From Monocercomonoides exilis PA203 (lineage: Eukaryota; Protista; Preaxostyla), in assembly GCA_001643675.2 (NCBI GenBank), contig LSRY02000016.1, forward strand, positions 372,001-436,000: a stretch of 64,000 bases of DNA. Direction: 5' to 3'. A program made the position numbers and the translations under genes. This document shows, one piece after another, positions 1 to 64,000 of the stretch. How positions within the stretch are numbered: position 1 is the first letter of the stretch; every line of letters begins with the position of its first letter. The notes under the pieces were generated by a model. That model saw only the letters and a list, made by a program, of their open reading frames with translations. It was not told the DNA's origin and did not search any database.

Positions 1-906
1 TGGATGAAGCGCATGCAATACGTGCTGAGGCAGGCAATAGCCCGCGGAGGCTGGAACGGGACGGTGAGACCCAACCCAATGATGTTGGGAGAATTAACAC
101 ATTGGAGAAAGGTCCTGCAAGAGAACAGACGAAGGAGTCTGAAGAGAAGAGCAAAGCCAGCAGAGTTAATGACAGACGCGTCAGAGCTGGGATGGGGTGC
201 AGTGCAAACAAAACCGAGGGAGAACAAAGAGGAGTAGATTTATGTCCACGGAAGTTGGACCTGCCAAGAGAGTGCGTTTCGATCAACGAGAAGGAGTCCA
301 GAGCAGTGTTGAGGACTTAAGAAAGGAAAGGAGCTTGGCTGCAACAACAGAAGATCGACCATATTTGTCTGAGGACAGACAATATGTCCACGAGATGGAC
401 GATACTGAAGAAGACAGGAGCGCCATCGCTCATTCCAACACTGAGAGCATTAAAGAAGAAACTGAACAGTCTAGACATTACAATACAAATGGAACACCTC
501 CCGGGAGAACAGAACACGGAAGCAGATGCACTCCGCCAGATGGAGAGATAACCGGACTACGCACTGAGAGGTAAGAAAGTTGCAGAGATATTTCAAACAA
601 TCGCACCGAGAACATTAGACACAATTTCAGAGCCCATTGCGCCGGTGCCCTGCGGAAGAGTTTGGAGGCTATCCTCCGTGAGAAGGAAGAGAGAGAGAGA
701 GAGAAATACAAGAAAACGAGATAGTGCTTGTCCACCAGTTCCTGAGAAATATTGGATGGGTGTTGAAAGAGAAGATGAACGAAGCTCAGAGGGAACTAAC
801 GATTCTGATTCTGCCAGCCCGGAGTGGGCAGACCTGGACCCCACTACTGCAGCCTGGGCATTTGACAAAGACCCTGGGGACTTTTCAGGAGTGCATGATA
901 CCGTGA
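1..906 (+). pseudogene. DIRS pol remnant: RNase H domain plus N6-adenine methyltransferase-like domain
   Basis: TDAS-x-x-GWG motif at ~170-200 and INxxE motif; in-frame TAG (235-237) and TAA (318-320); ORF 724-906 resembles the LIxPxWxxQxWxPxL end of the DIRS MT domain. Confidence 0.75.
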
Positions 907-999
907 GCGAAGATGAGAAGGGAAGGCTGGAAATTACACACAGGAGAGGTGACAAGCATCACACTGGAGAAGAAAATACTTTAGGAAGAGACCTCTTCT

Positions 1000-1890
1000 T
1001 TGCATGGGAAGAACACGTTGGAGTAAAGGTCATAGCAGCAGCAATACTATGAAATCAAAAGAGTGAAAGAGATACGTGGAGAGCGCTGCGAAGATTTAAG
1101 CGATTCCTGGATAGAGAGAGCATGGATGGCACTGACCCCCTCACAACCAAAAACGCCAAATGGATAATGGCAGAGTTTATTGAAACACTCTCGAATACGA
1201 ACCTCTCAAGCGGAGTGATTCATCAGACAGTACGGAAAGTTCTGGATTCCATTACCCTTTTTAGGGATATTGAGATTGATCGAAAGGACATAGAAATATT
1301 TCTAAAAACCTATGTGGGAGATAAGCCGAGAAGAGGCAAGAGATACAAATCAATGTGGGACTTGACAATCATTACGATATGGGCTGAAACCACAAACAAC
1401 GCAAAGGATATACGAACGCTCCAGATGAGAGCCCTCATCCTCACTATGATTTTTGGAGCTTTAAGACCAGCTGAGTTTGAGAGAATGAGAAGTGATACTG
1501 CATTATTCAGAGAGAACACTGCACTGACGTAAGTTCAGACAAAGATAACACGAGGGGAGATTTTTTCAGTCGTTATTAAAAGGCATCTTAACCCACGTAT
1601 CTATCCAGAAGAAGCGTTCCAATGATGGATAGATTATGCCAGGACAACTTTTGAAAATGAACATGTGTGGTTTGATATTAATGAGAATCAACCTGAAAAT
1701 TTGCAGAGAATAAAGGAAAAGTTAACGGCATCTCTTCGAGAGAACGGAATACCTGAAACATTCACCACATCCTCGATAAGACATAAAGTGGAAACACACT
1801 TAGCTAAACTTGAAGGTGCAGATTGGAAATAGATCAATGATCGAGCGAGCTTGACTCCAGGTTCAAGACTTAACCCAGAAAATTAAACAG
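1000..1890 (+). pseudogene. Tyrosine recombinase (phage-integrase family) remnant of the DIRS element
   Basis: RALILTMIFGALRPAE (catalytic Arg box I), QTK, FTTSSIRH (degenerate HxxR box II), W.*IND...PGS C-terminal box; interrupted by TGA 1050, TAA 1530, TGA 1623, TAG 1830. Confidence 0.8.
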
Positions 1891-2523
1891 TTTCACCGGT
1901 TCAATATACGAAATGGATCCTTGATACAATCGGTGACCCAGTACCCCCTTGGGGAGAAGCAGACAAGTCGGAGAAGGATAGTGAAAAGAAGGATATGATA
2001 AACGAGAATACAAAATCAGGAACAAAGGAATACATGGGAGAGTTATCGCAAGTGGTGGAAGAGAAACATAGCAAGAAGAAGAGTCCAAGGAATCAAGGCT
2101 CATCCCAAGACGAAAGATTCATCTACAGAACACCTAAGCTCGACATCTTGAATGTGGGAAAACAGCCCCCCCCCCCCCCCCCCTTATAATTCCCTGCAGC
2201 ATTATGGAGCTGACTGGAAGCAGACATACGGCCTCACAGAGAAAGAAGGGCACAGACCGGAGGAAGCATGGTGTGAGAAGTCAAAGCGAGAGGATAAAGA
2301 TCTTAGAAGAAACGAATTCCCGGTCGAGAACACCTCGGAAACACCCCAAGAAAGGGAGGGAGTGGAAACAGGGGCTGCACCTTCATCCGTAGGCCCTCCA
2401 AACATCCGCCGCACTTTGACGTGTTAGGCAGGAGGGTTTAAGATCATTACAAAGAAAGAAATAAATAAATATAAAATTATATAAGAATAGATATATAAAA
2501 GGGATTTCAAGACTCATTATTGA

Positions 2524-2599
2524 GGAGCAAACCTGCTCCTTGCGTTCGTAGATTCGCTCTATTGCGAATTGATAGAACGCAGTGAGACAGGTTTGCTCC
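2524..2599. repeat. 76-nt near-perfect hairpin in the DIRS 3' tail
   Basis: GGAGCAAACCTG (2524-2535) pairs with CAGGTTTGCTCC (2588-2599); inner stems TGCGTTC/GAACGCA and ATTCGC/GCGAAT; loop TCTATT. Confidence 0.85.
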
Positions 2600-3166
2600 G
2601 AGATAATTCGAATGCGGATGGAGAGACGATAAGCGGCTGGGTGCGAAGGTGAACCAGAAGTTTGTGGAGAGATGACTAGAAAAAAGGGCGAGATATAAAA
2701 GGATAGAGGAAAAGATCAACCGCCCGAAGTTACAAGAGTGCACCTAGAACCTGTATTGAGGAACAGGGAATTAATAAAAAGTTTTAAGCATGATCCAACT
2801 CATCAACGAGATTTTGATTGTTTTCACAGAAAAGAATTAAACTTTTAATTTGCAGTGTGTGATGTTTGTGGATGCTCTGCTGATACAGCAGAAAAATGGG
2901 AGGCAGAGCATATCACATTTAGTTTTCTTTTCCACGCCTCGCGAAAGCGAGAGTGGTTTTTCTTTGTGCTCCTTTCATAACACTCGACACACCGGATCCC
3001 TGTACAACATGCAGGAGATAGCTCTGAAGAGCAATATCTATTGCCTTCTAATTTTTGAAACCAAGACAAAAAAACAAAGTTGGAGGTGAAGTGAAGAAAA
3101 TTAAACATTACACACCAATGTGGTTTTTATTTTTTTGGTAATATTTATATTTCGCTATTTTTTCAT

Positions 3167-3471
3167 ATCATATTCGGAAGTGCGAAGTTTTCACTCGAAC
3201 CACCCAAACTTTAGATCAAAACTCGTTATCGAGGATCAAACCTGCTTTATTTCTTCGTTTTATCAAGATTTTTGATTCAAGAATGATTTTTAAAAGGATT
3301 TTTATTTCAAGTGAATTTTTGAAATGGGTTTATTTTAAATTCTTTTTTATAACACAAAAAATTTACCAGTTTCAATATCGCATAAACGCTTGTTAATCAA
3401 AGTTACTGATATTAATAACTTCTTCATTAATATTTTTAACTTTTCGTTTTGTCCCCACTTCCCGATATGAT
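3167..3471. mobile_element. Candidate 305-bp MITE
   Basis: 16-bp terminal inverted repeat ATCATATTCGGAAGTG vs reverse complement of CACTTCCCGATATGAT (14/16 match), flanked on both sides by TTCAT (3162-3166, 3472-3476). Confidence 0.45.
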
Positions 3472-4070
3472 TTCATTTCAAAAGTGATTGAAACTTATTT
3501 CTCGAAGAATAATCAACAATAACGAAAATATCAATCAGAAAAGTCCTTTCTCATCAAGGTGAATACATTATTAGAAAAAAAAAGTTGATAGCATTGAATT
3601 ATTTAAAATGATTGGAGAATAAAAGAAAAAACAAATCAAGAAAGTGTTTTTAAAAATAATGGAGATCCTATCAGTATATCCACATAATCTTTTTTTGATT
3701 CATGGCTTCATTTTTTGGATACGGTTGAAGGGATATTTGTTTCATTGATGCTTTCCTTAATTTCTCGCAAAATGTTCTCATTTTGATGATTTTTGATGAA
3801 TTGCTCCAAATGAAGTGAGGAAAAGTTATAATTTTATTTGCCATTCGATATTCATTTCGGCCAATCAAAAGAAACCTATATCCAAAGAAAAACAAAGCAA
3901 AAAACAAATAACCTGAAAAATTGCACCACACAAACGGAATACTCGTCAAATTCATCGAGTGATCCGTCAATAGTGAAGCATCGTATCCAACATTCCATAT
4001 CCGTTCATCTATCCCAGCTGTTGTTTTAAGGCAGTTGTGCTAATCATCTTCTTTCTCTGCTTCCTCCTTT

Positions 4071-7000
4071 TCATCTATTGCTATATCCACTCCAGCTTCT
4101 GCTCTGTCGAGTCGCAGCCTCGCTGCCTCCATCATCGCTCCTTGCTTCAAAATCGATGGCGTCTGATGCTGTGACAAACACAGCTCCTGCGGGAAACCGA
4201 CTGAAGAATTCTCGCTTCAAAGTTATCAAGCCCCACCTCTCCGATGGCGATGCAGACAAGCATGCTTTTATCATTTCTCCATATTCCTCACTCCCTGCTT
4301 TCTCGGGTTTCGGCCTTTCCCCATTCACAATTTTCTGCCCGGCTGCTTCTGCAGAATAGTCTCCAAACGGGATCTTCAGAGTCAGGCATTCCCACAACAT
4401 CATCCCCACAGAAAACACAACTGACTCCTTTGTCGCTCTCATCTTTTTTCTTCCCCATCAGCTCCGGCGCCTTCCATCGCTTGTATTCGTCTCTGCAGCC
4501 TTCATCATCCTCAAATGCCGATGAGGGTGGCGGTGAGTCTACGAATCGCTCACTCATCAATGAAACATCAGAGGATGATGTGGCAATCGTGCATGATGAA
4601 GCAATGGATGAGGAGTCCGAATCCGACTCATCAGAGCAGTCAGAGTGAAGCGCTATGACAATCACCATCTGCTCAGAGAACAGCACAATGTGCGGACTCA
4701 GATTCGCCAATGACTGAAGCGGGTTTTCCATCTCATTGAAAGAGTGCAGCGCTCCATTCACCACCCAGAACAGGATCTGTGCAGCTGTCATCTCCCGCTC
4801 CTTCAATGAACCAATCGCCATCTCCTTCTTCTCATTCTTCCCATGCACAAGCATGAATAGCGAGTCACGAAGATCCGCTATCAACTTCTCATGCGGCGAC
4901 GAGCATGCCATTCCATCCACAAGATTCGACATGGATGACGTGGTTGGGCACAGACTCTCTGATCGAACAAATGTTGAATCTGAATCAGTTGTCGAAGTGG
5001 TGGAAGTGGATGAAATGGATGGCGATGGTGTTCTCTTCTGAATCTCTTCTTCTTCAACCTTCTCCAGTGCCCACTCCGGAATCTTGTCTGAATCTCTCCC
5101 AAGGATGTATTCGGTGGAGCCGCTCTCACTTAACAAATGCTCGGATGATTCAGAATGTTGCATATTCGTATCATATGCTCTTTTCTTGATCCTCTCTTCA
5201 TTCTTCTTCTCTGCCTCCCTCTCAGCTCTTTTCCACTGTTCCTCGGGAGACATCTCCATTGTCACCATCTCAATCAGCTTCGGATCCTTCCTCACTGTAT
5301 CTTCCACAATCTCCTCCAGTTCTTCTGTTCTTCTTTTTGCTTTCTCCATCGAACAGTTGTAACCACTGCTATAATCAGAATTACAAAAAGAACAACAGCC
5401 ATTATTATAACAACCAATGGCCATGATGATTTTTCTTTGTTTCCTCCTTCAACAAGTTTTTCGTTTCCATTCACCTGTGCTTCTGTTCTGTTCTTCACAA
5501 CAAACCATTTCGTGCCCTGCCGCCTGGCTGCATCTCCAAACTCAATCCTCACCCTCACCTCTGCTGTCTCTGCCGCTCCTCGAGCTGCTGATGCTCCTAT
5601 TCTGCTGCACACCTCCTCCTCTGACACATAGTCAGATTCCACAAACTCATGCCGCTCCACTGCTTCTGCATCCCCATCCCATACGCTCACCCCAAATGAA
5701 AGATTGCACGGAATTAGCAGTCGCCCCACAAACCTCACCTCCAGCTCCTCCCCTGCTCCCCTCATATGCGCCTCCTCCACAACTGGCACAAACAGCGCCC
5801 ATCCCCTTTCCCCTGCAACCCCTTCCAGTGTGCACCCTTCACTCAGAATCCACAGCGAGCTGTTCTCCTTTGCCCCATCCCCTCCTTTCAGGCTCACAAC
5901 ATTAACCTTTCCCAAACCGCTGCACACCACATTCCGCCGGATGGATCTGTACTTCTCCACTGTCCCATTGTTGTTCTCAAACATCCCCATCTCAATCCTC
6001 ACATCCCCACCATCCACCCCAGCCCCTCCACAGCTGCTGTTTGCAATTACTGTGTCTTTCATCCGACTGCTGCAATTCTCCATCTCAACAACTGATCCAT
6101 TCCAAAAGCATATCCCTTCCTCCGCTCCCTCCCAGTTTGTCTTCTCCAACAATCCACATCCATCAAACGTACAGCTGTCAAATGCAATGCTCGAAGCACA
6201 CAAAACCTTCACTCCACTCCCTCTTGCCGATTGCGATGTGCATCTTCGGAATGTGCAGTTCACAATTTCTCCCATCTCTTTCCCTTCCCCAGCTCTTAGC
6301 AATATGCACGATGCTCCTCCAGAGAGGCGTGTGATGTTTTCAAAGCTGCACGATCCAATTCGCGGCAACAGCTTTGCTCCAGAGCAAATGATGCTCCCAT
6401 CTTCCACGCTAATATCCGCCACGCTCACATTGTTCACGCTCGTCTCTTGCTCCGGCCCTGATGCCTCGATCACTCCCTTCACTGTTTCCAAGAATCTGAG
6501 ACCTGCAACCTGAACGCTTGACACAGCACAGCCACCGCCTCCAATCCATATCAGCGAGAACCTAATTCTCGCCTTCCCATTCTCCTCCTCCCCATTTTGC
6601 ATCGTGCTGAACGTACACAGCCGTATCCTAAGCATCCCGCTCTGTACTTCAATCAGCCTTGCATGGCTCCATTCTGCTCCTTCTGCAAACACAAACCCCA
6701 ATCCTGTCACCTCCACATTCCTCTGTGTCGCAATAACCCCTTCCCTTCTCTGCTCTTCAATTCCCTTCACAATTATTTGCGCCATGTCGCCTCCGCTCGA
6801 CAGAACCCTCATCTCCACAAAATCGCACTCCCTCTCAATCACACTCTCTTCCTCCACAAACATCTGGCTCACATAATCCCATGTCACATGCTCCACCCCA
6901 TAGTCGATCGATCGGCATGGAACTTCAGGCATTCCACACGATCTCTCATTTTTGCCTCCCTTCTCTCTGCTGCTCGACACCACAATCGTGTCCGACTGGA

Positions 7001-10000
7001 ATATCGTAATGATTCCCATCAGATCAATCGCCTCCACTGTGTGCTGTGTCCTGTCCATCCCACACATCCCGTTTTGACGCATATACACACTTTCCCGCAG
7101 ATCCAACCGGAACTGTGTCTCGTTGATCTGGTTCTCGATGCTGAAGCACTCCACAAATACATCCCGTCCCAATGCTGCATCATTTCCACGAAACTCCATG
7201 CTCCGCAGCTCAAAGTCCAGCTCCCCTGTCACTTCAGAGTGCAGATATAGCCCTCCTCCCTTTCCTCTCTCTGCAGAACATCCACTCTGCTTTATTGTCG
7301 ATTCGCTCATCCGCAGCCACCCCCCTTCGTTCAACGAGAAATACACAACCCCTCCTTTCTCGCTTTCCGACGATTTGCACGACTCAAACACGCACCCGCT
7401 CACATTCACACAAATCCCGCCATCGCACTTACACTCAACAATCCTCGGCCTATTCCCTTGCCCTGCCACAAACAAAAATGTCGAATTTTCCATTTCAACC
7501 ACACTTCCCTCATCACCGTTTCCAACATCACCATCCACAACTTGAACAACTGCCCCATCTCTAATTCTTCCCGACTCCACACGCATTCCAAGCAGAATGC
7601 ATCTGCACCCTCCATTCACCTCAAATAATCCTTTCCCTCCATTCATGCTCCTCGACTCCAGCTCATCCGCCCTCAGCTCTCCATTAAACATCCTCACAAA
7701 CACACTCCCTCCTCCTTCCCCTTCTCCTCCCTCTGTGCCCTCTCTTGTCTCAAATACACACTTATCCAGCCAAAGTGTTCCTCCATTGTTTTCAACTGCC
7801 CATCCTCGTCCGTTCTCAAACCCTGCTGCCATGCACACACTCATCTCCTTCAGCACAAGCATCTTCGTGTTCACAATCACCCCTCTGCCTCTCTTCTCTC
7901 CATCTCCTCCAAACACCAGTGCAGATCGAGGCAGCTTCTCCTCTCCATTCCTCCACCTCTCCACACTCAAGCTCGACAGATCCCACTCATCCTCCACTCC
8001 CACCTCTCTTCTGATCATAACCCTTTTCTCCTCATTCTCTTTCTCAATCTGCTTCATCCCTTTCCACAGCGTGCCGCACGGATCCCTCTCGCTTCCACAT
8101 CCCATCACATCAAACCCATCCTCGCTTATGTACACCACCCCCGACCAGTACTTCACCACAAGTCGGAGCAGATCCGTCTCTCCAAGTTTCTCATCCTTCC
8201 CCACAAACAAGTTCTCATCCTCTTTCAATTCTCCATATATTACTCCAAACGACTGCTCGTTCACCGTCTTGTTCAGATCCACTCCTTCTATGTATATCGC
8301 CTTCCCTCTTGCTCCTCCAACCGTTCCCTTGAATTCCGTGCCTGCAAAACGCAATCCATCCTCTTTCAACCCTTCCCTGCTGTCCACATATATCACCCCT
8401 CCACACCCTTCCTCCCACTCCCATCCGCACCCTTCAAAATAGCTATTCGATATCCCAAACGTATCCTCTCCTTTCAGCTTCACTCTCATCACCCCTCCTC
8501 CTTCCCCATCTCCATCCCTTCCATCCCTTCCATCCCCTCCAACCCTCTTCACATCCTCAAACACACACCCGCTCATCTCCACGCTCGAGCAAAATTCAAA
8601 CGCCACTGCCCCAATCTCCATTTCTTTCACCAAACATGAAACTGCCATCACTTTTCCCCCACTGCTCTTCACCATGCTATATTCCACTATCCCTGCTCCC
8701 TCCACCTCAAACTCACACAAAACCAGCCACAACTCCGCATTCCCTCCTCCACTCCACACAACCTCCTTCTTCCCCTCTTCAAGTCTCACTGGCACAACCA
8801 TCCTCACCCTCTCAACATTCAGCACCTTTTCGTTCTTCACCACCCAGCTCTCCCCATCTCCTTCGATCTTTTCCCTTATCTCAACAACACTTTTTCTCCT
8901 CTGCCGAGCTCCCTTCCACCTTCCATCCGGACAGATCTTCCACCTTCCTTATCCCGACCATATCGATGACCTCCATCTCAATCATCCCATCCTCGTTCTC
9001 TCCATGCTCAACCCCTTTCTCAAACGACTCGCACGGATACTCCTCTCGCCCACACCCCATGATGTCTGCCCCATTGCTCCCCACCACAATCCTTCTTGAG
9101 CGATATCCCACCAAAAAATACATCAGATCATGCGCCTTCTCCGAAAACCGCCCTTCATCCCTGCCCATCATCCTCACACCTGCCTCGCCTCCTTCTTTCA
9201 CCAGCTCCAGCTCAAACCGCTCCCCAACAACACTCTCCTTCAGATCTCTGCACTTAACAAACACATCATCCCCTTCATGAGCCGCATTCCCCTCAAACAC
9301 CATCTTCGATATTCCAAACCTGTTCTCACAGTCTGCATGGATCCACATAAACACCCCACCTCCTCTCCCTCCTGTCTCTTCTGCCCTGCAATTCTTCACT
9401 GTGCAATTCTTCACCAGCACTTCGTCTTCCCCACTCATCTCCCAGCTTACCGCCCCGCCATCTCCCCTCCCTGAGCAGCACCCAACAAATTCACACTCCT
9501 CGCTCAATTCCACCTTCCTTCCATCCATCACCCTTATCACTCCCCCACTCCCACCCCAGCAGTCCCGCGCCTTCATTCTCTTCACCACTATCTTCGTCCC
9601 TTTCTCTCCAATCACCAGCCCACCCCCATCTGTCCTTGCTCCATTCATATTCACATCCTCGCACAACAACCCCCCTCCCTTCATAGCACACATCCCCCTT
9701 CCATCTCCAAATTCCATCTGCTCCACACTCACCTTCTTCAGCTCCACTGACCCTCCTCTCCCACAAACAATCCACATGTTTGTCTTCCTCTTCTCTTCTC
9801 CTTTCCCTCCAAACACACACTCCACAACATGAACCTCTCCCACTCCCATCTCAAAAAGCTCCGAGTGCGCAGACTTCTCTGCCACTTCAAACTTGATCCA
9901 CTCAATCGTCAGCGTCGTCGACCAGCTCCCCACCATCACACACACTTTCCCCCTTTCCCCCACCACCACCTCCGACTTCGCCACCTCGTCTCCTCGGATC

Positions 10001-13000
10001 GTCAGCGACTCTCCTTCTCTCCTGATCTCCTCCCCAAGCTCGCTCTCCTCCATGATATGCAGAATCGTCTTCTCCTTCCCCAGCTTCTCATACCCTCCCT
10101 CCACCGTGTTGCACGGCAGCTCATCGCTCCCGCAGTTTTCCTGCCCAGTCACAGTCCTGTTCACAAAGATGATGTCTCCCTTCGGCGGAAACAGATATTT
10201 CAGCAGCGTCACATCGATCCCCGCATTCCCCGGATCCACCACCCACATCGTGTTGTTGTACTCCTCCCCTTCCTTTGCCGACCCCTCCCACTTCCTCCGA
10301 TCAATCACCACTCCTGGCTCTCTGCACACCAGATACACATCCACCCCAATGTGCCCTTGATTCCCTTCAAACACATCCTGCCTCATCGAGTAGCTCACAT
10401 CCACATCTTCAAACTCCATGAACAGCCCTCCTCCCTTCCCTCCGTTTCCATCCACTTTGCTCTCCCGCACTTCGTTCTCCTCAAACACCCAGCTCCCTCC
10501 TTTCCCCACACGAACATGCACACTTCCCCCTTCCCCCGTTCCGCTCTCGCACCGAATCACACTCACAACGCATCTCTCCACCACACACTCCATCCCTTCT
10601 CCCACACTCCCCACAATCACTGCCCCATCCCCTTCCATACGCGTCACCCCGCTCACATTGCTTTCTGCCATCCTCACGCTGCTCGTCCTATCAAACTCCC
10701 ACACACAGTGATCCCCAAATGTCACTCCTCCGCTTGCCGATGTGTTCCCCACCTCCAACGACGACCCCTCTCCAACCCATATCAGCCCTTTCTTTCCTCC
10801 ACTCGCCACTCTCTCAACCACAACCCCTTCAACACTTCCTTTCGATCCCTCTCGCAATTCAACCATGCTCCCACTCTCAAACTCCTGCTCCCTCACCTCA
10901 ACACTCTTCAGCTCCATCCTCCCCCCAACACACACCACAAAGCTGAACCCCGCTTTTCCACTCCCCATCCTCATTCCGCACCTCTCCATCACCAATCCCG
11001 ACAGCCGGCTCACCACCACACTCCGCTGCCCTCTCACAAATGTCTTCTCCACCACAAACACCACATCTGCAAACCCTGTATCCTTCCTCGTCTCTATCAC
11101 CCCTTCGCTTTCTTCTCCCAAATCTCCTCTCACTTCGTATTCTCTCCTCTCTTCACACCCCTTCACATCCATCTCTTGCGTCGATATATCAATCACTGAG
11201 CAAAATGCAAATCCCCTCTTCAGCACTATTTCTGCTTTTCTCCCGAAAAACCTCGCCCTCCCGCAGTGCTCCATCGTCGCACACCCAAACCACTCAAACC
11301 CACACAACGAATAGTCCATTCCTCTTTCCCCTTCCACGTACCCTGGACTTCCCCACTCCTGAACAAACACCCCAAGTGGAACTCTCATCTCCTCTGCCTC
11401 ATCATACCCCACAAATTCCAACCCATCCAGCTCCCCACCTCCCACATCCACCTTCAGTCTCTCCGAACTCACAACACCCCCCAGTCCTCTCCCTCTCACA
11501 AACATCTTCCGGCCCACCCATGCCCAGCACTCCTCAAGCTCAACTTCTTCAATCTCAAACCCATCTGCCACACTGCACTCCATGAACATCCACCCTCCTT
11601 TCCCTTTCGTTTCCTTTTCTGCACAGCACCTCTCCCCCTTGCAGTTCCCCACAATAACATGCCCTTTCCCTTCAATACACACCTTCAGCGCTCCCCCTTC
11701 CTCATTCGCCCTTCCATCCACATCCGTCATGTTGCACCACAAAAACTCCAGCTTCCCTCCAATCACACTCGACACAATGCACGCCCCATTCCCCCCCAAG
11801 CACCCAACACTCCCAAACGAACAGTTCCAAAACTCCACCCCACTTCCCTCAACCCTTCCTTCTCCTCCTGATTCAAATCCCAGATCAAACATTGGCTCCT
11901 CCACCACAAACCCCTCAAACCGTGTTTCTTCCACCTTCAGCACTTCCCCGCTGAAACGGATAATCGCATACCCCACACTTCCTTGCACCCCGTCCTCCAA
12001 TCCAAATCCACACTTCCTAATCCAAAGCTCACCGCCTTTCGACTGACAATTCATCAGCTCTGTGACCCCTCCCTCAAATCTGCTTGGCATCTTCACATCC
12101 AGCCACTCCAACTCCGTCACCCCTTCCGTCTTTATCGCTGCGCTCCATTCCCCGCTCAGCATCCCTCTCACACTCATCTCCATTGCAATCTCCCCCATCC
12201 CTCCCAACCTCGCTCCGCTCACATCCACCTCTTCTCTCAGCTCTGACCCTCCTGTCAGCACCACCCACTTCTCCCCATCCTTCCCTGCATGCCCAAGCCC
12301 ATACTCCACTGTCATGCATGGATATGCGCTCATCCCGCAATACACCTCATTCCTCCCTCCCTCTTTCCGAACTTCCACCCTCCCTGACACATATCCCGTG
12401 ATAAACACATACAAATCCGTATCCTCCCTCATCGCCTTCCGGTCTCGCCCAACCAGCGAGTTCCCCCTCTCCCTAATCGACAATCCAAACCCAAACCTCA
12501 AAGGAGTCACATACTCGCTCAGCTCATCACATATCACATACACATCTCTTCCAGCTTTTCCTCCGTTCCCTGCAAACTCCACATCCCCAAACACAACTCC
12601 ATCCCCTTCCACCCCCAGCTCCACAAACACTCCTCCCCCTCTTCCTCCAACCCCTTCCTGTTCCCCTGCTTCACACATCTCCACCACACTCTTCTCCCCA
12701 CTTTCCCCACTTTCCCCACCCTCCCCTATCTTCACCCTTCCCCTTTCTCCACAACCACCTTCATCATCCCCCATCCCCTTTCCCGCTTCTGCACCTGCTC
12801 GCTTGAACATTCACCACCTCCACACTCCCTCCGCTCCCCACAACCCCATTCACACCAACCCCATCTCCTTTCCCTGCTCCTATCGAACTCATGTTGCACC
12901 CACTCACCTTCACATACCCTGCCCTTTCGCTTCTCACCACACTTCCTTCTCCAAGCACACACTCATTCGCCTTCGAATTGTTCATCTCCAGCCTGCTTCC

Positions 13001-16000
13001 ACTCTTCACCACAATCATCGACCCTGATTTCTCGTTGCATCCTGTCATCCCCACATTCTGCAGCTCCACCCTCGACCCATCTGATCCTTCAATCAGCCCA
13101 TCCCCAGACACCCTCGACACATTCCTCAGTTCTGCATCCTCCAGCACAATTGATGCCTCGCTTCCAGCTGCAATGCACATCCCATCCCTGTCGAAGTGCA
13201 CAGACTCCAGCCTCAACGACGGCCAAACCACACTCCCGCATGTCACTTTCACCAGCGAAAATCTCACAACAACCCCCGGAGCTTTCAGATCAATCGCACA
13301 CTCCAAAACACTCAAGCTCCCTCCCCTCACCTCAATCAATGCTCCTCCTCCTGATAGAATCGCCGGAATCCACATCTTCACTCTCTTCAGCACCGTGCTC
13401 TTCCACACACAAAACACCCCTTCTCCTTCTCCTTCTCCTTCTCCTTCTCTCCTTGCTGCATTGTCCACCACTGACAGCACAGTCAGCCCTTCGTCTCCAG
13501 TCACCTCATAGCTCCCCGATGTCATCTCCACCTGCTCGCTCACTTCCACCAACTCGTGCACCTCCACTTTGTGCTTCTCACCCCCTTGCCGCTCAAGCGA
13601 ATACTTCAGTGTTCGGCATGTGAAATACTCAAACCCACAGTTTTCGTGATCAGCCCCTCCTCTGCTCGCATGCACAGTCTCCCCAACCTCCTCAAAATAC
13701 ACTTTCACAGGGATCACCAGCGACCTCCACTCTCTGTCTCCTATCCCCGCATAATCCTCCCATCCCCATCCTCCTCCCCGAAGAAACCCAAACTTCTTCA
13801 CACAGCTCACCTTCAGATCTGCAGAGCAGATAAACATCATCTTCCCGCTTTTCGCTTCATTCCCCACAAGTTCCATATTCTCCATCCGAACATCATCTTC
13901 CGCATTTCTCATCTCCACATACAGCCCTCCGCCCCTTCCTTTTCCGCTGCTCCCGCTACCACTTCCTTCTTCAGCCTTGCAACCCTCAATTTTCGTGCTC
14001 ACGCTGCTTCCCCCCAAAACTGCCACACTCCCTTCCACAACTCCCACATACACTCCACCCCCATTCCCACTGCTGCACCTGCACCCCTTCACTGTGGTGT
14101 TACACACAATCACAGTCTCTCCTTCCCTCAGTGTTTTGCTCATCACTGCTCCATTTCCCCTGCTTCGCACAATGTTCCTTATGCTTCCCCCAGCAATTCT
14201 CAGCTCTCCCGGATATCTCGATTCAAGCAGCGCACAGTCTTCCATCTGTATCCCCTCTATCTCGCTGTCTTCAATCTCGCACACCCCGTTTTCAACAACA
14301 AACATCGGTCTTCTGCAAAACACTCCTGCTGCTTCACTCCTCACACTGCACCTCACCAACCGTGCCCTCCCTCCTGCTTCCCTCACACTCATCAGCGACC
14401 CCTCTCCAGATGCCTCTCCATCCATCACAAACACAATCGAGTCCGCTTCAATTGTTCCGCACGTGATCCAGACAAGCGCATCCCCTGCTGCTGCCCATCG
14501 TATTATCGGCCTTTCTCCGCTCCCCTTCACCTCAATCACAATCACCCTATCTTCCACCCCAATCCCTCGCTCTGCAAAAGTGCTTCTGCTCAGCGATATC
14601 TTTTGCTTCAGCTCTGGATTCCACTTCGTCACTCCATACCCTATTGTCTTGCACTCATCTTCCATTGTCCCACAGTGTATCTGGTCTTCCTTCGTCGGAT
14701 TCACATTTATCTCCCCTCGAATGGTGTTCGGTATCCAGCTTGGCCTGCTCTCATTTATTGGGCATGTCCATTCATTCGGTGTGAAGCAGTGCCACACCCT
14801 TGGTTCCGCACTCGTGGAGCTGCATGTGGCAAAATCATTCGCTGCATACAGCGTCTCATGATCTGTTCGGAATGCCACATCATGTCCGTTGCCCAATGTG
14901 CATGAGTTATTCTCAAATAACAAAAATCTCAGTTTCACAGGTTTCACAGTATTTTTATTTCCTTTAAAAATCATAGCCCCTCCGTAATAATGAGCTGAAT
15001 TGTTTGCTAATGAACAATTTGTAATTGCTTGATTCAATGATATTGCGTTCCAAACAACAAGGCATCCTCCATATCTCGGATTGGCGCAATTATTAAGAAA
15101 CGTGCAAGATCCAATGAATAATGCATCGCTAACAGCTGACGAGAACAATCCAGAATAATGTCCTCCAGTATTTTCTGCAAATATTGAAGAAGTGACATAT
15201 ACAGTACCTGCTGCCTTTGTTGTTATATAAACACCTGCACAATAACTTCCACCAGTTTCTTCAACAGAGCAGTTAATGACAGAACTATTCATCATGTTTA
15301 TGAAACCCGTTCCAGTTGCATACACTGCACCTCCATATGAATCTGGCAAAGTGGATTCCAACGAACAATTTCTGAATGTTGTTCGCAAAATTGAAAGTGT
15401 GGCATTCCCCGTGATGCACACCGCTCCTCCGTAACTCCCAATTGTGTGCACTGTGAAAATCGAGTCTTCAAGAATCACATCTCCTGTTGAGTTCTCTTGC
15501 CTCGTCGAGTTCACATTTTGCTCGCACCTCTCAAACGATGTGTTCATCACAAAACAGCATTCTTGCGTGTGATACCCATCATAAAGCATCCCACTGTCTC
15601 CATTTTCCACCCTCTCAAATATTGAAGAAGCAACTCCAATCCTTTCAGCATTGTTCTTCCTGACTCCGTTATCTGCTCCATCACTTTTGCCATCCACTCT
15701 GTCTCCACTGATTCTTCCTGATATGTTCCTGAACAGGCAGTTCTCCACGAAAATCTCTTTCAGACTCCCTCTTGCCAAAGCCATCCCTCCCTCTGCCCTC
15801 AAACACTCAAATCTGCTTTCCTTCAGCTTCACCTCGTTGCCTCTTCCAAATCCCTCCACAACACCGCCTCTCCAATTTCTTTTCTCTTCTCTCATTTTCA
15901 CTGTCATCTCCAGCACAACCCTGCTGTCTTCGCACCAAAACAATCTTTCATCTCCGCCTCCAATCGCAATCTCGCACCAAACAACCTCCAGCAATGATCC

Positions 16001-16327
16001 ATTCAACCTCCCGATCCATTCAAATCCTTCTCTGCTCCCCAGCTCTCCAGATCTTATCACTAACGAGCTGTTGCAACAGTCAAACCTCGTGGAGATTCTG
16101 CTCCGCATCACATCTCTCATCTCGTGATTTTCATGTGCATTCTCGCTCTTTCTTTCTTCCCGCTTTCCATCTCCAATCAAATTTGTGAACAAGCTTGTTT
16201 GCGTCATCAGCCTCTCTTCTTCTTCTTCTTCTTCCTGAAAATCTTTCATTTGCACTCTCTTTCCACTCGTTTCTTCACAAACACCACAAAGCATGGCCAG
16301 CACCCCCAACTCCAGAAATAATATCAT
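4071..16327 (-). CDS. Giant (~4080 aa) single-pass receptor-like protein: signal peptide, beta-helix/Pmp-like ectodomain with 8 CGxxxxxC modules, TM helix, TKL-like pseudokinase; split by 5 homopolymer frameshifts
   Basis: ORFs 12764-16327, 8881-12810, 5292-8843, 4288-5424 and 4071-4442 are collinear with the intact paralog at 38481-47618. GGA(V/I) and FxxN motifs; TM WPLVVIIMAVVLFVILIIAVVTTV; C-lobe RWKAPEL...VFSVGMMLWECLTLKIPF. Confidence 0.85.
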
Positions 16328-18331
16328 TTCTCAATCAATCGCACTCCTTCACAACAGTTCAAATTTCGAATCACAAAAATAAACGACGGATCCAAGATCA
16401 CAGACCCCTATTTTATCGGATTTGAAATAAAAAATTATATAATAAAAATATTTCAAATTTCTTTTCCACAAACTCTCTTTCCTGTGTCTTCTTTCTTCAA
16501 CAAGTATCAATTTCTTTTCTTTTTTTTCTTTTTAGATTTCATGGTTCATTTTGTTATTTTTCCCTCTTGTTTTTTCATTCAAGTTAATAGCAGGATTGCT
16601 CACTTTTCAGTCCTTGTTCAAAAAAACAAAAAACAAAAACAAAAAAAACAAAAATCAAGATTATATAAGAATAGTTGAAAATAAAAAATCATCAAACGTT
16701 TTTTTTTTTTTTTTTTGATGCTGGAGCATTCATAGGGGAATATTCAATCTTTTTCTCAGAATCTCCTTCGCTTTGTCTTTTGCTTCCATTTCTCCAAGAA
16801 GATCCAAGTTAAATGCTTTCTTCATCACGAAAAAAGTGCTGAAACACTGAAACGAGCTTTCTGCACAGCCTGCAAAAATAAATACATTCGTTTTGTATTT
16901 TTTTCGTAATTTCAAAAGAAAATGAACCAAAAAGAAAACAGAGTGATAAAAAAAATAGTCGCCAAAAATACAACAATTCTGAATTTTCTTTTCCAAAATT
17001 GAAGCAGCTATCCAATAAATATCTTTACAAAAACATCCTCCACAACAATGGATTTTGACAGAACAATTTGCACAAAACCAGGAAAAAAAAGCAGCAAAGC
17101 ACTCAAGGCATCAAATACCATCTCATTTTCATAAAAACAAAACAATAAATCCATGAATTTGTTCGCACAGCCATGAACACACTTTTCATTTCATCCTTCT
17201 TGCCACATCTTCGGAGCACTCATCCCGCCACGGACCTCATACAATTTCCCTGTTTCTGATTCTGTTTCTGCGTTATTGCCTCCTCCATCGACTCGAATCC
17301 TTCTTTGTCTTTGTTCAGCTTGCCTCCCTTCCCTTGTTTCTGTGCTGGCTGTAGACTGATGCTTCTGCTTCCTTTTGGCCATAATCTTTCTTTTCCCTCA
17401 TCCATCGGAGCCTGGTTGATGCTCTGCATCGCTCGCCTGCAAGCCATTAAAGATAATGGATCTCGAATAATACTGGCTGTTTTGCATGCAGTATATCTTC
17501 ATTTGCTCACAGCAAAAACAATTTGTTCCCCGCTGGTGATAGAAACAGTAGTGGCGCTGCATCCTTCAGCAATAAGCAGTCAGCAAAGTCATCCTTATTG
17601 CGCATTTATCGCTTCAAAAAAATGTGCATTGAAGCATTTTTGCTTGCTATGCTTTTTTGCTTTCTTCCACTCCACTTTTGCTTGATTTGCGCATGCTTTC
17701 TTCTTTCTTTTTGCCCAATGGCATTGAAATCAAAAAATAAGATGCTCAATGCTCCTGAACACAATTAATCCAGATTTATGGTGGAAAGCAACACATTTCA
17801 CACTCTTGATAGCATCGCCTAAAATGGAGTTTACCTTTTCACAAAGTGTTGTCGTGCGCTAGCTGCATCAAAGCGTCTGCTCTGTGAATATTGTATTTTG
17901 AGCTCATTGCTGCAATGAAATTTTGCAGCTGATATATTTATATCTGAAGCAATATAACAATTCAGAGCAGTTACGCCCCTTCTTAGGATAAATTGATTCT
18001 AATTCTTCTCGGCTCTTCAAAGCTTTCTCAAAAAGTCGATATGTTTCGTTTTTAATATTGGGTATCATCAAAATATTTTAATAAAAAAGGAAATGGATGA
18101 GAATCCTTTTTCAAGTTGATTTTTGAATATATTTTGCTGCAATTTTTTTTTCCCAAAATTGAATGATTTGATTGTTCTTTCCATTATTTTAGATAAAAAT
18201 TATGAAAGAATAAATTTTCATGAATATAACTATAATTCTAATTTGTTTAAAAGAAGATGATGAAATAAATTAAAGATATTACCACGTTTTAAAAATCAAA
18301 ATGAAGAAAGTTTTTATTCACATTTTGTACA

Positions 18332-21300
18332 TTAAGATGAAATGTTGTGATAAAATCTAGGTGAAATTGTCCTCTGTGGAGGGTTTAAAGTGTTATAATT
18401 TGTATTGTTTGAAGTGAAATCTTCAAAACTTTCTGTGTCCAAAGTCTGATGTTGTCTGTCAGGAGTGTGGAGATCATTGATGATTTCATCTTTGCAATGC
18501 AAAACTGCTTCTAATTTTTGAGGAGAATTGCTGGGCTCCTCAGATTCAGTATCTGTAATAGGCGATTCTTCGAATGATCTTGCTGATTCAAGATGAGATG
18601 AATGCGCATGCTTCGAAGATAACTTGAGTCGAGGAACTTCTGGCGGTTGCTTATTTGATGAGGATGTATCTTCTTTTGTATTGTCAGAATATTCGTCTCT
18701 GGAATGACTCAGTGATTGCGATTGAAATTGCGTGGAAGCAGATACGCGATCAGACCTTTCTTCAGAAGGAATTGGCTGAAGAGAGGATTTGGAAAAATCT
18801 GGAGTTGAAGAATGAGACGATGAGATAGATTGAACTGCATGCGGAGGCACAAAGAAAGCTGAGAGCTGAGGAGAAATGAGTTGATTCCGTAGGTTTGATG
18901 AAGAAAAAAATTGTGGCTGCTTAAAAGTTTGGCTTGGAATAAACGAACTGCGAAGTGAGGCAGAAGTTGTGCTATTTGGCATTACCGAAGAAGCAGTGCG
19001 AAGTGAATGAAATGGAGCTGACGTGAGATTGGATGATAAAAGCGAGTCTTTTGTGTTCATAGGAGCTTTTGATGATATAAGCGAACTTCGTTCATTTCGA
19101 GCCATCAAACCAATTCCGTTCATGGCCTTTGTAATCCGCTCCGTATCGTCAACAAGTTGCGAAAAGAGAGAGTGAAATGATGTACTCAACTGAGACGAGG
19201 CTAACTTTGGAGCAAAACTGTCATTATCTGGAAATGCACGAGTTAAAGACGCTGACGAATGAGCAAAATGAGATGTGGAAGAACGCTCCGGTGTTTGAAA
19301 GCGAGAAAAAGAATATCTGTGCGGTGGAGAAAGAGAAGAAGAAGAAATCTGCCTCCGAGGCGTTATGAAAACTGAACTCGAAAGAAGTGATCTGGAATTC
19401 TTTTGTCGCGTATCGTCTCGATGAGAAACGAAGCTATTGCGTTTATTTGATATGCCAGAACGTCTTGATGCTCTTTCTTTTGCTTTTATTCTCGTTTTCT
19501 TCTTTTTTCCCACTGCTCTGTCTGTAAGCAAAAGATCACTCGCAGAATCTTCACTATCGTTTTGTGTGCTGCTATCCGAGCTACTAACTTGTTCTTTTTC
19601 ATCTTCAGATATTCTGCTCATCTTCAATTCTACATTCTCTTTTTGTAGCTGCTCCATTGCCTCTCTCATCAAAGCTATTTTTTTCGTTTCTGTTGTTTGC
19701 TTTTCTTTTGTTGATTTTCGTTGCTGTTCTAATAATTGCGATTTCTGGAGCGATAATGAGATGGACTTTTCTTCGGCCTCACGCTCTTTTTGAATTGCCA
19801 GCTTCATTTTTCTCTTTGCAGCTTCAAGTTCAGAGCGAAGCTTGTCCTGTTCAGCCAGCAGCTGTTCTTTCATGTCAGCAGCTTCTTTCATTCTTTCGTT
19901 GAGTTCTTTTTTCTTTTCATCAAGAGCATCTTTCTCTTTGTTTAGCATTTCCTCTTTCTCCTTCACTTCTCGAGACTTCGCAGCAACAGCTCCACTCAGT
20001 GCTGATAGAGAAGCAAAGTGCTTGTTGAGTTCATTTTCTTTCAATGCAAGTTCAGCAGCAGCCTTTTCTTGGTACTTGCTTTGCTCTTCTGCCTGATCAA
20101 GAAGTGACTGATGGTGCGACAATATTCTGGTTTGAGTTGGATCTGACATCAGAAACAAAATGATAATTAAAACATAAATTTCATTGGAATATATTTTAGC
20201 ATATATTTAGGAAATAATAAAAAGAAAATTTAGAAATATTTAATAAAAATCACCAAACCAGAGGCAATCGCATCTGAATGCAGTTGAATCAAAGCCAAAT
20301 ATCGTTCTTTTTCCAACTGAGCTTTTTTCTTTTCTTCTGCTGCTTCTTCTGCCATTCGCTGGATTTTTTCGCGATTCTTTGCCAAATCACTTCTTTCGCT
20401 TTCAAGCTGCTGTGACATCAATTCCAATTGACGCTTTTGTTCAGATATTGCTTCTTTTATTTCTTTCTCTTTCTCAATTTCTTTTTCCTTTTTTGATTTC
20501 CTCTTCAAAATGCTTCCTTTCCTTTGGTGTGAAGAATCTGTTGAATCAACAGAATCACTGTCTTTTCCTGAATCTTCGTCAAAGGAATCATCGGAGCTTG
20601 AAGATGGAGAAGATAAAACACTTCTCCCTTTCCTCCTCTTTTCCGAAGGCATCTTTCTTTTTTTATGTGCTTTCTTCTTCTTTTCATCTTCTCTACTTCT
20701 TTCTTTGCTGCTCTCTCTTTCTTGCAGAAGTTTCTGAAGTTCTTTCACATCCATTGCAAGTTCCTCTCTTTGCTTCTGCTCCTTTCTAAGTTGTTTTACC
20801 AGTTTTGTTGTTAATTCATCATCTCCTGAATCTTCACTCGTATTATTTCTTTCTTGCATTGATTTTGAACCATTATTTTTGAGGCGTTCGTTTTCTTGCT
20901 TCATTCTGCTCACTTCCAAAGTTAGTGACTTTAACTGATCAGCAATCGTTAACGATTTATTTTGTGACTTTTCTCCTTCATCTCCAATCAATTCCTTTTG
21001 TTCAGACTCATCGACTTCTTTCAGTATTGCTATTTCTTCCTTCAGCCGCTTGTTTTCAGATTTCAATGCGGCGATCTGTTTTTGCAATGCGGCGCAGCGT
21101 GGACAATTAGAAGAAGCTGAGCCACGAGGCGAAACAGAAGGGCACGAAGATACACTGCTTAGCGCATGAGGCTTCAAAGAAGAAGACGAAGTTTGCTCTT
21201 TAGCTATTTTCTGCGATCCTTTTTTAGTAAGTCCGGAAATTGCAGATTGTTTAGGCTGAACGGGCTGTTGGGATGCTTGTTTCTTTGGCTGCTTATCAGG

Positions 21301-23650
21301 AACAGATACAGGCGAAACTGACTTACTTTGTGGACTTTTAGGAGGTGGAGTGCTAAATGAAGTGGAGTTGTTTGGTGATGAAATGGGAGTGTTTGAAATT
21401 TGAGAAGAATTTGCCATTGGCTCAGGAGTTGACGAAGCCTGTGAAGCATCAGAAGACAAGCCAGACAATGGTTGGGGTGCCTGAAATGGTGAAGTGGAAG
21501 CCGGCTGTTGTGGTTCTTCCGATTTGTTTGCTTCAGATTCAGAAGAATTAGCAATGAGATTCTGAGAATCACTTTGCAATTGAGAAGAGGGTGAAGTCAC
21601 GGGTGTTTGTTTTGGAGCGCTGGAAAATTTTCCTGAAATAGTACTTTCAACAGTTAAATTCTTTTGGTCTTCATTCGAAGATGAAGATGCCAAGTTTCTG
21701 TTTTCTTTATTTTCTGATGTTGCACTTGAAGTTGCGCGTTGGCTAGCCTTCGTTTTTTTCTCCAAGTCTTTTTGATAATCTGACGGTGTATTTTGCGAAG
21801 TTGTCTCGAAACGAGATCTCGCAGAAGTTGGTTGTGTACCAAAGGAAGGTTGTGTGGGAGATAAAGAAGACATAGCAGTTAAAGGTCGTTTTGAATTTGT
21901 TGAAGTTGACTGAGCTGCGATAGAAGAAAGAGGAGGTGTCGAAGGAGCAGAAACTGTAGAAACATCTGAGACTGAAGAAACAGATCTGCGCCGAGTGAAG
22001 ACAGACGAGTCTGGCGCCGTTGATGGAGACAGCAATAATGGAAACGGTGCTAGCTGTGATGCAGCTTGGGCATTAGAATGTTTTGTTGTGTTTGAAGAAG
22101 AAGATGATTGTGTGGGTGTTGGCGTTGATGCAGGAGTTGAAGAGCGAGGAACGCTCATTGGCCTTCCTCTGCGCTTGGGAGTTGCAGAAGGCTGCTGTTG
22201 AGATCGTGCTGATTGCTGAGCATTTGCTGTCAGTGAAGGCTGGGATGGCATCACAGGAGGAAAAGATTCAGAAGAAGCAGCCAGTGGAAGAGAAGGAATT
22301 GAAATGGTAATATCGTTCATTGAGGACGACGAGCGTGAAAGCGCTGGTGAGTTTCCATTTGCCTGTGGTTCTGAAATGGAACTACCAGCACCCCTGCTGT
22401 TACTATCTCTTCTTTCAGTTTGGCCTATGACATTTCTTGGGCTTCTTGTTGCGTCAGATGCAAATACTTCTTTTTTCTCTGTAAGCGGTTCATTCTTCGC
22501 AGACTTGTTGTTGTTCTTCTTCTTGACAGAAAATCCGAGCACTGCCATATTTGAAAGCTCGTCTTCCTCGGGCATGTCATCTGGGAAAAGAAGCGGTGAA
22601 TCATCAAAGCCAAAAGGATCTGATCCTTGTTGAATTGGTGATTGTGGAGGTGCGAAAGTCGAAGGAGCCATTGAAGAGAATGTTGGGGGAGCAGCAGAAG
22701 ACACGGGCGTTGAAGAAGCAGAAGGAATGACAGAAGTTGAAGTTTGATAAGCTGATGTGGGTGACTGAAATGATGGAAATGAAGGTTGTCCTCCTCCTGA
22801 TGAAGAAGCCGATGTTGGTTTCAATGAAGAAAAAGTTGATGAAGAAGGAGCATATGCATCAGAAAATGTTGTAGCGGATGGAGTTATTTTCTGATAATTA
22901 TTTGCGTCGTTGCTCTCTATTGATGTTGATTGCGGTGATTTCGCCATTGTTGAAGATGTTGAAGAATTGTGTGAGTTTAGTCGATTTGATGATGCATTTC
23001 CGTTTGAGAAAGAGCTTCTACGCGCTGAAAAGGAGGACGTCGAAGGAGAAAAGTGTCCTTTATAAGGTTCAAATGAAACATCATCATCTCCTGTTGGTCT
23101 CTTGAAACGAACAGCCTTTTGTTTTGATCCAGTTGAGATATCTTCATGACCTGATGCTTGCGAAAAAGGGGTTTGAGCAAGAGGAATGGTCTCTTGAATT
23201 GTTGGATAAGCGTTTGATAACGATGTTTTGTCCGATTGTGTTTGTATTTTTTGCGGATAAGCAGAAGAGTTGCTAAATTTATTACCACCAGATATTGATT
23301 CAGAAGTTGGAATTGGAGATGCAAAGCGTGTTGGTGAAATCGAACCTTGAGAAACTGGTGTTTGTGGTCGAGAAGAAAGTTGGATGTTTGGGGTTTCAGC
23401 TCGGGATGACAACTGAGAACGTTCAGTCGTGGATCCTGCCGCTGAAACTCCAAGCACAGCTTTTCAATAAAACAAATTAAAATTAATAGGCGAAATACAA
23501 AAAATCATTTGATATTTTTATTCTTGTCTGAAAAATAAATAATACCATACAAGAGCTCAATCCCTGCTTTCCTAGAGTAAAGAGCGAACCTCCTCCAGAT
23601 GAAGCTGTTTTCAGATGAGCCAATCTTGAAGAAGGCCGTTGAAAAGACAT
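18332..23650 (-). CDS. Large Ser/Pro-rich disordered and coiled-coil protein (~1700 aa), function unknown; 3 exons
   Basis: ATG 23650; GT-AG introns 23550-23460 and 20258-20143 join the two long ORFs in frame (SSS-VLGV; ASD-PTQ); long E/K/Q heptad stretches; TAA at 18332. Confidence 0.75.
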
Positions 23651-23772
23651 TTAAATAATTGCAACAAGTTAAGCACGTAAATAACTCCTACGAGTTGAGA
23701 AAAAGTTGAAAAATCAAAACTTGAAAAAATTATAATGGTTATTCTCAATAATTGAATTAGCTCGCTTTTGTC
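23651..23772. promoter_or_regulatory. Putative bidirectional promoter (122 bp between divergent ATGs)
   Basis: ATG 23650 (minus) and ATG 23773 (plus) are head-to-head. Confidence 0.55.
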
Positions 23773-24690
23773 ATGGATGATTTAAAAGACGATAGAGAAT
23801 ATCAATACTTGGTTAAACTTATTTGAATTTGTATATTATTTTGCGAAAATTATTTGGTACTGTATTTTAAATGAAAATTATGATAATAGCAAGACTGTGC
23901 AATTTGTCTCACTCCTTTCACTGAACATTCGCATCAACCATTTGCATTGAAATGCGGACATATTTTTGGCCATTGTTGCATATCTAAATGGGTTTATAAT
24001 TTTTTTTTTTCATTAAATTAACATTGAAATGAATATTATTCTAAAAACCAAAGGCGGAAGAAAAAAAGCTATGTCCAAAATGCCGCCGAACATTCAAATT
24101 ATCAGAAGGAAGGTTAATATGCTTCCCGCTCACTGGTATAGTTCAAACAGTTAATGAAGTTGACGAAATAACTTTACAATCAATAAAAGAGGTTTGTATT
24201 TACTAAAAAATCTGAAATAAATGAATAATTCAATTTGTTGCAGAAAGAAAAATATGTTTCAAAGTTACATACTGAAATAATGAAAAAGAAAATTTTACTA
24301 ATGTCAAAGCAGCAGACTCTCATAAAATTAAAGCAAAAGTTATCTTCATTGGATTCAAAGAATAAATTGCAAGGCATAGCCATGCCTCATTCACCTCCAC
24401 AAGAAATTAAAAGTCCTTGGATTAAGCAAAAAGATCAAACAAAATTGGCAGCAACGATTCCATCATTTTCTTCCACCATGAAAGAAAAATTAATTCAATC
24501 TGCAAACTCTTCCTTTCAACCAGAGAAATTGTCTAATATCTGCCAAAATTGCAGTTCAAGTACAGACACATCTCATTTGCAAACTCATGCTCCTCGCTCT
24601 CCTTCTAATCAACAATCTCCATTGAATCGGTTGCTAAAAGCAAAATCAATCATCAGATCACGCATGGCAGCTGTTCCCAACACGACTTGA
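23773..24690 (+). CDS. RING-finger E3 ubiquitin ligase with RFWD3-type RING and coiled coil; 4 exons
   Basis: Exons 23773-23811, 23890-23991, 24054-24191 and 24244-24690 give MDDLKDDREYQYLQDCAICLTPFTEHSHQPFALKCGHIFGHCCISKWAEEKKLCPKCRR...; CGHxFGxxCIxxW is the RFWD3-like RING signature. Confidence 0.8.
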
Positions 24691-25264
24691 ACGAAACCAG
24701 TCAATGCAGTTATAATATTGTTGAATGTTGCTCGATTGCATTCCGTTGTGGAAAAGTTCCGCTGATTGTTACGGTTATATGCGCATATTTTTCAAACAAT
24801 CAGATGCGACATGTTATTTGATCTATGTTCGCAGATTTTGACTTTCAGTTCTGATAGAAATATTTAAATTCATGTTCTGTTTTTTTACATGTTATTTTTC
24901 TTTTTCAATCAAATGTTCAAACAAAACTTGGTAAAAATCTCGATAAATTAAAAATGAATATTACAGTAAATGATAAACATAAGAAAAGGATAAGATATTT
25001 TCAGATAAGAAAACCCTTCATACAAGCACGGCTGTTATACCGTCCATAGTGTTGTTATATCAACTCAGAAACACAACAAAAGCAACGAAGCAACAAAGTT
25101 TTGAGAGTAAAGTACAGTTGTAAAAATTTTATGAAAAGTGTCTCAAGTCGATCACTCAAATAAAAGCCACAATCTCAAAACAATAATCATATACTCATTT
25201 CTATCAAACAACATATTTTTTTTTAAAAAAAAAATGAAGTGATCAGATTACTTTTTTTTTTCTT

Positions 25265-28200
25265 TTACTCCTTGTAAAATATCTTGACTTCATCGAAAGT
25301 CATTGCAAGAAGTGTAAATTCCTGTTTATAAGCAGTCCATTTCCTTGTTGCTAATTGTGCAGTCATCATATCTTCTGTAGATGCAAAATGTTTCTGCTTA
25401 AGAGAAGATGAATCATTTGACAAAGACGAAGAAGTTGAAGAGGAAGAGGAGGAGGAGGAAGAAGAAGTGGAAGATGATGACGAACTCGAAGAAGCCGCTG
25501 GGTCAAACGTGGAATGAAGAGAGAAAGTGGTTGAGGCAGAATAAGGTGTGTTTGGGTCTGCGTCTCCTTTCATCACATCGATGTGGTGCAGCGCAGACTC
25601 AAACCAGTGAATGGAGTTCCAATGCGCACTCTGCCGCAGCAGCGATATCATGAACACACACCCCATCGCAAACCCGTCGTCGCAAAAGCCTCCTCCGCTC
25701 CTCCTCTTCAGCAGCGCATCCTTCATCGAGGTCACTGCATCCACATGTGCAATCGTCAGCGCTGGGACAATCAGAGGAAAAGCCCTCAAATGGAGTGTCT
25801 TCGTCCCACTCCACTCGCTGCTCCACGCGTCACGTACGCTGATTCCTCCGTCTTTCGAATCCTGCGCTGCCAGCTGCTTTCTAAAGACATCCAGAAACAG
25901 CTGGAAGAAGTCGGTGCCTTCGCCAAAGTTCTCAATAAGCGTATTAACAGCCTCATCCAGCGAAGCTGCTGCTGCCTTTGTTGTCTCAGATAGCCCTTGC
26001 TTCTCCACCTCTTCCTTAAACACAATGGAGTTGCTGTCTTGTCCTAATTCTCCGTCCTCGTTGTGAATTACTCCGGATCCCATCACAAACTTCATACCTC
26101 CGGCAACACATCGCTGTGCCCCGCACCGTAGCAACCTAACAAATCCAAGGGCATTCCCCATTTCCTGAATCAGCTCCCGAAAATGCTCCAAAAAGTCCAC
26201 GTCGTCTGTCCCTGCGCTCAGCTTCCGGATGTCTCCCATCAGCTTCTTCGCCTGGCTGAATGGGTAGCAGTTGCCCCACTCCTTTCTGTGAGTCTTCCAG
26301 TCTTTCATCTCCTTCGCCAGAAACGACTTGATGTGCTCGTCTGCCAGAAACGAGCAGAAGATGCTGAGCAGGCGGGTGAACTCCTGATACACAAAATTCA
26401 CAGCGGTGTGCAGCATCCCCACGCCGTGTGTCCGGAGCGAGTTGGCGCAGTGCGTGGCACTCAAACACCGGATGGTGCGGTTGTCTCCTGACGCCTCCAC
26501 AAACATCTGCCCTTCGATCGAGTACCGGAAGCGCGACACAAACACCCCCAAGTTCCGCGCCACTTCCAGCACATCCATCCCTTGCCCCAGCATCTGCGCA
26601 GGGAGATGGCTGTCAAGGACACAGATTCCGAAGCGCTGCTCAGCCAGTGATGCCATCTCGGCATACGTCTGCCATTCAGACAGCTCCAGAGAAGTCAGCT
26701 GGTAGAAGGTTTCAGACAGGTGTGCTCCGACTCGCTCTTTCAGCGTCCACACTCGGTTGAACAGGCGAATGCGCGGAAGAGAACACAAAATGAGCGAAAG
26801 TTTGTCGTCGGGGCCTTTGTTGAGTGCAGACGAATTGGAGGAAATGGCAGAAGAAGAAGCAGAAGAAGAGAGAAACGACGAGAAGAATGAAAGCGGAGAT
26901 GCTCCTTTTGCAGAAGAAGAGGAGGACGACGATGAATCTGAAATGAACGGATTCGCTGCATTATCCAAGCCAGGTGAGCTGCCCGTTTTGTTCTTTTCTT
27001 TCTCTTTCACACTCAGCTCTCCCGCAAACCCTCCTTTCCACGCGTGGTCTTCAGCGATCGGGTGGAGTGTTGCCTGGACGTCCATTCTGACTCTTGTTTC
27101 CACAGCAAAACAGAGCGGCTTCACAATGTTCTCTTCCAGCGAGGTCTCAACTGTCGATACCCAGGAGCTGGCGAGTGTGGGGAAGGCTGATGCTCTTTCA
27201 GTTTGTTCTGAAGAGGCTGCTGCTGACGAACCTAAAGATGGCTCTATTGAGGAAGAAGGGACAGGAAAGACAGGTTCAGGCATTTGGCGGTATTTTGTGA
27301 GGGGCGTGGCGAATGTGCACAGTCGAAGTGGATCGTGAAGTGCTGAGCAAAATGAAGGCAGAAGAGGAGCAAGAGAAGCATCACCACCTAATTCACTGAA
27401 GAAGTCAGAGAGAATCGGTTTGCACCTGAAGATAATACAGAAATAATATATTTGAATAAAAGCAATTGGAATAATTAGTCAAAGAAAAGAAATGAATAAC
27501 AACTGAAGAATAAATATTTCAAAATTGAAGAAAAAAAAATGAATCCCAATATTCAAATAGACATAAAGACAATTTTGATGTATCAATCATACCAATAGAG
27601 CCACTTGCAATCGCAGCAGTTTCCGATTGTGGTTGGAAGGTCTGTCAGCACGTTAAGCACAGAAACAGCATAGTCGACAAGCTTTCTCTCCTTCTCTGTC
27701 ATAATCCCCTTCACACGCAGCACATCAAGAAATGCATCAATTGCAGCCAGTTTTGATTGAGTGAGCGGCTGGTTGCTGAGCTTTCTGATGAGAAAACAGG
27801 CAGACAGCTGGTCGAGCTGAAGATGCGTGAGCTTGTCGAGTGAAGGCGGATGATTGTCATTTTGCAGGGAAGAACCAGTCAGAACGCCTGAAGAAGAAGA
27901 AGAAGAAGTGTTCTGCTGTTCAGAAGCAGCTGCAGAAGCTTTACTCTCCACTTCCTGTGAATGCTTCATGTCCTGTTCTTCGAGGTCGAGCATCGCACTC
28001 ATCACGCCTGCTCTGTCAGCCACGTCGTCAATCACATCCAGCAGCTCCCCAGCAGCCATTTCAATGCAGCCAGAGACGGTTGACGCCACCTGCGCTGTGT
28101 GGCTATAGAACGAGTTCTGTATTTGCTTCAGGACGGATATGGCGAGCAGCAGATGCCGCACCGCTGAGAAAGGGAAGGCGTCGTTGAGTGCCACGTAGAG

Positions 28201-29197
28201 ACAGACATACGTCGAGGCAATGTGGTTCAGCTGGGACACCTGTGCCAGGCCAGTGGTGATAAGATGCGTCCGAAACGAAAGCGTCTTCATGACTGCAGCT
28301 GCGTGCGACTTCGAGTCTTTGTATTGTCCGCTTGGAGAAGCTGATCCGCCAGTCGCATTGAACAGCGTTGTCAGGAAAGACCGCCGAGTAATTTTGGCTT
28401 TTTGCTTTTGCACTTTCTGCTGCTTTTCTTGCTGTTTAATTCTCTCTTGTTCTCTCTGCATTTCTCTGTCTTTCTCCTTCTCTTTTGCAATGAGCGTGCT
28501 CAGCAGTGTGTCTGTTTTGGATCCGTAAAACATCGAACTCGAAGTAACTTGATGTTCTGCTTTTATTCTGTCACCGTCTTCTTTTTCGTCCTCATTTTCT
28601 CTGCCTTTGTCGTTGCAGTCGCCTTCTCCTTTGTGGGCAGCACCACTTTCCTCTTGTCTGCTCACGTCATATTCATTTGTATCGTATTTTTCAGCCACTT
28701 TCTCTCCATATGGATCATCCGGATCGTCCAAATAATCGTCTTCTTCGTTCGCTTGGCCTTCCTCTTCTTCGTCGTCGAACTCGCTCATCCGCTTTCTGTC
28801 CATTGCCGATAGCACTTTCCTCCCTCTCCTCTTCCGATACGCCAGCCTCACTGCCTCGTCCAACGAGGAGTCCATCGTCGCCAGCCAGGCGACTGTCCGC
28901 TCGCTTTGTATGGCCGCTCTCACGCCAATGATCGGGTCCATCAGCCGCAGCTGCTCCACAGCATTCGCGTCGATTTCTTCTTTGTCGATTGACTTGCCGT
29001 CCAGAAAGGAGTACAGTGAATCGGGTATTTCGGCCAGCAGGAACAGCTGTGGGTAGAAGAGATATGGAGATGTGAATAGTGAAGTGAATGGAGGATGTAT
29101 CAGAACCACAGGGAGACGCAAGAAGATGGCCCAGAGTGATATGAAGGCAGATCTGAATGTTACAGACAAAGAAAAAGAGAAAGATATATAGAAATAA

Positions 29198-29232
<35 letters not shown>

Positions 29233-30674
29233 TATATTCAATTGTAAATACAATGTGAGTGATCAAATGAACAACTTTATTCTAAATTTTTAATTTCACA
29301 CTTTGATTTGAAAGGGCACTGGCAGACTTGAGGGAAAAACGCAGCCAATCCGCAGACGCCGATGACGCGGGACTCAAAAGAAGGCACAAAGACGCTCTGC
29401 GACGAAAGAGCTGCGAAAAGCGGAGTTTTCAGTTCAGTTGTGTTTGCAGCAGCTGTCGGTGATATGAGCTGTGCAGCAGGCGAAGCGGAGGAAGAGAAAA
29501 ACGACGCTGGTGACGCAGTTGTGGAGGATGCTCTGGAAAATGGGATGTCAATCGTCAGTTGCTCGATGCGTCGCTCAATAACGCTGAAGAATGCACGTGT
29601 GAATGCCAAGTTGTTGATGATAGTGACAGAGCCTGCACTGTGGAACGCTTCGTTCGCAAATGCATGAAAAAGGCTTCTGTCCAACATTTTCTCACTCAAA
29701 ACTCGCAGCGTTGTCTGAAGCGAGGCCAACGCTTCCTCATCTGTCTGTTTTTCATCATCCTCCTCTTCGCCTGCTGTGTTTTCTTCTTTCCCTCCTTGGC
29801 TTAGCCTACTTGACATGCGTTCGGTTTTTTCTGAGATTCTAAGTCCTCCAAAGCGTGATGTGTCTTTCCCAACAGCTCTTAGAACTTTCCGAAGAGCAGT
29901 CGCACCATCTTTTAAGGCTTTATTTTCTTTTATAATGGTGTCCAATGTTATTAAAATCATCAAAATTTTCTCCAATGAACCCCATACAGAATTCAAATCA
30001 ACTGTCTTAAATGATTGAACAAATGCTCTCTTTTGGTCATTGTACACGCATGCTAATTGTTGAACTATATTTTTCCCGACTTCGTGAACTCGCTTCATAA
30101 AAAAGAAAGTGTCCAATAATGGAGATAAAAAAGCAGCAAAGCGCTGAGCAGTATCTGTTTCGTTCAGTATTTGTCGAGTCATTGATCGGCCGTGTCGTTT
30201 GCTATCCTGCGGGTCTTGACCAAACATCATCAATCGTGGAAAAATAACATTATTTGCCTATGAAATCAAAATATTAAAAAGAATGTTTTATATTGAATTC
30301 GTCACACTATTGAATCCAGTTCCTTGACCTCGAGAATCAAATTTACAAATACTTTCATTATTTTTTCAAATAATGCATTTCCAGTTTCCCCAATTATTTT
30401 CAATGTTCCAATTTGTTCGTATGGAGAAGTATTTATTGAAAAAGATTGGGATTCAACATGCCAGTTATCTGAACTGCTATCTCCAAGCGTTGATTGAAAG
30501 TCATAAATATGAACTCTCTGAGCTTTGGTAAATGTTTGCAATTGAGAAAGAAATCGCTCCTGTGGCGTTACTGTTTGTTTTGTTGATTAGGACAAATGAA
30601 AATCAGTGTTTTTTTGTAAAAATAATAATTTCCATACAATTTTCATCGTCAAGGAATGGATCCAAAGCTTCCAT
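25265..30674 (-). CDS. WASHC4: WASH complex subunit 4 (SWIP/KIAA1033/WASH-7), multi-exon
   Basis: HLPAQMLGQGMDVLEVARNLGVFVSRFRYSIEGQMFVE, ANSLRTHGVGMLHTAVNFVYQ, MGNALGFVRLLRCG, HLRAFPLIVPALT and FCDDGFAMG...HWFES match remembered SWIP motifs. ATG 30674; introns near 30.6, 30.28, 29.2 and 27.5 kb. Confidence 0.9.
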
Positions 30675-31426
30675 CTACGCACTATCTTCGTCCAATGATA
30701 AATTCAAACGAAAACAAATTGAATATAAAATAAGTAGAAAATCTTTCATAAATGTTACAAACAACGAATAAAAGTGTTTCAATTGTATCTTATCTTAAAT
30801 TTCGAGTATTTGCTTTTTGTTTATATCAAAAAAGCAAAAAACCAAAATTTAGAGTATTATAAAGGGTGATCGATCTTTGGTGAATGAAATATCGAAATGA
30901 ATATTTCAAAAAATGATTTGATTATTCTTTTTGTTATAATTAATTATCTATCGATATATTTCAATTGTTCCTTGAAGAAATATTTGAAATTTGTCCTTGA
31001 AAAAAGTTGAGAACAGCAATTTCGAATGAATTTTTTTTGTTTTTTGTATTCTATGGTTTGCACAAAAACACTTTAACTTTTTGAGTGATATTTTTAATAA
31101 AAAAAAGTGAAGTGCAAATAAACAATTGTTCAAATGAATAATGGACATCCCAATAAATATCTGAAAGAGAAAAAATAGAACCCGAATCAATTCAAAGTTC
31201 TTTCAATAATATTCATGCACGTTACAATAATATAGAAAATGGTGGGGAAATATAAGACAATGAATGAAGGGCAAACTGTTCGACATGTTAAATGTCTTTT
31301 CAAACTTTTTTTTTCTGAATCCATTCAATCTTTGATTCAAACAGATTGTATCAATTACTTTCATTTAATCTCATGAAATTTTCAAGATGGAAACTTTCAA
31401 GAATTTTTTTCTGAAAAATGCATAAA

Positions 31427-31427
31427 A

Positions 31428-31486
<59 letters not shown>
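31427..31486. repeat. (GAAA)n tetranucleotide microsatellite, ~15 units
   Basis: Direct reading of aaagaaagaaag... Confidence 0.95.
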
Positions 31487-31489
<3 letters not shown>

Positions 31490-31522
31490 TTCTTTGTAAT
31501 TCACGAAGTGTTGTTTGATTAT

Positions 31523-32935
31523 TTATATAAAAACGAGAGTATTTGAGAAATTTATGGAAAATCCAATGTACATCCTGTACATATCAAGGATTTTGTTATT
31601 TAAGCTCGCTGTTAAATCTTCAAATCCGTTTTCTTCCATCTTTTCATACATCTCCATTTTTATTATCTTTCTGTTCGCTTCTCCAGCTTTGTTATTCATC
31701 TTTCCTATCAATCGATCTGAAATCGCAATTAAAAATGGTAAGCATTCATTTACCATTTTTTCATTCAAAGTTGGGCGCTGAAGCTCCTCCAAAACAGCAT
31801 CAATTGCTCTGCCTTTCAACAAGTCTTCGATCTTCACAGCTCTGCATCTCTCTGCTTTTCTAATGCACTGAATGCACCAGTAGCAAATTTCTCTGCAAAC
31901 ATCCTTCGCAGCTCGAAACGCGTCTACAATGCTTCCGATAAGTTTAGCATATTCAACTTTCCATAATTCAAAATTCAAAAAAATATAATACAACGCGCAG
32001 ATCCATCTCTTTATGATATCCCATTCGATTATTTCCTTCCGTCTTCTCTCTTCTTCATTTCTTTTCCAACTCACATTCTTCACAAGTTCTTCCAGTTCTT
32101 TTGTTGCATCATCTATGAAATGTAGTTTGCTCACAATTATTTCTTCCAAACCTCTTTCGTTGATAAATCTGTTTATAACAAACTGTCAAGCCAATTGATA
32201 CGCAAGTCGTGTAAGATTGTGACGCTCCTGATGATATTTGATGATTTCTGCAATTTCATTCAAATATAATTCGTTGCATATAATCTATATAAAGTTAATT
32301 TAATTTTATTCAAGCAAGAAAACAATTGAAAAGAACAAAACATGGTTGTCGCTGATGCCACTCAAAGCAAGCAAAGCCACTTCCACTTCTTTTTGCGTTT
32401 TCTCGTTTTCTTCTTTGTTCAATGCAACTTTCAGAAGGCAACGCACAACGATTGAAAGCAATTCTTTGGAAATGCTAAATACATTGAGCAAAAGATAGCA
32501 TTCACAAAGATCAGCCAGTAACTTTTCACTTTTTCCTTCTTTCTTCATCTCTTCGTCAACAATCATCTTTACAATTTTATCGCAAAGCAAAGATCTTTCA
32601 AATTGAGAGAAACGTATATTCTTCAATGCATTGCAATATCCCATGTGCTTCAGTAACATGATCCCACTTTCCACTGTCAGCTTCTTCTCTTCAAACATTT
32701 TGTTGATTTTGTTGTAATTTTCATTTGAAAGCACATGGATCAATTCATTTTCATTCATTTCATCCATCATTTCATTCATTTCAAATATTTTATTTCTTTG
32801 TAGTTCCTCATCGCAATCTTCAAGCACAAAAAACAATTCTTCAGAAAAATATTGAAAGAAACGCAATTGAAAAGAATTTAAATACAACAGCAGCTCCAAA
32901 CGCGAAAACTTGTTTGAAACATCTTTCTCCTTCAT
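31523..32935 (-). pseudogene. Member of a lineage-expanded alpha-helical (ARM-like) family; in-frame TGA, probable pseudogene
   Basis: Same exon layout and motifs as 34367-35875 (KLLADLCECYLLL, KEVEVALLALS, HQERHNLTRLAYQ); TGA at 32186-32188 where the paralog has TGG (Trp). Confidence 0.7.
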
Positions 32936-34366
32936 TTCAACAAAAATATCATATTCAGACAATGGTGTCCGTCAACATTTTTGTCATTCAAATAAAAACC
33001 AATGCACAGCAAGAAAGAAGAAATTGACGAAAATATTATCCAAAATAGGAAAGAAAAAATGATCTCTCGCACCATAGGCTTTTGCATTGGTATTTTTGAT
33101 AAGGATACTAACAGAAACAATGTTTAATCGATGGAAAACTTAAAAATAGTTATGATCTAATTGCATAAATTGGAAAGATTAAAAAAATGTGACATTCAAA
33201 AAAAGCATGAGAAAGAAAAAATATTTTTGCAATGTTCTTCCATTTCTTTTTCAGCTTCTTTTTCTTCTTTCGAATTTTTTTCAACCATCTCACTTCAAGA
33301 ATTCTGTATGCAGACGCAGTCATTTTTCTTATTCTGCTGCTTCAAAAGCCTCTCCAAACACTAGCTTTGGTGCAACTGCTGAAATACCTCTTGAAAATCC
33401 TTCATCTTCTCTTCTTGTTTCTTCTTCTGCATGAAATGTTCCATAAAAAAAAACTGAAATAACGCAATCAGAATCAACAGCATATGTGACATTATCATAA
33501 TCTTCTTCTTCTCCTCCTCCTCCTCCTCTTTTCCTTATTCTTCGTCTTTATCCCTTCGTCTTAATCTTCTTCTTATTCATAATTCTCAACTTTATAACCA
33601 AATCATAATATCTATTTCTTCTCCTTATTCAAGAAATATGACTTCTTTCAAATTCTTCACAAATATTCCACATCTCGAATGAATTATACAATTTTGAATT
33701 CTTTTCATTCTTCTCCCTTTCTCTTTCTCTCTCAATCTTTATGGGTTGCATCAAAACTCCCATCAGAATTTCTTCCTCTCTCCGATTTTCATATTAAACA
33801 TTTTTGTTTTCTTTCGATGCTGCAAACAGATTGTTTTTCCTTTTGGAAATGGAAATGTTGAAGAATGAATAAACAGGCAGAGGAAAGCGTTTGGGTTGAA
33901 TGCTTCTCTTCACTTGAAGCAGCATCAACATCGTTGTTTGCTGTTTTTGTTGTCTTTTCAACATTCTCTGAGGGTTTCTGATATTCCTTGAAAGCAAAGG
34001 AAGCATTGAGAGAACACAACTTTCTTTTTGCCAATGATCCGAAAAGAGGTTGTTTTTCTCAAAACAATCAAAAGAATGAATGAAGAATTTGAATTAAAAA
34101 ATGTTTGTCAACTCATTTTGGGAAGAACTTTGGTGAAAGAAAGAAGAAAATGGAGATATTTATGATTTAAATTATTTTATTTGAAAAAAAATTGAATCTT
34201 TTTTTTTGTTGTTGTTGTTATTTCTTCACTTCATTTTGTGAATCGGGATAAAAAAATCACTTTTAAAACAAATATGTGAAAATTAATTATTGCACCGTTT
34301 TGTGAAATGAATTAAAAAAAGAGAAAGTGAAATTCTGAGAAAGTTAATTCTAAGCATCTCATTTCC

Positions 34367-35875
34367 TCAAACATACACAAGATAATCAGAAATATTCAAC
34401 GATGTTTCGCGATAATATTTTCTATAGAGATAATCAAATATTTTATGAAAGGTGGTGATGGTATCTTCGTATCCTTCTTCTTCCAGCTTTTCAAAAACCT
34501 TCCTTTTCGTCGCCTTTCTTTTCACTTCTTTCATTTCATCATCAGTCTTTATTTTCAGTTTCAATGAGACTTCCATAAAGAATATCAAGCAATTATATGC
34601 AGTTTCGTCATCCATTGTTTGTTTATAAATCTCATCCAAAACGATATCAATTACTCCTCCTTTTAGTAACCCTTCAACTTTCACAGTTCTATTTCTTGCT
34701 GCTTTTCTTAAGGCATCAATGCTCTTGCAACAAATTTCTCTGAAATTTTCCTTCGCTGCTCGAAATACCTGTACAATGCTGCTGAAAAGACCAACATATT
34801 CTTCGTTCAACAACGAGCATAAATAAAAATTAGAATCCAACGTTTGGATCCATCTAATTATTATCTTTGCTCTTTTCTTTTCTCCTCTGCTCATTTCATC
34901 TCCTTTTCTCCTCCAATCCACATTTCTTGTCAGCTCATCCAATTCTCGTCTTGCCTCTCTCACAAGATGCAGTTCATTTGCAGCATTTCCACTCAAATTA
35001 TAGTCAACCCAAAGTCGGAAAATTAAAAACTCCCAAGCACACTGATAGGCGAGTCGTGAAAGATTGTGATGTTCCTGATGGTATTCGATGATTTCTTTGA
35101 TCTCATTCAAATATAGTTCTTGTTCAACATCCTAATCAAAAAATAAAAATAAAAAAAGAAAAAAAGAAAAAGAAAAAATGTCTAAAAGGAAATAGAAATG
35201 ATCAAACAGTAAATTTATCAATGCAACTCAATGCAAGAAAAGCCATTTCTACTTCTTTTCGTGTTTCTTCGCTTTCCTCTTTCTTCAAGGGAACTTTCAA
35301 AAGATGAGGTACGCATGTTGCAATCAAGTCCTCTGAAATGAATCCTTTAACCAGTAAAATTAAGCATTCACAAAGTCCAACAAGAAGATTTTCATTCTTT
35401 TCTTTTTCATTCTTATAATCTTCTTCAAACGTCATCTTCTCAAATCTTTCGCTCAATAAAGATTCTTCAAAGTTCAGATTACATTCTTTTTTCAGCGAAT
35501 TGCAATGACCAATGCATTTCAGCAGCAAAATTGCATTTTCTATCGTCAATTTGTTTTCTTCAATCATTTCATCTATTCGATTGAACATTTCTTTTGTGAA
35601 AAAGGATTCGAATTCTTCTTCCTCCATTCCATCAAATATTTCATTTATTTCTCCGATTTTCTTTCTCTGTTCATCTTCATCGCAATGCTCAAGTTGATAA
35701 AACAATTCTTCAAATAAAAAAAAGATAGAAAACAATGCAATAGAAAAGAATTCTAATTCAACAACAAGGACAAACCATTAAACCTTTCAGTTCTACTCGT
35801 TGTCTGCATTTTCAAAAATGCACTGCACCCAGAAAACAATGAAAATTCATCATTCGCATTCAATCGGCATTTCAT
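34367..35875 (-). CDS. Lineage-expanded alpha-helical (ARM-like) hypothetical protein, 3 exons
   Basis: ORFs 35202-35735 and 34367-35110 plus a short first exon (..TSRTERFN-ELFYQLEHC); GT-AG introns near 35775-35709 and ~35.2-35.13 kb; start may be 35809 or 35875. Confidence 0.75.
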
Positions 35876-38138
35876 TGGATATTAGAAATTGGAGGAAAAT
35901 AAAATCTCAAATGAGTTTTAAAAAATCTGCTTTCACACTGTTTTTTCTTGTGCAAACATTTTTGACAAAGGATGACAAAGATACAAAAAAACTTTAATGT
36001 TTATTCTTTATTTATTATGGATATGTTGAACGAATTTCTTTTTAAAAACAGGAAATAACATTGACAAAATGATAGAACGGAAAGTGAACATTATCTATAG
36101 AACTAGAAATATTATTTCCTGTGGAGCTAACAGACAATGGTGAGATGCAAAAATTCTGAAATTCTGTCTGATGATTTTTAGAGATTGGACGGCCAAGGAA
36201 AATACAACAATTTCATCAATAACTCAAAAAACATAATGTATGCAATTTTTATTGTTCTATTGATTGTGAAGATATTTCCGTCTGTTTCCTTTCCAAAGTG
36301 CAGCAATCAGAATTATTGTTGAAATGGCCAATTACCTCTTTGCGGAGCAATATGATGGGAATGGAGCAGATTATAATACAAAAATTGATAAATAAAGGAA
36401 TATATGCAAGATACGTGATTTTCATAATTTTTTTATTGGACCAAGAGGTGAAAACAAATTCAACTGATGTTTTGTTGAATGAAGATTTATGGATGGTATT
36501 CTGTGAAGGGAAAAAATCTGCACAAAATTATATAGAATTTAAGAGCGTAAGGCAGATGGGGCAGTTTGGGGTATTTTTTTGGAAAGGAAAGTGACTGGCA
36601 ATATCGAGGGAAGGATATTTATCATAAAAAAAAGGCTAGAATTCAACTGAAAAAAGGAGAACCCCCAAATATCAGTTTTATTTATAAGGTTTTCCTGTTT
36701 CTCGGACTGCACCAGGCAGACATGGAAGGCTGCGAATTTCTATTTCTGATTCCGCTTTTGCTTCAAAAGAGTGGAGAAACGCCAACTACGAGACATCCAA
36801 TTATCGAATATTAGCTTGCAGTCGAACAACATTCAGGCCAAACGCTTTTGGATTTCATTCTTCGAAGGGACAGCCATTTTGAGCAAGCAAGGCGATTATC
36901 ATTCGAAGTTTGCTTTCTTCGATGCCACAGCCAATGAAAGAGAATATGATGGTTTTTGTATCATCATTTGTTTTTCAACAAAGTTGTTGTTTCACTCAGA
37001 TTATATGTTTGTGCATGGTCCTTTGAATTTTGTGCGTTGAGCATCAGAGAATGCATTTCAGAAGCATTGTCATCTGCATCGTGAGCATCGATGAATGAAT
37101 GCCAACTTTTTCTATCATTCTTCCTCCTCGTTGTTGAAGCACAGCCAACTCATTCTCTTCATTTTCTTCATGGCTTATCTTCCTCATCCTCAATCTCGTT
37201 GACGTTTGATGCCTTTCAATCACGCAGGCTGAAGAGCCATATCCTTCAAGCACATAAAGATGAGCATTCCTTCCTTCCTCAGCAGCCCCATTTTATCTGC
37301 TTTTATCTTCCAATTGTCGTCGTCTATTTCTTCTCCCTTTTTTCATCATTATCTTCTTCTTCTTTGAATTTGAATTTGAATTTGTTATTTTCATCTTTGA
37401 ATTTTTTTATTCGTTTTTATTTCGGCTCTGCCCCTCTCTCCATATCCTACGCTCAAATAGCTCTTATTCCCCATATGCCACTCCACTTTTCGTATCACTG
37501 ATACGATAGAACGTCTTTCATGTTGATAATTGAAACAATTTACTCTTCTTCTTCCGCTTCTTCCCTGTCTTAACCTTCTTTGAGGATTCATCTCATTTGT
37601 CGTTGGATTGTTGCTCTCTGATTCATTTAAACTGCTCAATTCATCTGCACCTCAAAATTGAACTTTTAATTGGTTCATTCATCTTTTTTTGATGAATTTC
37701 CTTTTTGAGAAATTCATGTCTTTTCTTTCGAGTTGCATTCTTCTTTAACACCTTCTTCAATGAATTATAAAGTTTTATGATTTCCATTTCATTCAACTTC
37801 TCTCAGAGTCTGTGTAAGACATCGAATTTTGTTTAAAATTCAAAAGCACAAAACGAATATTCATTTTCCCAAGAATATCAGCTGAAGTTATTTAACGGCG
37901 GAAGCGACTCTTTATTTTTAATTCTGAGATCGAAGAAAACGCAGAGAAAATGAAAAGAAAGAAATAGAATACTGAATGATTTTGGGAAACAGGAAATTGG
38001 ATTAAAATAATTATTGTCGAACTCTTAATTACTCATTCAGAAATAATGCAAGGGAATGTCAAATTGCTTCGTGGACGAAAGATATATCGTCCAAAAGATA
38101 TGATCCATAAAGTTCAAAGGATTTATCGTTTCTTTCTT

Positions 38139-38178
<40 letters not shown>

Positions 38179-38480
38179 TGATTTATTAATTAGTTAGTTA
38201 ATTAATCTAGTTATTTATTTATTCATTTATTTATTTATTTATTATTTTGGGGAATAACACTAAATTTTAGAATATTTTTTTATCTTTTTTTCACTAAATT
38301 TCTGTGCAACTCAGTGAGATTCAACACTTAAAATGATAACCAAGATCATAACATGTCGTTAAAAACATATTCAAAAAAAAAAATTGACTATTCGATTTCA
38401 CTTCTGAATAATTGAAACATAATAATAATATGGGTTATTGAAATTTTTTCATTTTCTGATTTTCCCCAGCATCTACATCT

Positions 38481-41400
38481 GTGGCGAGGCGCTTCCTTAA
38501 CATGAGAGCTGCATACAATATTATTGCATTATTATTGCTTGTTATGAGCTGCTGCAATGGCAAAGGCACTGAAGAAAAGCAATTCCAACAAGAAATAAGC
38601 AAGGAGTTACAGAAAGGCAAGATCAACATTGATGATGGAAATAGAGAGAATTGCAATATTTTTGGCATTCAGAAAGAAATGACTGGATGTGAAACTGACA
38701 ATCTGATTTGCTATATCCAAACAAGTGTGAATATCATCAACACCTCCTTGTGCGTGACCCATCTCACGTTAGCGCCTCTCAGCGGTTGTCCACTCCTCAC
38801 TGCCCAACACCACTCCGCTGCCTCCATCTGCTCCTCCACTTGCACCGTCCACCCACCTTCCCTCACCAACAACCACCACCACCACCACTGCCACCTCTTC
38901 CTCTCTGCTCATGCCTCCATCGCCCTCACAAACTTCTCCCTCACCACCCACCAACCAGCTATCTTCTCCTTCCCCCTCTTCTCCACCCCAAACAATCTCC
39001 TCCAAGACGCCCACTCCCCAATCATTGCCTCCTTCTCCATCTCCCGCTCCTCTTTCTCCTCTTTCGTCTCCCTCATCCAGCCCTTCCTTTTTTCTCCTTC
39101 TTCCCTCTCTTCCCTTTCCCCTTCTCCTTCATCTTTCTCATCCTCATCCTCATCCTCTTCTTTTTCTTCCCCTTCCCCTTCCTCTTCCTCTTCTATTTCC
39201 TCTTTCTCTTCCCCTTCCCCTTTCCATATCCATCACCAATCCCATCCCCGCCTCCAAATCCACCTCAATCTCCATCTCTCAAACACCCTCTTCTCCAACA
39301 TCTCCTCTCCCCAATCCCATCCATCTCTTCCATCCCTTCCCTCACGCTCACTCAACCCATTCATCTCAACAACAACCACTTCCACTTCCATCAACACAAA
39401 CATCAATGTAATCCCCTCCATCTCACTACACTCATCCATCTCCATCCACTCAACCATCTTCCTCCACACTCACAACCCCATCGATGGTGCCATTCTCCCA
39501 AACCTCAACAGCCCATCTACTTCTCTCTCTGCTTTCAACACCTCTTTATTTCAACAAACACGCTCTTCACGTAATGGTGCAAAGGAGTATATTGGAACTG
39601 AGTCTCAAAGAAAAACTCCCGGAAGATTGGATTCATTTGATCAGAGCAGCCATCGTTTTGAATGGTGTGAATGGATCAACTCAAGCTGCGAAAGTGATCA
39701 TGGAGGTGCTCTGAAAGTCAACTGCACAAATGCAAATATCACAATCACATCTTGCTCGTTTTTCAATTGTTCAACCTCAGGTAATGGTGGAGCTTTGCGT
39801 TGCGATTACTTGTTAAAAATAAACATTACAAATTCCAACTTCACTAGTTGTTCGGCTGCGAATGGAGGAGCAATTTGTTTTGCATTTATACGATTCAATT
39901 CTATCTTTTATCTTTCAGAAAACAAAATTGAAAATAGTAATATTACAAGCTATACTGCCACAGGTTGTTACTTTTTGCTGGAAGCATTTTCGACATCAGG
40001 CCAATTCCTGTTTTCAAAATGTCAATGCATCTCAAATTCTGGTGGTGATTCTTCAGGTGCTGTCACTTTTACTAGGCTTCCATCAAATAAGCCTAATCAA
40101 TTTTTGGTTGAGGAGTGTCAGTTTGTTTGCAATAAATTGACTGCCTCTGCAATATATGGAGGCGCTGGGCTGTGTTGCACAAACACTTTCACTTGGATGA
40201 GCGGGTTCAAATTCATCACTTTCTGTTTCTTCGATGGCAACACCGCAACTAATGGCAGAGGAAATGATGTGTTCTTCGGTGGAAGTAATATTACTCAATC
40301 CCCGTTCGAAAATTGCGGTTCAACAACCCCAGCAAAGAGAGTTTGGAACAACAACACAGCTGATAATGAGACTGTCAACAGCTGGCTCCCTCTCATAAGC
40401 CAGAACAAAATCGTTGCCAGCAATGGAACTGATGCTGATGCCTGTGGCAGACCCCAACAGACCCCATGCGCCACCATTGAGTATGCCCTCAACGGCTTCA
40501 TTTCCCTCCTCCAAGACGCCTCCCTCACCCTCCTCACCTCAATATTTGTTCCCATTCAAACACTCACTTTCAGCACAGTTGACACTAAAATCACTGGAAA
40601 TGGCACAACTGCCACCACTATCGCCTCCAGTGGCATTCCCCAACCATCAAACTCATATTCGCAGTCATCACATTCAACATCATCTCTTTCCTCATTTTCA
40701 TCCCCATCAACAATTTCTTCACCAGATCCATCTGCCACTTCTGCCCTCTTCCAACAGACCCAGGGCTCCCTCACAGTCTCTGCCCTCGCCATCGCCCACA
40801 ACTCCTCAAATCCCATCACCCCCATCCTCTTCCACCTCTCCGATAACTCCCCTTCCCTCAACCTCAACACAACCACCATCACTGGAACAACCACATCTTC
40901 ATCATCAATCACCACGCCCCTCTTCTTCCTCACTGCTGGCTCCCTCGCCTTCAACCACACAGCAATCACAAAACTCTCCCTCAAAAGCCAAAGCATCTTC
41001 CACCTCACCTCCCTCACCGCTCCCCTTGCCCTCAACTCCTCCAACATCACCCACGTCACCTCCACAGCCACCCCCACCAGCTGTGTCCTCTCCTCAACCT
41101 CCTCCCCTGCCCTTTCACTTTCCATTACCAACTGCACCATCACCAACATCGACTCAGTTCCACAAAGCCAACAGACTGCCACCAATGGCGGATGCATCTC
41201 ATTCGCCTCATCTGCCTCTGCCAACTCGTTTTCTGTGAGTGATTCCACCTTCTCCACCTGCTCTGTGAGCGATGATACAAGTTCTGGAGGAAGAGGCGGT
41301 GCTCTCATGATCGAGTACAACGATGATTCACAAGTGTCATCCACAACCTTTTCCATCACCAATATCGTGTTTTCTGCCAACAAGGCCAGTATCGGAAGAG

Positions 41401-44400
41401 ATGTGTATTTTGTGTGTGAGTCCCTTGTCGCTTCTGTAAAGGAACCGTTGTTCGACTTCATGGGAAGTATCAGTCAAAAAGACAACTCGGTTGTTGGACA
41501 TGATAGAACAGAAGCTTTCGGTGATTGGGATGTCGATTTATTCATATTTCTCGATGGATTCTTTGATGATACAATATTTGTCGATGGAATATATGGAGTC
41601 GAAGAGGTGTATTGTGGATTGGAGAAGGCGCCATGTTTGAATGTTAATTATGGAATGGAGCATTTGAAGAGAACGCAGAATATTAAACAAGAAATTGTTT
41701 TGTGTTCAAAATCGACTGTGACAGGATGTTTGAATGTGAGTGGATTGTGTGTAAAGGCGAAAACCGAGACAATTGTGGAGATAGAGTGTCAAACAGAAGT
41801 GAGTGGATCTGAAGAAGAATGTATTCTGAAATCATCATCGCTAACAGAAATGAAGTTCATTAAGATTGTTGTTCCATCGAGTTTTAGCAGAACAGTCTCT
41901 GAAGTGATCGAGTCAAGCACTCAAAATGGAGAGTTGCACATGAAGAACTGTGAGATGAGTGTGAAGGGAGGAAAGGAAAACACGATAGGATTTTTCTTGA
42001 TCAAATCGACAGGGAAGATGATTGAACTGGATTTTGTCACGATTTCAGATGTGAAATCAGCAGGGTCGTTATTTTCATTTTCGCTTTCCTCATCAAATGT
42101 GAATGAACAGGAATACAAAGTGAAACTGTTAAATTGCACACTAGAAAGATTGGAGATTGATAGCACAGCAATAGTAGATGAAAAGGCATCAGTGTTTGGA
42201 AAGAGTGTTGGAGTTGGGATGGTTATGAATGGAAGTACAATTAACGGGGCTTTATCAGAAAAGAGCAAAGAAGGAGGAGCACTGAAAATATTGTTGAGCG
42301 AAGGAGGATATATTACAATTCAAGAGAGTTCATTTACTGGATGTGTTTGTGAGAATGAGAACAATGGAGGAAAAGGAGGAGGGATTTATCTGGATTGCAG
42401 TTCAAATGGAGAAGCATTTCAGCTTTCATCGATATCGTTTTCTGGATGCTCAGCAACAGTTGGGAAGAATATGTTTGTGAAGAGCAGCAATCTGGTGAAC
42501 ACTGTGAATACAGAGCGTTTTGCAATTGTTAACACAGATTACGAGGAGGATGGGAATGCATTTGTTGGGGAAGATGGGACTTATGAGAAAATGGATCTTC
42601 GAGTGTTTATTGTTTCTTTGAAATGGTTAGTCGTATCTGTGTCGACTGGTGGGCATGACACATTTGGGTGTGGAAATGAAAATTTCCCATGTCAATCAAT
42701 GAAAAGTGGAATTGACCACATTGACAGAAGTGAAACAGAAGGAGAAAGGAAAGTGAAAGTGAAAGATGAAGGGACAATTGAAGATATTTATTCATTCACA
42801 AATGCACTTGTGATTGATGGGTGTGTGAATGAAGGAGATGTCATTAAACACAAGCCTGTTCAATTTTATGAAAAAATCAATGGGGATTCTGAATCATCAA
42901 CATCTGTTATTTCATCAACAGTATCACTCAGCTTGTTATCTTTGATGTTGCAGATTCCAAATCAATTTGATCCAAATATGGATTCATTGATCTCATCGAG
43001 TAGGATTCTCCAACTCGAAAACTGTTTATTTGTGGTCCAATCATCAACGGCCATTCAATACTCGTTGATAACAACAACCACTGGAAGTTGCACATTGAAG
43101 GGATGCATTTTGGCAGATTGTTCATTTGCCAAATCACCATTGGTTATGCGTTCTTCTGTTTTGCTTGAAAACAACAACTTTTCAAACATTGTGAACACTG
43201 GAAGTGGTGAAGGAGGTGTTGCAAATGTGACATTGCAAGGAGATGAAAAACTGGAGATCAAATCAACAAATGTGTCATCTTGTTCACTTTCATCAAACAA
43301 TGGAAAAGGAGGATTTTTGTATTTGGATTGTGAAAATTGTTTGAATGAGAAGCCATTTCTTTTAGAAAACGTCTCGTTTGCAAACAACAATGCAGCCATT
43401 GGAAAGAATGTGTTTATTTTTGGAAAGGATTTTAATACTTCTGTGACAAATGAGTCATTTGCCTTCGATTATTCATCAATGATAAATGATGAAACACTGT
43501 TTAAGGGGAGTGATGACTTTCATACGGACAAGGATTTGTTCATGTTCCTTGTTCCATATAGCTCAACTGAGATATTCATCTCATCGAATGGATTTGATGT
43601 TGCAAGATGTGGAAGTGAAGAAGAACCATGCTTCACAATGTGGAAAGGGATGGAAAACATGGAAATAGGGACTAGAATGAAAACAATTCAAATTGAAGGA
43701 TCATCTACAATTCGAGATTCATTCAACATGTCCAATTATCAGATCAAAAAAGCATCATTTATGGGAGAAGAGAATACGAAAGCAATATTGAATGTTGAAA
43801 AGGCAATTGGAAATCAACTGGAATATTTCATGGAAAATTATATTCATCTTGAATTGACAAATATCCAACTGCAATTGTCGTCTGGATTTGACAACTCAGC
43901 CAAAACAATTATTTCAAACAAAAATGGAGAATTGATGATAAGTGAATGCTCTTTCCATTCAGAGGCAGGAGTGAACAATGGATTTGATTGTGTATTTGTG
44001 GATGCGATTGGAGGAAGTGTGGAAGTGAATGTTTTGTCGATGGAATCGTGCAATGTTGGAAACAATATTTTTGTCATTCATGATGCTGGAATAACTTGCC
44101 ATTTCTTGAATGTTCGAATGGGTTCGTTAAATGAAAGCAGAGGATGTATTTTATCAATCAAGAAATCTGAGCCAGGATTGAAGAATTATGAAGGAGAAAA
44201 TGAAGAATGTGTAAATATTGAGATTGAGAAATCATCATATTCAGGAGTGAAGAGAAGTGACAATGGAGCAAGTATTTTGGAATCAATGAGCGAGAATAAG
44301 ATTTGTTTGGTTGTGAATGAGAGCAACATCACAGAAGACAAAGCAGAATTGAGTGAAAAAGGAGGATCAATATTTTTCACATTGGGTACATCTGGATCGA

Positions 44401-47400
44401 TGAAGATGATTGAATCAGCAATCACTCATGACAGTTGCAACAACAACACGGGAAGAGGAGGAGGAGTATATTTGGCAGCAAAGGAAAGAACATTTTTGAA
44501 TTTCACATTTGTGGGAATGAAATTCAGTTCAAACACAGCAAGAGTGGGGAATGATATTTTCATCGAATGTTACAACATCTCATCACAGATCAATGAAAGT
44601 CAATTTCAGTTTGATCTTCGAGAGAATCATTATTCACGAATTAATGCGATATATGGAAGAGATGAATGCGATTACACATATGACATTGACCTGATTGGAT
44701 TTATTACGATCCATCAAAGTGACACCATTATTGTGAGCAGTGTGAATGGAACAAATAGCAGAAAATGTGGAACAAACACACTTCCATGTTTTTCAATTGA
44801 TCATGGACTGATTCATCTGACTTCAGATTTTATTAGTCAGATGTTCATTGTTGAAGAGAGTGTGATTTGTGAAGAGATAAATCTGGAGGAGATGAGTTTG
44901 AGTTCGAAGAGTCGAGGCTTGTGTGAAGTTGAAGTGAAATCAAGAATTGAAAAAACAAAGGATTCTTTGATTTCAACAAGAGAAACAGTCTCGTTGGTGA
45001 GGGTGATTTTTGTGTTTGATTCGAATTTCATTTCTCAACATGAATCACTGATGTCACCAGAAGAAGGGATTCTTGAAATTATGAATTGTTCTTTTTCTTC
45101 AAAACAACCAATGGAAAGTGTTAATGCTGAATTTGCAAACATTTCATTACACATTATTAATATGAGAAAAGGAGAATTGCAACTTGATGGATGCTCAATG
45201 TCAAATCTCATTCTTTATGAATCAGCATTATATCTTTCATCATCACTTCCATCATCAATTGATTCATTAATGATTTACAATTCAACAATTAAAATTTCTC
45301 TGATAGATATTAATGAATGTGGACAATTAACAATTAAGGATTTCAGTACAGAAAATATCACAGCCGAAGGAAATGAAGAATCATTAATATCGTGCCTGTC
45401 ATTGAAAAAGACAATTCAATTGGCAAATTGCACAATAGGTGGAATCTATTCAAACAAAGCAAAAGGGAAAATGATGAAATTGGAGGATTGTTTGGATGTG
45501 AAAATGTACAGTTGCGTTTTTGATGTGAGTTCAAAGGAAAGAAACGAACAATATTTGAATTCGGAAGAAGAGATGTGCAGATGGGAATGTTCTCTTGTGG
45601 ATGTTGTGAAAAGTTCTGTTTTGATGAAAGATACAACAATCTCGAATTCATCAGAAGGAGGAATAACAATGATTGGAGGGGAAATGACTGTTAATGATGG
45701 AAGATTTGAGAACAATAATCCCTCAATTGAAGGATATCCATCATTGAGAAGAAATATCATCTGTTCAGATGCTGGAACATTGAATGTGATGAGTTTGAAA
45801 GGGGGAGATGGATTGGAGAGAAATACATCTCTTTGGATTCTGAATGAAGGGTGCGGTTTTGAAGGGATTGTTTCTGAGAGGGATTCATCATTCTTCATTC
45901 CTGTGCTGGAGAATGTAGAAGCAAAGGAAGAGACAGAAAGAATGAAGTTGACATTCAAAGGATTGCTTCTTGTTCCATGCAATCTGTCATTCTCAGTCGT
46001 GAAGAGAAAGGGAGAAGAGAAAGAGATTGAACAATATGATTTTGATTCAAATGGATTCTTGTCAGAAAGAAAAGTTGAAGGAAGTGTGGCAAAAGATCTC
46101 ATCAGCAGTTGTGGAAATGAAATCGAAGTAATGGTTCAGATTTTATTTGGGAATTCAAATGCTCTTTCTTCAACCGATTCATTTATTCTGAAAAATGCAA
46201 CTGTATCTGAATCGAATGGAGATGGAAGCATTGTGAAAGGAGACAACAAAACAAGTTCATTGTGGGTTGTGATCGCTATTATTTTATTTGTTCTTTTTAT
46301 ATTTCTGATAGGATTTGTTGTTCTCGCCATTCGATGGAGGAAAGGAAAAGAAGAAATTAGGAAATACAAGGAGATTGCGAACGATAACATCAGAAAAGAT
46401 CCGAAGGCATTTGAGATGGTGACGATGGAAATATCACCTGAGGAGCAGTGGAGGAGAGCAGAGAGAGAATCGGAGAAGAAGAATGAAGAGAGGATAAAGA
46501 AGAGGGTGTATGAGAAAAGCTTGGGGCATTCTGAGTCTTCGGAATATCTTCTGGCTGAGAATGGCTCAACTGAATACATTCTTGAACAAGACTCGGATAA
46601 AAATGGAGAATGGGAATTGGAGAAAATGGAAGAAGGTGATGAAGAAACAAGGAAGAGTTCACCATCACCATCAGTTTTATCCACAGACACTGAAACCACA
46701 TTTATTCGTGGGGAAGATCTGTGCCCAACTACCTCATCCATGTCGAATCTGGTTGATGCAATGGCTTGCTCATCGCCTTTTGAAAAACTGATTGTGGATC
46801 TGAGAGATTCGCTGTTCATGTTGCTTCATGGGAGGAATGAAAAGAAAGACCTGGCGATTGGCACATTGAAGGAGAGAGAGGTGACGGGAGCGCAGATGCT
46901 GTTCTGGGTGGCGAATGGAGCTTTGCACTCGCTTGAAGATGAGGAAGACGAACTTCCCTCTTTGCGAGACCTGAGTCCGCACATTGTGCTTTTGTCAGAA
47001 CACATGGTGATCTGCATTGCGCTCCACTCCGACTGCTCCTCTTCATCTGATGATTCAGATTCATCCTCAACCTCATCAACCACGATTGTGACATCTGCCA
47101 GCGATGATAATGAGGAGGAGAAGGAGGATTCTCTTCCATCATCAGCATTTGAAGATGAGGAGGAGAAGTGGAAGGAGTGTTTAAGATGGAAGGCGCCAGA
47201 GCTGATGATGAAGAGCAAGATGGGAGCAACAGAAAAGTCGGTGGTGTTCTCGATTGGGATGATGCTGTGGGAGTGTTTGACGCTGGAGATCCCGTTTGGA
47301 GAATACGAAGGGGAAGTGGCGGGGCAGAAGATTGTTGATGGAGAGAAGCCGGATAAGAGGGGGATTGAAGAGAGTGGATTGAAGAATGTGATGGATGCGT

Positions 47401-47618
47401 GTCTGTCTTCAGAGGCATCGAAAAGACCGACTCTTGCCGAGCTGAAAAAAGAGCTGATTGGACTGTTTCCAAGTAGAACATTTGTTGCGACGATGACAGA
47501 TGCAATCATTCTTGAGGAAAGCAGTGAAGAACATGAAGAAAACATCGAGAGCAAAGAATGTGAAAAGGAAGGGGAAATGGAAGTGAATCTGATGAAAGGC
47601 ATGTTTAATGAGGAATGA
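38481..47618 (+). CDS. Giant (~3040 aa) single-pass receptor-like protein: signal peptide, beta-helix ectodomain with 5 CGxxxx(x)PC modules, TM helix, TKL-like pseudokinase
   Basis: Uninterrupted 9.1-kb ORF (first ATG ~38502); hydrophobic N-terminus; HGGAL/NGGAL/NGGAI repeats; TM LWVVIAIILFVLFIFLIGFVVLAI; RWKAPEL...VFSIGMMLWECLTLEIPF...CLS...RPT. Confidence 0.92.
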   Translation: MARRFLNMRAAYNIIALLLLVMSCCNGKGTEEKQFQQEISKELQKGKINIDDGNRENCNIFGIQKEMTGCETDNLICYIQTSVNIINTSLCVTHLTLAPLSGCPLLTAQHHSAASICSSTCTVHPPSLTNNHHHHHCHLFLSAHASIALTNFSLTTHQPAIFSFPLFSTPNNLLQDAHSPIIASFSISRSSFSSFVSLIQPFLFSPSSLSSLSPSPSSFSSSSSSSSFSSPSPSSSSSISSFSSPSPFHIHHQSHPRLQIHLNLHLSNTLFSNISSPQSHPSLPSLPSRSLNPFISTTTTSTSINTNINVIPSISLHSSISIHSTIFLHTHNPIDGAILPNLNSPSTSLSAFNTSLFQQTRSSRNGAKEYIGTESQRKTPGRLDSFDQSSHRFEWCEWINSSCESDHGGALKVNCTNANITITSCSFFNCSTSGNGGALRCDYLLKINITNSNFTSCSAANGGAICFAFIRFNSIFYLSENKIENSNITSYTATGCYFLLEAFSTSGQFLFSKCQCISNSGGDSSGAVTFTRLPSNKPNQFLVEECQFVCNKLTASAIYGGAGLCCTNTFTWMSGFKFITFCFFDGNTATNGRGNDVFFGGSNITQSPFENCGSTTPAKRVWNNNTADNETVNSWLPLISQNKIVASNGTDADACGRPQQTPCATIEYALNGFISLLQDASLTLLTSIFVPIQTLTFSTVDTKITGNGTTATTIASSGIPQPSNSYSQSSHSTSSLSSFSSPSTISSPDPSATSALFQQTQGSLTVSALAIAHNSSNPITPILFHLSDNSPSLNLNTTTITGTTTSSSSITTPLFFLTAGSLAFNHTAITKLSLKSQSIFHLTSLTAPLALNSSNITHVTSTATPTSCVLSSTSSPALSLSITNCTITNIDSVPQSQQTATNGGCISFASSASANSFSVSDSTFSTCSVSDDTSSGGRGGALMIEYNDDSQVSSTTFSITNIVFSANKASIGRDVYFVCESLVASVKEPLFDFMGSISQKDNSVVGHDRTEAFGDWDVDLFIFLDGFFDDTIFVDGIYGVEEVYCGLEKAPCLNVNYGMEHLKRTQNIKQEIVLCSKSTVTGCLNVSGLCVKAKTETIVEIECQTEVSGSEEECILKSSSLTEMKFIKIVVPSSFSRTVSEVIESSTQNGELHMKNCEMSVKGGKENTIGFFLIKSTGKMIELDFVTISDVKSAGSLFSFSLSSSNVNEQEYKVKLLNCTLERLEIDSTAIVDEKASVFGKSVGVGMVMNGSTINGALSEKSKEGGALKILLSEGGYITIQESSFTGCVCENENNGGKGGGIYLDCSSNGEAFQLSSISFSGCSATVGKNMFVKSSNLVNTVNTERFAIVNTDYEEDGNAFVGEDGTYEKMDLRVFIVSLKWLVVSVSTGGHDTFGCGNENFPCQSMKSGIDHIDRSETEGERKVKVKDEGTIEDIYSFTNALVIDGCVNEGDVIKHKPVQFYEKINGDSESSTSVISSTVSLSLLSLMLQIPNQFDPNMDSLISSSRILQLENCLFVVQSSTAIQYSLITTTTGSCTLKGCILADCSFAKSPLVMRSSVLLENNNFSNIVNTGSGEGGVANVTLQGDEKLEIKSTNVSSCSLSSNNGKGGFLYLDCENCLNEKPFLLENVSFANNNAAIGKNVFIFGKDFNTSVTNESFAFDYSSMINDETLFKGSDDFHTDKDLFMFLVPYSSTEIFISSNGFDVARCGSEEEPCFTMWKGMENMEIGTRMKTIQIEGSSTIRDSFNMSNYQIKKASFMGEENTKAILNVEKAIGNQLEYFMENYIHLELTNIQLQLSSGFDNSAKTIISNKNGELMISECSFHSEAGVNNGFDCVFVDAIGGSVEVNVLSMESCNVGNNIFVIHDAGITCHFLNVRMGSLNESRGCILSIKKSEPGLKNYEGENEECVNIEIEKSSYSGVKRSDNGASILESMSENKICLVVNESNITEDKAELSEKGGSIFFTLGTSGSMKMIESAITHDSCNNNTGRGGGVYLAAKERTFLNFTFVGMKFSSNTARVGNDIFIECYNISSQINESQFQFDLRENHYSRINAIYGRDECDYTYDIDLIGFITIHQSDTIIVSSVNGTNSRKCGTNTLPCFSIDHGLIHLTSDFISQMFIVEESVICEEINLEEMSLSSKSRGLCEVEVKSRIEKTKDSLISTRETVSLVRVIFVFDSNFISQHESLMSPEEGILEIMNCSFSSKQPMESVNAEFANISLHIINMRKGELQLDGCSMSNLILYESALYLSSSLPSSIDSLMIYNSTIKISLIDINECGQLTIKDFSTENITAEGNEESLISCLSLKKTIQLANCTIGGIYSNKAKGKMMKLEDCLDVKMYSCVFDVSSKERNEQYLNSEEEMCRWECSLVDVVKSSVLMKDTTISNSSEGGITMIGGEMTVNDGRFENNNPSIEGYPSLRRNIICSDAGTLNVMSLKGGDGLERNTSLWILNEGCGFEGIVSERDSSFFIPVLENVEAKEETERMKLTFKGLLLVPCNLSFSVVKRKGEEKEIEQYDFDSNGFLSERKVEGSVAKDLISSCGNEIEVMVQILFGNSNALSSTDSFILKNATVSESNGDGSIVKGDNKTSSLWVVIAIILFVLFIFLIGFVVLAIRWRKGKEEIRKYKEIANDNIRKDPKAFEMVTMEISPEEQWRRAERESEKKNEERIKKRVYEKSLGHSESSEYLLAENGSTEYILEQDSDKNGEWELEKMEEGDEETRKSSPSPSVLSTDTETTFIRGEDLCPTTSSMSNLVDAMACSSPFEKLIVDLRDSLFMLLHGRNEKKDLAIGTLKEREVTGAQMLFWVANGALHSLEDEEDELPSLRDLSPHIVLLSEHMVICIALHSDCSSSSDDSDSSSTSSTTIVTSASDDNEEEKEDSLPSSAFEDEEEKWKECLRWKAPELMMKSKMGATEKSVVFSIGMMLWECLTLEIPFGEYEGEVAGQKIVDGEKPDKRGIEESGLKNVMDACLSSEASKRPTLAELKKELIGLFPSRTFVATMTDAIILEESSEEHEENIESKECEKEGEMEVNLMKGMFNEE

Positions 47619-48577
47619 GTGATAAATGCAAAAGAAATGCCATCCGTGCAAGAATGATGTTTGGGAAATAATGAAAGTTGTTAGAGTATTTTTACACCTG
47701 TTTTGATCATGGTTGAAATTAGATTCGTTGGATTTGGAAATGGACTTGTGACAGGATGGAGACTAATCGAGCAAGCGAGTTTTGAGACTTGTTTTCATGA
47801 AGAGAGTTTTTGATAACTTTTTAATCACAATTTTAAGATGGAAATTTTGGGACAAAAAATAAGTCTTGATGATATTTTTACACTCACAAATTTTATTTCA
47901 ATAGCAGTTAAAATGCTTCATAATTCTCTATTTGAACCTCAAAACAAATAAAAATAGAAGTTTATGTTATTTTTTGAAAAAAGCTCGACTAAAGAGTGCA
48001 ATCCGTTAATGAACTTACAACAGACACATTTCCATTTTTATTTATTCGAAGACTTTCATTTCTGTCAGAGTCAAACGTTGGATAAAATATTCTATAGAAA
48101 AGAAAAAGGAAAAGAAAGGAATGGATGTTTGTTTGTTATCATGGACAATGCTAAATACAAGTAACTACTTTGACATTGAAAGAATAATGTGTTGATTCTC
48201 GAGAAAAGAACCAGTGTGAAAAGCCTTCAATACATGGGGGATAAAAATAAAGAAACCTTGTTGCAGATGTTTATACTGATTTTCATTTCTTCAAAAATTA
48301 CCATTTTTCGATAATTTATATTATTCATTTTCAAGATCTGAAAAAGCGTCAAGATTAAATTTTTGCTCATTTTATTTTGAGATAAAATTACTTTTACAAT
48401 AAAAAGAAAAGAAAAGAAAAGAAAAGAAAAAAAGAAATGACAAATCATAAAGCGTCATGATAGAAAATCGTGCCTGTGTTTTTTTTAACGATATTTCTTT
48501 TAAAAGAAAATGTATCATCTGTAGTTAAACTAAAAATGGATGAGAAGACGTGCATACCATGAGCTGTGTCAGGACAT

Positions 48578-51500
48578 TCAAGAAATGACAAATTTATCGA
48601 GGTTATATGACTGCGAAGATACATACGAGCCCTCAACTTTTTGTAAGTTTTGTACTAATAATTCTTCAATGCTTTCTTGTTCTCTTTCAGCAAAAGAAGC
48701 TGAAACTGTCCATGATCCTTTAAGCCATTTGGATAACGATTGAATGAAATAAATCGAAGACGAAAGCTTCATTAAATAAGTTGCTGTGGAAGATGATGGT
48801 AATAGCGTAGCTAAGATTTGACGGAGAAAAGAAAGATCAAACTGAAGCTGCGAAAGCCCAGCTTCTGTTGCAATAGAAGCATTGCTCAACTTTGTTTCTT
48901 CAGCATCAGGAGATGCATGATGAATAACATTAAAAAGTGGAAGAGGAAGTAAGGATGATGAAGATATTTGCTGGTGCACGATAATGTCGGACAGGGAATC
49001 AAGAAGCCTTTCAGCTTCAGAAAGAACCAAAAGAGTAGAAGAAGTATCTTTTTCATTCAACTGTTCAAGTCCTTCGTTTCTGATCCTCTCTTCATTCTCA
49101 TCTTCAAAAGCATCTCTCATTGAGAAATATGCATCCTCCTTTTTGTTTGTCTCAATTTTTCTTTTTGAGTCGCAAATTGGGTCTTGTTGCAACAAACCTG
49201 ATGTCCAACGATTTGCTTGCATTCGATTATGAAGCAATGATCGTAAAGGATGAATGATTACATCAAATCTATCTCTCCATGTTGAATTAGATTCTTCTTC
49301 AGTTTTCTCTTTTGAACCATTGCTATACTCATAAAAGCTCTTTTCTTTGTGACCCTCTCTAGCTTCTTCATTATTCACATCACTTTCTTCTCGTTTTTCA
49401 TTGGCAATTTCTATTGTTTTCTCCTTAGTCTCACTTAAATCTTCTCTTCTTGATTTAAAATCAACCCTCTCAACCACCTCAGCCACATACAAATTATCCA
49501 AGAGTGTTTCTTCAATATGCTTTCTGGCCATTGAAATAACAATGTCCGCACATTCACAACATACAGCTTGAATAATCTGTGATTGTTCAAGAGAGAAATG
49601 TGATGTTTTGTGTAATGAACTTAAAGCAGGGTGTAATTGTATTCCAGATGCTGCAAAGTAATTTACAACATCTGTTCGTTGATCAGGTGTCATTTCAGTT
49701 TTATCATCACTCAACTCTTCAAGCAGCTTTGTGATATCTGATTCAATGACATCTTTTTGAACAACGTTGTCTGTTAGCCCTTTGGATCCCTTTTCATTTG
49801 CATCGCTTATTTGATCCTTTGAAATGCCTTCCTGTTCTTTCTCCAGACTTTGAAAGTTATCCGGTGATTGAATATCGTTTTCATCTGATTTCAAGTATTC
49901 GCCGAGTTGAGTTGGAAGGTAATACAAGTGCTCAGCGATCAAAGAAAAGGCTCTTGAAGGAAAAGTAATGCGTGTGCTAGAAGACGAGGACTGCGTGGTA
50001 TTTGAGGAGCTTAAAGAAGATGCCGATAGAGGGTTTGATGATGATGATGATATGCCGATAAAAGAAGGAGTACATTCAAATGAGCTAAACACACTCTGTA
50101 TCGAAAGCGATTCAGGGGATGTTTTAATTCTATCGTAATTGTCATCTTCATCATTATATTCCTCTTCTTCTGCCTCTTTCTTCATCCTTATTCTTGCGAT
50201 TTCTTCTTTCATTTCTCTAATACGTCTCTTTGTACTTTCTTTTCGGCTTAGTGCTTCTCCAAGTTCTGTCTCTCTTTCCTTCTCTCTTCCGCACCAGCTG
50301 CTAATCAATTGAGGAGATGCCAAATATTGACTGATCTGCTGAGTGCAGCATTGAACAACAAGAGAAAAAGAAAGAGAAGGAAGAAGATCAACTGAATAGC
50401 CAAATGAATCGTGAAGAACAACTGGAGATTCGCAGGGGTCGTGCGCATGGGGAAGAAGTGATAGAGTCTTAACAACATTCTCAGGCAAACTTGAAGAAGA
50501 AGAGCCTAAAGAGTATGAAGAAAGCGATGGAGATAGAAGCATTAAATGATTTGTGAACATGGAAAACGAGAAAGATGTGTCTATTTGGTTATCTTCGGTG
50601 AGTGGTAGAGAGCGGATGGTAGATGAAAGCTGTTGAGTTAAAGGTGATGTGGATGCTGATTGTGATGTTGACTGAGCAGAAGATGACACTGAGAAAGGCA
50701 AAGAAAGTGTGCTTTGAGAGAAGTTAGAAGAATTTATGGATTGTGAAGAATAGAAGGAAGAAGTAAATGAAAAAAGATGGTCGAAGGATGCAGAGTGATT
50801 GGCTTGTGTTGGAGGAGATAAAGAAAACATACTGAGGGGAGCGAGTGAAACGCATTGTATTTTATTGAAATGAAAGTTGTTTCCATTTGAGTCTGTTAAT
50901 GAAGGAGTGGATGATGATGGTGATGACAATGTTTGAGATATTGGACAAGTGTTAGACATCTTTTCATTGCAAGAAATGGGCATGCCATCTTTCTCTTTCC
51001 ATTCAACCAACCACTTCCACATCTGCTTCTCAAAAAGATTAATTTGGTGATAAACGCGAAACAGACACTGTGCCATTTCGATAGACAGCTGAATGCCATT
51101 CTTTCCAGAAGTCGCTGGAGACGCAGCAGATGCAGGCTCTGCTGCAATCCATCTGGGTTTGTGATTGGATGCTTGCCTTTGCTGCGAGAGAGGTTCAGAC
51201 AGCAAAGAAGAATCAGATGCAGAAGTTGATAGCGCAAATCCAAGTGACTTTGCAAAAGCGACTAACGAAGAAAACAAAATAGGAAGAAAATGGTATGCAA
51301 TAACTCGATCGTACTGGGAGAAATGGTAAAGAAGAAATGAGAGAGAGGGAGAGAGCGAAGAAGTAGATGGAGATATTGAAGAAGAAGCTGATTCCATGTG
51401 CATTGCAGAAGAAGCAGGAGATGATAATGATGATTCGATTTCCTTCTCATTCATAGCAGAAGAAGGCGAGCAAAGCTGCTTCAAAACAATCTTCTTCAGT

Positions 51501-54096
51501 CCCTCGTCTGCTTCTGCTGACTGAACTATCTCAGAAACAAAATCAGGTGGAACAGCAATCGCCTCATCGCTGTCATCGCATTCAGCTGAATTCTGATTTC
51601 TCCAATCAAATTTGGAGAAAGGCGATGAAGAAGATGAAGCATCATCCTCAGCAGTGGGCGAAAAAGTAATCAGTGAAGAAGCACTTGCAGATGAAATAGG
51701 CCTCTGTGTCGAATCGGATTTTGTTGTTAAACATGCTTTGATCGCAGAATCGACGGCTTTGTAGAGCTTTTCACTCTGTGCGAGGGATGAAAAAATAAGA
51801 GACATGAAAGTGTCAGCGAAGGAAGGAAGCATCGAAGGAGCTACAACATTCACAAAAAATGCTCCTGTTGGCAGAGAAGAGCGAAGAGAGCTTAGAAGAT
51901 ACTGTTGATGAAGCGCTGGCAGGGCAATGAGAGGATAAAGCGAGTGGAGCACAAAATAAAGCAGGACAATGGCTTTCTGAATGGTTTGTTGTTTCTCTCC
52001 TGGTTGTTTTGACTGCAATTCATGTGAATCAGAATTAGCTGAAGAAGTCGGAGCATCAAATGTTGGAGAAGACGAAGGCGACGGAAGAAATGCGGCTGTC
52101 GAGAAAGGCGAAGCGATGTGATGATCGTCAGAACTGGTTCTGTGAAGTGCATCACCTGAAGAAAGAGAAGAAGAAGAAGAAGAAGAAGAAGAAGTTAAAG
52201 AAGAAGAAGTGGATGATGATGACGATGATGATGATTCAAAAGCAGAGGAAAGAGAAAGAGAATAATCCAAAAGTAGATGTAGCGCCAAGTGCAAAAGCTG
52301 AACAGGGCAAAGAAGGATGTCGCGTGACAGTGTCATTTGAGAGCTGTCAACAGAAGACGGTGAAGAAGATAAGGCAGAAGCAAAAGGAATGAAGCTTGAA
52401 ATTATTTGTATGTTGTCTGCAGTTGAAGAGGCTGAATAAAGCCGTGATTGCAAAGAAGATGATGAAGGGGAAAGTGAAGACGCGGAAGAAGATGACGCTG
52501 TTGTTAAAAGATTTACAATTCGCTGGAAAAGAGCAGAAGGCAGTGAAAATGCTGGTGTTAAAGCAGAAGAATAAGCGCTTGCAGTGACGTCCAGCAGGAG
52601 CTGAGAAGGAGACGGTGTGAGAGAAGAAAGAATGACAAGAAGGCAGCGCAATGGCAGGCACAGTGGCATCGTTCCATTTGTACTGCAATGAAAATCTGAT
52701 GAAGCGGAAAGTGAAGTGGATGAAGATGGCATTGGAGTAATCAGCTGACTTAGCTGAGGAGGAAGAAGAGTCGCAAAAAGGGAGTTGAGATACTCCAACG
52801 TTGGCTTCAAGGAATCGAAGCACGAAGTCAGACAAAGAAGGAAGTTGGATGGACACTGTGGAAGACAAAAAGAGACAGAAGAGGAAGCAGGCAAAGGCAA
52901 GTCAGCACTCAAAGGTGAAGCGCGATGTCCGCAAATGCTAACTAATGTGCATGAAACAGGACTGAACTTCTGTCCTTCTTTATGCATCGCTGAGGCGTCG
53001 TTCTCTTTTTGAGAATGTCTGTTTCTGAGTCTGGTCATTCGAATCAAATTGTTTGTTTGCGTTCCAATCTGGTCTGTTCCGCCTCTTTGGCTGTCTTCAT
53101 TCAAAGTAATCATAAGCTTTTCTCTAGAAAAGACACTGGTATCTTTGTAATTAACTTCTTTCTCTTCTTCCTTTTCTTTTTTCAGTATCCACCGTCTTTC
53201 GCTCTTTCCAATTTCGCTCTTCCACATTCCAAGAATCCCATTGTTGGCGCATGCACCAATGACCCGAATAATAATGTCTCCTCGTCCAAGAAGCAAATAC
53301 AGCTGTGTCAAATCTCTCAATTCAGTCAACACAGGTTTCGAAGAAACACTTGTTTTTGATAGTTGATACTGAATGAAATTCATGTATGCAGTAACTGCAT
53401 CATTCACTTTTGCTTTCATCTTTCCATCAAGTCGAAATAAAAAGTTAGTCAATTTTTCACTGGGAGCTTTATCTTTCATTTGAATTGGAAGATGCTTTGA
53501 AGTCGTTTGGGATTTATGTGAGTTTGTGAATGATGGAACTTGAGTCAATAAAATGTGAGTCTGTGCAATTTCGAGAAGACATTTAGCTATCTGTGTTAAT
53601 TTTAATAAAAAAAGTAAATGAAATCCATGATAACCTTAAACTAAAATTAGAGGAAAAGATATTACCTTTGTATAATCATTTGAAAGAAAGGCTATTTCAA
53701 AAGATTGACAAAGTTCTTTCCATCTTTTAAACTGAAGAACGATTCCAACTGAATTTGAAAGCTTACAAAGCAATTAATGATTAACAATAAAGAAATTTTT
53801 GCATTATTCATTAGTAAGCAAACGTTTGTTCTCAATTGATAAAGAGGTAATATTGATGAAAGAGTCTTCGACGACTGGCGTCGAATCTCTGAAATTTCAT
53901 TTCTAACGCATTCAGAAGTGGACGTTAGATTTTTGCTTTGACTGCAGAGCTCAATTGTTCGAGAAGATATTTCAGGTTGAATAATGTCAAGTTCTTTCAT
54001 TTTTTGAATACATTCTTCGAATTGAAGTCTAAATTGTTTTTGTAGTTCATCCATTTTAATAGAAGGACCACTCTGCAATTCTACTTCATCGGACAT
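48578..54096 (-). CDS. COG7: Conserved oligomeric Golgi complex subunit 7-like, with long Ser-rich insertions; 3 exons
   Basis: Spliced N-terminus ...LRTN-LSNSVGIVLQFKRWKELCQSFEIAFLSNDYTK-IAKCLLEIAQTHILLTQVPSF parallels the COG7 N-terminal coiled coil with its conserved W. C-terminal FPSRAFSLIAEHLYYLPTQLGEY and GLSQLQFDLSFLRQILATL resemble COG7 motifs. Confidence 0.7.
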
Positions 54097-54927
54097 AATG
54101 ATTTTGACAAAATATTTTTTTATTACTTTTTCATTTTTTCTTTTTTCGTATTGTTTTTTGCTTTATTGTTGTCTTGACATATTTGTCATTTTGTCAAATT
54201 TTCGACTTTGGTTTTCCATTTTCAAAAAAATATTATATATCAAGATAAAAAATTAAACAACGAAAAAATCCTTAAAGAAAGAGTCAAAATTGAAGAAAGC
54301 CAATAAGCTTGCGTGCACTTTATTGTTGTAATAATAATATGATATTTGTTAACATGAAGCATGAAAATAACTCAAAATGCGTCAAGAAGTTCAAGTGAAG
54401 ATAAAAACATTTAGTTAAAATTTTCGGTTGATGTTCAGGAAAACCCTATTATGTCATATGAATTTAATCCTCCTTTCCATGAAACATTCATTTAAATCTG
54501 ATGTTCCAAAATGTTTTTCTTTTTTAATAAAAAAATAGCAAAATTATTCAAAAAGCTTCTGAGAATTATAGTTTTCAATAAACAAGCGCAAAAAAATATC
54601 ACTTATAGTTCAAATCTGCAGTGGAGCAAAAACATTTGCAAATTTACTGTATTTGTAAAAGCAAAATGCATTTTGAATTACAAGTTGTTATTTTGGGCTT
54701 CGATTAAACGGCAAGCAAGGGTTAAATTTCCACATTGCCCAAAAAGGATGTTCAAAATAAAATAAAAATTATAATTACTTAATAACAATAAACACAAAGC
54801 GAACAAATCATTCGAAAAATCACATAACCTAAAAAAATTCTAAATAAAAGTATGTGAAAGAATAAAGAGGTTAAAACGAATTGTATTTTCTGAAGTAATA
54901 AAGCCATTTGCAAAAACTGATTCGGCT

Positions 54928-55527
54928 TTACTCCTTCTTTTCTTCAGATGCAACATCAACTCCTTTTTCAGCAAGTTTGTCTGGAGCAGGACGTTTCTCC
55001 AAGTTTCTTTTAAGTTGATCTATTTAAAAAAACACTGTTAACATATTCTTTAATTAATATTTTATGAACCTTGTGTCATCTTCATTTTGAGTGTATCAGC
55101 CTTAGCTTGTTGATCAGCAGGTCCAGTTCCATGCAGAATACCTAAATTTAAAGGAAATTATTAAAAAATATTCTTTCTTTGATTGTTTGTTAAAAAAACC
55201 TTTTTCAAGGAGTTCGTCCTTATCAGAACGATCTTTCAGTCCTGATGCAAGATCTTTCTTTATTTTCTCAATTTTAAGAAGTTCTGCTTGAGCAGCAAAT
55301 TGAGGTGCAACATGATCTTTCAAAATGTCTAAAATTGAAAAATTTACGGAAAATAAAATGTTGTTACATTAATTAGCAATGAAAATGCATCAAATTTTCA
55401 AACTTCTGCCGACTAAATCAGCTTTATCTTCTCTATGCAAAAGTTCTTTTTGCAGTGTTTCAGCTGCTTGTTTTTTATCAATTTCAGTTACAATTGTGCT
55501 TTTTGGAATTTCTTGTGCTTCGCTCAT
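54928..55527 (-). CDS. Small RPEL-repeat (G-actin-binding) protein, 3 repeats, 4 exons
   Basis: Spliced protein contains LQKELLHREDKADLVGRNILK, LASGLKDRSDKDELLEKGILH and LKRNLEKRPAPDKLAEKGV, matching LxxxLxxRPxxxELxxxxIL; ATG 55527, TAA 54928. Confidence 0.8.
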
Positions 55528-55879
55528 ATCTTTAATACAAATAATGCTTCGTCCCTTAAATAGATAATGAAAAAATAAATAAATTATGACATAACTCTTA
55601 CATAATTCTTAACTTTATAAATACTGTGTAAATAACAATGTTTTTTAATAAGAATCCAATTTTTTTTAAACATTGATAAAAATATTCATCTTTCATAAAT
55701 AAAAAAAAAATTATTTTTTCTTTGGAAAATATTCAAACAATGACATTTTGATATTCAGATTTAATTTTTTATGTTATCATAAATATCAAAAAAAATCTTT
55801 TGGTTATCATTTCAACTTATTGCACTAACTTCAGAATTAGTTTTTGTTATGTAATGACACAGAAACACCATAAATAATT

Positions 55880-56545
55880 CAAATTTGAAAAACATATTAC
55901 AGATATCGCATAAAATACAGGAAATCGCATAAAATACCTGACAAGATCGATTTCACAACAACGGCAATAGGAATAATTCTGATAATTTTCCTCAAAATAA
56001 ATATCATCAATACAAACTTTTTTGATAAACAAAACTTTCAAAATAGCATCATTTGTGCTCAGAGAAGAATTTTTTTAAAATCTCGGAGAAGTTGGATTAT
56101 GAGTTTCTCCGAAATTAAAAAGTTGGGTGATTATTTTTGAAATTATAACTTTTTTCTATGTGTTGATGATTCAATGATTGTTTGAAGTTGGGAGGAGATT
56201 TTGAATTCAAATGCAAAAACTATTATCATTGTGTCAAAAGCAAATGTTTTTGTTAAAATAAAGATGAAGTTTGTCTTAGACTTACCATTTCACTTTTTTT
56301 TGTGTTCATTTATTAATATTTAAGGGAAATTTATAAACCGAAAATTATGAATGAAAAAATATGATTTCAAAAATAATCACCCAGTTATTTTTTTTCTGAG
56401 CACGAATGAGTTTGTATTGATGAGATATTTTTTGATGAAAATTTTCGAAATTATTCCTCTTGTAGTTATTGAGAAATCGATCTTGTCCGGTATTTTGTCC
56501 GATGTCCTGTATTTCTAGCGATATCTGTATTCAAATTTAATGAAT
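55880..56545. repeat. Foldback (long inverted repeat) element enclosing MITE copy 1
   Basis: Left arm TACAGATATCGC..AAATACAGGA..GACAAGATCGATTTC..TCATCAATACAAAC..GTGCTCAGA (55880-56070) is the reverse complement of 56385-56545. Confidence 0.8.
56125..56382 (+). mobile_element. MITE copy 1 (258 bp), TIR GGGTGATTATTTTTGAAAT, 4-bp TSD AGTT
   Basis: TIRs at both ends; AGTT at 56121-56124 and 56383-56386; interior alignable to copies 2 and 3. Confidence 0.8.
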
Positions 56546-56635
56546 TTAAGTGTTGTTGAGCAAAATAATTTTTGTGAAAAATTGATCACTGTCTGATTGT
56601 TGGAAAGTTATTTAAATGTTTTCTTTTTTTGATAT

Positions 56636-56891
56636 GGGTGATTATTTTTGAAATCATATTTTTTAAACAAACATTTCGGTTCGAAAACTTCACTTGAAAA
56701 TCAACAAAAGAATCCTGAAAAGTGAAAAAGCTTTTTTTAAAGGAATTTGTATCTTTATTTGAGCTTAAACATTTGTTTTGATAGCAGTTGTGATAATTCA
56801 ACAATTCAAACACAAAGTCTCTTCCCAATGAAAAACAACGTTTGAAAAATCAACACACCGAAAAAAGTTGTGATTTCAAAAATAATCACCC
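56636..56891 (-). mobile_element. MITE copy 2 (256 bp), inverted relative to copies 1 and 3, flanked by ATAT
   Basis: GGGTGATTATTTTTGAAATCA...TGATTTCAAAAATAATCACCC with ATAT on both sides. Confidence 0.8.
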
Positions 56892-57344
56892 ATATTTTTT
56901 AAAAGGATAAAATATTGTATCTCTTTTGATGTGACATATCAATTGACATGAAAATTTCCACTTTCTCAGAAAAAAAATTCATCCTTGAAATCAAACAATT
57001 ATCACAAGATTTCGTATTCTCTTGTTTCATTTTGGACTTTTCATTAAAGATTAATTGATTGCACTAATTCAAGGTGTTGAATTCAAATGTTTATCTCATA
57101 TAATAATATATATTTATGAATATTTGGAAAACTTTATTTGTTTTTGTCGTTCATCTAAATAAGTTGCAACACAAATAACTTATTTCAATGAAATAGTTAA
57201 AATCATAAAATATGAGATGAATTCGTTTGAAAACTATCCGATTTCTATCATGAAGATTTTATTTTCATAAAAAAGTGGAATTTTTCATGTCAATTGATAA
57301 ATCACATCAAAAAAGATTCAATATTTTATCCTTTTTTGGAATAT

Positions 57345-57599
57345 GGGTGATTATTTTTGAAATCATATCTTTTTTCTAGTTGTTGGTTTTTCGAAGTTTG
57401 TTTGTCACTGACAAATGATTTTGAATTCAAATGAGAAAATCATTATTCCAGTTTCAAAAACAAAACTTTTGGCTTTTGCAATTAAAAACATTTCTTAGAC
57501 AAGCCTGTTCACTTTTCAGTGTTTGTTTACTGATATTCAATACAAATTTTTGTACCGAAAATTATGAATGAAATAATTTTCTTTCAAAAATGATCACCC
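57345..57599 (+). mobile_element. MITE copy 3 (255 bp), flanked by ATAT
   Basis: Same TIRs (one slightly degenerate); shares ACCGAAAATTATGAATGAAA and GATTTTGAATTCAAATG with copy 1. Confidence 0.8.
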
Positions 57600-57819
57600 A
57601 TATCAAAAAAAGAAAATATTAAAATCACTTTCCAACAATCAGACAGTGACCAATTATTTACAAAAAAATATTCAATAAAAAAATACTCCAAAAGATCAAT
57701 TTTGAATAGAAAGTTATATATCTGTGAGATAACATGAAATACTTGGTAATCCACATTTTTTCTTGAATATATTATTAAAAATGAGAAAATAAATATAAAT
57801 AATAAATTAAAATTTCTTC

Positions 57820-58063
57820 ATGTCTAAATTATTTTGAAAAGTTCCTTTTGTTTATTTTTCAAATAAAATAAAAATTTCATATTTTTATCAAATAACAGTT
57901 CCAACTCACGTAACTTTTCACAAAGGGAAATAATTATGTTGATTGGGCTCTGTTTCCATTTTAATGAAGTTTCGTGAGTGAAAACAGAAATTTGATCGAT
58001 ATAGGAAATTTTTGTTCTATATGAAAATTAAACAAAAGGAACTTTTCAAAAAAATTTAGACAT
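57820..58063. repeat. 244-bp foldback/MITE-like palindrome
   Basis: ATGTCTAAATTATTTTGAAAAGTTCCTTTTGTTTA pairs with TAAACAAAAGGAACTTTTCAAAAAAATTTAGACAT; inner CTCACG/CGTGAG. Confidence 0.8.
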
Positions 58064-58811
58064 TAAAAAAAAAATGCATGTGAAAATTGGCTTTCAGTTG
58101 GTTGAAAAATTGATCAGTTTGAAAAAAAGGAATGAAGAAGGATTTTTTGTTGGAGACGAATCATTTTTCAATAAAAGATATAATTCGGATAACGAATTAA
58201 GAAAAGCGAAGTCTGAAGCATCCACTATTGCGAATTACACATTTTCTAATAAGAAATTCATGTTCATAATTTTCCTTTCGGTTCATGTGTTGTTTTTTCC
58301 AACTTTCAACCAGAAAAATTTTATATAAATTCTGAATATTTTGGTAAAACATTTAAAAAATTCATATACAAAAACCGCGTAAGATATCTTTTGTTTCACG
58401 AGTGGAATTTTTCATTCATTTTGAAACTACTCGTCCTAACACTGCTTTTGTCTCAAAGAATTTTGCAGAAGAGAATCACTTGAATATTTTCCCACATCTG
58501 CCATTCTTCCATGATGTTACACCATAACATTTTTTCCTTTTCGGTTTCATTAAGCAGAGTTAGAAAGGCAAAAGCATTTCTAATTCAGACGAATTACAAA
58601 TAGAAATGAGAAAAATTCTTCAATCAATATTTTCCGAAATGATAATTCGAGTCACAAATATTTGGATTAGGTAATTTCTATATATTAAGACACAAAATTT
58701 CGATTATTTTTATTAATGATTAATCTTTTTTCTCATAATATTTTATTCCATATTTTATTATTTTTTCTACACCTTTGTGACATGACAAATCACTTGAAGC
58801 CTCGTCTGTAA

Positions 58812-58812
<1 letters not shown>

Positions 58813-58854
<42 letters not shown>
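58813..58854. repeat. Poly(A) tract (~42 nt); similar long mononucleotide runs at 2166-2183 (C), 29200-29230 (A) and 38141-38176 (T)
   Basis: Direct reading. Confidence 0.9.
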
Positions 58855-58856
<2 letters not shown>

Positions 58857-59036
58857 ACTGACGTGAACAGAAATCACTGACGTTCGTGACAACAAAAATA
58901 ACTGTGCGTCACTCAGGTTTCCAACATCCATTTGTTTTTTGTATTTGGTGTTTGTTATTTAATAACATTTTTGAAAACAAATATTTCAAAGAAAAGAATA
59001 AGCCATAATAATAAATAAAAGAAGAGTTTTTTTTTA

Positions 59037-59901
59037 ATGAGTGAAATATGTCCAAAATGCAGTAAAAGAGTATACCAAGGTAGAAAATTTTCTTGTTATT
59101 TGATATATAATATATGTTAAACCAGCTGAATGGATTCTTGGCTTGGGAAAACATTGGCATAGGTTTGCAATATGTTTTTTTATTTTGAATTCATTTTTCA
59201 TTTGAATTAGACGATGCTTAACTTGCAAAAATTGTCAGAAAATCTTAATAACAAGCGAAATTGTTGAACATGGAGGGGAGCCATTCTGCAACGTTTGAGA
59301 AAAATTATTAGAAGGATGAATTGTCCATTTTATTTCAAACATTTTCAAATCCTTATATTAGAATTGCTATTCAAAACTATTTGGTGGACCTGGAGTTGGA
59401 CGAGGAAGGACATCTTATGCAGATCAACCTGCAGTGAAAGCTGAAGTTGATCGCTGTGGTCCACCTGTAAATTCTTCAACTCCTAACAGCTCTTCTGTTG
59501 AATCAAGTCCTTCAACTTCTTCTTCTCCATCATCATCATTATCATCGAAACCTTCTGACTCGTTATCACCTTGCCCAAAAAGTTCATCAACTCCTTCAAC
59601 ACCACCTTCACCTGCCCCGAAACCAAAAACATCCCCCAAGCCAACAACATTGGCTGGTCTGGCAGCTGGACCAGATAAATGCCCAACTTGCAAAAAAACA
59701 GTATATCCTGCGGAGGCACTTTCTGCACTTGGAAAGAAGTATCATCGCCTTTGTTTTAAATGTGTAAAGTGCGGAACAACTTTAGCATTAGGTCGACAGA
59801 TTGAACATGACAACGAGCCTTATTGCGAAAAATGTCACAATCAATATTTTCGAATTGCAGGATACGGCGGTGGAGCGAATTTGACCTCATATGCTGACTA
59901 A
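59037..59901 (+). CDS. Two-LIM-domain cysteine/glycine-rich protein (CRP/CSRP-like); 4 exons
   Basis: Introns 59080-59125, 59163-59210 and 59293-59361 give LIM1 [31 protein letters not shown]...EPFCNNCYSKLFGGPGVG. LIM2 is CPTCKKTVYPAE...YHRLCFKCVKC...PYCEKCH followed by a Gly-rich tail; Ser/Pro linker between. Confidence 0.9.
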
Positions 59902-60408
59902 TGCAAAAATAAGTACATGAATCAAATGAAAAAAAAAATAATTTTTGTTGCACTCAGAAACAAATTGTAATTTGTATTTCGAATTTGATAGCATCATTTA
60001 ATAATATTTGCAAGCATATTATTCTCATTCGATTGTGTTTAAATTTTCAGTTCATTTTTCCCCCTGAATAATCTTAAGGACTTATTCCAACATTTTTCAA
60101 TTTTCAAAACAAAAAAGATTGAATATTCTTCAACATAAAAGTTCAGATACAAAGAAAAACATAAAAACATTTCATTTACACAATTTCAAATCTCAAATAC
60201 TCCGAAATACTTCATGCAACAAACAATCACATCTATTGATCACAACAAATTTCAGTGAGAATTTCGAAATTTCACAAGTCATAATAATAATTATAATCAA
60301 AAAAAAATCATATTTTCTCTAAGTGATCATTCATTTATCAAAAAGAAAAAAATATTTTGTTCAATTCAAAGAATGTAACATTCGATCAATCAATTTTTTT
60401 AAATTTAT

Positions 60409-61027
60409 ATGTCTTCACAACCACAAACATTACAGCAATATGATGCTGAACTTTCGTCGGTATTTTTTTATTGGTTTCTTCCTTTTGTTTAAAATAAAGA
60501 TTAATTAGTGCTTAGAAGAATTTTATCATCAAAGAGATGAACTTGAAAAATCTATTCAAAAAGAGGAAGAAGAGCGAAATAAAATTAATGTGTGAAATAA
60601 CTTATTTTTTGTTTTCTTTTTATTCAATGACCTTGATATTAGTTTGATATTCGAGTTCTGACGGAGAGATTAGCACGTTTGAGTGATTCACTAACAAAAA
60701 AGAAAGCTTCAAAGGCAGAATTCGGTTTGAAAACATTAATCATTCACTTTATTAAATTAATTTGATATGACAAACAAATAGATAAAACAATTGGTATTTG
60801 CTTTTAAATTTTAATCTTTTATCAATTCTTTTTTGTATTTTTAAAATCAAAGCTGAAACTGAAACTGCATACGCAAAGGTATTTCATTTTTTAAATAGAG
60901 CAATGATTGTTTATTATGATTATGATTATTATTGGAAAACTAGATTCTTGAATCTTCAAAAATGTTGGTTTCTGTTCTTAAACGAGAAAGCACTGAACTT
61001 CTCGCAAAAAAATCTGAGGCACAATAA
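60409..61027 (+). CDS. SSNA1: SSNA1/DIP13/NA14 microtubule- and basal-body-associated coiled-coil protein, 111 aa, 6 exons
   Basis: Exons 60409-60459, 60509-60589, 60643-60724, 60782-60793, 60853-60878 and 60944-61027 give [100 protein letters not shown]...; signature FDxTIAETExAYxKILESS. Confidence 0.93.
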
Positions 61028-61774
61028 GCTATCATTTCCTATCAAATCATCCATCACCGATCTTAATATTTCACCATTCTATCAAGTATTTTATGATAAC
61101 TAACTGTTATAATTTTTTCTGGTTCAAGAAAGCTTTTTTTATTTCATTATATTTAATTTGAATAAGAATGCATTTTCTTGTTACTTGTCGTGAATGCCTT
61201 CAGCATAACATTTTTGAAAAAAAAATTCACAAACCTTCAACTTTTTTATCTGTCAAAAAAAAAATTCAGTTTAAATGAAATGAATAGATGAAGTGTTCGC
61301 TCATAAGTTGTGAAAAGACGAGCAAATTCTTGTTAAATTCAGAAAATGCACATATTTAAAAACAGAAATTCATTGAAGATTAAGATTTTTGAAAAACCCA
61401 AAACAGAATCTGAAGTTATTTCGCAATTTCAGTAAATTCATGCATGAATAAGTTTAGATTACTGCAATTTGGAGAAGTCAAACAAAATAATAACTTGATC
61501 ATGTTATTTCAAAAAACCAAATAAGTTATAGACCTCTTTTCTTTGTTCCAAAATAATATTAACAAAGAAAATTCAAAAAGACTGATAACAGGCAGAATTT
61601 TACACATTATATAATTGCACAATGGACATGAATTGGACAAGTTATTTTCACAAAAACCAAGAACATTTACATACAAACCAACATAAACAATTATGAAGAT
61701 GAAAATAATTAATATTTCAACAGAACTGATTAAAATAAAAATATATTTTACTTTTTCAAGTTCAACAATTGTAG

Positions 61775-63372
61775 TTATTTGAGCAACTCAAGAAGAGGAG
61801 GAGGCAAAAGAGATAATGACTTTACGACTTCTGCGGTTGGGTATGATTTTTGTGTTCCTGGATGAGTGACAGAATTTGTGGAAATGATAACTCCACCTTG
61901 CACACACAAAGAGAGGAGAGAAGGATTTTTGAGGAGTTGGCAGAATGTCTGATAATATGTTTCTTTAAATAGAAAATGTAATCAATAAGAAAAATTTCAT
62001 TTGCAAGCACAGAACGAAATGAGATTAAAAAGAAAGCAACGCCTTTTTCATAGGAAAAAAAAATTATTGATTCAAACCTCCATCCTTGTGATTTTGATTA
62101 AGTATCGTTGAAAGAAAATACGCAAATGCTCCGATAAAACAATCACCTGCTCCGGATGTATCGACAACTCTGTGTTATTATTTTTGATTCATCGGTGATC
62201 AATTTTTGAACATGAATATGAAGTTAGAAATAATTGGTATATCAAAAATTTCATAAAATAAATACATAACAAGCAGTAACTCATTCACACTTTTCGACTT
62301 TAGGGCACGAAACATATATTGGCTGACTGCACCCACCGCTTTCTTCATCTCCCAGGGCAAATGAAGCACCCATACTTCCCAAAGTGACAAGAGACATCTT
62401 CAAAAAAGGCTTACCTGTGCTTGCTGGCTTTGACGACGATGAGGCGGAAGAAGCCTCTTTTGAAAGCAGATGAAGCTTGGAATGAAGTTCAGCGACTGAA
62501 ACTTCATTTTCCTATTGATGTTAACAATATGGATAAAGATTCAGATAAAAAAAATTAATTACAAAAAATTGTACAAATAAATACCTTTGCTTCTCCTTTA
62601 ATAGTGATTTCTTTTGTAGTATTAAATCCGCACATTGCCAATGCTTCAATTTCATTTGGAACAACAATGCTTGTTGCATTTATTAAACCAAAAGGAATTG
62701 GAGATTCCACTTTACATTCTGGTGTACAAGTTGCATTTCCTGCTGGAACAGGTGCTGGATTGAGTATTGTCACCAATCCATGCTTTTCTGCAATTTCAAG
62801 CGCGAATTGAGATATTTCTATTGGTATTTCAAGTTGAACGATCATGATCTTTCAAAGTTTGGCGTGATAAAGGTGCAACAAAAAGAAATAACATTCAATT
62901 ATTTTTTAAAAATTACACAAGCGCTTCGAAGCTAAATTGAAAATACCTTTGAATGCGCAATAATATGTTCTGCAGACAGAATATCTTCACGTGTTATTAG
63001 ATCATTTGCTCCATTCACAATTACAATTGCATTTCTTCCATCTTCATCCACAAAAATTGGAGCAACCCCACTTGATGCTTTTGATGTGCTTTGGAAATAT
63101 GTGGTGTCTATGTCCAACGATTTTAAATTTTCAATCATTCCTTTTCCAAAGAAATCTTCACCAACTTTTCCTATAAACATTGACTTTGCTCCCAATTTCG
63201 CTGCGGCAGCAGCTTGATTTGCTCCTTTACCGCCGAATCCTGTGGAAAAGCTTGACCCATGCAAAGTTTCTCCAATAAGAGGAAGTCTTGGAACATTTGC
63301 AATCAAATCCATATTTGAAGCTCCAACAACAACAATATCCGGGTATTTTTGAACACTTTTTTCTTCAGACAT
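61775..63372 (-). CDS. RBKS: Ribokinase (PfkB family), multi-exon
   Basis: VVVGASNMDL, GGKGANQAAAAAKLG, NAIVIVNGAN, QLEIP, LNPAP, VPNEIEA, VTLGSMG, VVDTSGAGDCFIGA and GTQKSYP across five exons; TAA at 61775. Confidence 0.93.
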
Positions 63373-64000
63373 GATTACAATCTGATAATATTTTCCTTTT
63401 GATATTTAAATCTTTTTGAACTGTTAAAAAGGAATTAAAAAAATACCTAATTGATCAGACCATCCCTTGCTAAAAATACAATTTCATGCATGCGAACAAT
63501 TGTTATTCCAATGACTTTAAAAGAAATTAATAATAATAATAATAATAAAATACTCACATTCAATAACTCAATCAATTATCAAATATCACATTTATTTGAA
63601 AACAAAAAACTGGTTAATACTCAAAATAAAATTCAATATTTACTAGATAAGCCAAAATTGTAACAAAATGTTAAATATATCTTTTGTTACTCGTTCGTTC
63701 AATGCAATTGAAGGCTAAAATTGTAATAAGCAAAATCCTTTTTAAAGCTAACAAGCCTTTCACAAAAATGTAAGTTGTGCGAAATCAATAAAAAAATAAA
63801 CATGAAATCAGATACTGCCACATTATCTGCATCAAGTCTATAATAATATTCATCATCATCATCATTACAATCATCTATTTATCGATCCATTCACTTCCCT
63901 CTCCATTTCATTTCATTTCATTTCACTTCACTTTTCATTGGCCCTCAGCTTCACTCAATCCTCCTTCTCCTCCTTCCTCTCCTCCGAATGCCCATTTGCA

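Follow-up and report, generated by a model that had tools for sequence, protein, structure and literature searches.

Diverged heads and strand-skewed scaffolds in giant beta-helix genes of Monocercomonoides exilis

In the window, the stretch of 64,000 nucleotides of Monocercomonoides exilis DNA analysed here, the coding strand of a giant gene is strongly enriched in G, apart from a segment of about 0.5 kb that is AT-rich and unskewed. This locus raises the question of which of the two parts is the unusual one, and of whether the short segment is a foreign cassette that has been exchanged between constant scaffolds, as had been claimed in an earlier note on this DNA. The host is an oxymonad and gut protist, to our knowledge the first amitochondriate eukaryote known, and the giant genes of the family concerned span 9-12 kb and lack introns.

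The gene in question (gene 1, 4071..16327, minus strand) was recognised from open reading frames and Pfam matches as coding for a giant receptor built of beta-helices, with a transmembrane segment and the remnant of a kinase C-lobe. Its product is predicted to be a type I membrane receptor-like protein whose distal "head" is encoded by the island, the putative order of parts being a signal peptide, the head beta-helix, a long series of stacked beta-helix modules, a single transmembrane helix and a tail formed by one half of a dead kinase. The pre-head leader (15480..16327) is G-rich, with a signal-peptide-like start followed by beta-helix-like coils; the body (5425..14600), delimited by composition and homology, consists of stacked beta-helix modules and is G-rich and C-poor, while the transmembrane segment is located at 5352..5423, all on the minus strand. 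Pfam matches in the family are Beta_helix in the body and PK_Tyr_Ser-Thr at the tail, the latter restricted to profile positions 160-258, which correspond to the C-lobe only. The reading frame of gene 1 is split into five pieces (16327-12764, 12810-8881, 8843-5292, 5424-4288 and 4442-4071), the first two breaks being one-nucleotide differences in G-run length when compared to three sister copies. An intact copy of 4105 amino acids is present elsewhere on the same contig.

A second member of the family (gene 2, 38502..47618, plus strand) is an intact paralog of 3038 amino acids counted from the ATG, with the same architecture; the bodies of the two genes are homologous (602 bits, 33% over 1151 amino acids) and their tails share 65% identity. 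An exact look-up of the gene 2 protein in a public collection found it absent. Searches of the genome returned 95 scored matches among 1413 candidates for the tail and at least 129 scored matches (1721 first-look candidates) for the gene 2 head type. Both genes are members of the largest M. exilis gene family, described as a "protein tyrosine kinase / TKL" family of notable size that overlaps unclassified repeats (Karnkowska et al., 2019, PMC6759080; Treitli et al., 2021, PMC8767320). In the passages of these two papers that were consulted the genes appear as kinases only, with no mention found of a beta-helix ectodomain, of the contrast between head and scaffold or of the skew. The compositional analysis is the new element here.

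On the coding strand, the stretch 14890-15410 has a composition of A.30, C.16, G.22 and T.32 (GC.37, skew +0.15), compared to G.42 and C.12 (GC.53, skew +0.57) in the stretch 13000-14600. A two-changepoint likelihood fit on whether the third codon position is G placed the compositional trough at 14858..15406 (minus strand), with third-position G at.13 within 15406-14858 and.42 beyond (log-likelihood gain 30.9), and the open reading frame 12764-16327 runs uninterrupted across it. The description of an AT-rich, unskewed island in unbroken frame near 14890-15410 has thereby been borne out, the edges being gradients of 150-250 bp with no sharp steps. At fourfold-degenerate sites the island shows A.45, T.34, G.14 and C.07, resembling unrelated genes of the window, and the flanks of gene 1 show G.50-.65 and C.01-.03; over all positions of the body, G makes up.36-.46 and C.09-.13 of the coding strand. 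The outgroup subfamilies likewise combine a head rich in AT with a body skewed towards G. In gene 2, an island of native composition was found at about 39520..40400 (plus strand), at the same protein position as had been reported for the paralog; it lies between a pre-head patch that is C-rich and nearly G-free (38700..39520) and a C-rich patch encoding the first post-head module (40400..41250), with fourfold C at.54-.57 and G at.02-.03 in the patches compared to C at.13 in the island. The polarity of the scaffold is opposite between the subfamilies, that of gene 1 being G-rich and that of gene 2 C-rich.

These data show that the composition of the island, native DNA coding for the GGA/F..N coils of the head beta-helix, is the ordinary coding composition of the genome and that the flanks are the anomalous part, which reverses the claim of a compositionally foreign island. 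An origin of the island in another genome, or a misassembly of the Nanopore contig, might be suggested by the abrupt change in GC and skew, but carries a negligible probability: the composition equals that of host coding DNA, the domain has a fixed position across the 18 paralogs aligned and hundreds of matches in the genome, the frame is continuous, and the arrangement is common to five independent copies. N, T, S and A residues abound in the head and G, E, V and R residues in the flanks, as would be expected if amino-acid constraint alone, acting through the Asn, Thr, Ser and Ala codons of the head with silent sites unshifted, had produced the contrast. The third-position shift is real, however, and includes the fourfold sites, where G rises from.14 in the island to.50-.65 in the flanks of gene 1 and C follows the same course in gene 2 (.13 to.54-.57); amino-acid constraint alone is therefore inadequate, and this explanation is already refuted. 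The contrast arises because the scaffold, rather than the head, has an abnormal, strand-skewed and GC-enriched composition, silent sites included. The unusual DNA is thus the 11-kb scaffold and not the 0.5-kb island.

The whole head domain as modelled comprises 311 amino acids (14603..15535, minus strand), made up of a beta-helix, a cap and a linker modelled at low confidence, in which the CGxxxxxC motif lies. The GGA/F..N repeats, the conserved cap N..G.G.DV.F ... C.STS...RVW (14786..14890, minus strand) and the first CGxxxxxC (14651..14674, minus strand) are all in place as previously noted. They align across 18 paralogs, in which certain positions occupied by G, A, F, C, N, D and W do not vary; nor do the two Cys and the Gly of the CGxxxxxC motif. 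Stacked modules follow the head. An AF2 model of the head (pLDDT 83, pTM.82) has about 25 short strands, and VIA-align matched it to many chains of beta-helix glycan enzymes and tailspikes with Z of 17-19.5 and an rmsd of about 3 A over 216-240 residues. The model indicates a right-handed parallel beta-helix of the pectin-lyase-like type, a solenoid whose coils have three strands each, and the head is a probable ligand-binding tip. Pfam and NCBIfam searches with the head gave nothing significant (none in NCBIfam), the profile of the chlamydial Pmp repeat (PF02415) reached E 0.84 and 10.5 bits, below its cut-off of 20.6, and Foldseek against the PDB returned weak beta-solenoid matches only; language-model neighbours of the head carry DUF1565, Chlam_PMP or Beta_helix. 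The predicted fold and the GGA...F..N-like coil motifs are common to pectate and alginate lyases, phage tailspikes and bacterial adhesin repeats of the Pmp/DUF1565 type, and none of the structural matches stands out as a specific relative.

Comparisons within subfamilies, which rest on 4 to 7 sequences each, revealed that head and scaffold differ in divergence as well. Between gene 1 and its copy on C68, an old-divergence block (14691..15441, minus strand) contains 22.5% differences, compared to 3.2% outside. Across the gene 1 group the heads are 20-30% diverged and the remainder is 94-97% identical, with a dS of.56-.66 in the head versus.07 in the flanks and a head dN/dS of.27-.31; the noncoding DNA upstream differs by only about 5%, and the body downstream of the head is 94% identical. 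The identity of 94-97% outside the 0.75-kb head extends 1.5 kb upstream. In the C36/C16 group dS is.48 for the head versus.14, and among the seven genes of the gene 2 group it averages about 1.0 in the head,.20-.28 in the patches and.40 in the body. The upstream noncoding DNA of this last group is saturated and unalignable; therefore its paralogs are old and their coding flanks have been homogenised. The scaffold is much more alike between paralogs than neutral divergence permits. Coding flanks below the neutral level, as in the gene 2 subfamily, and conflicting region trees are together the pattern expected of concerted evolution by interlocus gene conversion. Third-position divergence also drops with rising absolute skew (rho -0.64, p 1e-8).

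Per-domain dN/dS had been proposed as a check: at.23-.35 across three subfamilies the head is under purifying selection, and positive selection leaves no overall signal in this ratio. In comparisons between subfamilies no other part is as well conserved as the head (40-45% versus 20-35%). A locally raised mutation rate in the head, with ancestry unchanged, would raise both dS and dN there and leave dN/dS near that of the flanks, as is observed. Such targeted hypermutation is nevertheless very improbable, considering that the substitutions in the head are ordinary (92 transitions and 67 transversions, over all types), that head composition is at equilibrium, that variant sites occur in patches common to several copies, and that the head is the part most conserved between subfamilies. 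The saturated upstream DNA of the gene 2 subfamily argues in the same direction, as it indicates flanks that are too similar instead of a head that is too different.

The note had further proposed that the head is a module exchanged between constant scaffolds, in a possible surface-receptor or antigenic-variation system; under this model gene conversion would swap the head as a unit, perhaps from an archive of heads. The C68 and C10 copies differ in the head alone, with upstream, flanking and downstream DNA 94-97% identical, and the head holds short mosaic patches with states common to several copies. In addition, many truncated heads of the gene 2 type occur on C25 between 1.49 and 2.51 Mb, as open frames of 360-820 amino acids arranged in inverted pairs. 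In the gene 1 subfamily a single head replacement would be more economical than homogenising the 12 kb around it, a point which weighs against gene conversion of the scaffold there. A foreign body in the C68 copy was considered and rejected: this copy has an internal deletion of about 5.5 kb, past which it matches gene 1 at 94%, and the high mismatch counts below 13,095 are therefore misalignment.

Against a swap of whole heads, DNA searches of the genome with the gene 1 head and with the L039 and L040 patches returned the same five family copies only, and neither near-identical islands nor orphan donors for the gene 1 head emerged from them; closely matching silent donors, as seen in cassette-type antigenic variation (vls, pilE/pilS, VSG, msp2), were thus not found. 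The gene 2 head has at most 73% protein identity to any other head. Outside the subfamily, island and flanks have the same genes as their closest relatives. The phylogenies of island and flanks were found to be incongruent, but this property is gene-wide instead of island-specific: head, patch and body trees conflict mutually, and AU tests reject each region's tree on the data of the other regions (marginally on the head's own short alignment). The recombination signal likewise extends along the whole gene and is not confined to sharp island breakpoints common to the copies. The assembled sequence offers no evidence of an expression site, and nothing in it shows a programmed antigenic-variation switch. 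Cassette replacement is on balance unlikely. What stands of the exchangeable head is a separate genealogy and mosaic patches; exchange of the unit as such fits poorly with outgroups shared with the flanks and with the fact that the head is conserved better than other parts between subfamilies.

The best explanation, to which a probability of roughly 60% is given, is that of old heads of native composition on oddly skewed scaffolds homogenised by conversion. Gene conversion between paralogs would keep the scaffold alike, and the heads would mostly escape homogenisation, trading only short patches. By escaping, each copy would retain its own probable ligand-binding tip on a common scaffold. The escape may reflect selection for difference, or a divergence that blocks conversion tracts. 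The comparisons provide quantitative evidence that the largest M. exilis family evolves as old, differing heads on homogenised scaffolds, and this architecture is the one expected of a diversified recognition repertoire.

The skew itself is decaying. With changes polarised by majority rule, under which singletons may in part be mis-assigned, the C-rich patches of the gene 2 group have lost 109 C and gained 33, with a net loss in all seven lineages (90 lost and 28 gained without gene 2; p 9e-9), and in the flanks of gene 1 losses of G number 30 and gains 17. At the equilibrium which these changes imply, C would be.23 (now.49) and G.29 (now.39). The skewed tracts are thus out of mutational equilibrium, with recent point substitutions eroding their composition, so that something besides present point mutation would have made the skew or would now maintain it. 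A conversion-linked bias, selection or a past episode may be its source, and the link between conversion and skew is a correlation only.

Several simple sources of the skew were rejected. GC-biased gene conversion as the sole cause would raise G and C symmetrically at silent sites, a pattern not found there: fourfold G and C are.50-.65 and.01-.03 in the gene 1 flanks, and.02 and.55 in the gene 2 patches. A mutational skew tied to the absolute strand is contradicted by six gene 2 paralogs, which keep their coding-strand profile on either genomic strand. The C-rich patches are not an inverted G-rich body read in antisense, as no composition-corrected antisense homology was detected; in the sense frame they have weak, mostly collinear matches to module regions of other family members. 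G-quadruplex motifs are not enriched (4 in piece b versus 6.7 +- 2.1 after codon shuffling) and number none in the gene 2 patches. Simple sequence derived from slippage is a weak candidate, with 9-mer repeats at 1.1 times expectation in the most G-rich 3.9 kb; local 9-mer repeats reach 2-3 times expectation in some skewed parts, with comparable ratios elsewhere. Where the residue is conserved, silent A>G changes outnumber G>A (22 vs 3), but a pure A-to-G, deaminase-like model fails, since over all positions pyrimidine-to-purine transversions contribute more.

A speculative and rather improbable suggestion is that the G- and C-rich "dialects" come from a homology-dependent, strand-polarised process, such as a repair bias in conversion between loci or a mutator triggered by repeats, acting where paralogs are alike and sparing the diverged heads. 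If so, this would be a eukaryotic counterpart of repeat-induced mutation with opposite polarity, parallel to GC-skewed vls cassettes, and would yield a scaffold composition in which stop codons never arise. The tracts in question are kilobases long, strand-polarised and GC-enriched at silent sites too, have opposite polarity in sister subfamilies and decay under present mutation.

Ligand-binding regions that escape homogenisation are known from multigene families under concerted evolution, among them MHC-like and KIR-like receptor families and surface-antigen families of the Anaplasma msp2 type. As in M. exilis, these families combine homogenised flanks, deep divergence of the binding domain, mosaic tracts and incongruent trees; M. 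exilis is set apart by its giant intronless genes, its oxymonad host and a silent-site composition that is strand-polarised and out of equilibrium. Fungal RIP, which changes C to T and yields AT-rich, stop-ridden DNA, offers a resemblance only, in that strand-polarised altered tracts lie in high-identity repeats and unique segments are spared. Unlike in RIP, the shift in M. exilis is toward G (or C) with frames left open, the purine enrichment includes transversions, and recent changes oppose the skew.

The nearest parallel in composition is the vls system of Borrelia, where coding DNA has a GC content of 49% versus 28.6% for the genome and a coding-strand GC skew of 0.52, which the authors consider relevant to gene conversion (PMC11499132). 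GC and skew are similarly high in gene 1 (53% versus 36.8% for the genome, skew 0.6-0.8), and in both systems variable regions lie inside conserved sequence. The vls locus has one expression site and a contiguous silent array, with unidirectional segmental conversion during infection, none of which is evident in the M. exilis assembly. In M. exilis, moreover, G4-type motifs are not enriched beyond the compositional expectation, the variable part is the unskewed part, and the polarity is reversed to C-rich in the gene 2 subfamily. Should the skew prove to be tied to gene conversion, these genes would bear on the GC skew of recombining antigen loci, Borrelia vls among them.

The Nanopore assembly of M. 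exilis PA203 is described as comprising 82.3 Mb in 101 contigs (PMC8767320), with a GC content given as 36.8% for the genome, 41.3% for coding DNA and 29% for intergenic DNA (PMC6759080). Of the two giant receptor paralogs, gene 1 (16327-4071, minus strand) is present as five frame pieces and gene 2 (38502-47618, plus strand) is intact. They have in common a signal-peptide-like start, a first beta-helix domain, the head, a long stack of beta-helix modules matched by Pfam Beta_helix, a single transmembrane helix and a C-terminal tail which matches the Pfam protein-kinase profile in the C-lobe only. A genome search using the tail alone returned 95 scored matches among 1413 candidates, and in the literature drawn on here the family appears solely as the largest "tyrosine kinase-like" family (PMC6759080, PMC8767320). 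At two of the gene 1 breaks (12773 and 12744), a G run is one G shorter than in three sister copies, which include an intact 4105-aa frame; further frame breaks occur in the piece overlaps at 8843-8881, 5292-5424 and 4288-4442. Since the assembly is Nanopore-based, with homopolymer errors reported by its authors (PMC8767320), and the breaks at 12773 and 12744 lie in G runs, they may be assembly errors and not signs of a dead gene.

An inverted duplicate of gene 1, 100% identical over the first 1187 residues, has been detected approximately 25 kb away on contig C10, ahead of the window (G000:C10:356174-368200), tail-to-tail and ~8 kb from the gene 1 3' end. The differences between the two are almost all in homopolymer length, with 2 substitutions and ~12 homopolymer-length indels across 6.5 kb. 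Either the palindrome arose by duplication very recently, or the assembly is partly collapsed or mispolished here. Between the two inverted copies, positions 1-1600 contain broken frames, a weak RNase H-like match under the cut-off (E 0.01) and a stretch that is recombinase-like by eye, possibly representing a degraded retroelement.

Base composition along the gene 1 coding strand is strongly skewed overall (G.36-.46, C.09-.13), while the stretch at 14890-15410 shows G.22, C.16 and GC.37. A two-changepoint fit placed a trough in third-position G at 15406-14858 (.13 inside versus.42 outside; log-likelihood gain 30.9), with edges that are gradients spanning 150-250 bp and a reading frame that is continuous throughout, confirming the shift without frame break described in the earlier note. 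Amino-acid constraint is not the whole cause, as the composition of fourfold-degenerate sites changes too: the island has A.45, T.34, G.14 and C.07, the flanks G.50-.65 and C.01-.03. As had also been noted, the paralog has an island at the same position: gene 2 presents the same layout with opposite polarity, its head island (~39520-40400) lying between two C-rich, nearly G-free patches (fourfold sites C.54-.57, G.02-.03). This C-rich profile is repeated in six close gene 2 paralogs on either genomic strand and is thus a property of the coding strand. In more distant subfamilies an AT-rich head is followed by a G-skewed body, with a milder skew. A 301-aa antisense open reading frame (40556-41461, minus strand) spans the second C-rich patch of gene 2; it has no composition-corrected homology to the receptor family and is taken as a by-product of a sense frame that almost lacks TCA, TTA and CTA codons.

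The description of the island as a foreign cassette is nonetheless wrong, since unrelated window genes share its silent-site composition and it is the flanks that deviate; the observation in the earlier note stands, while its interpretation is supported only in part. The other window genes contain purine-rich (E/K) and pyrimidine-rich (S/P/T/L) blocks whose third positions are still AT-rich, so that the receptor tracts join this polarity with a strong GC enrichment. Three long Ser-rich open reading frames on the minus strand (608, 1075 and 1656 aa; 18332-23457 and 48578-53548), for which no Pfam match was found, alternate such blocks, again with AT-rich third positions, and apparently represent a milder, genome-wide form of the receptors' block polarity. 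A WASH complex subunit 7/subunit 4 (SWIP)-like gene (25265-30233, minus strand), with three open reading frames that are presumably exons, has a GC content of.43-.53, above its surroundings, with G and C balanced at silent sites.

The first 1187 residues of gene 1 have four close copies in the genome: the inverted duplicate, two further C10 copies with 97% and 96% identity, one of them the intact 4105-aa frame, and a copy on contig C68 with 90% identity. In the DNA alignment, differences among these copies concentrate in the head. Between gene 1 and the C68 copy, a changepoint fit gave 22.5% differences in 15363-14691 and 3.2% elsewhere (log-likelihood gain 116), corresponding to a dS of.56-.66 in the head and.07 in the flanks; dN/dS, the per-domain measure suggested earlier, is.27-.31 and.18-.44, respectively. 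The upstream 1.5 kb of noncoding DNA is only ~5% diverged and the downstream part of the C68 gene matches gene 1 at 94% beyond an internal deletion of ~5.5 kb, which indicates that in this subfamily the head alone is old. Within the head of each of the two other C10 copies, a 100-200-bp patch is unlike the window copy and shares some states with the C68 copy. Targeted hypermutation of the head is unlikely, considering its ordinary substitution spectrum (92 transitions, 67 transversions), the head patches common to several copies and its conservation between subfamilies. The C68 copy (G000:C68:61403-66292) encodes a frame of 2288 aa versus 4105 aa, and its deletion, which joins module regions, exemplifies module loss through unequal recombination. 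Copies also differ by 30 bp in a purine microsatellite, (GGAGAA)n, which encodes Gly-Glu repeats (13419-13449), a sign that slippage continues within the G-rich body.

Old heads are found in other subfamilies as well. In gene 2 and its six paralogs, head dS is 1.0 (dN/dS.23), compared to.20-.28 in the patches and.40 in the body, and in a mildly skewed quartet on contigs C36 and C16 head dS is.48 (dN/dS.35) against a flank dS of.14. Upstream noncoding DNA in the gene 2 subfamily is not alignable (p-distance ~.5), which indicates that these paralogs are old and that their coding flanks, closer than the neutral expectation, have been homogenised. Greater absolute skew is accompanied by lower third-position divergence (Spearman -0.64, p 1e-8). 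Most likely, the scaffold is homogenised by gene conversion, with heads escaping save for short patches: interlocus conversion would keep the scaffold alike between paralogs, and the heads, largely escaping it and swapping short patches only, would retain old, selectively maintained differences. This explanation is favoured because it fits all three subfamilies without missing donors. Replacement of the head as a unit between scaffolds is an improbable alternative, retained because one such event in the gene 1 subfamily is simpler than homogenising everything else, the weak point of the favoured explanation. DNA searches of the genome with the window head, the C68 head and the two variant patches returned the five known copies and nothing else, so the near-identical islands or orphan donors envisaged earlier were not found for this head type. 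For the gene 2 head type, at least 129 matches were scored among 1721 candidates, with protein identities of 62-73%. Many of these are on contig C25 (1.49-2.51 Mb), where dozens occupy short open frames (360-820 aa) and frequently form inverted pairs whose members have identical scores and lie 4-17 kb from each other.

AU tests on the head, the patches and two segments of the body mostly rejected the trees of the other regions, although on the short head alignment two alternative trees are just marginally worse (p.07-.09). The expected incongruence between island and flanks was thus largely observed, but it indicates recombination along the whole gene and not at the island edges alone. The same genes are the nearest outgroups of head and flanks, and in comparisons across subfamilies no other part is conserved as well as the head (40-45% identity versus 20-35%).

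Across the head regions of 18 paralogs (alignment A1), the invariant columns are G36, A38, F54, C57, G68, G69, G157, C174, G186, F207, N210, G217, D219, S240, W267, D284, C288, G289 and C295. AlphaFold2 modelling on this alignment gave a beta-solenoid (mean pLDDT 83, pTM.82), and VIA-align matched the model to many right-handed parallel beta-helix proteins (Z 17-19.5, rmsd ~3 A, 216-240 residues aligned), including tailspikes, alginate lyases and epimerases, and glycoside hydrolases, none of them outstanding; Foldseek gave weak solenoid matches only. The head is accordingly predicted to be a right-handed parallel beta-helix. It has no significant match in Pfam or NCBIfam and is not assignable to the Pmp family (Chlam_PMP, E 0.84), while its language-model neighbours bear DUF1565, Chlam_PMP or Beta_helix. 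Position and modelled fold suggest a glycan- or surface-binding role.

Recent substitutions run against the skew of the scaffold. In the C-rich patches, 109 C were lost and 33 gained in lineage-specific changes, with a net loss in all seven lineages (90 versus 28 without gene 2, p 9e-9), and in the gene 1 flanks 30 G were lost and 17 gained. The equilibrium implied by the current substitution process is C.23 versus.49 now and G.29 versus.39 now, the head being near equilibrium, so the skew is not a product of present point mutation. Symmetric GC-biased conversion was rejected as a cause, since the complementary base is near zero at silent sites; an antisense-inversion origin and G4 enrichment also failed, and simple-sequence slippage explains little. 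A pure A-to-G model suits the silent sites of conserved residues (22 vs 3) but not the numerous pyrimidine-to-purine changes overall. The closest parallel found to the skewed, GC-enriched receptor tracts is the Borrelia vls locus, with a GC content of 49% versus 28.6% for the genome and a coding-strand skew of.52, which its authors deem important for conversion (PMC11499132).
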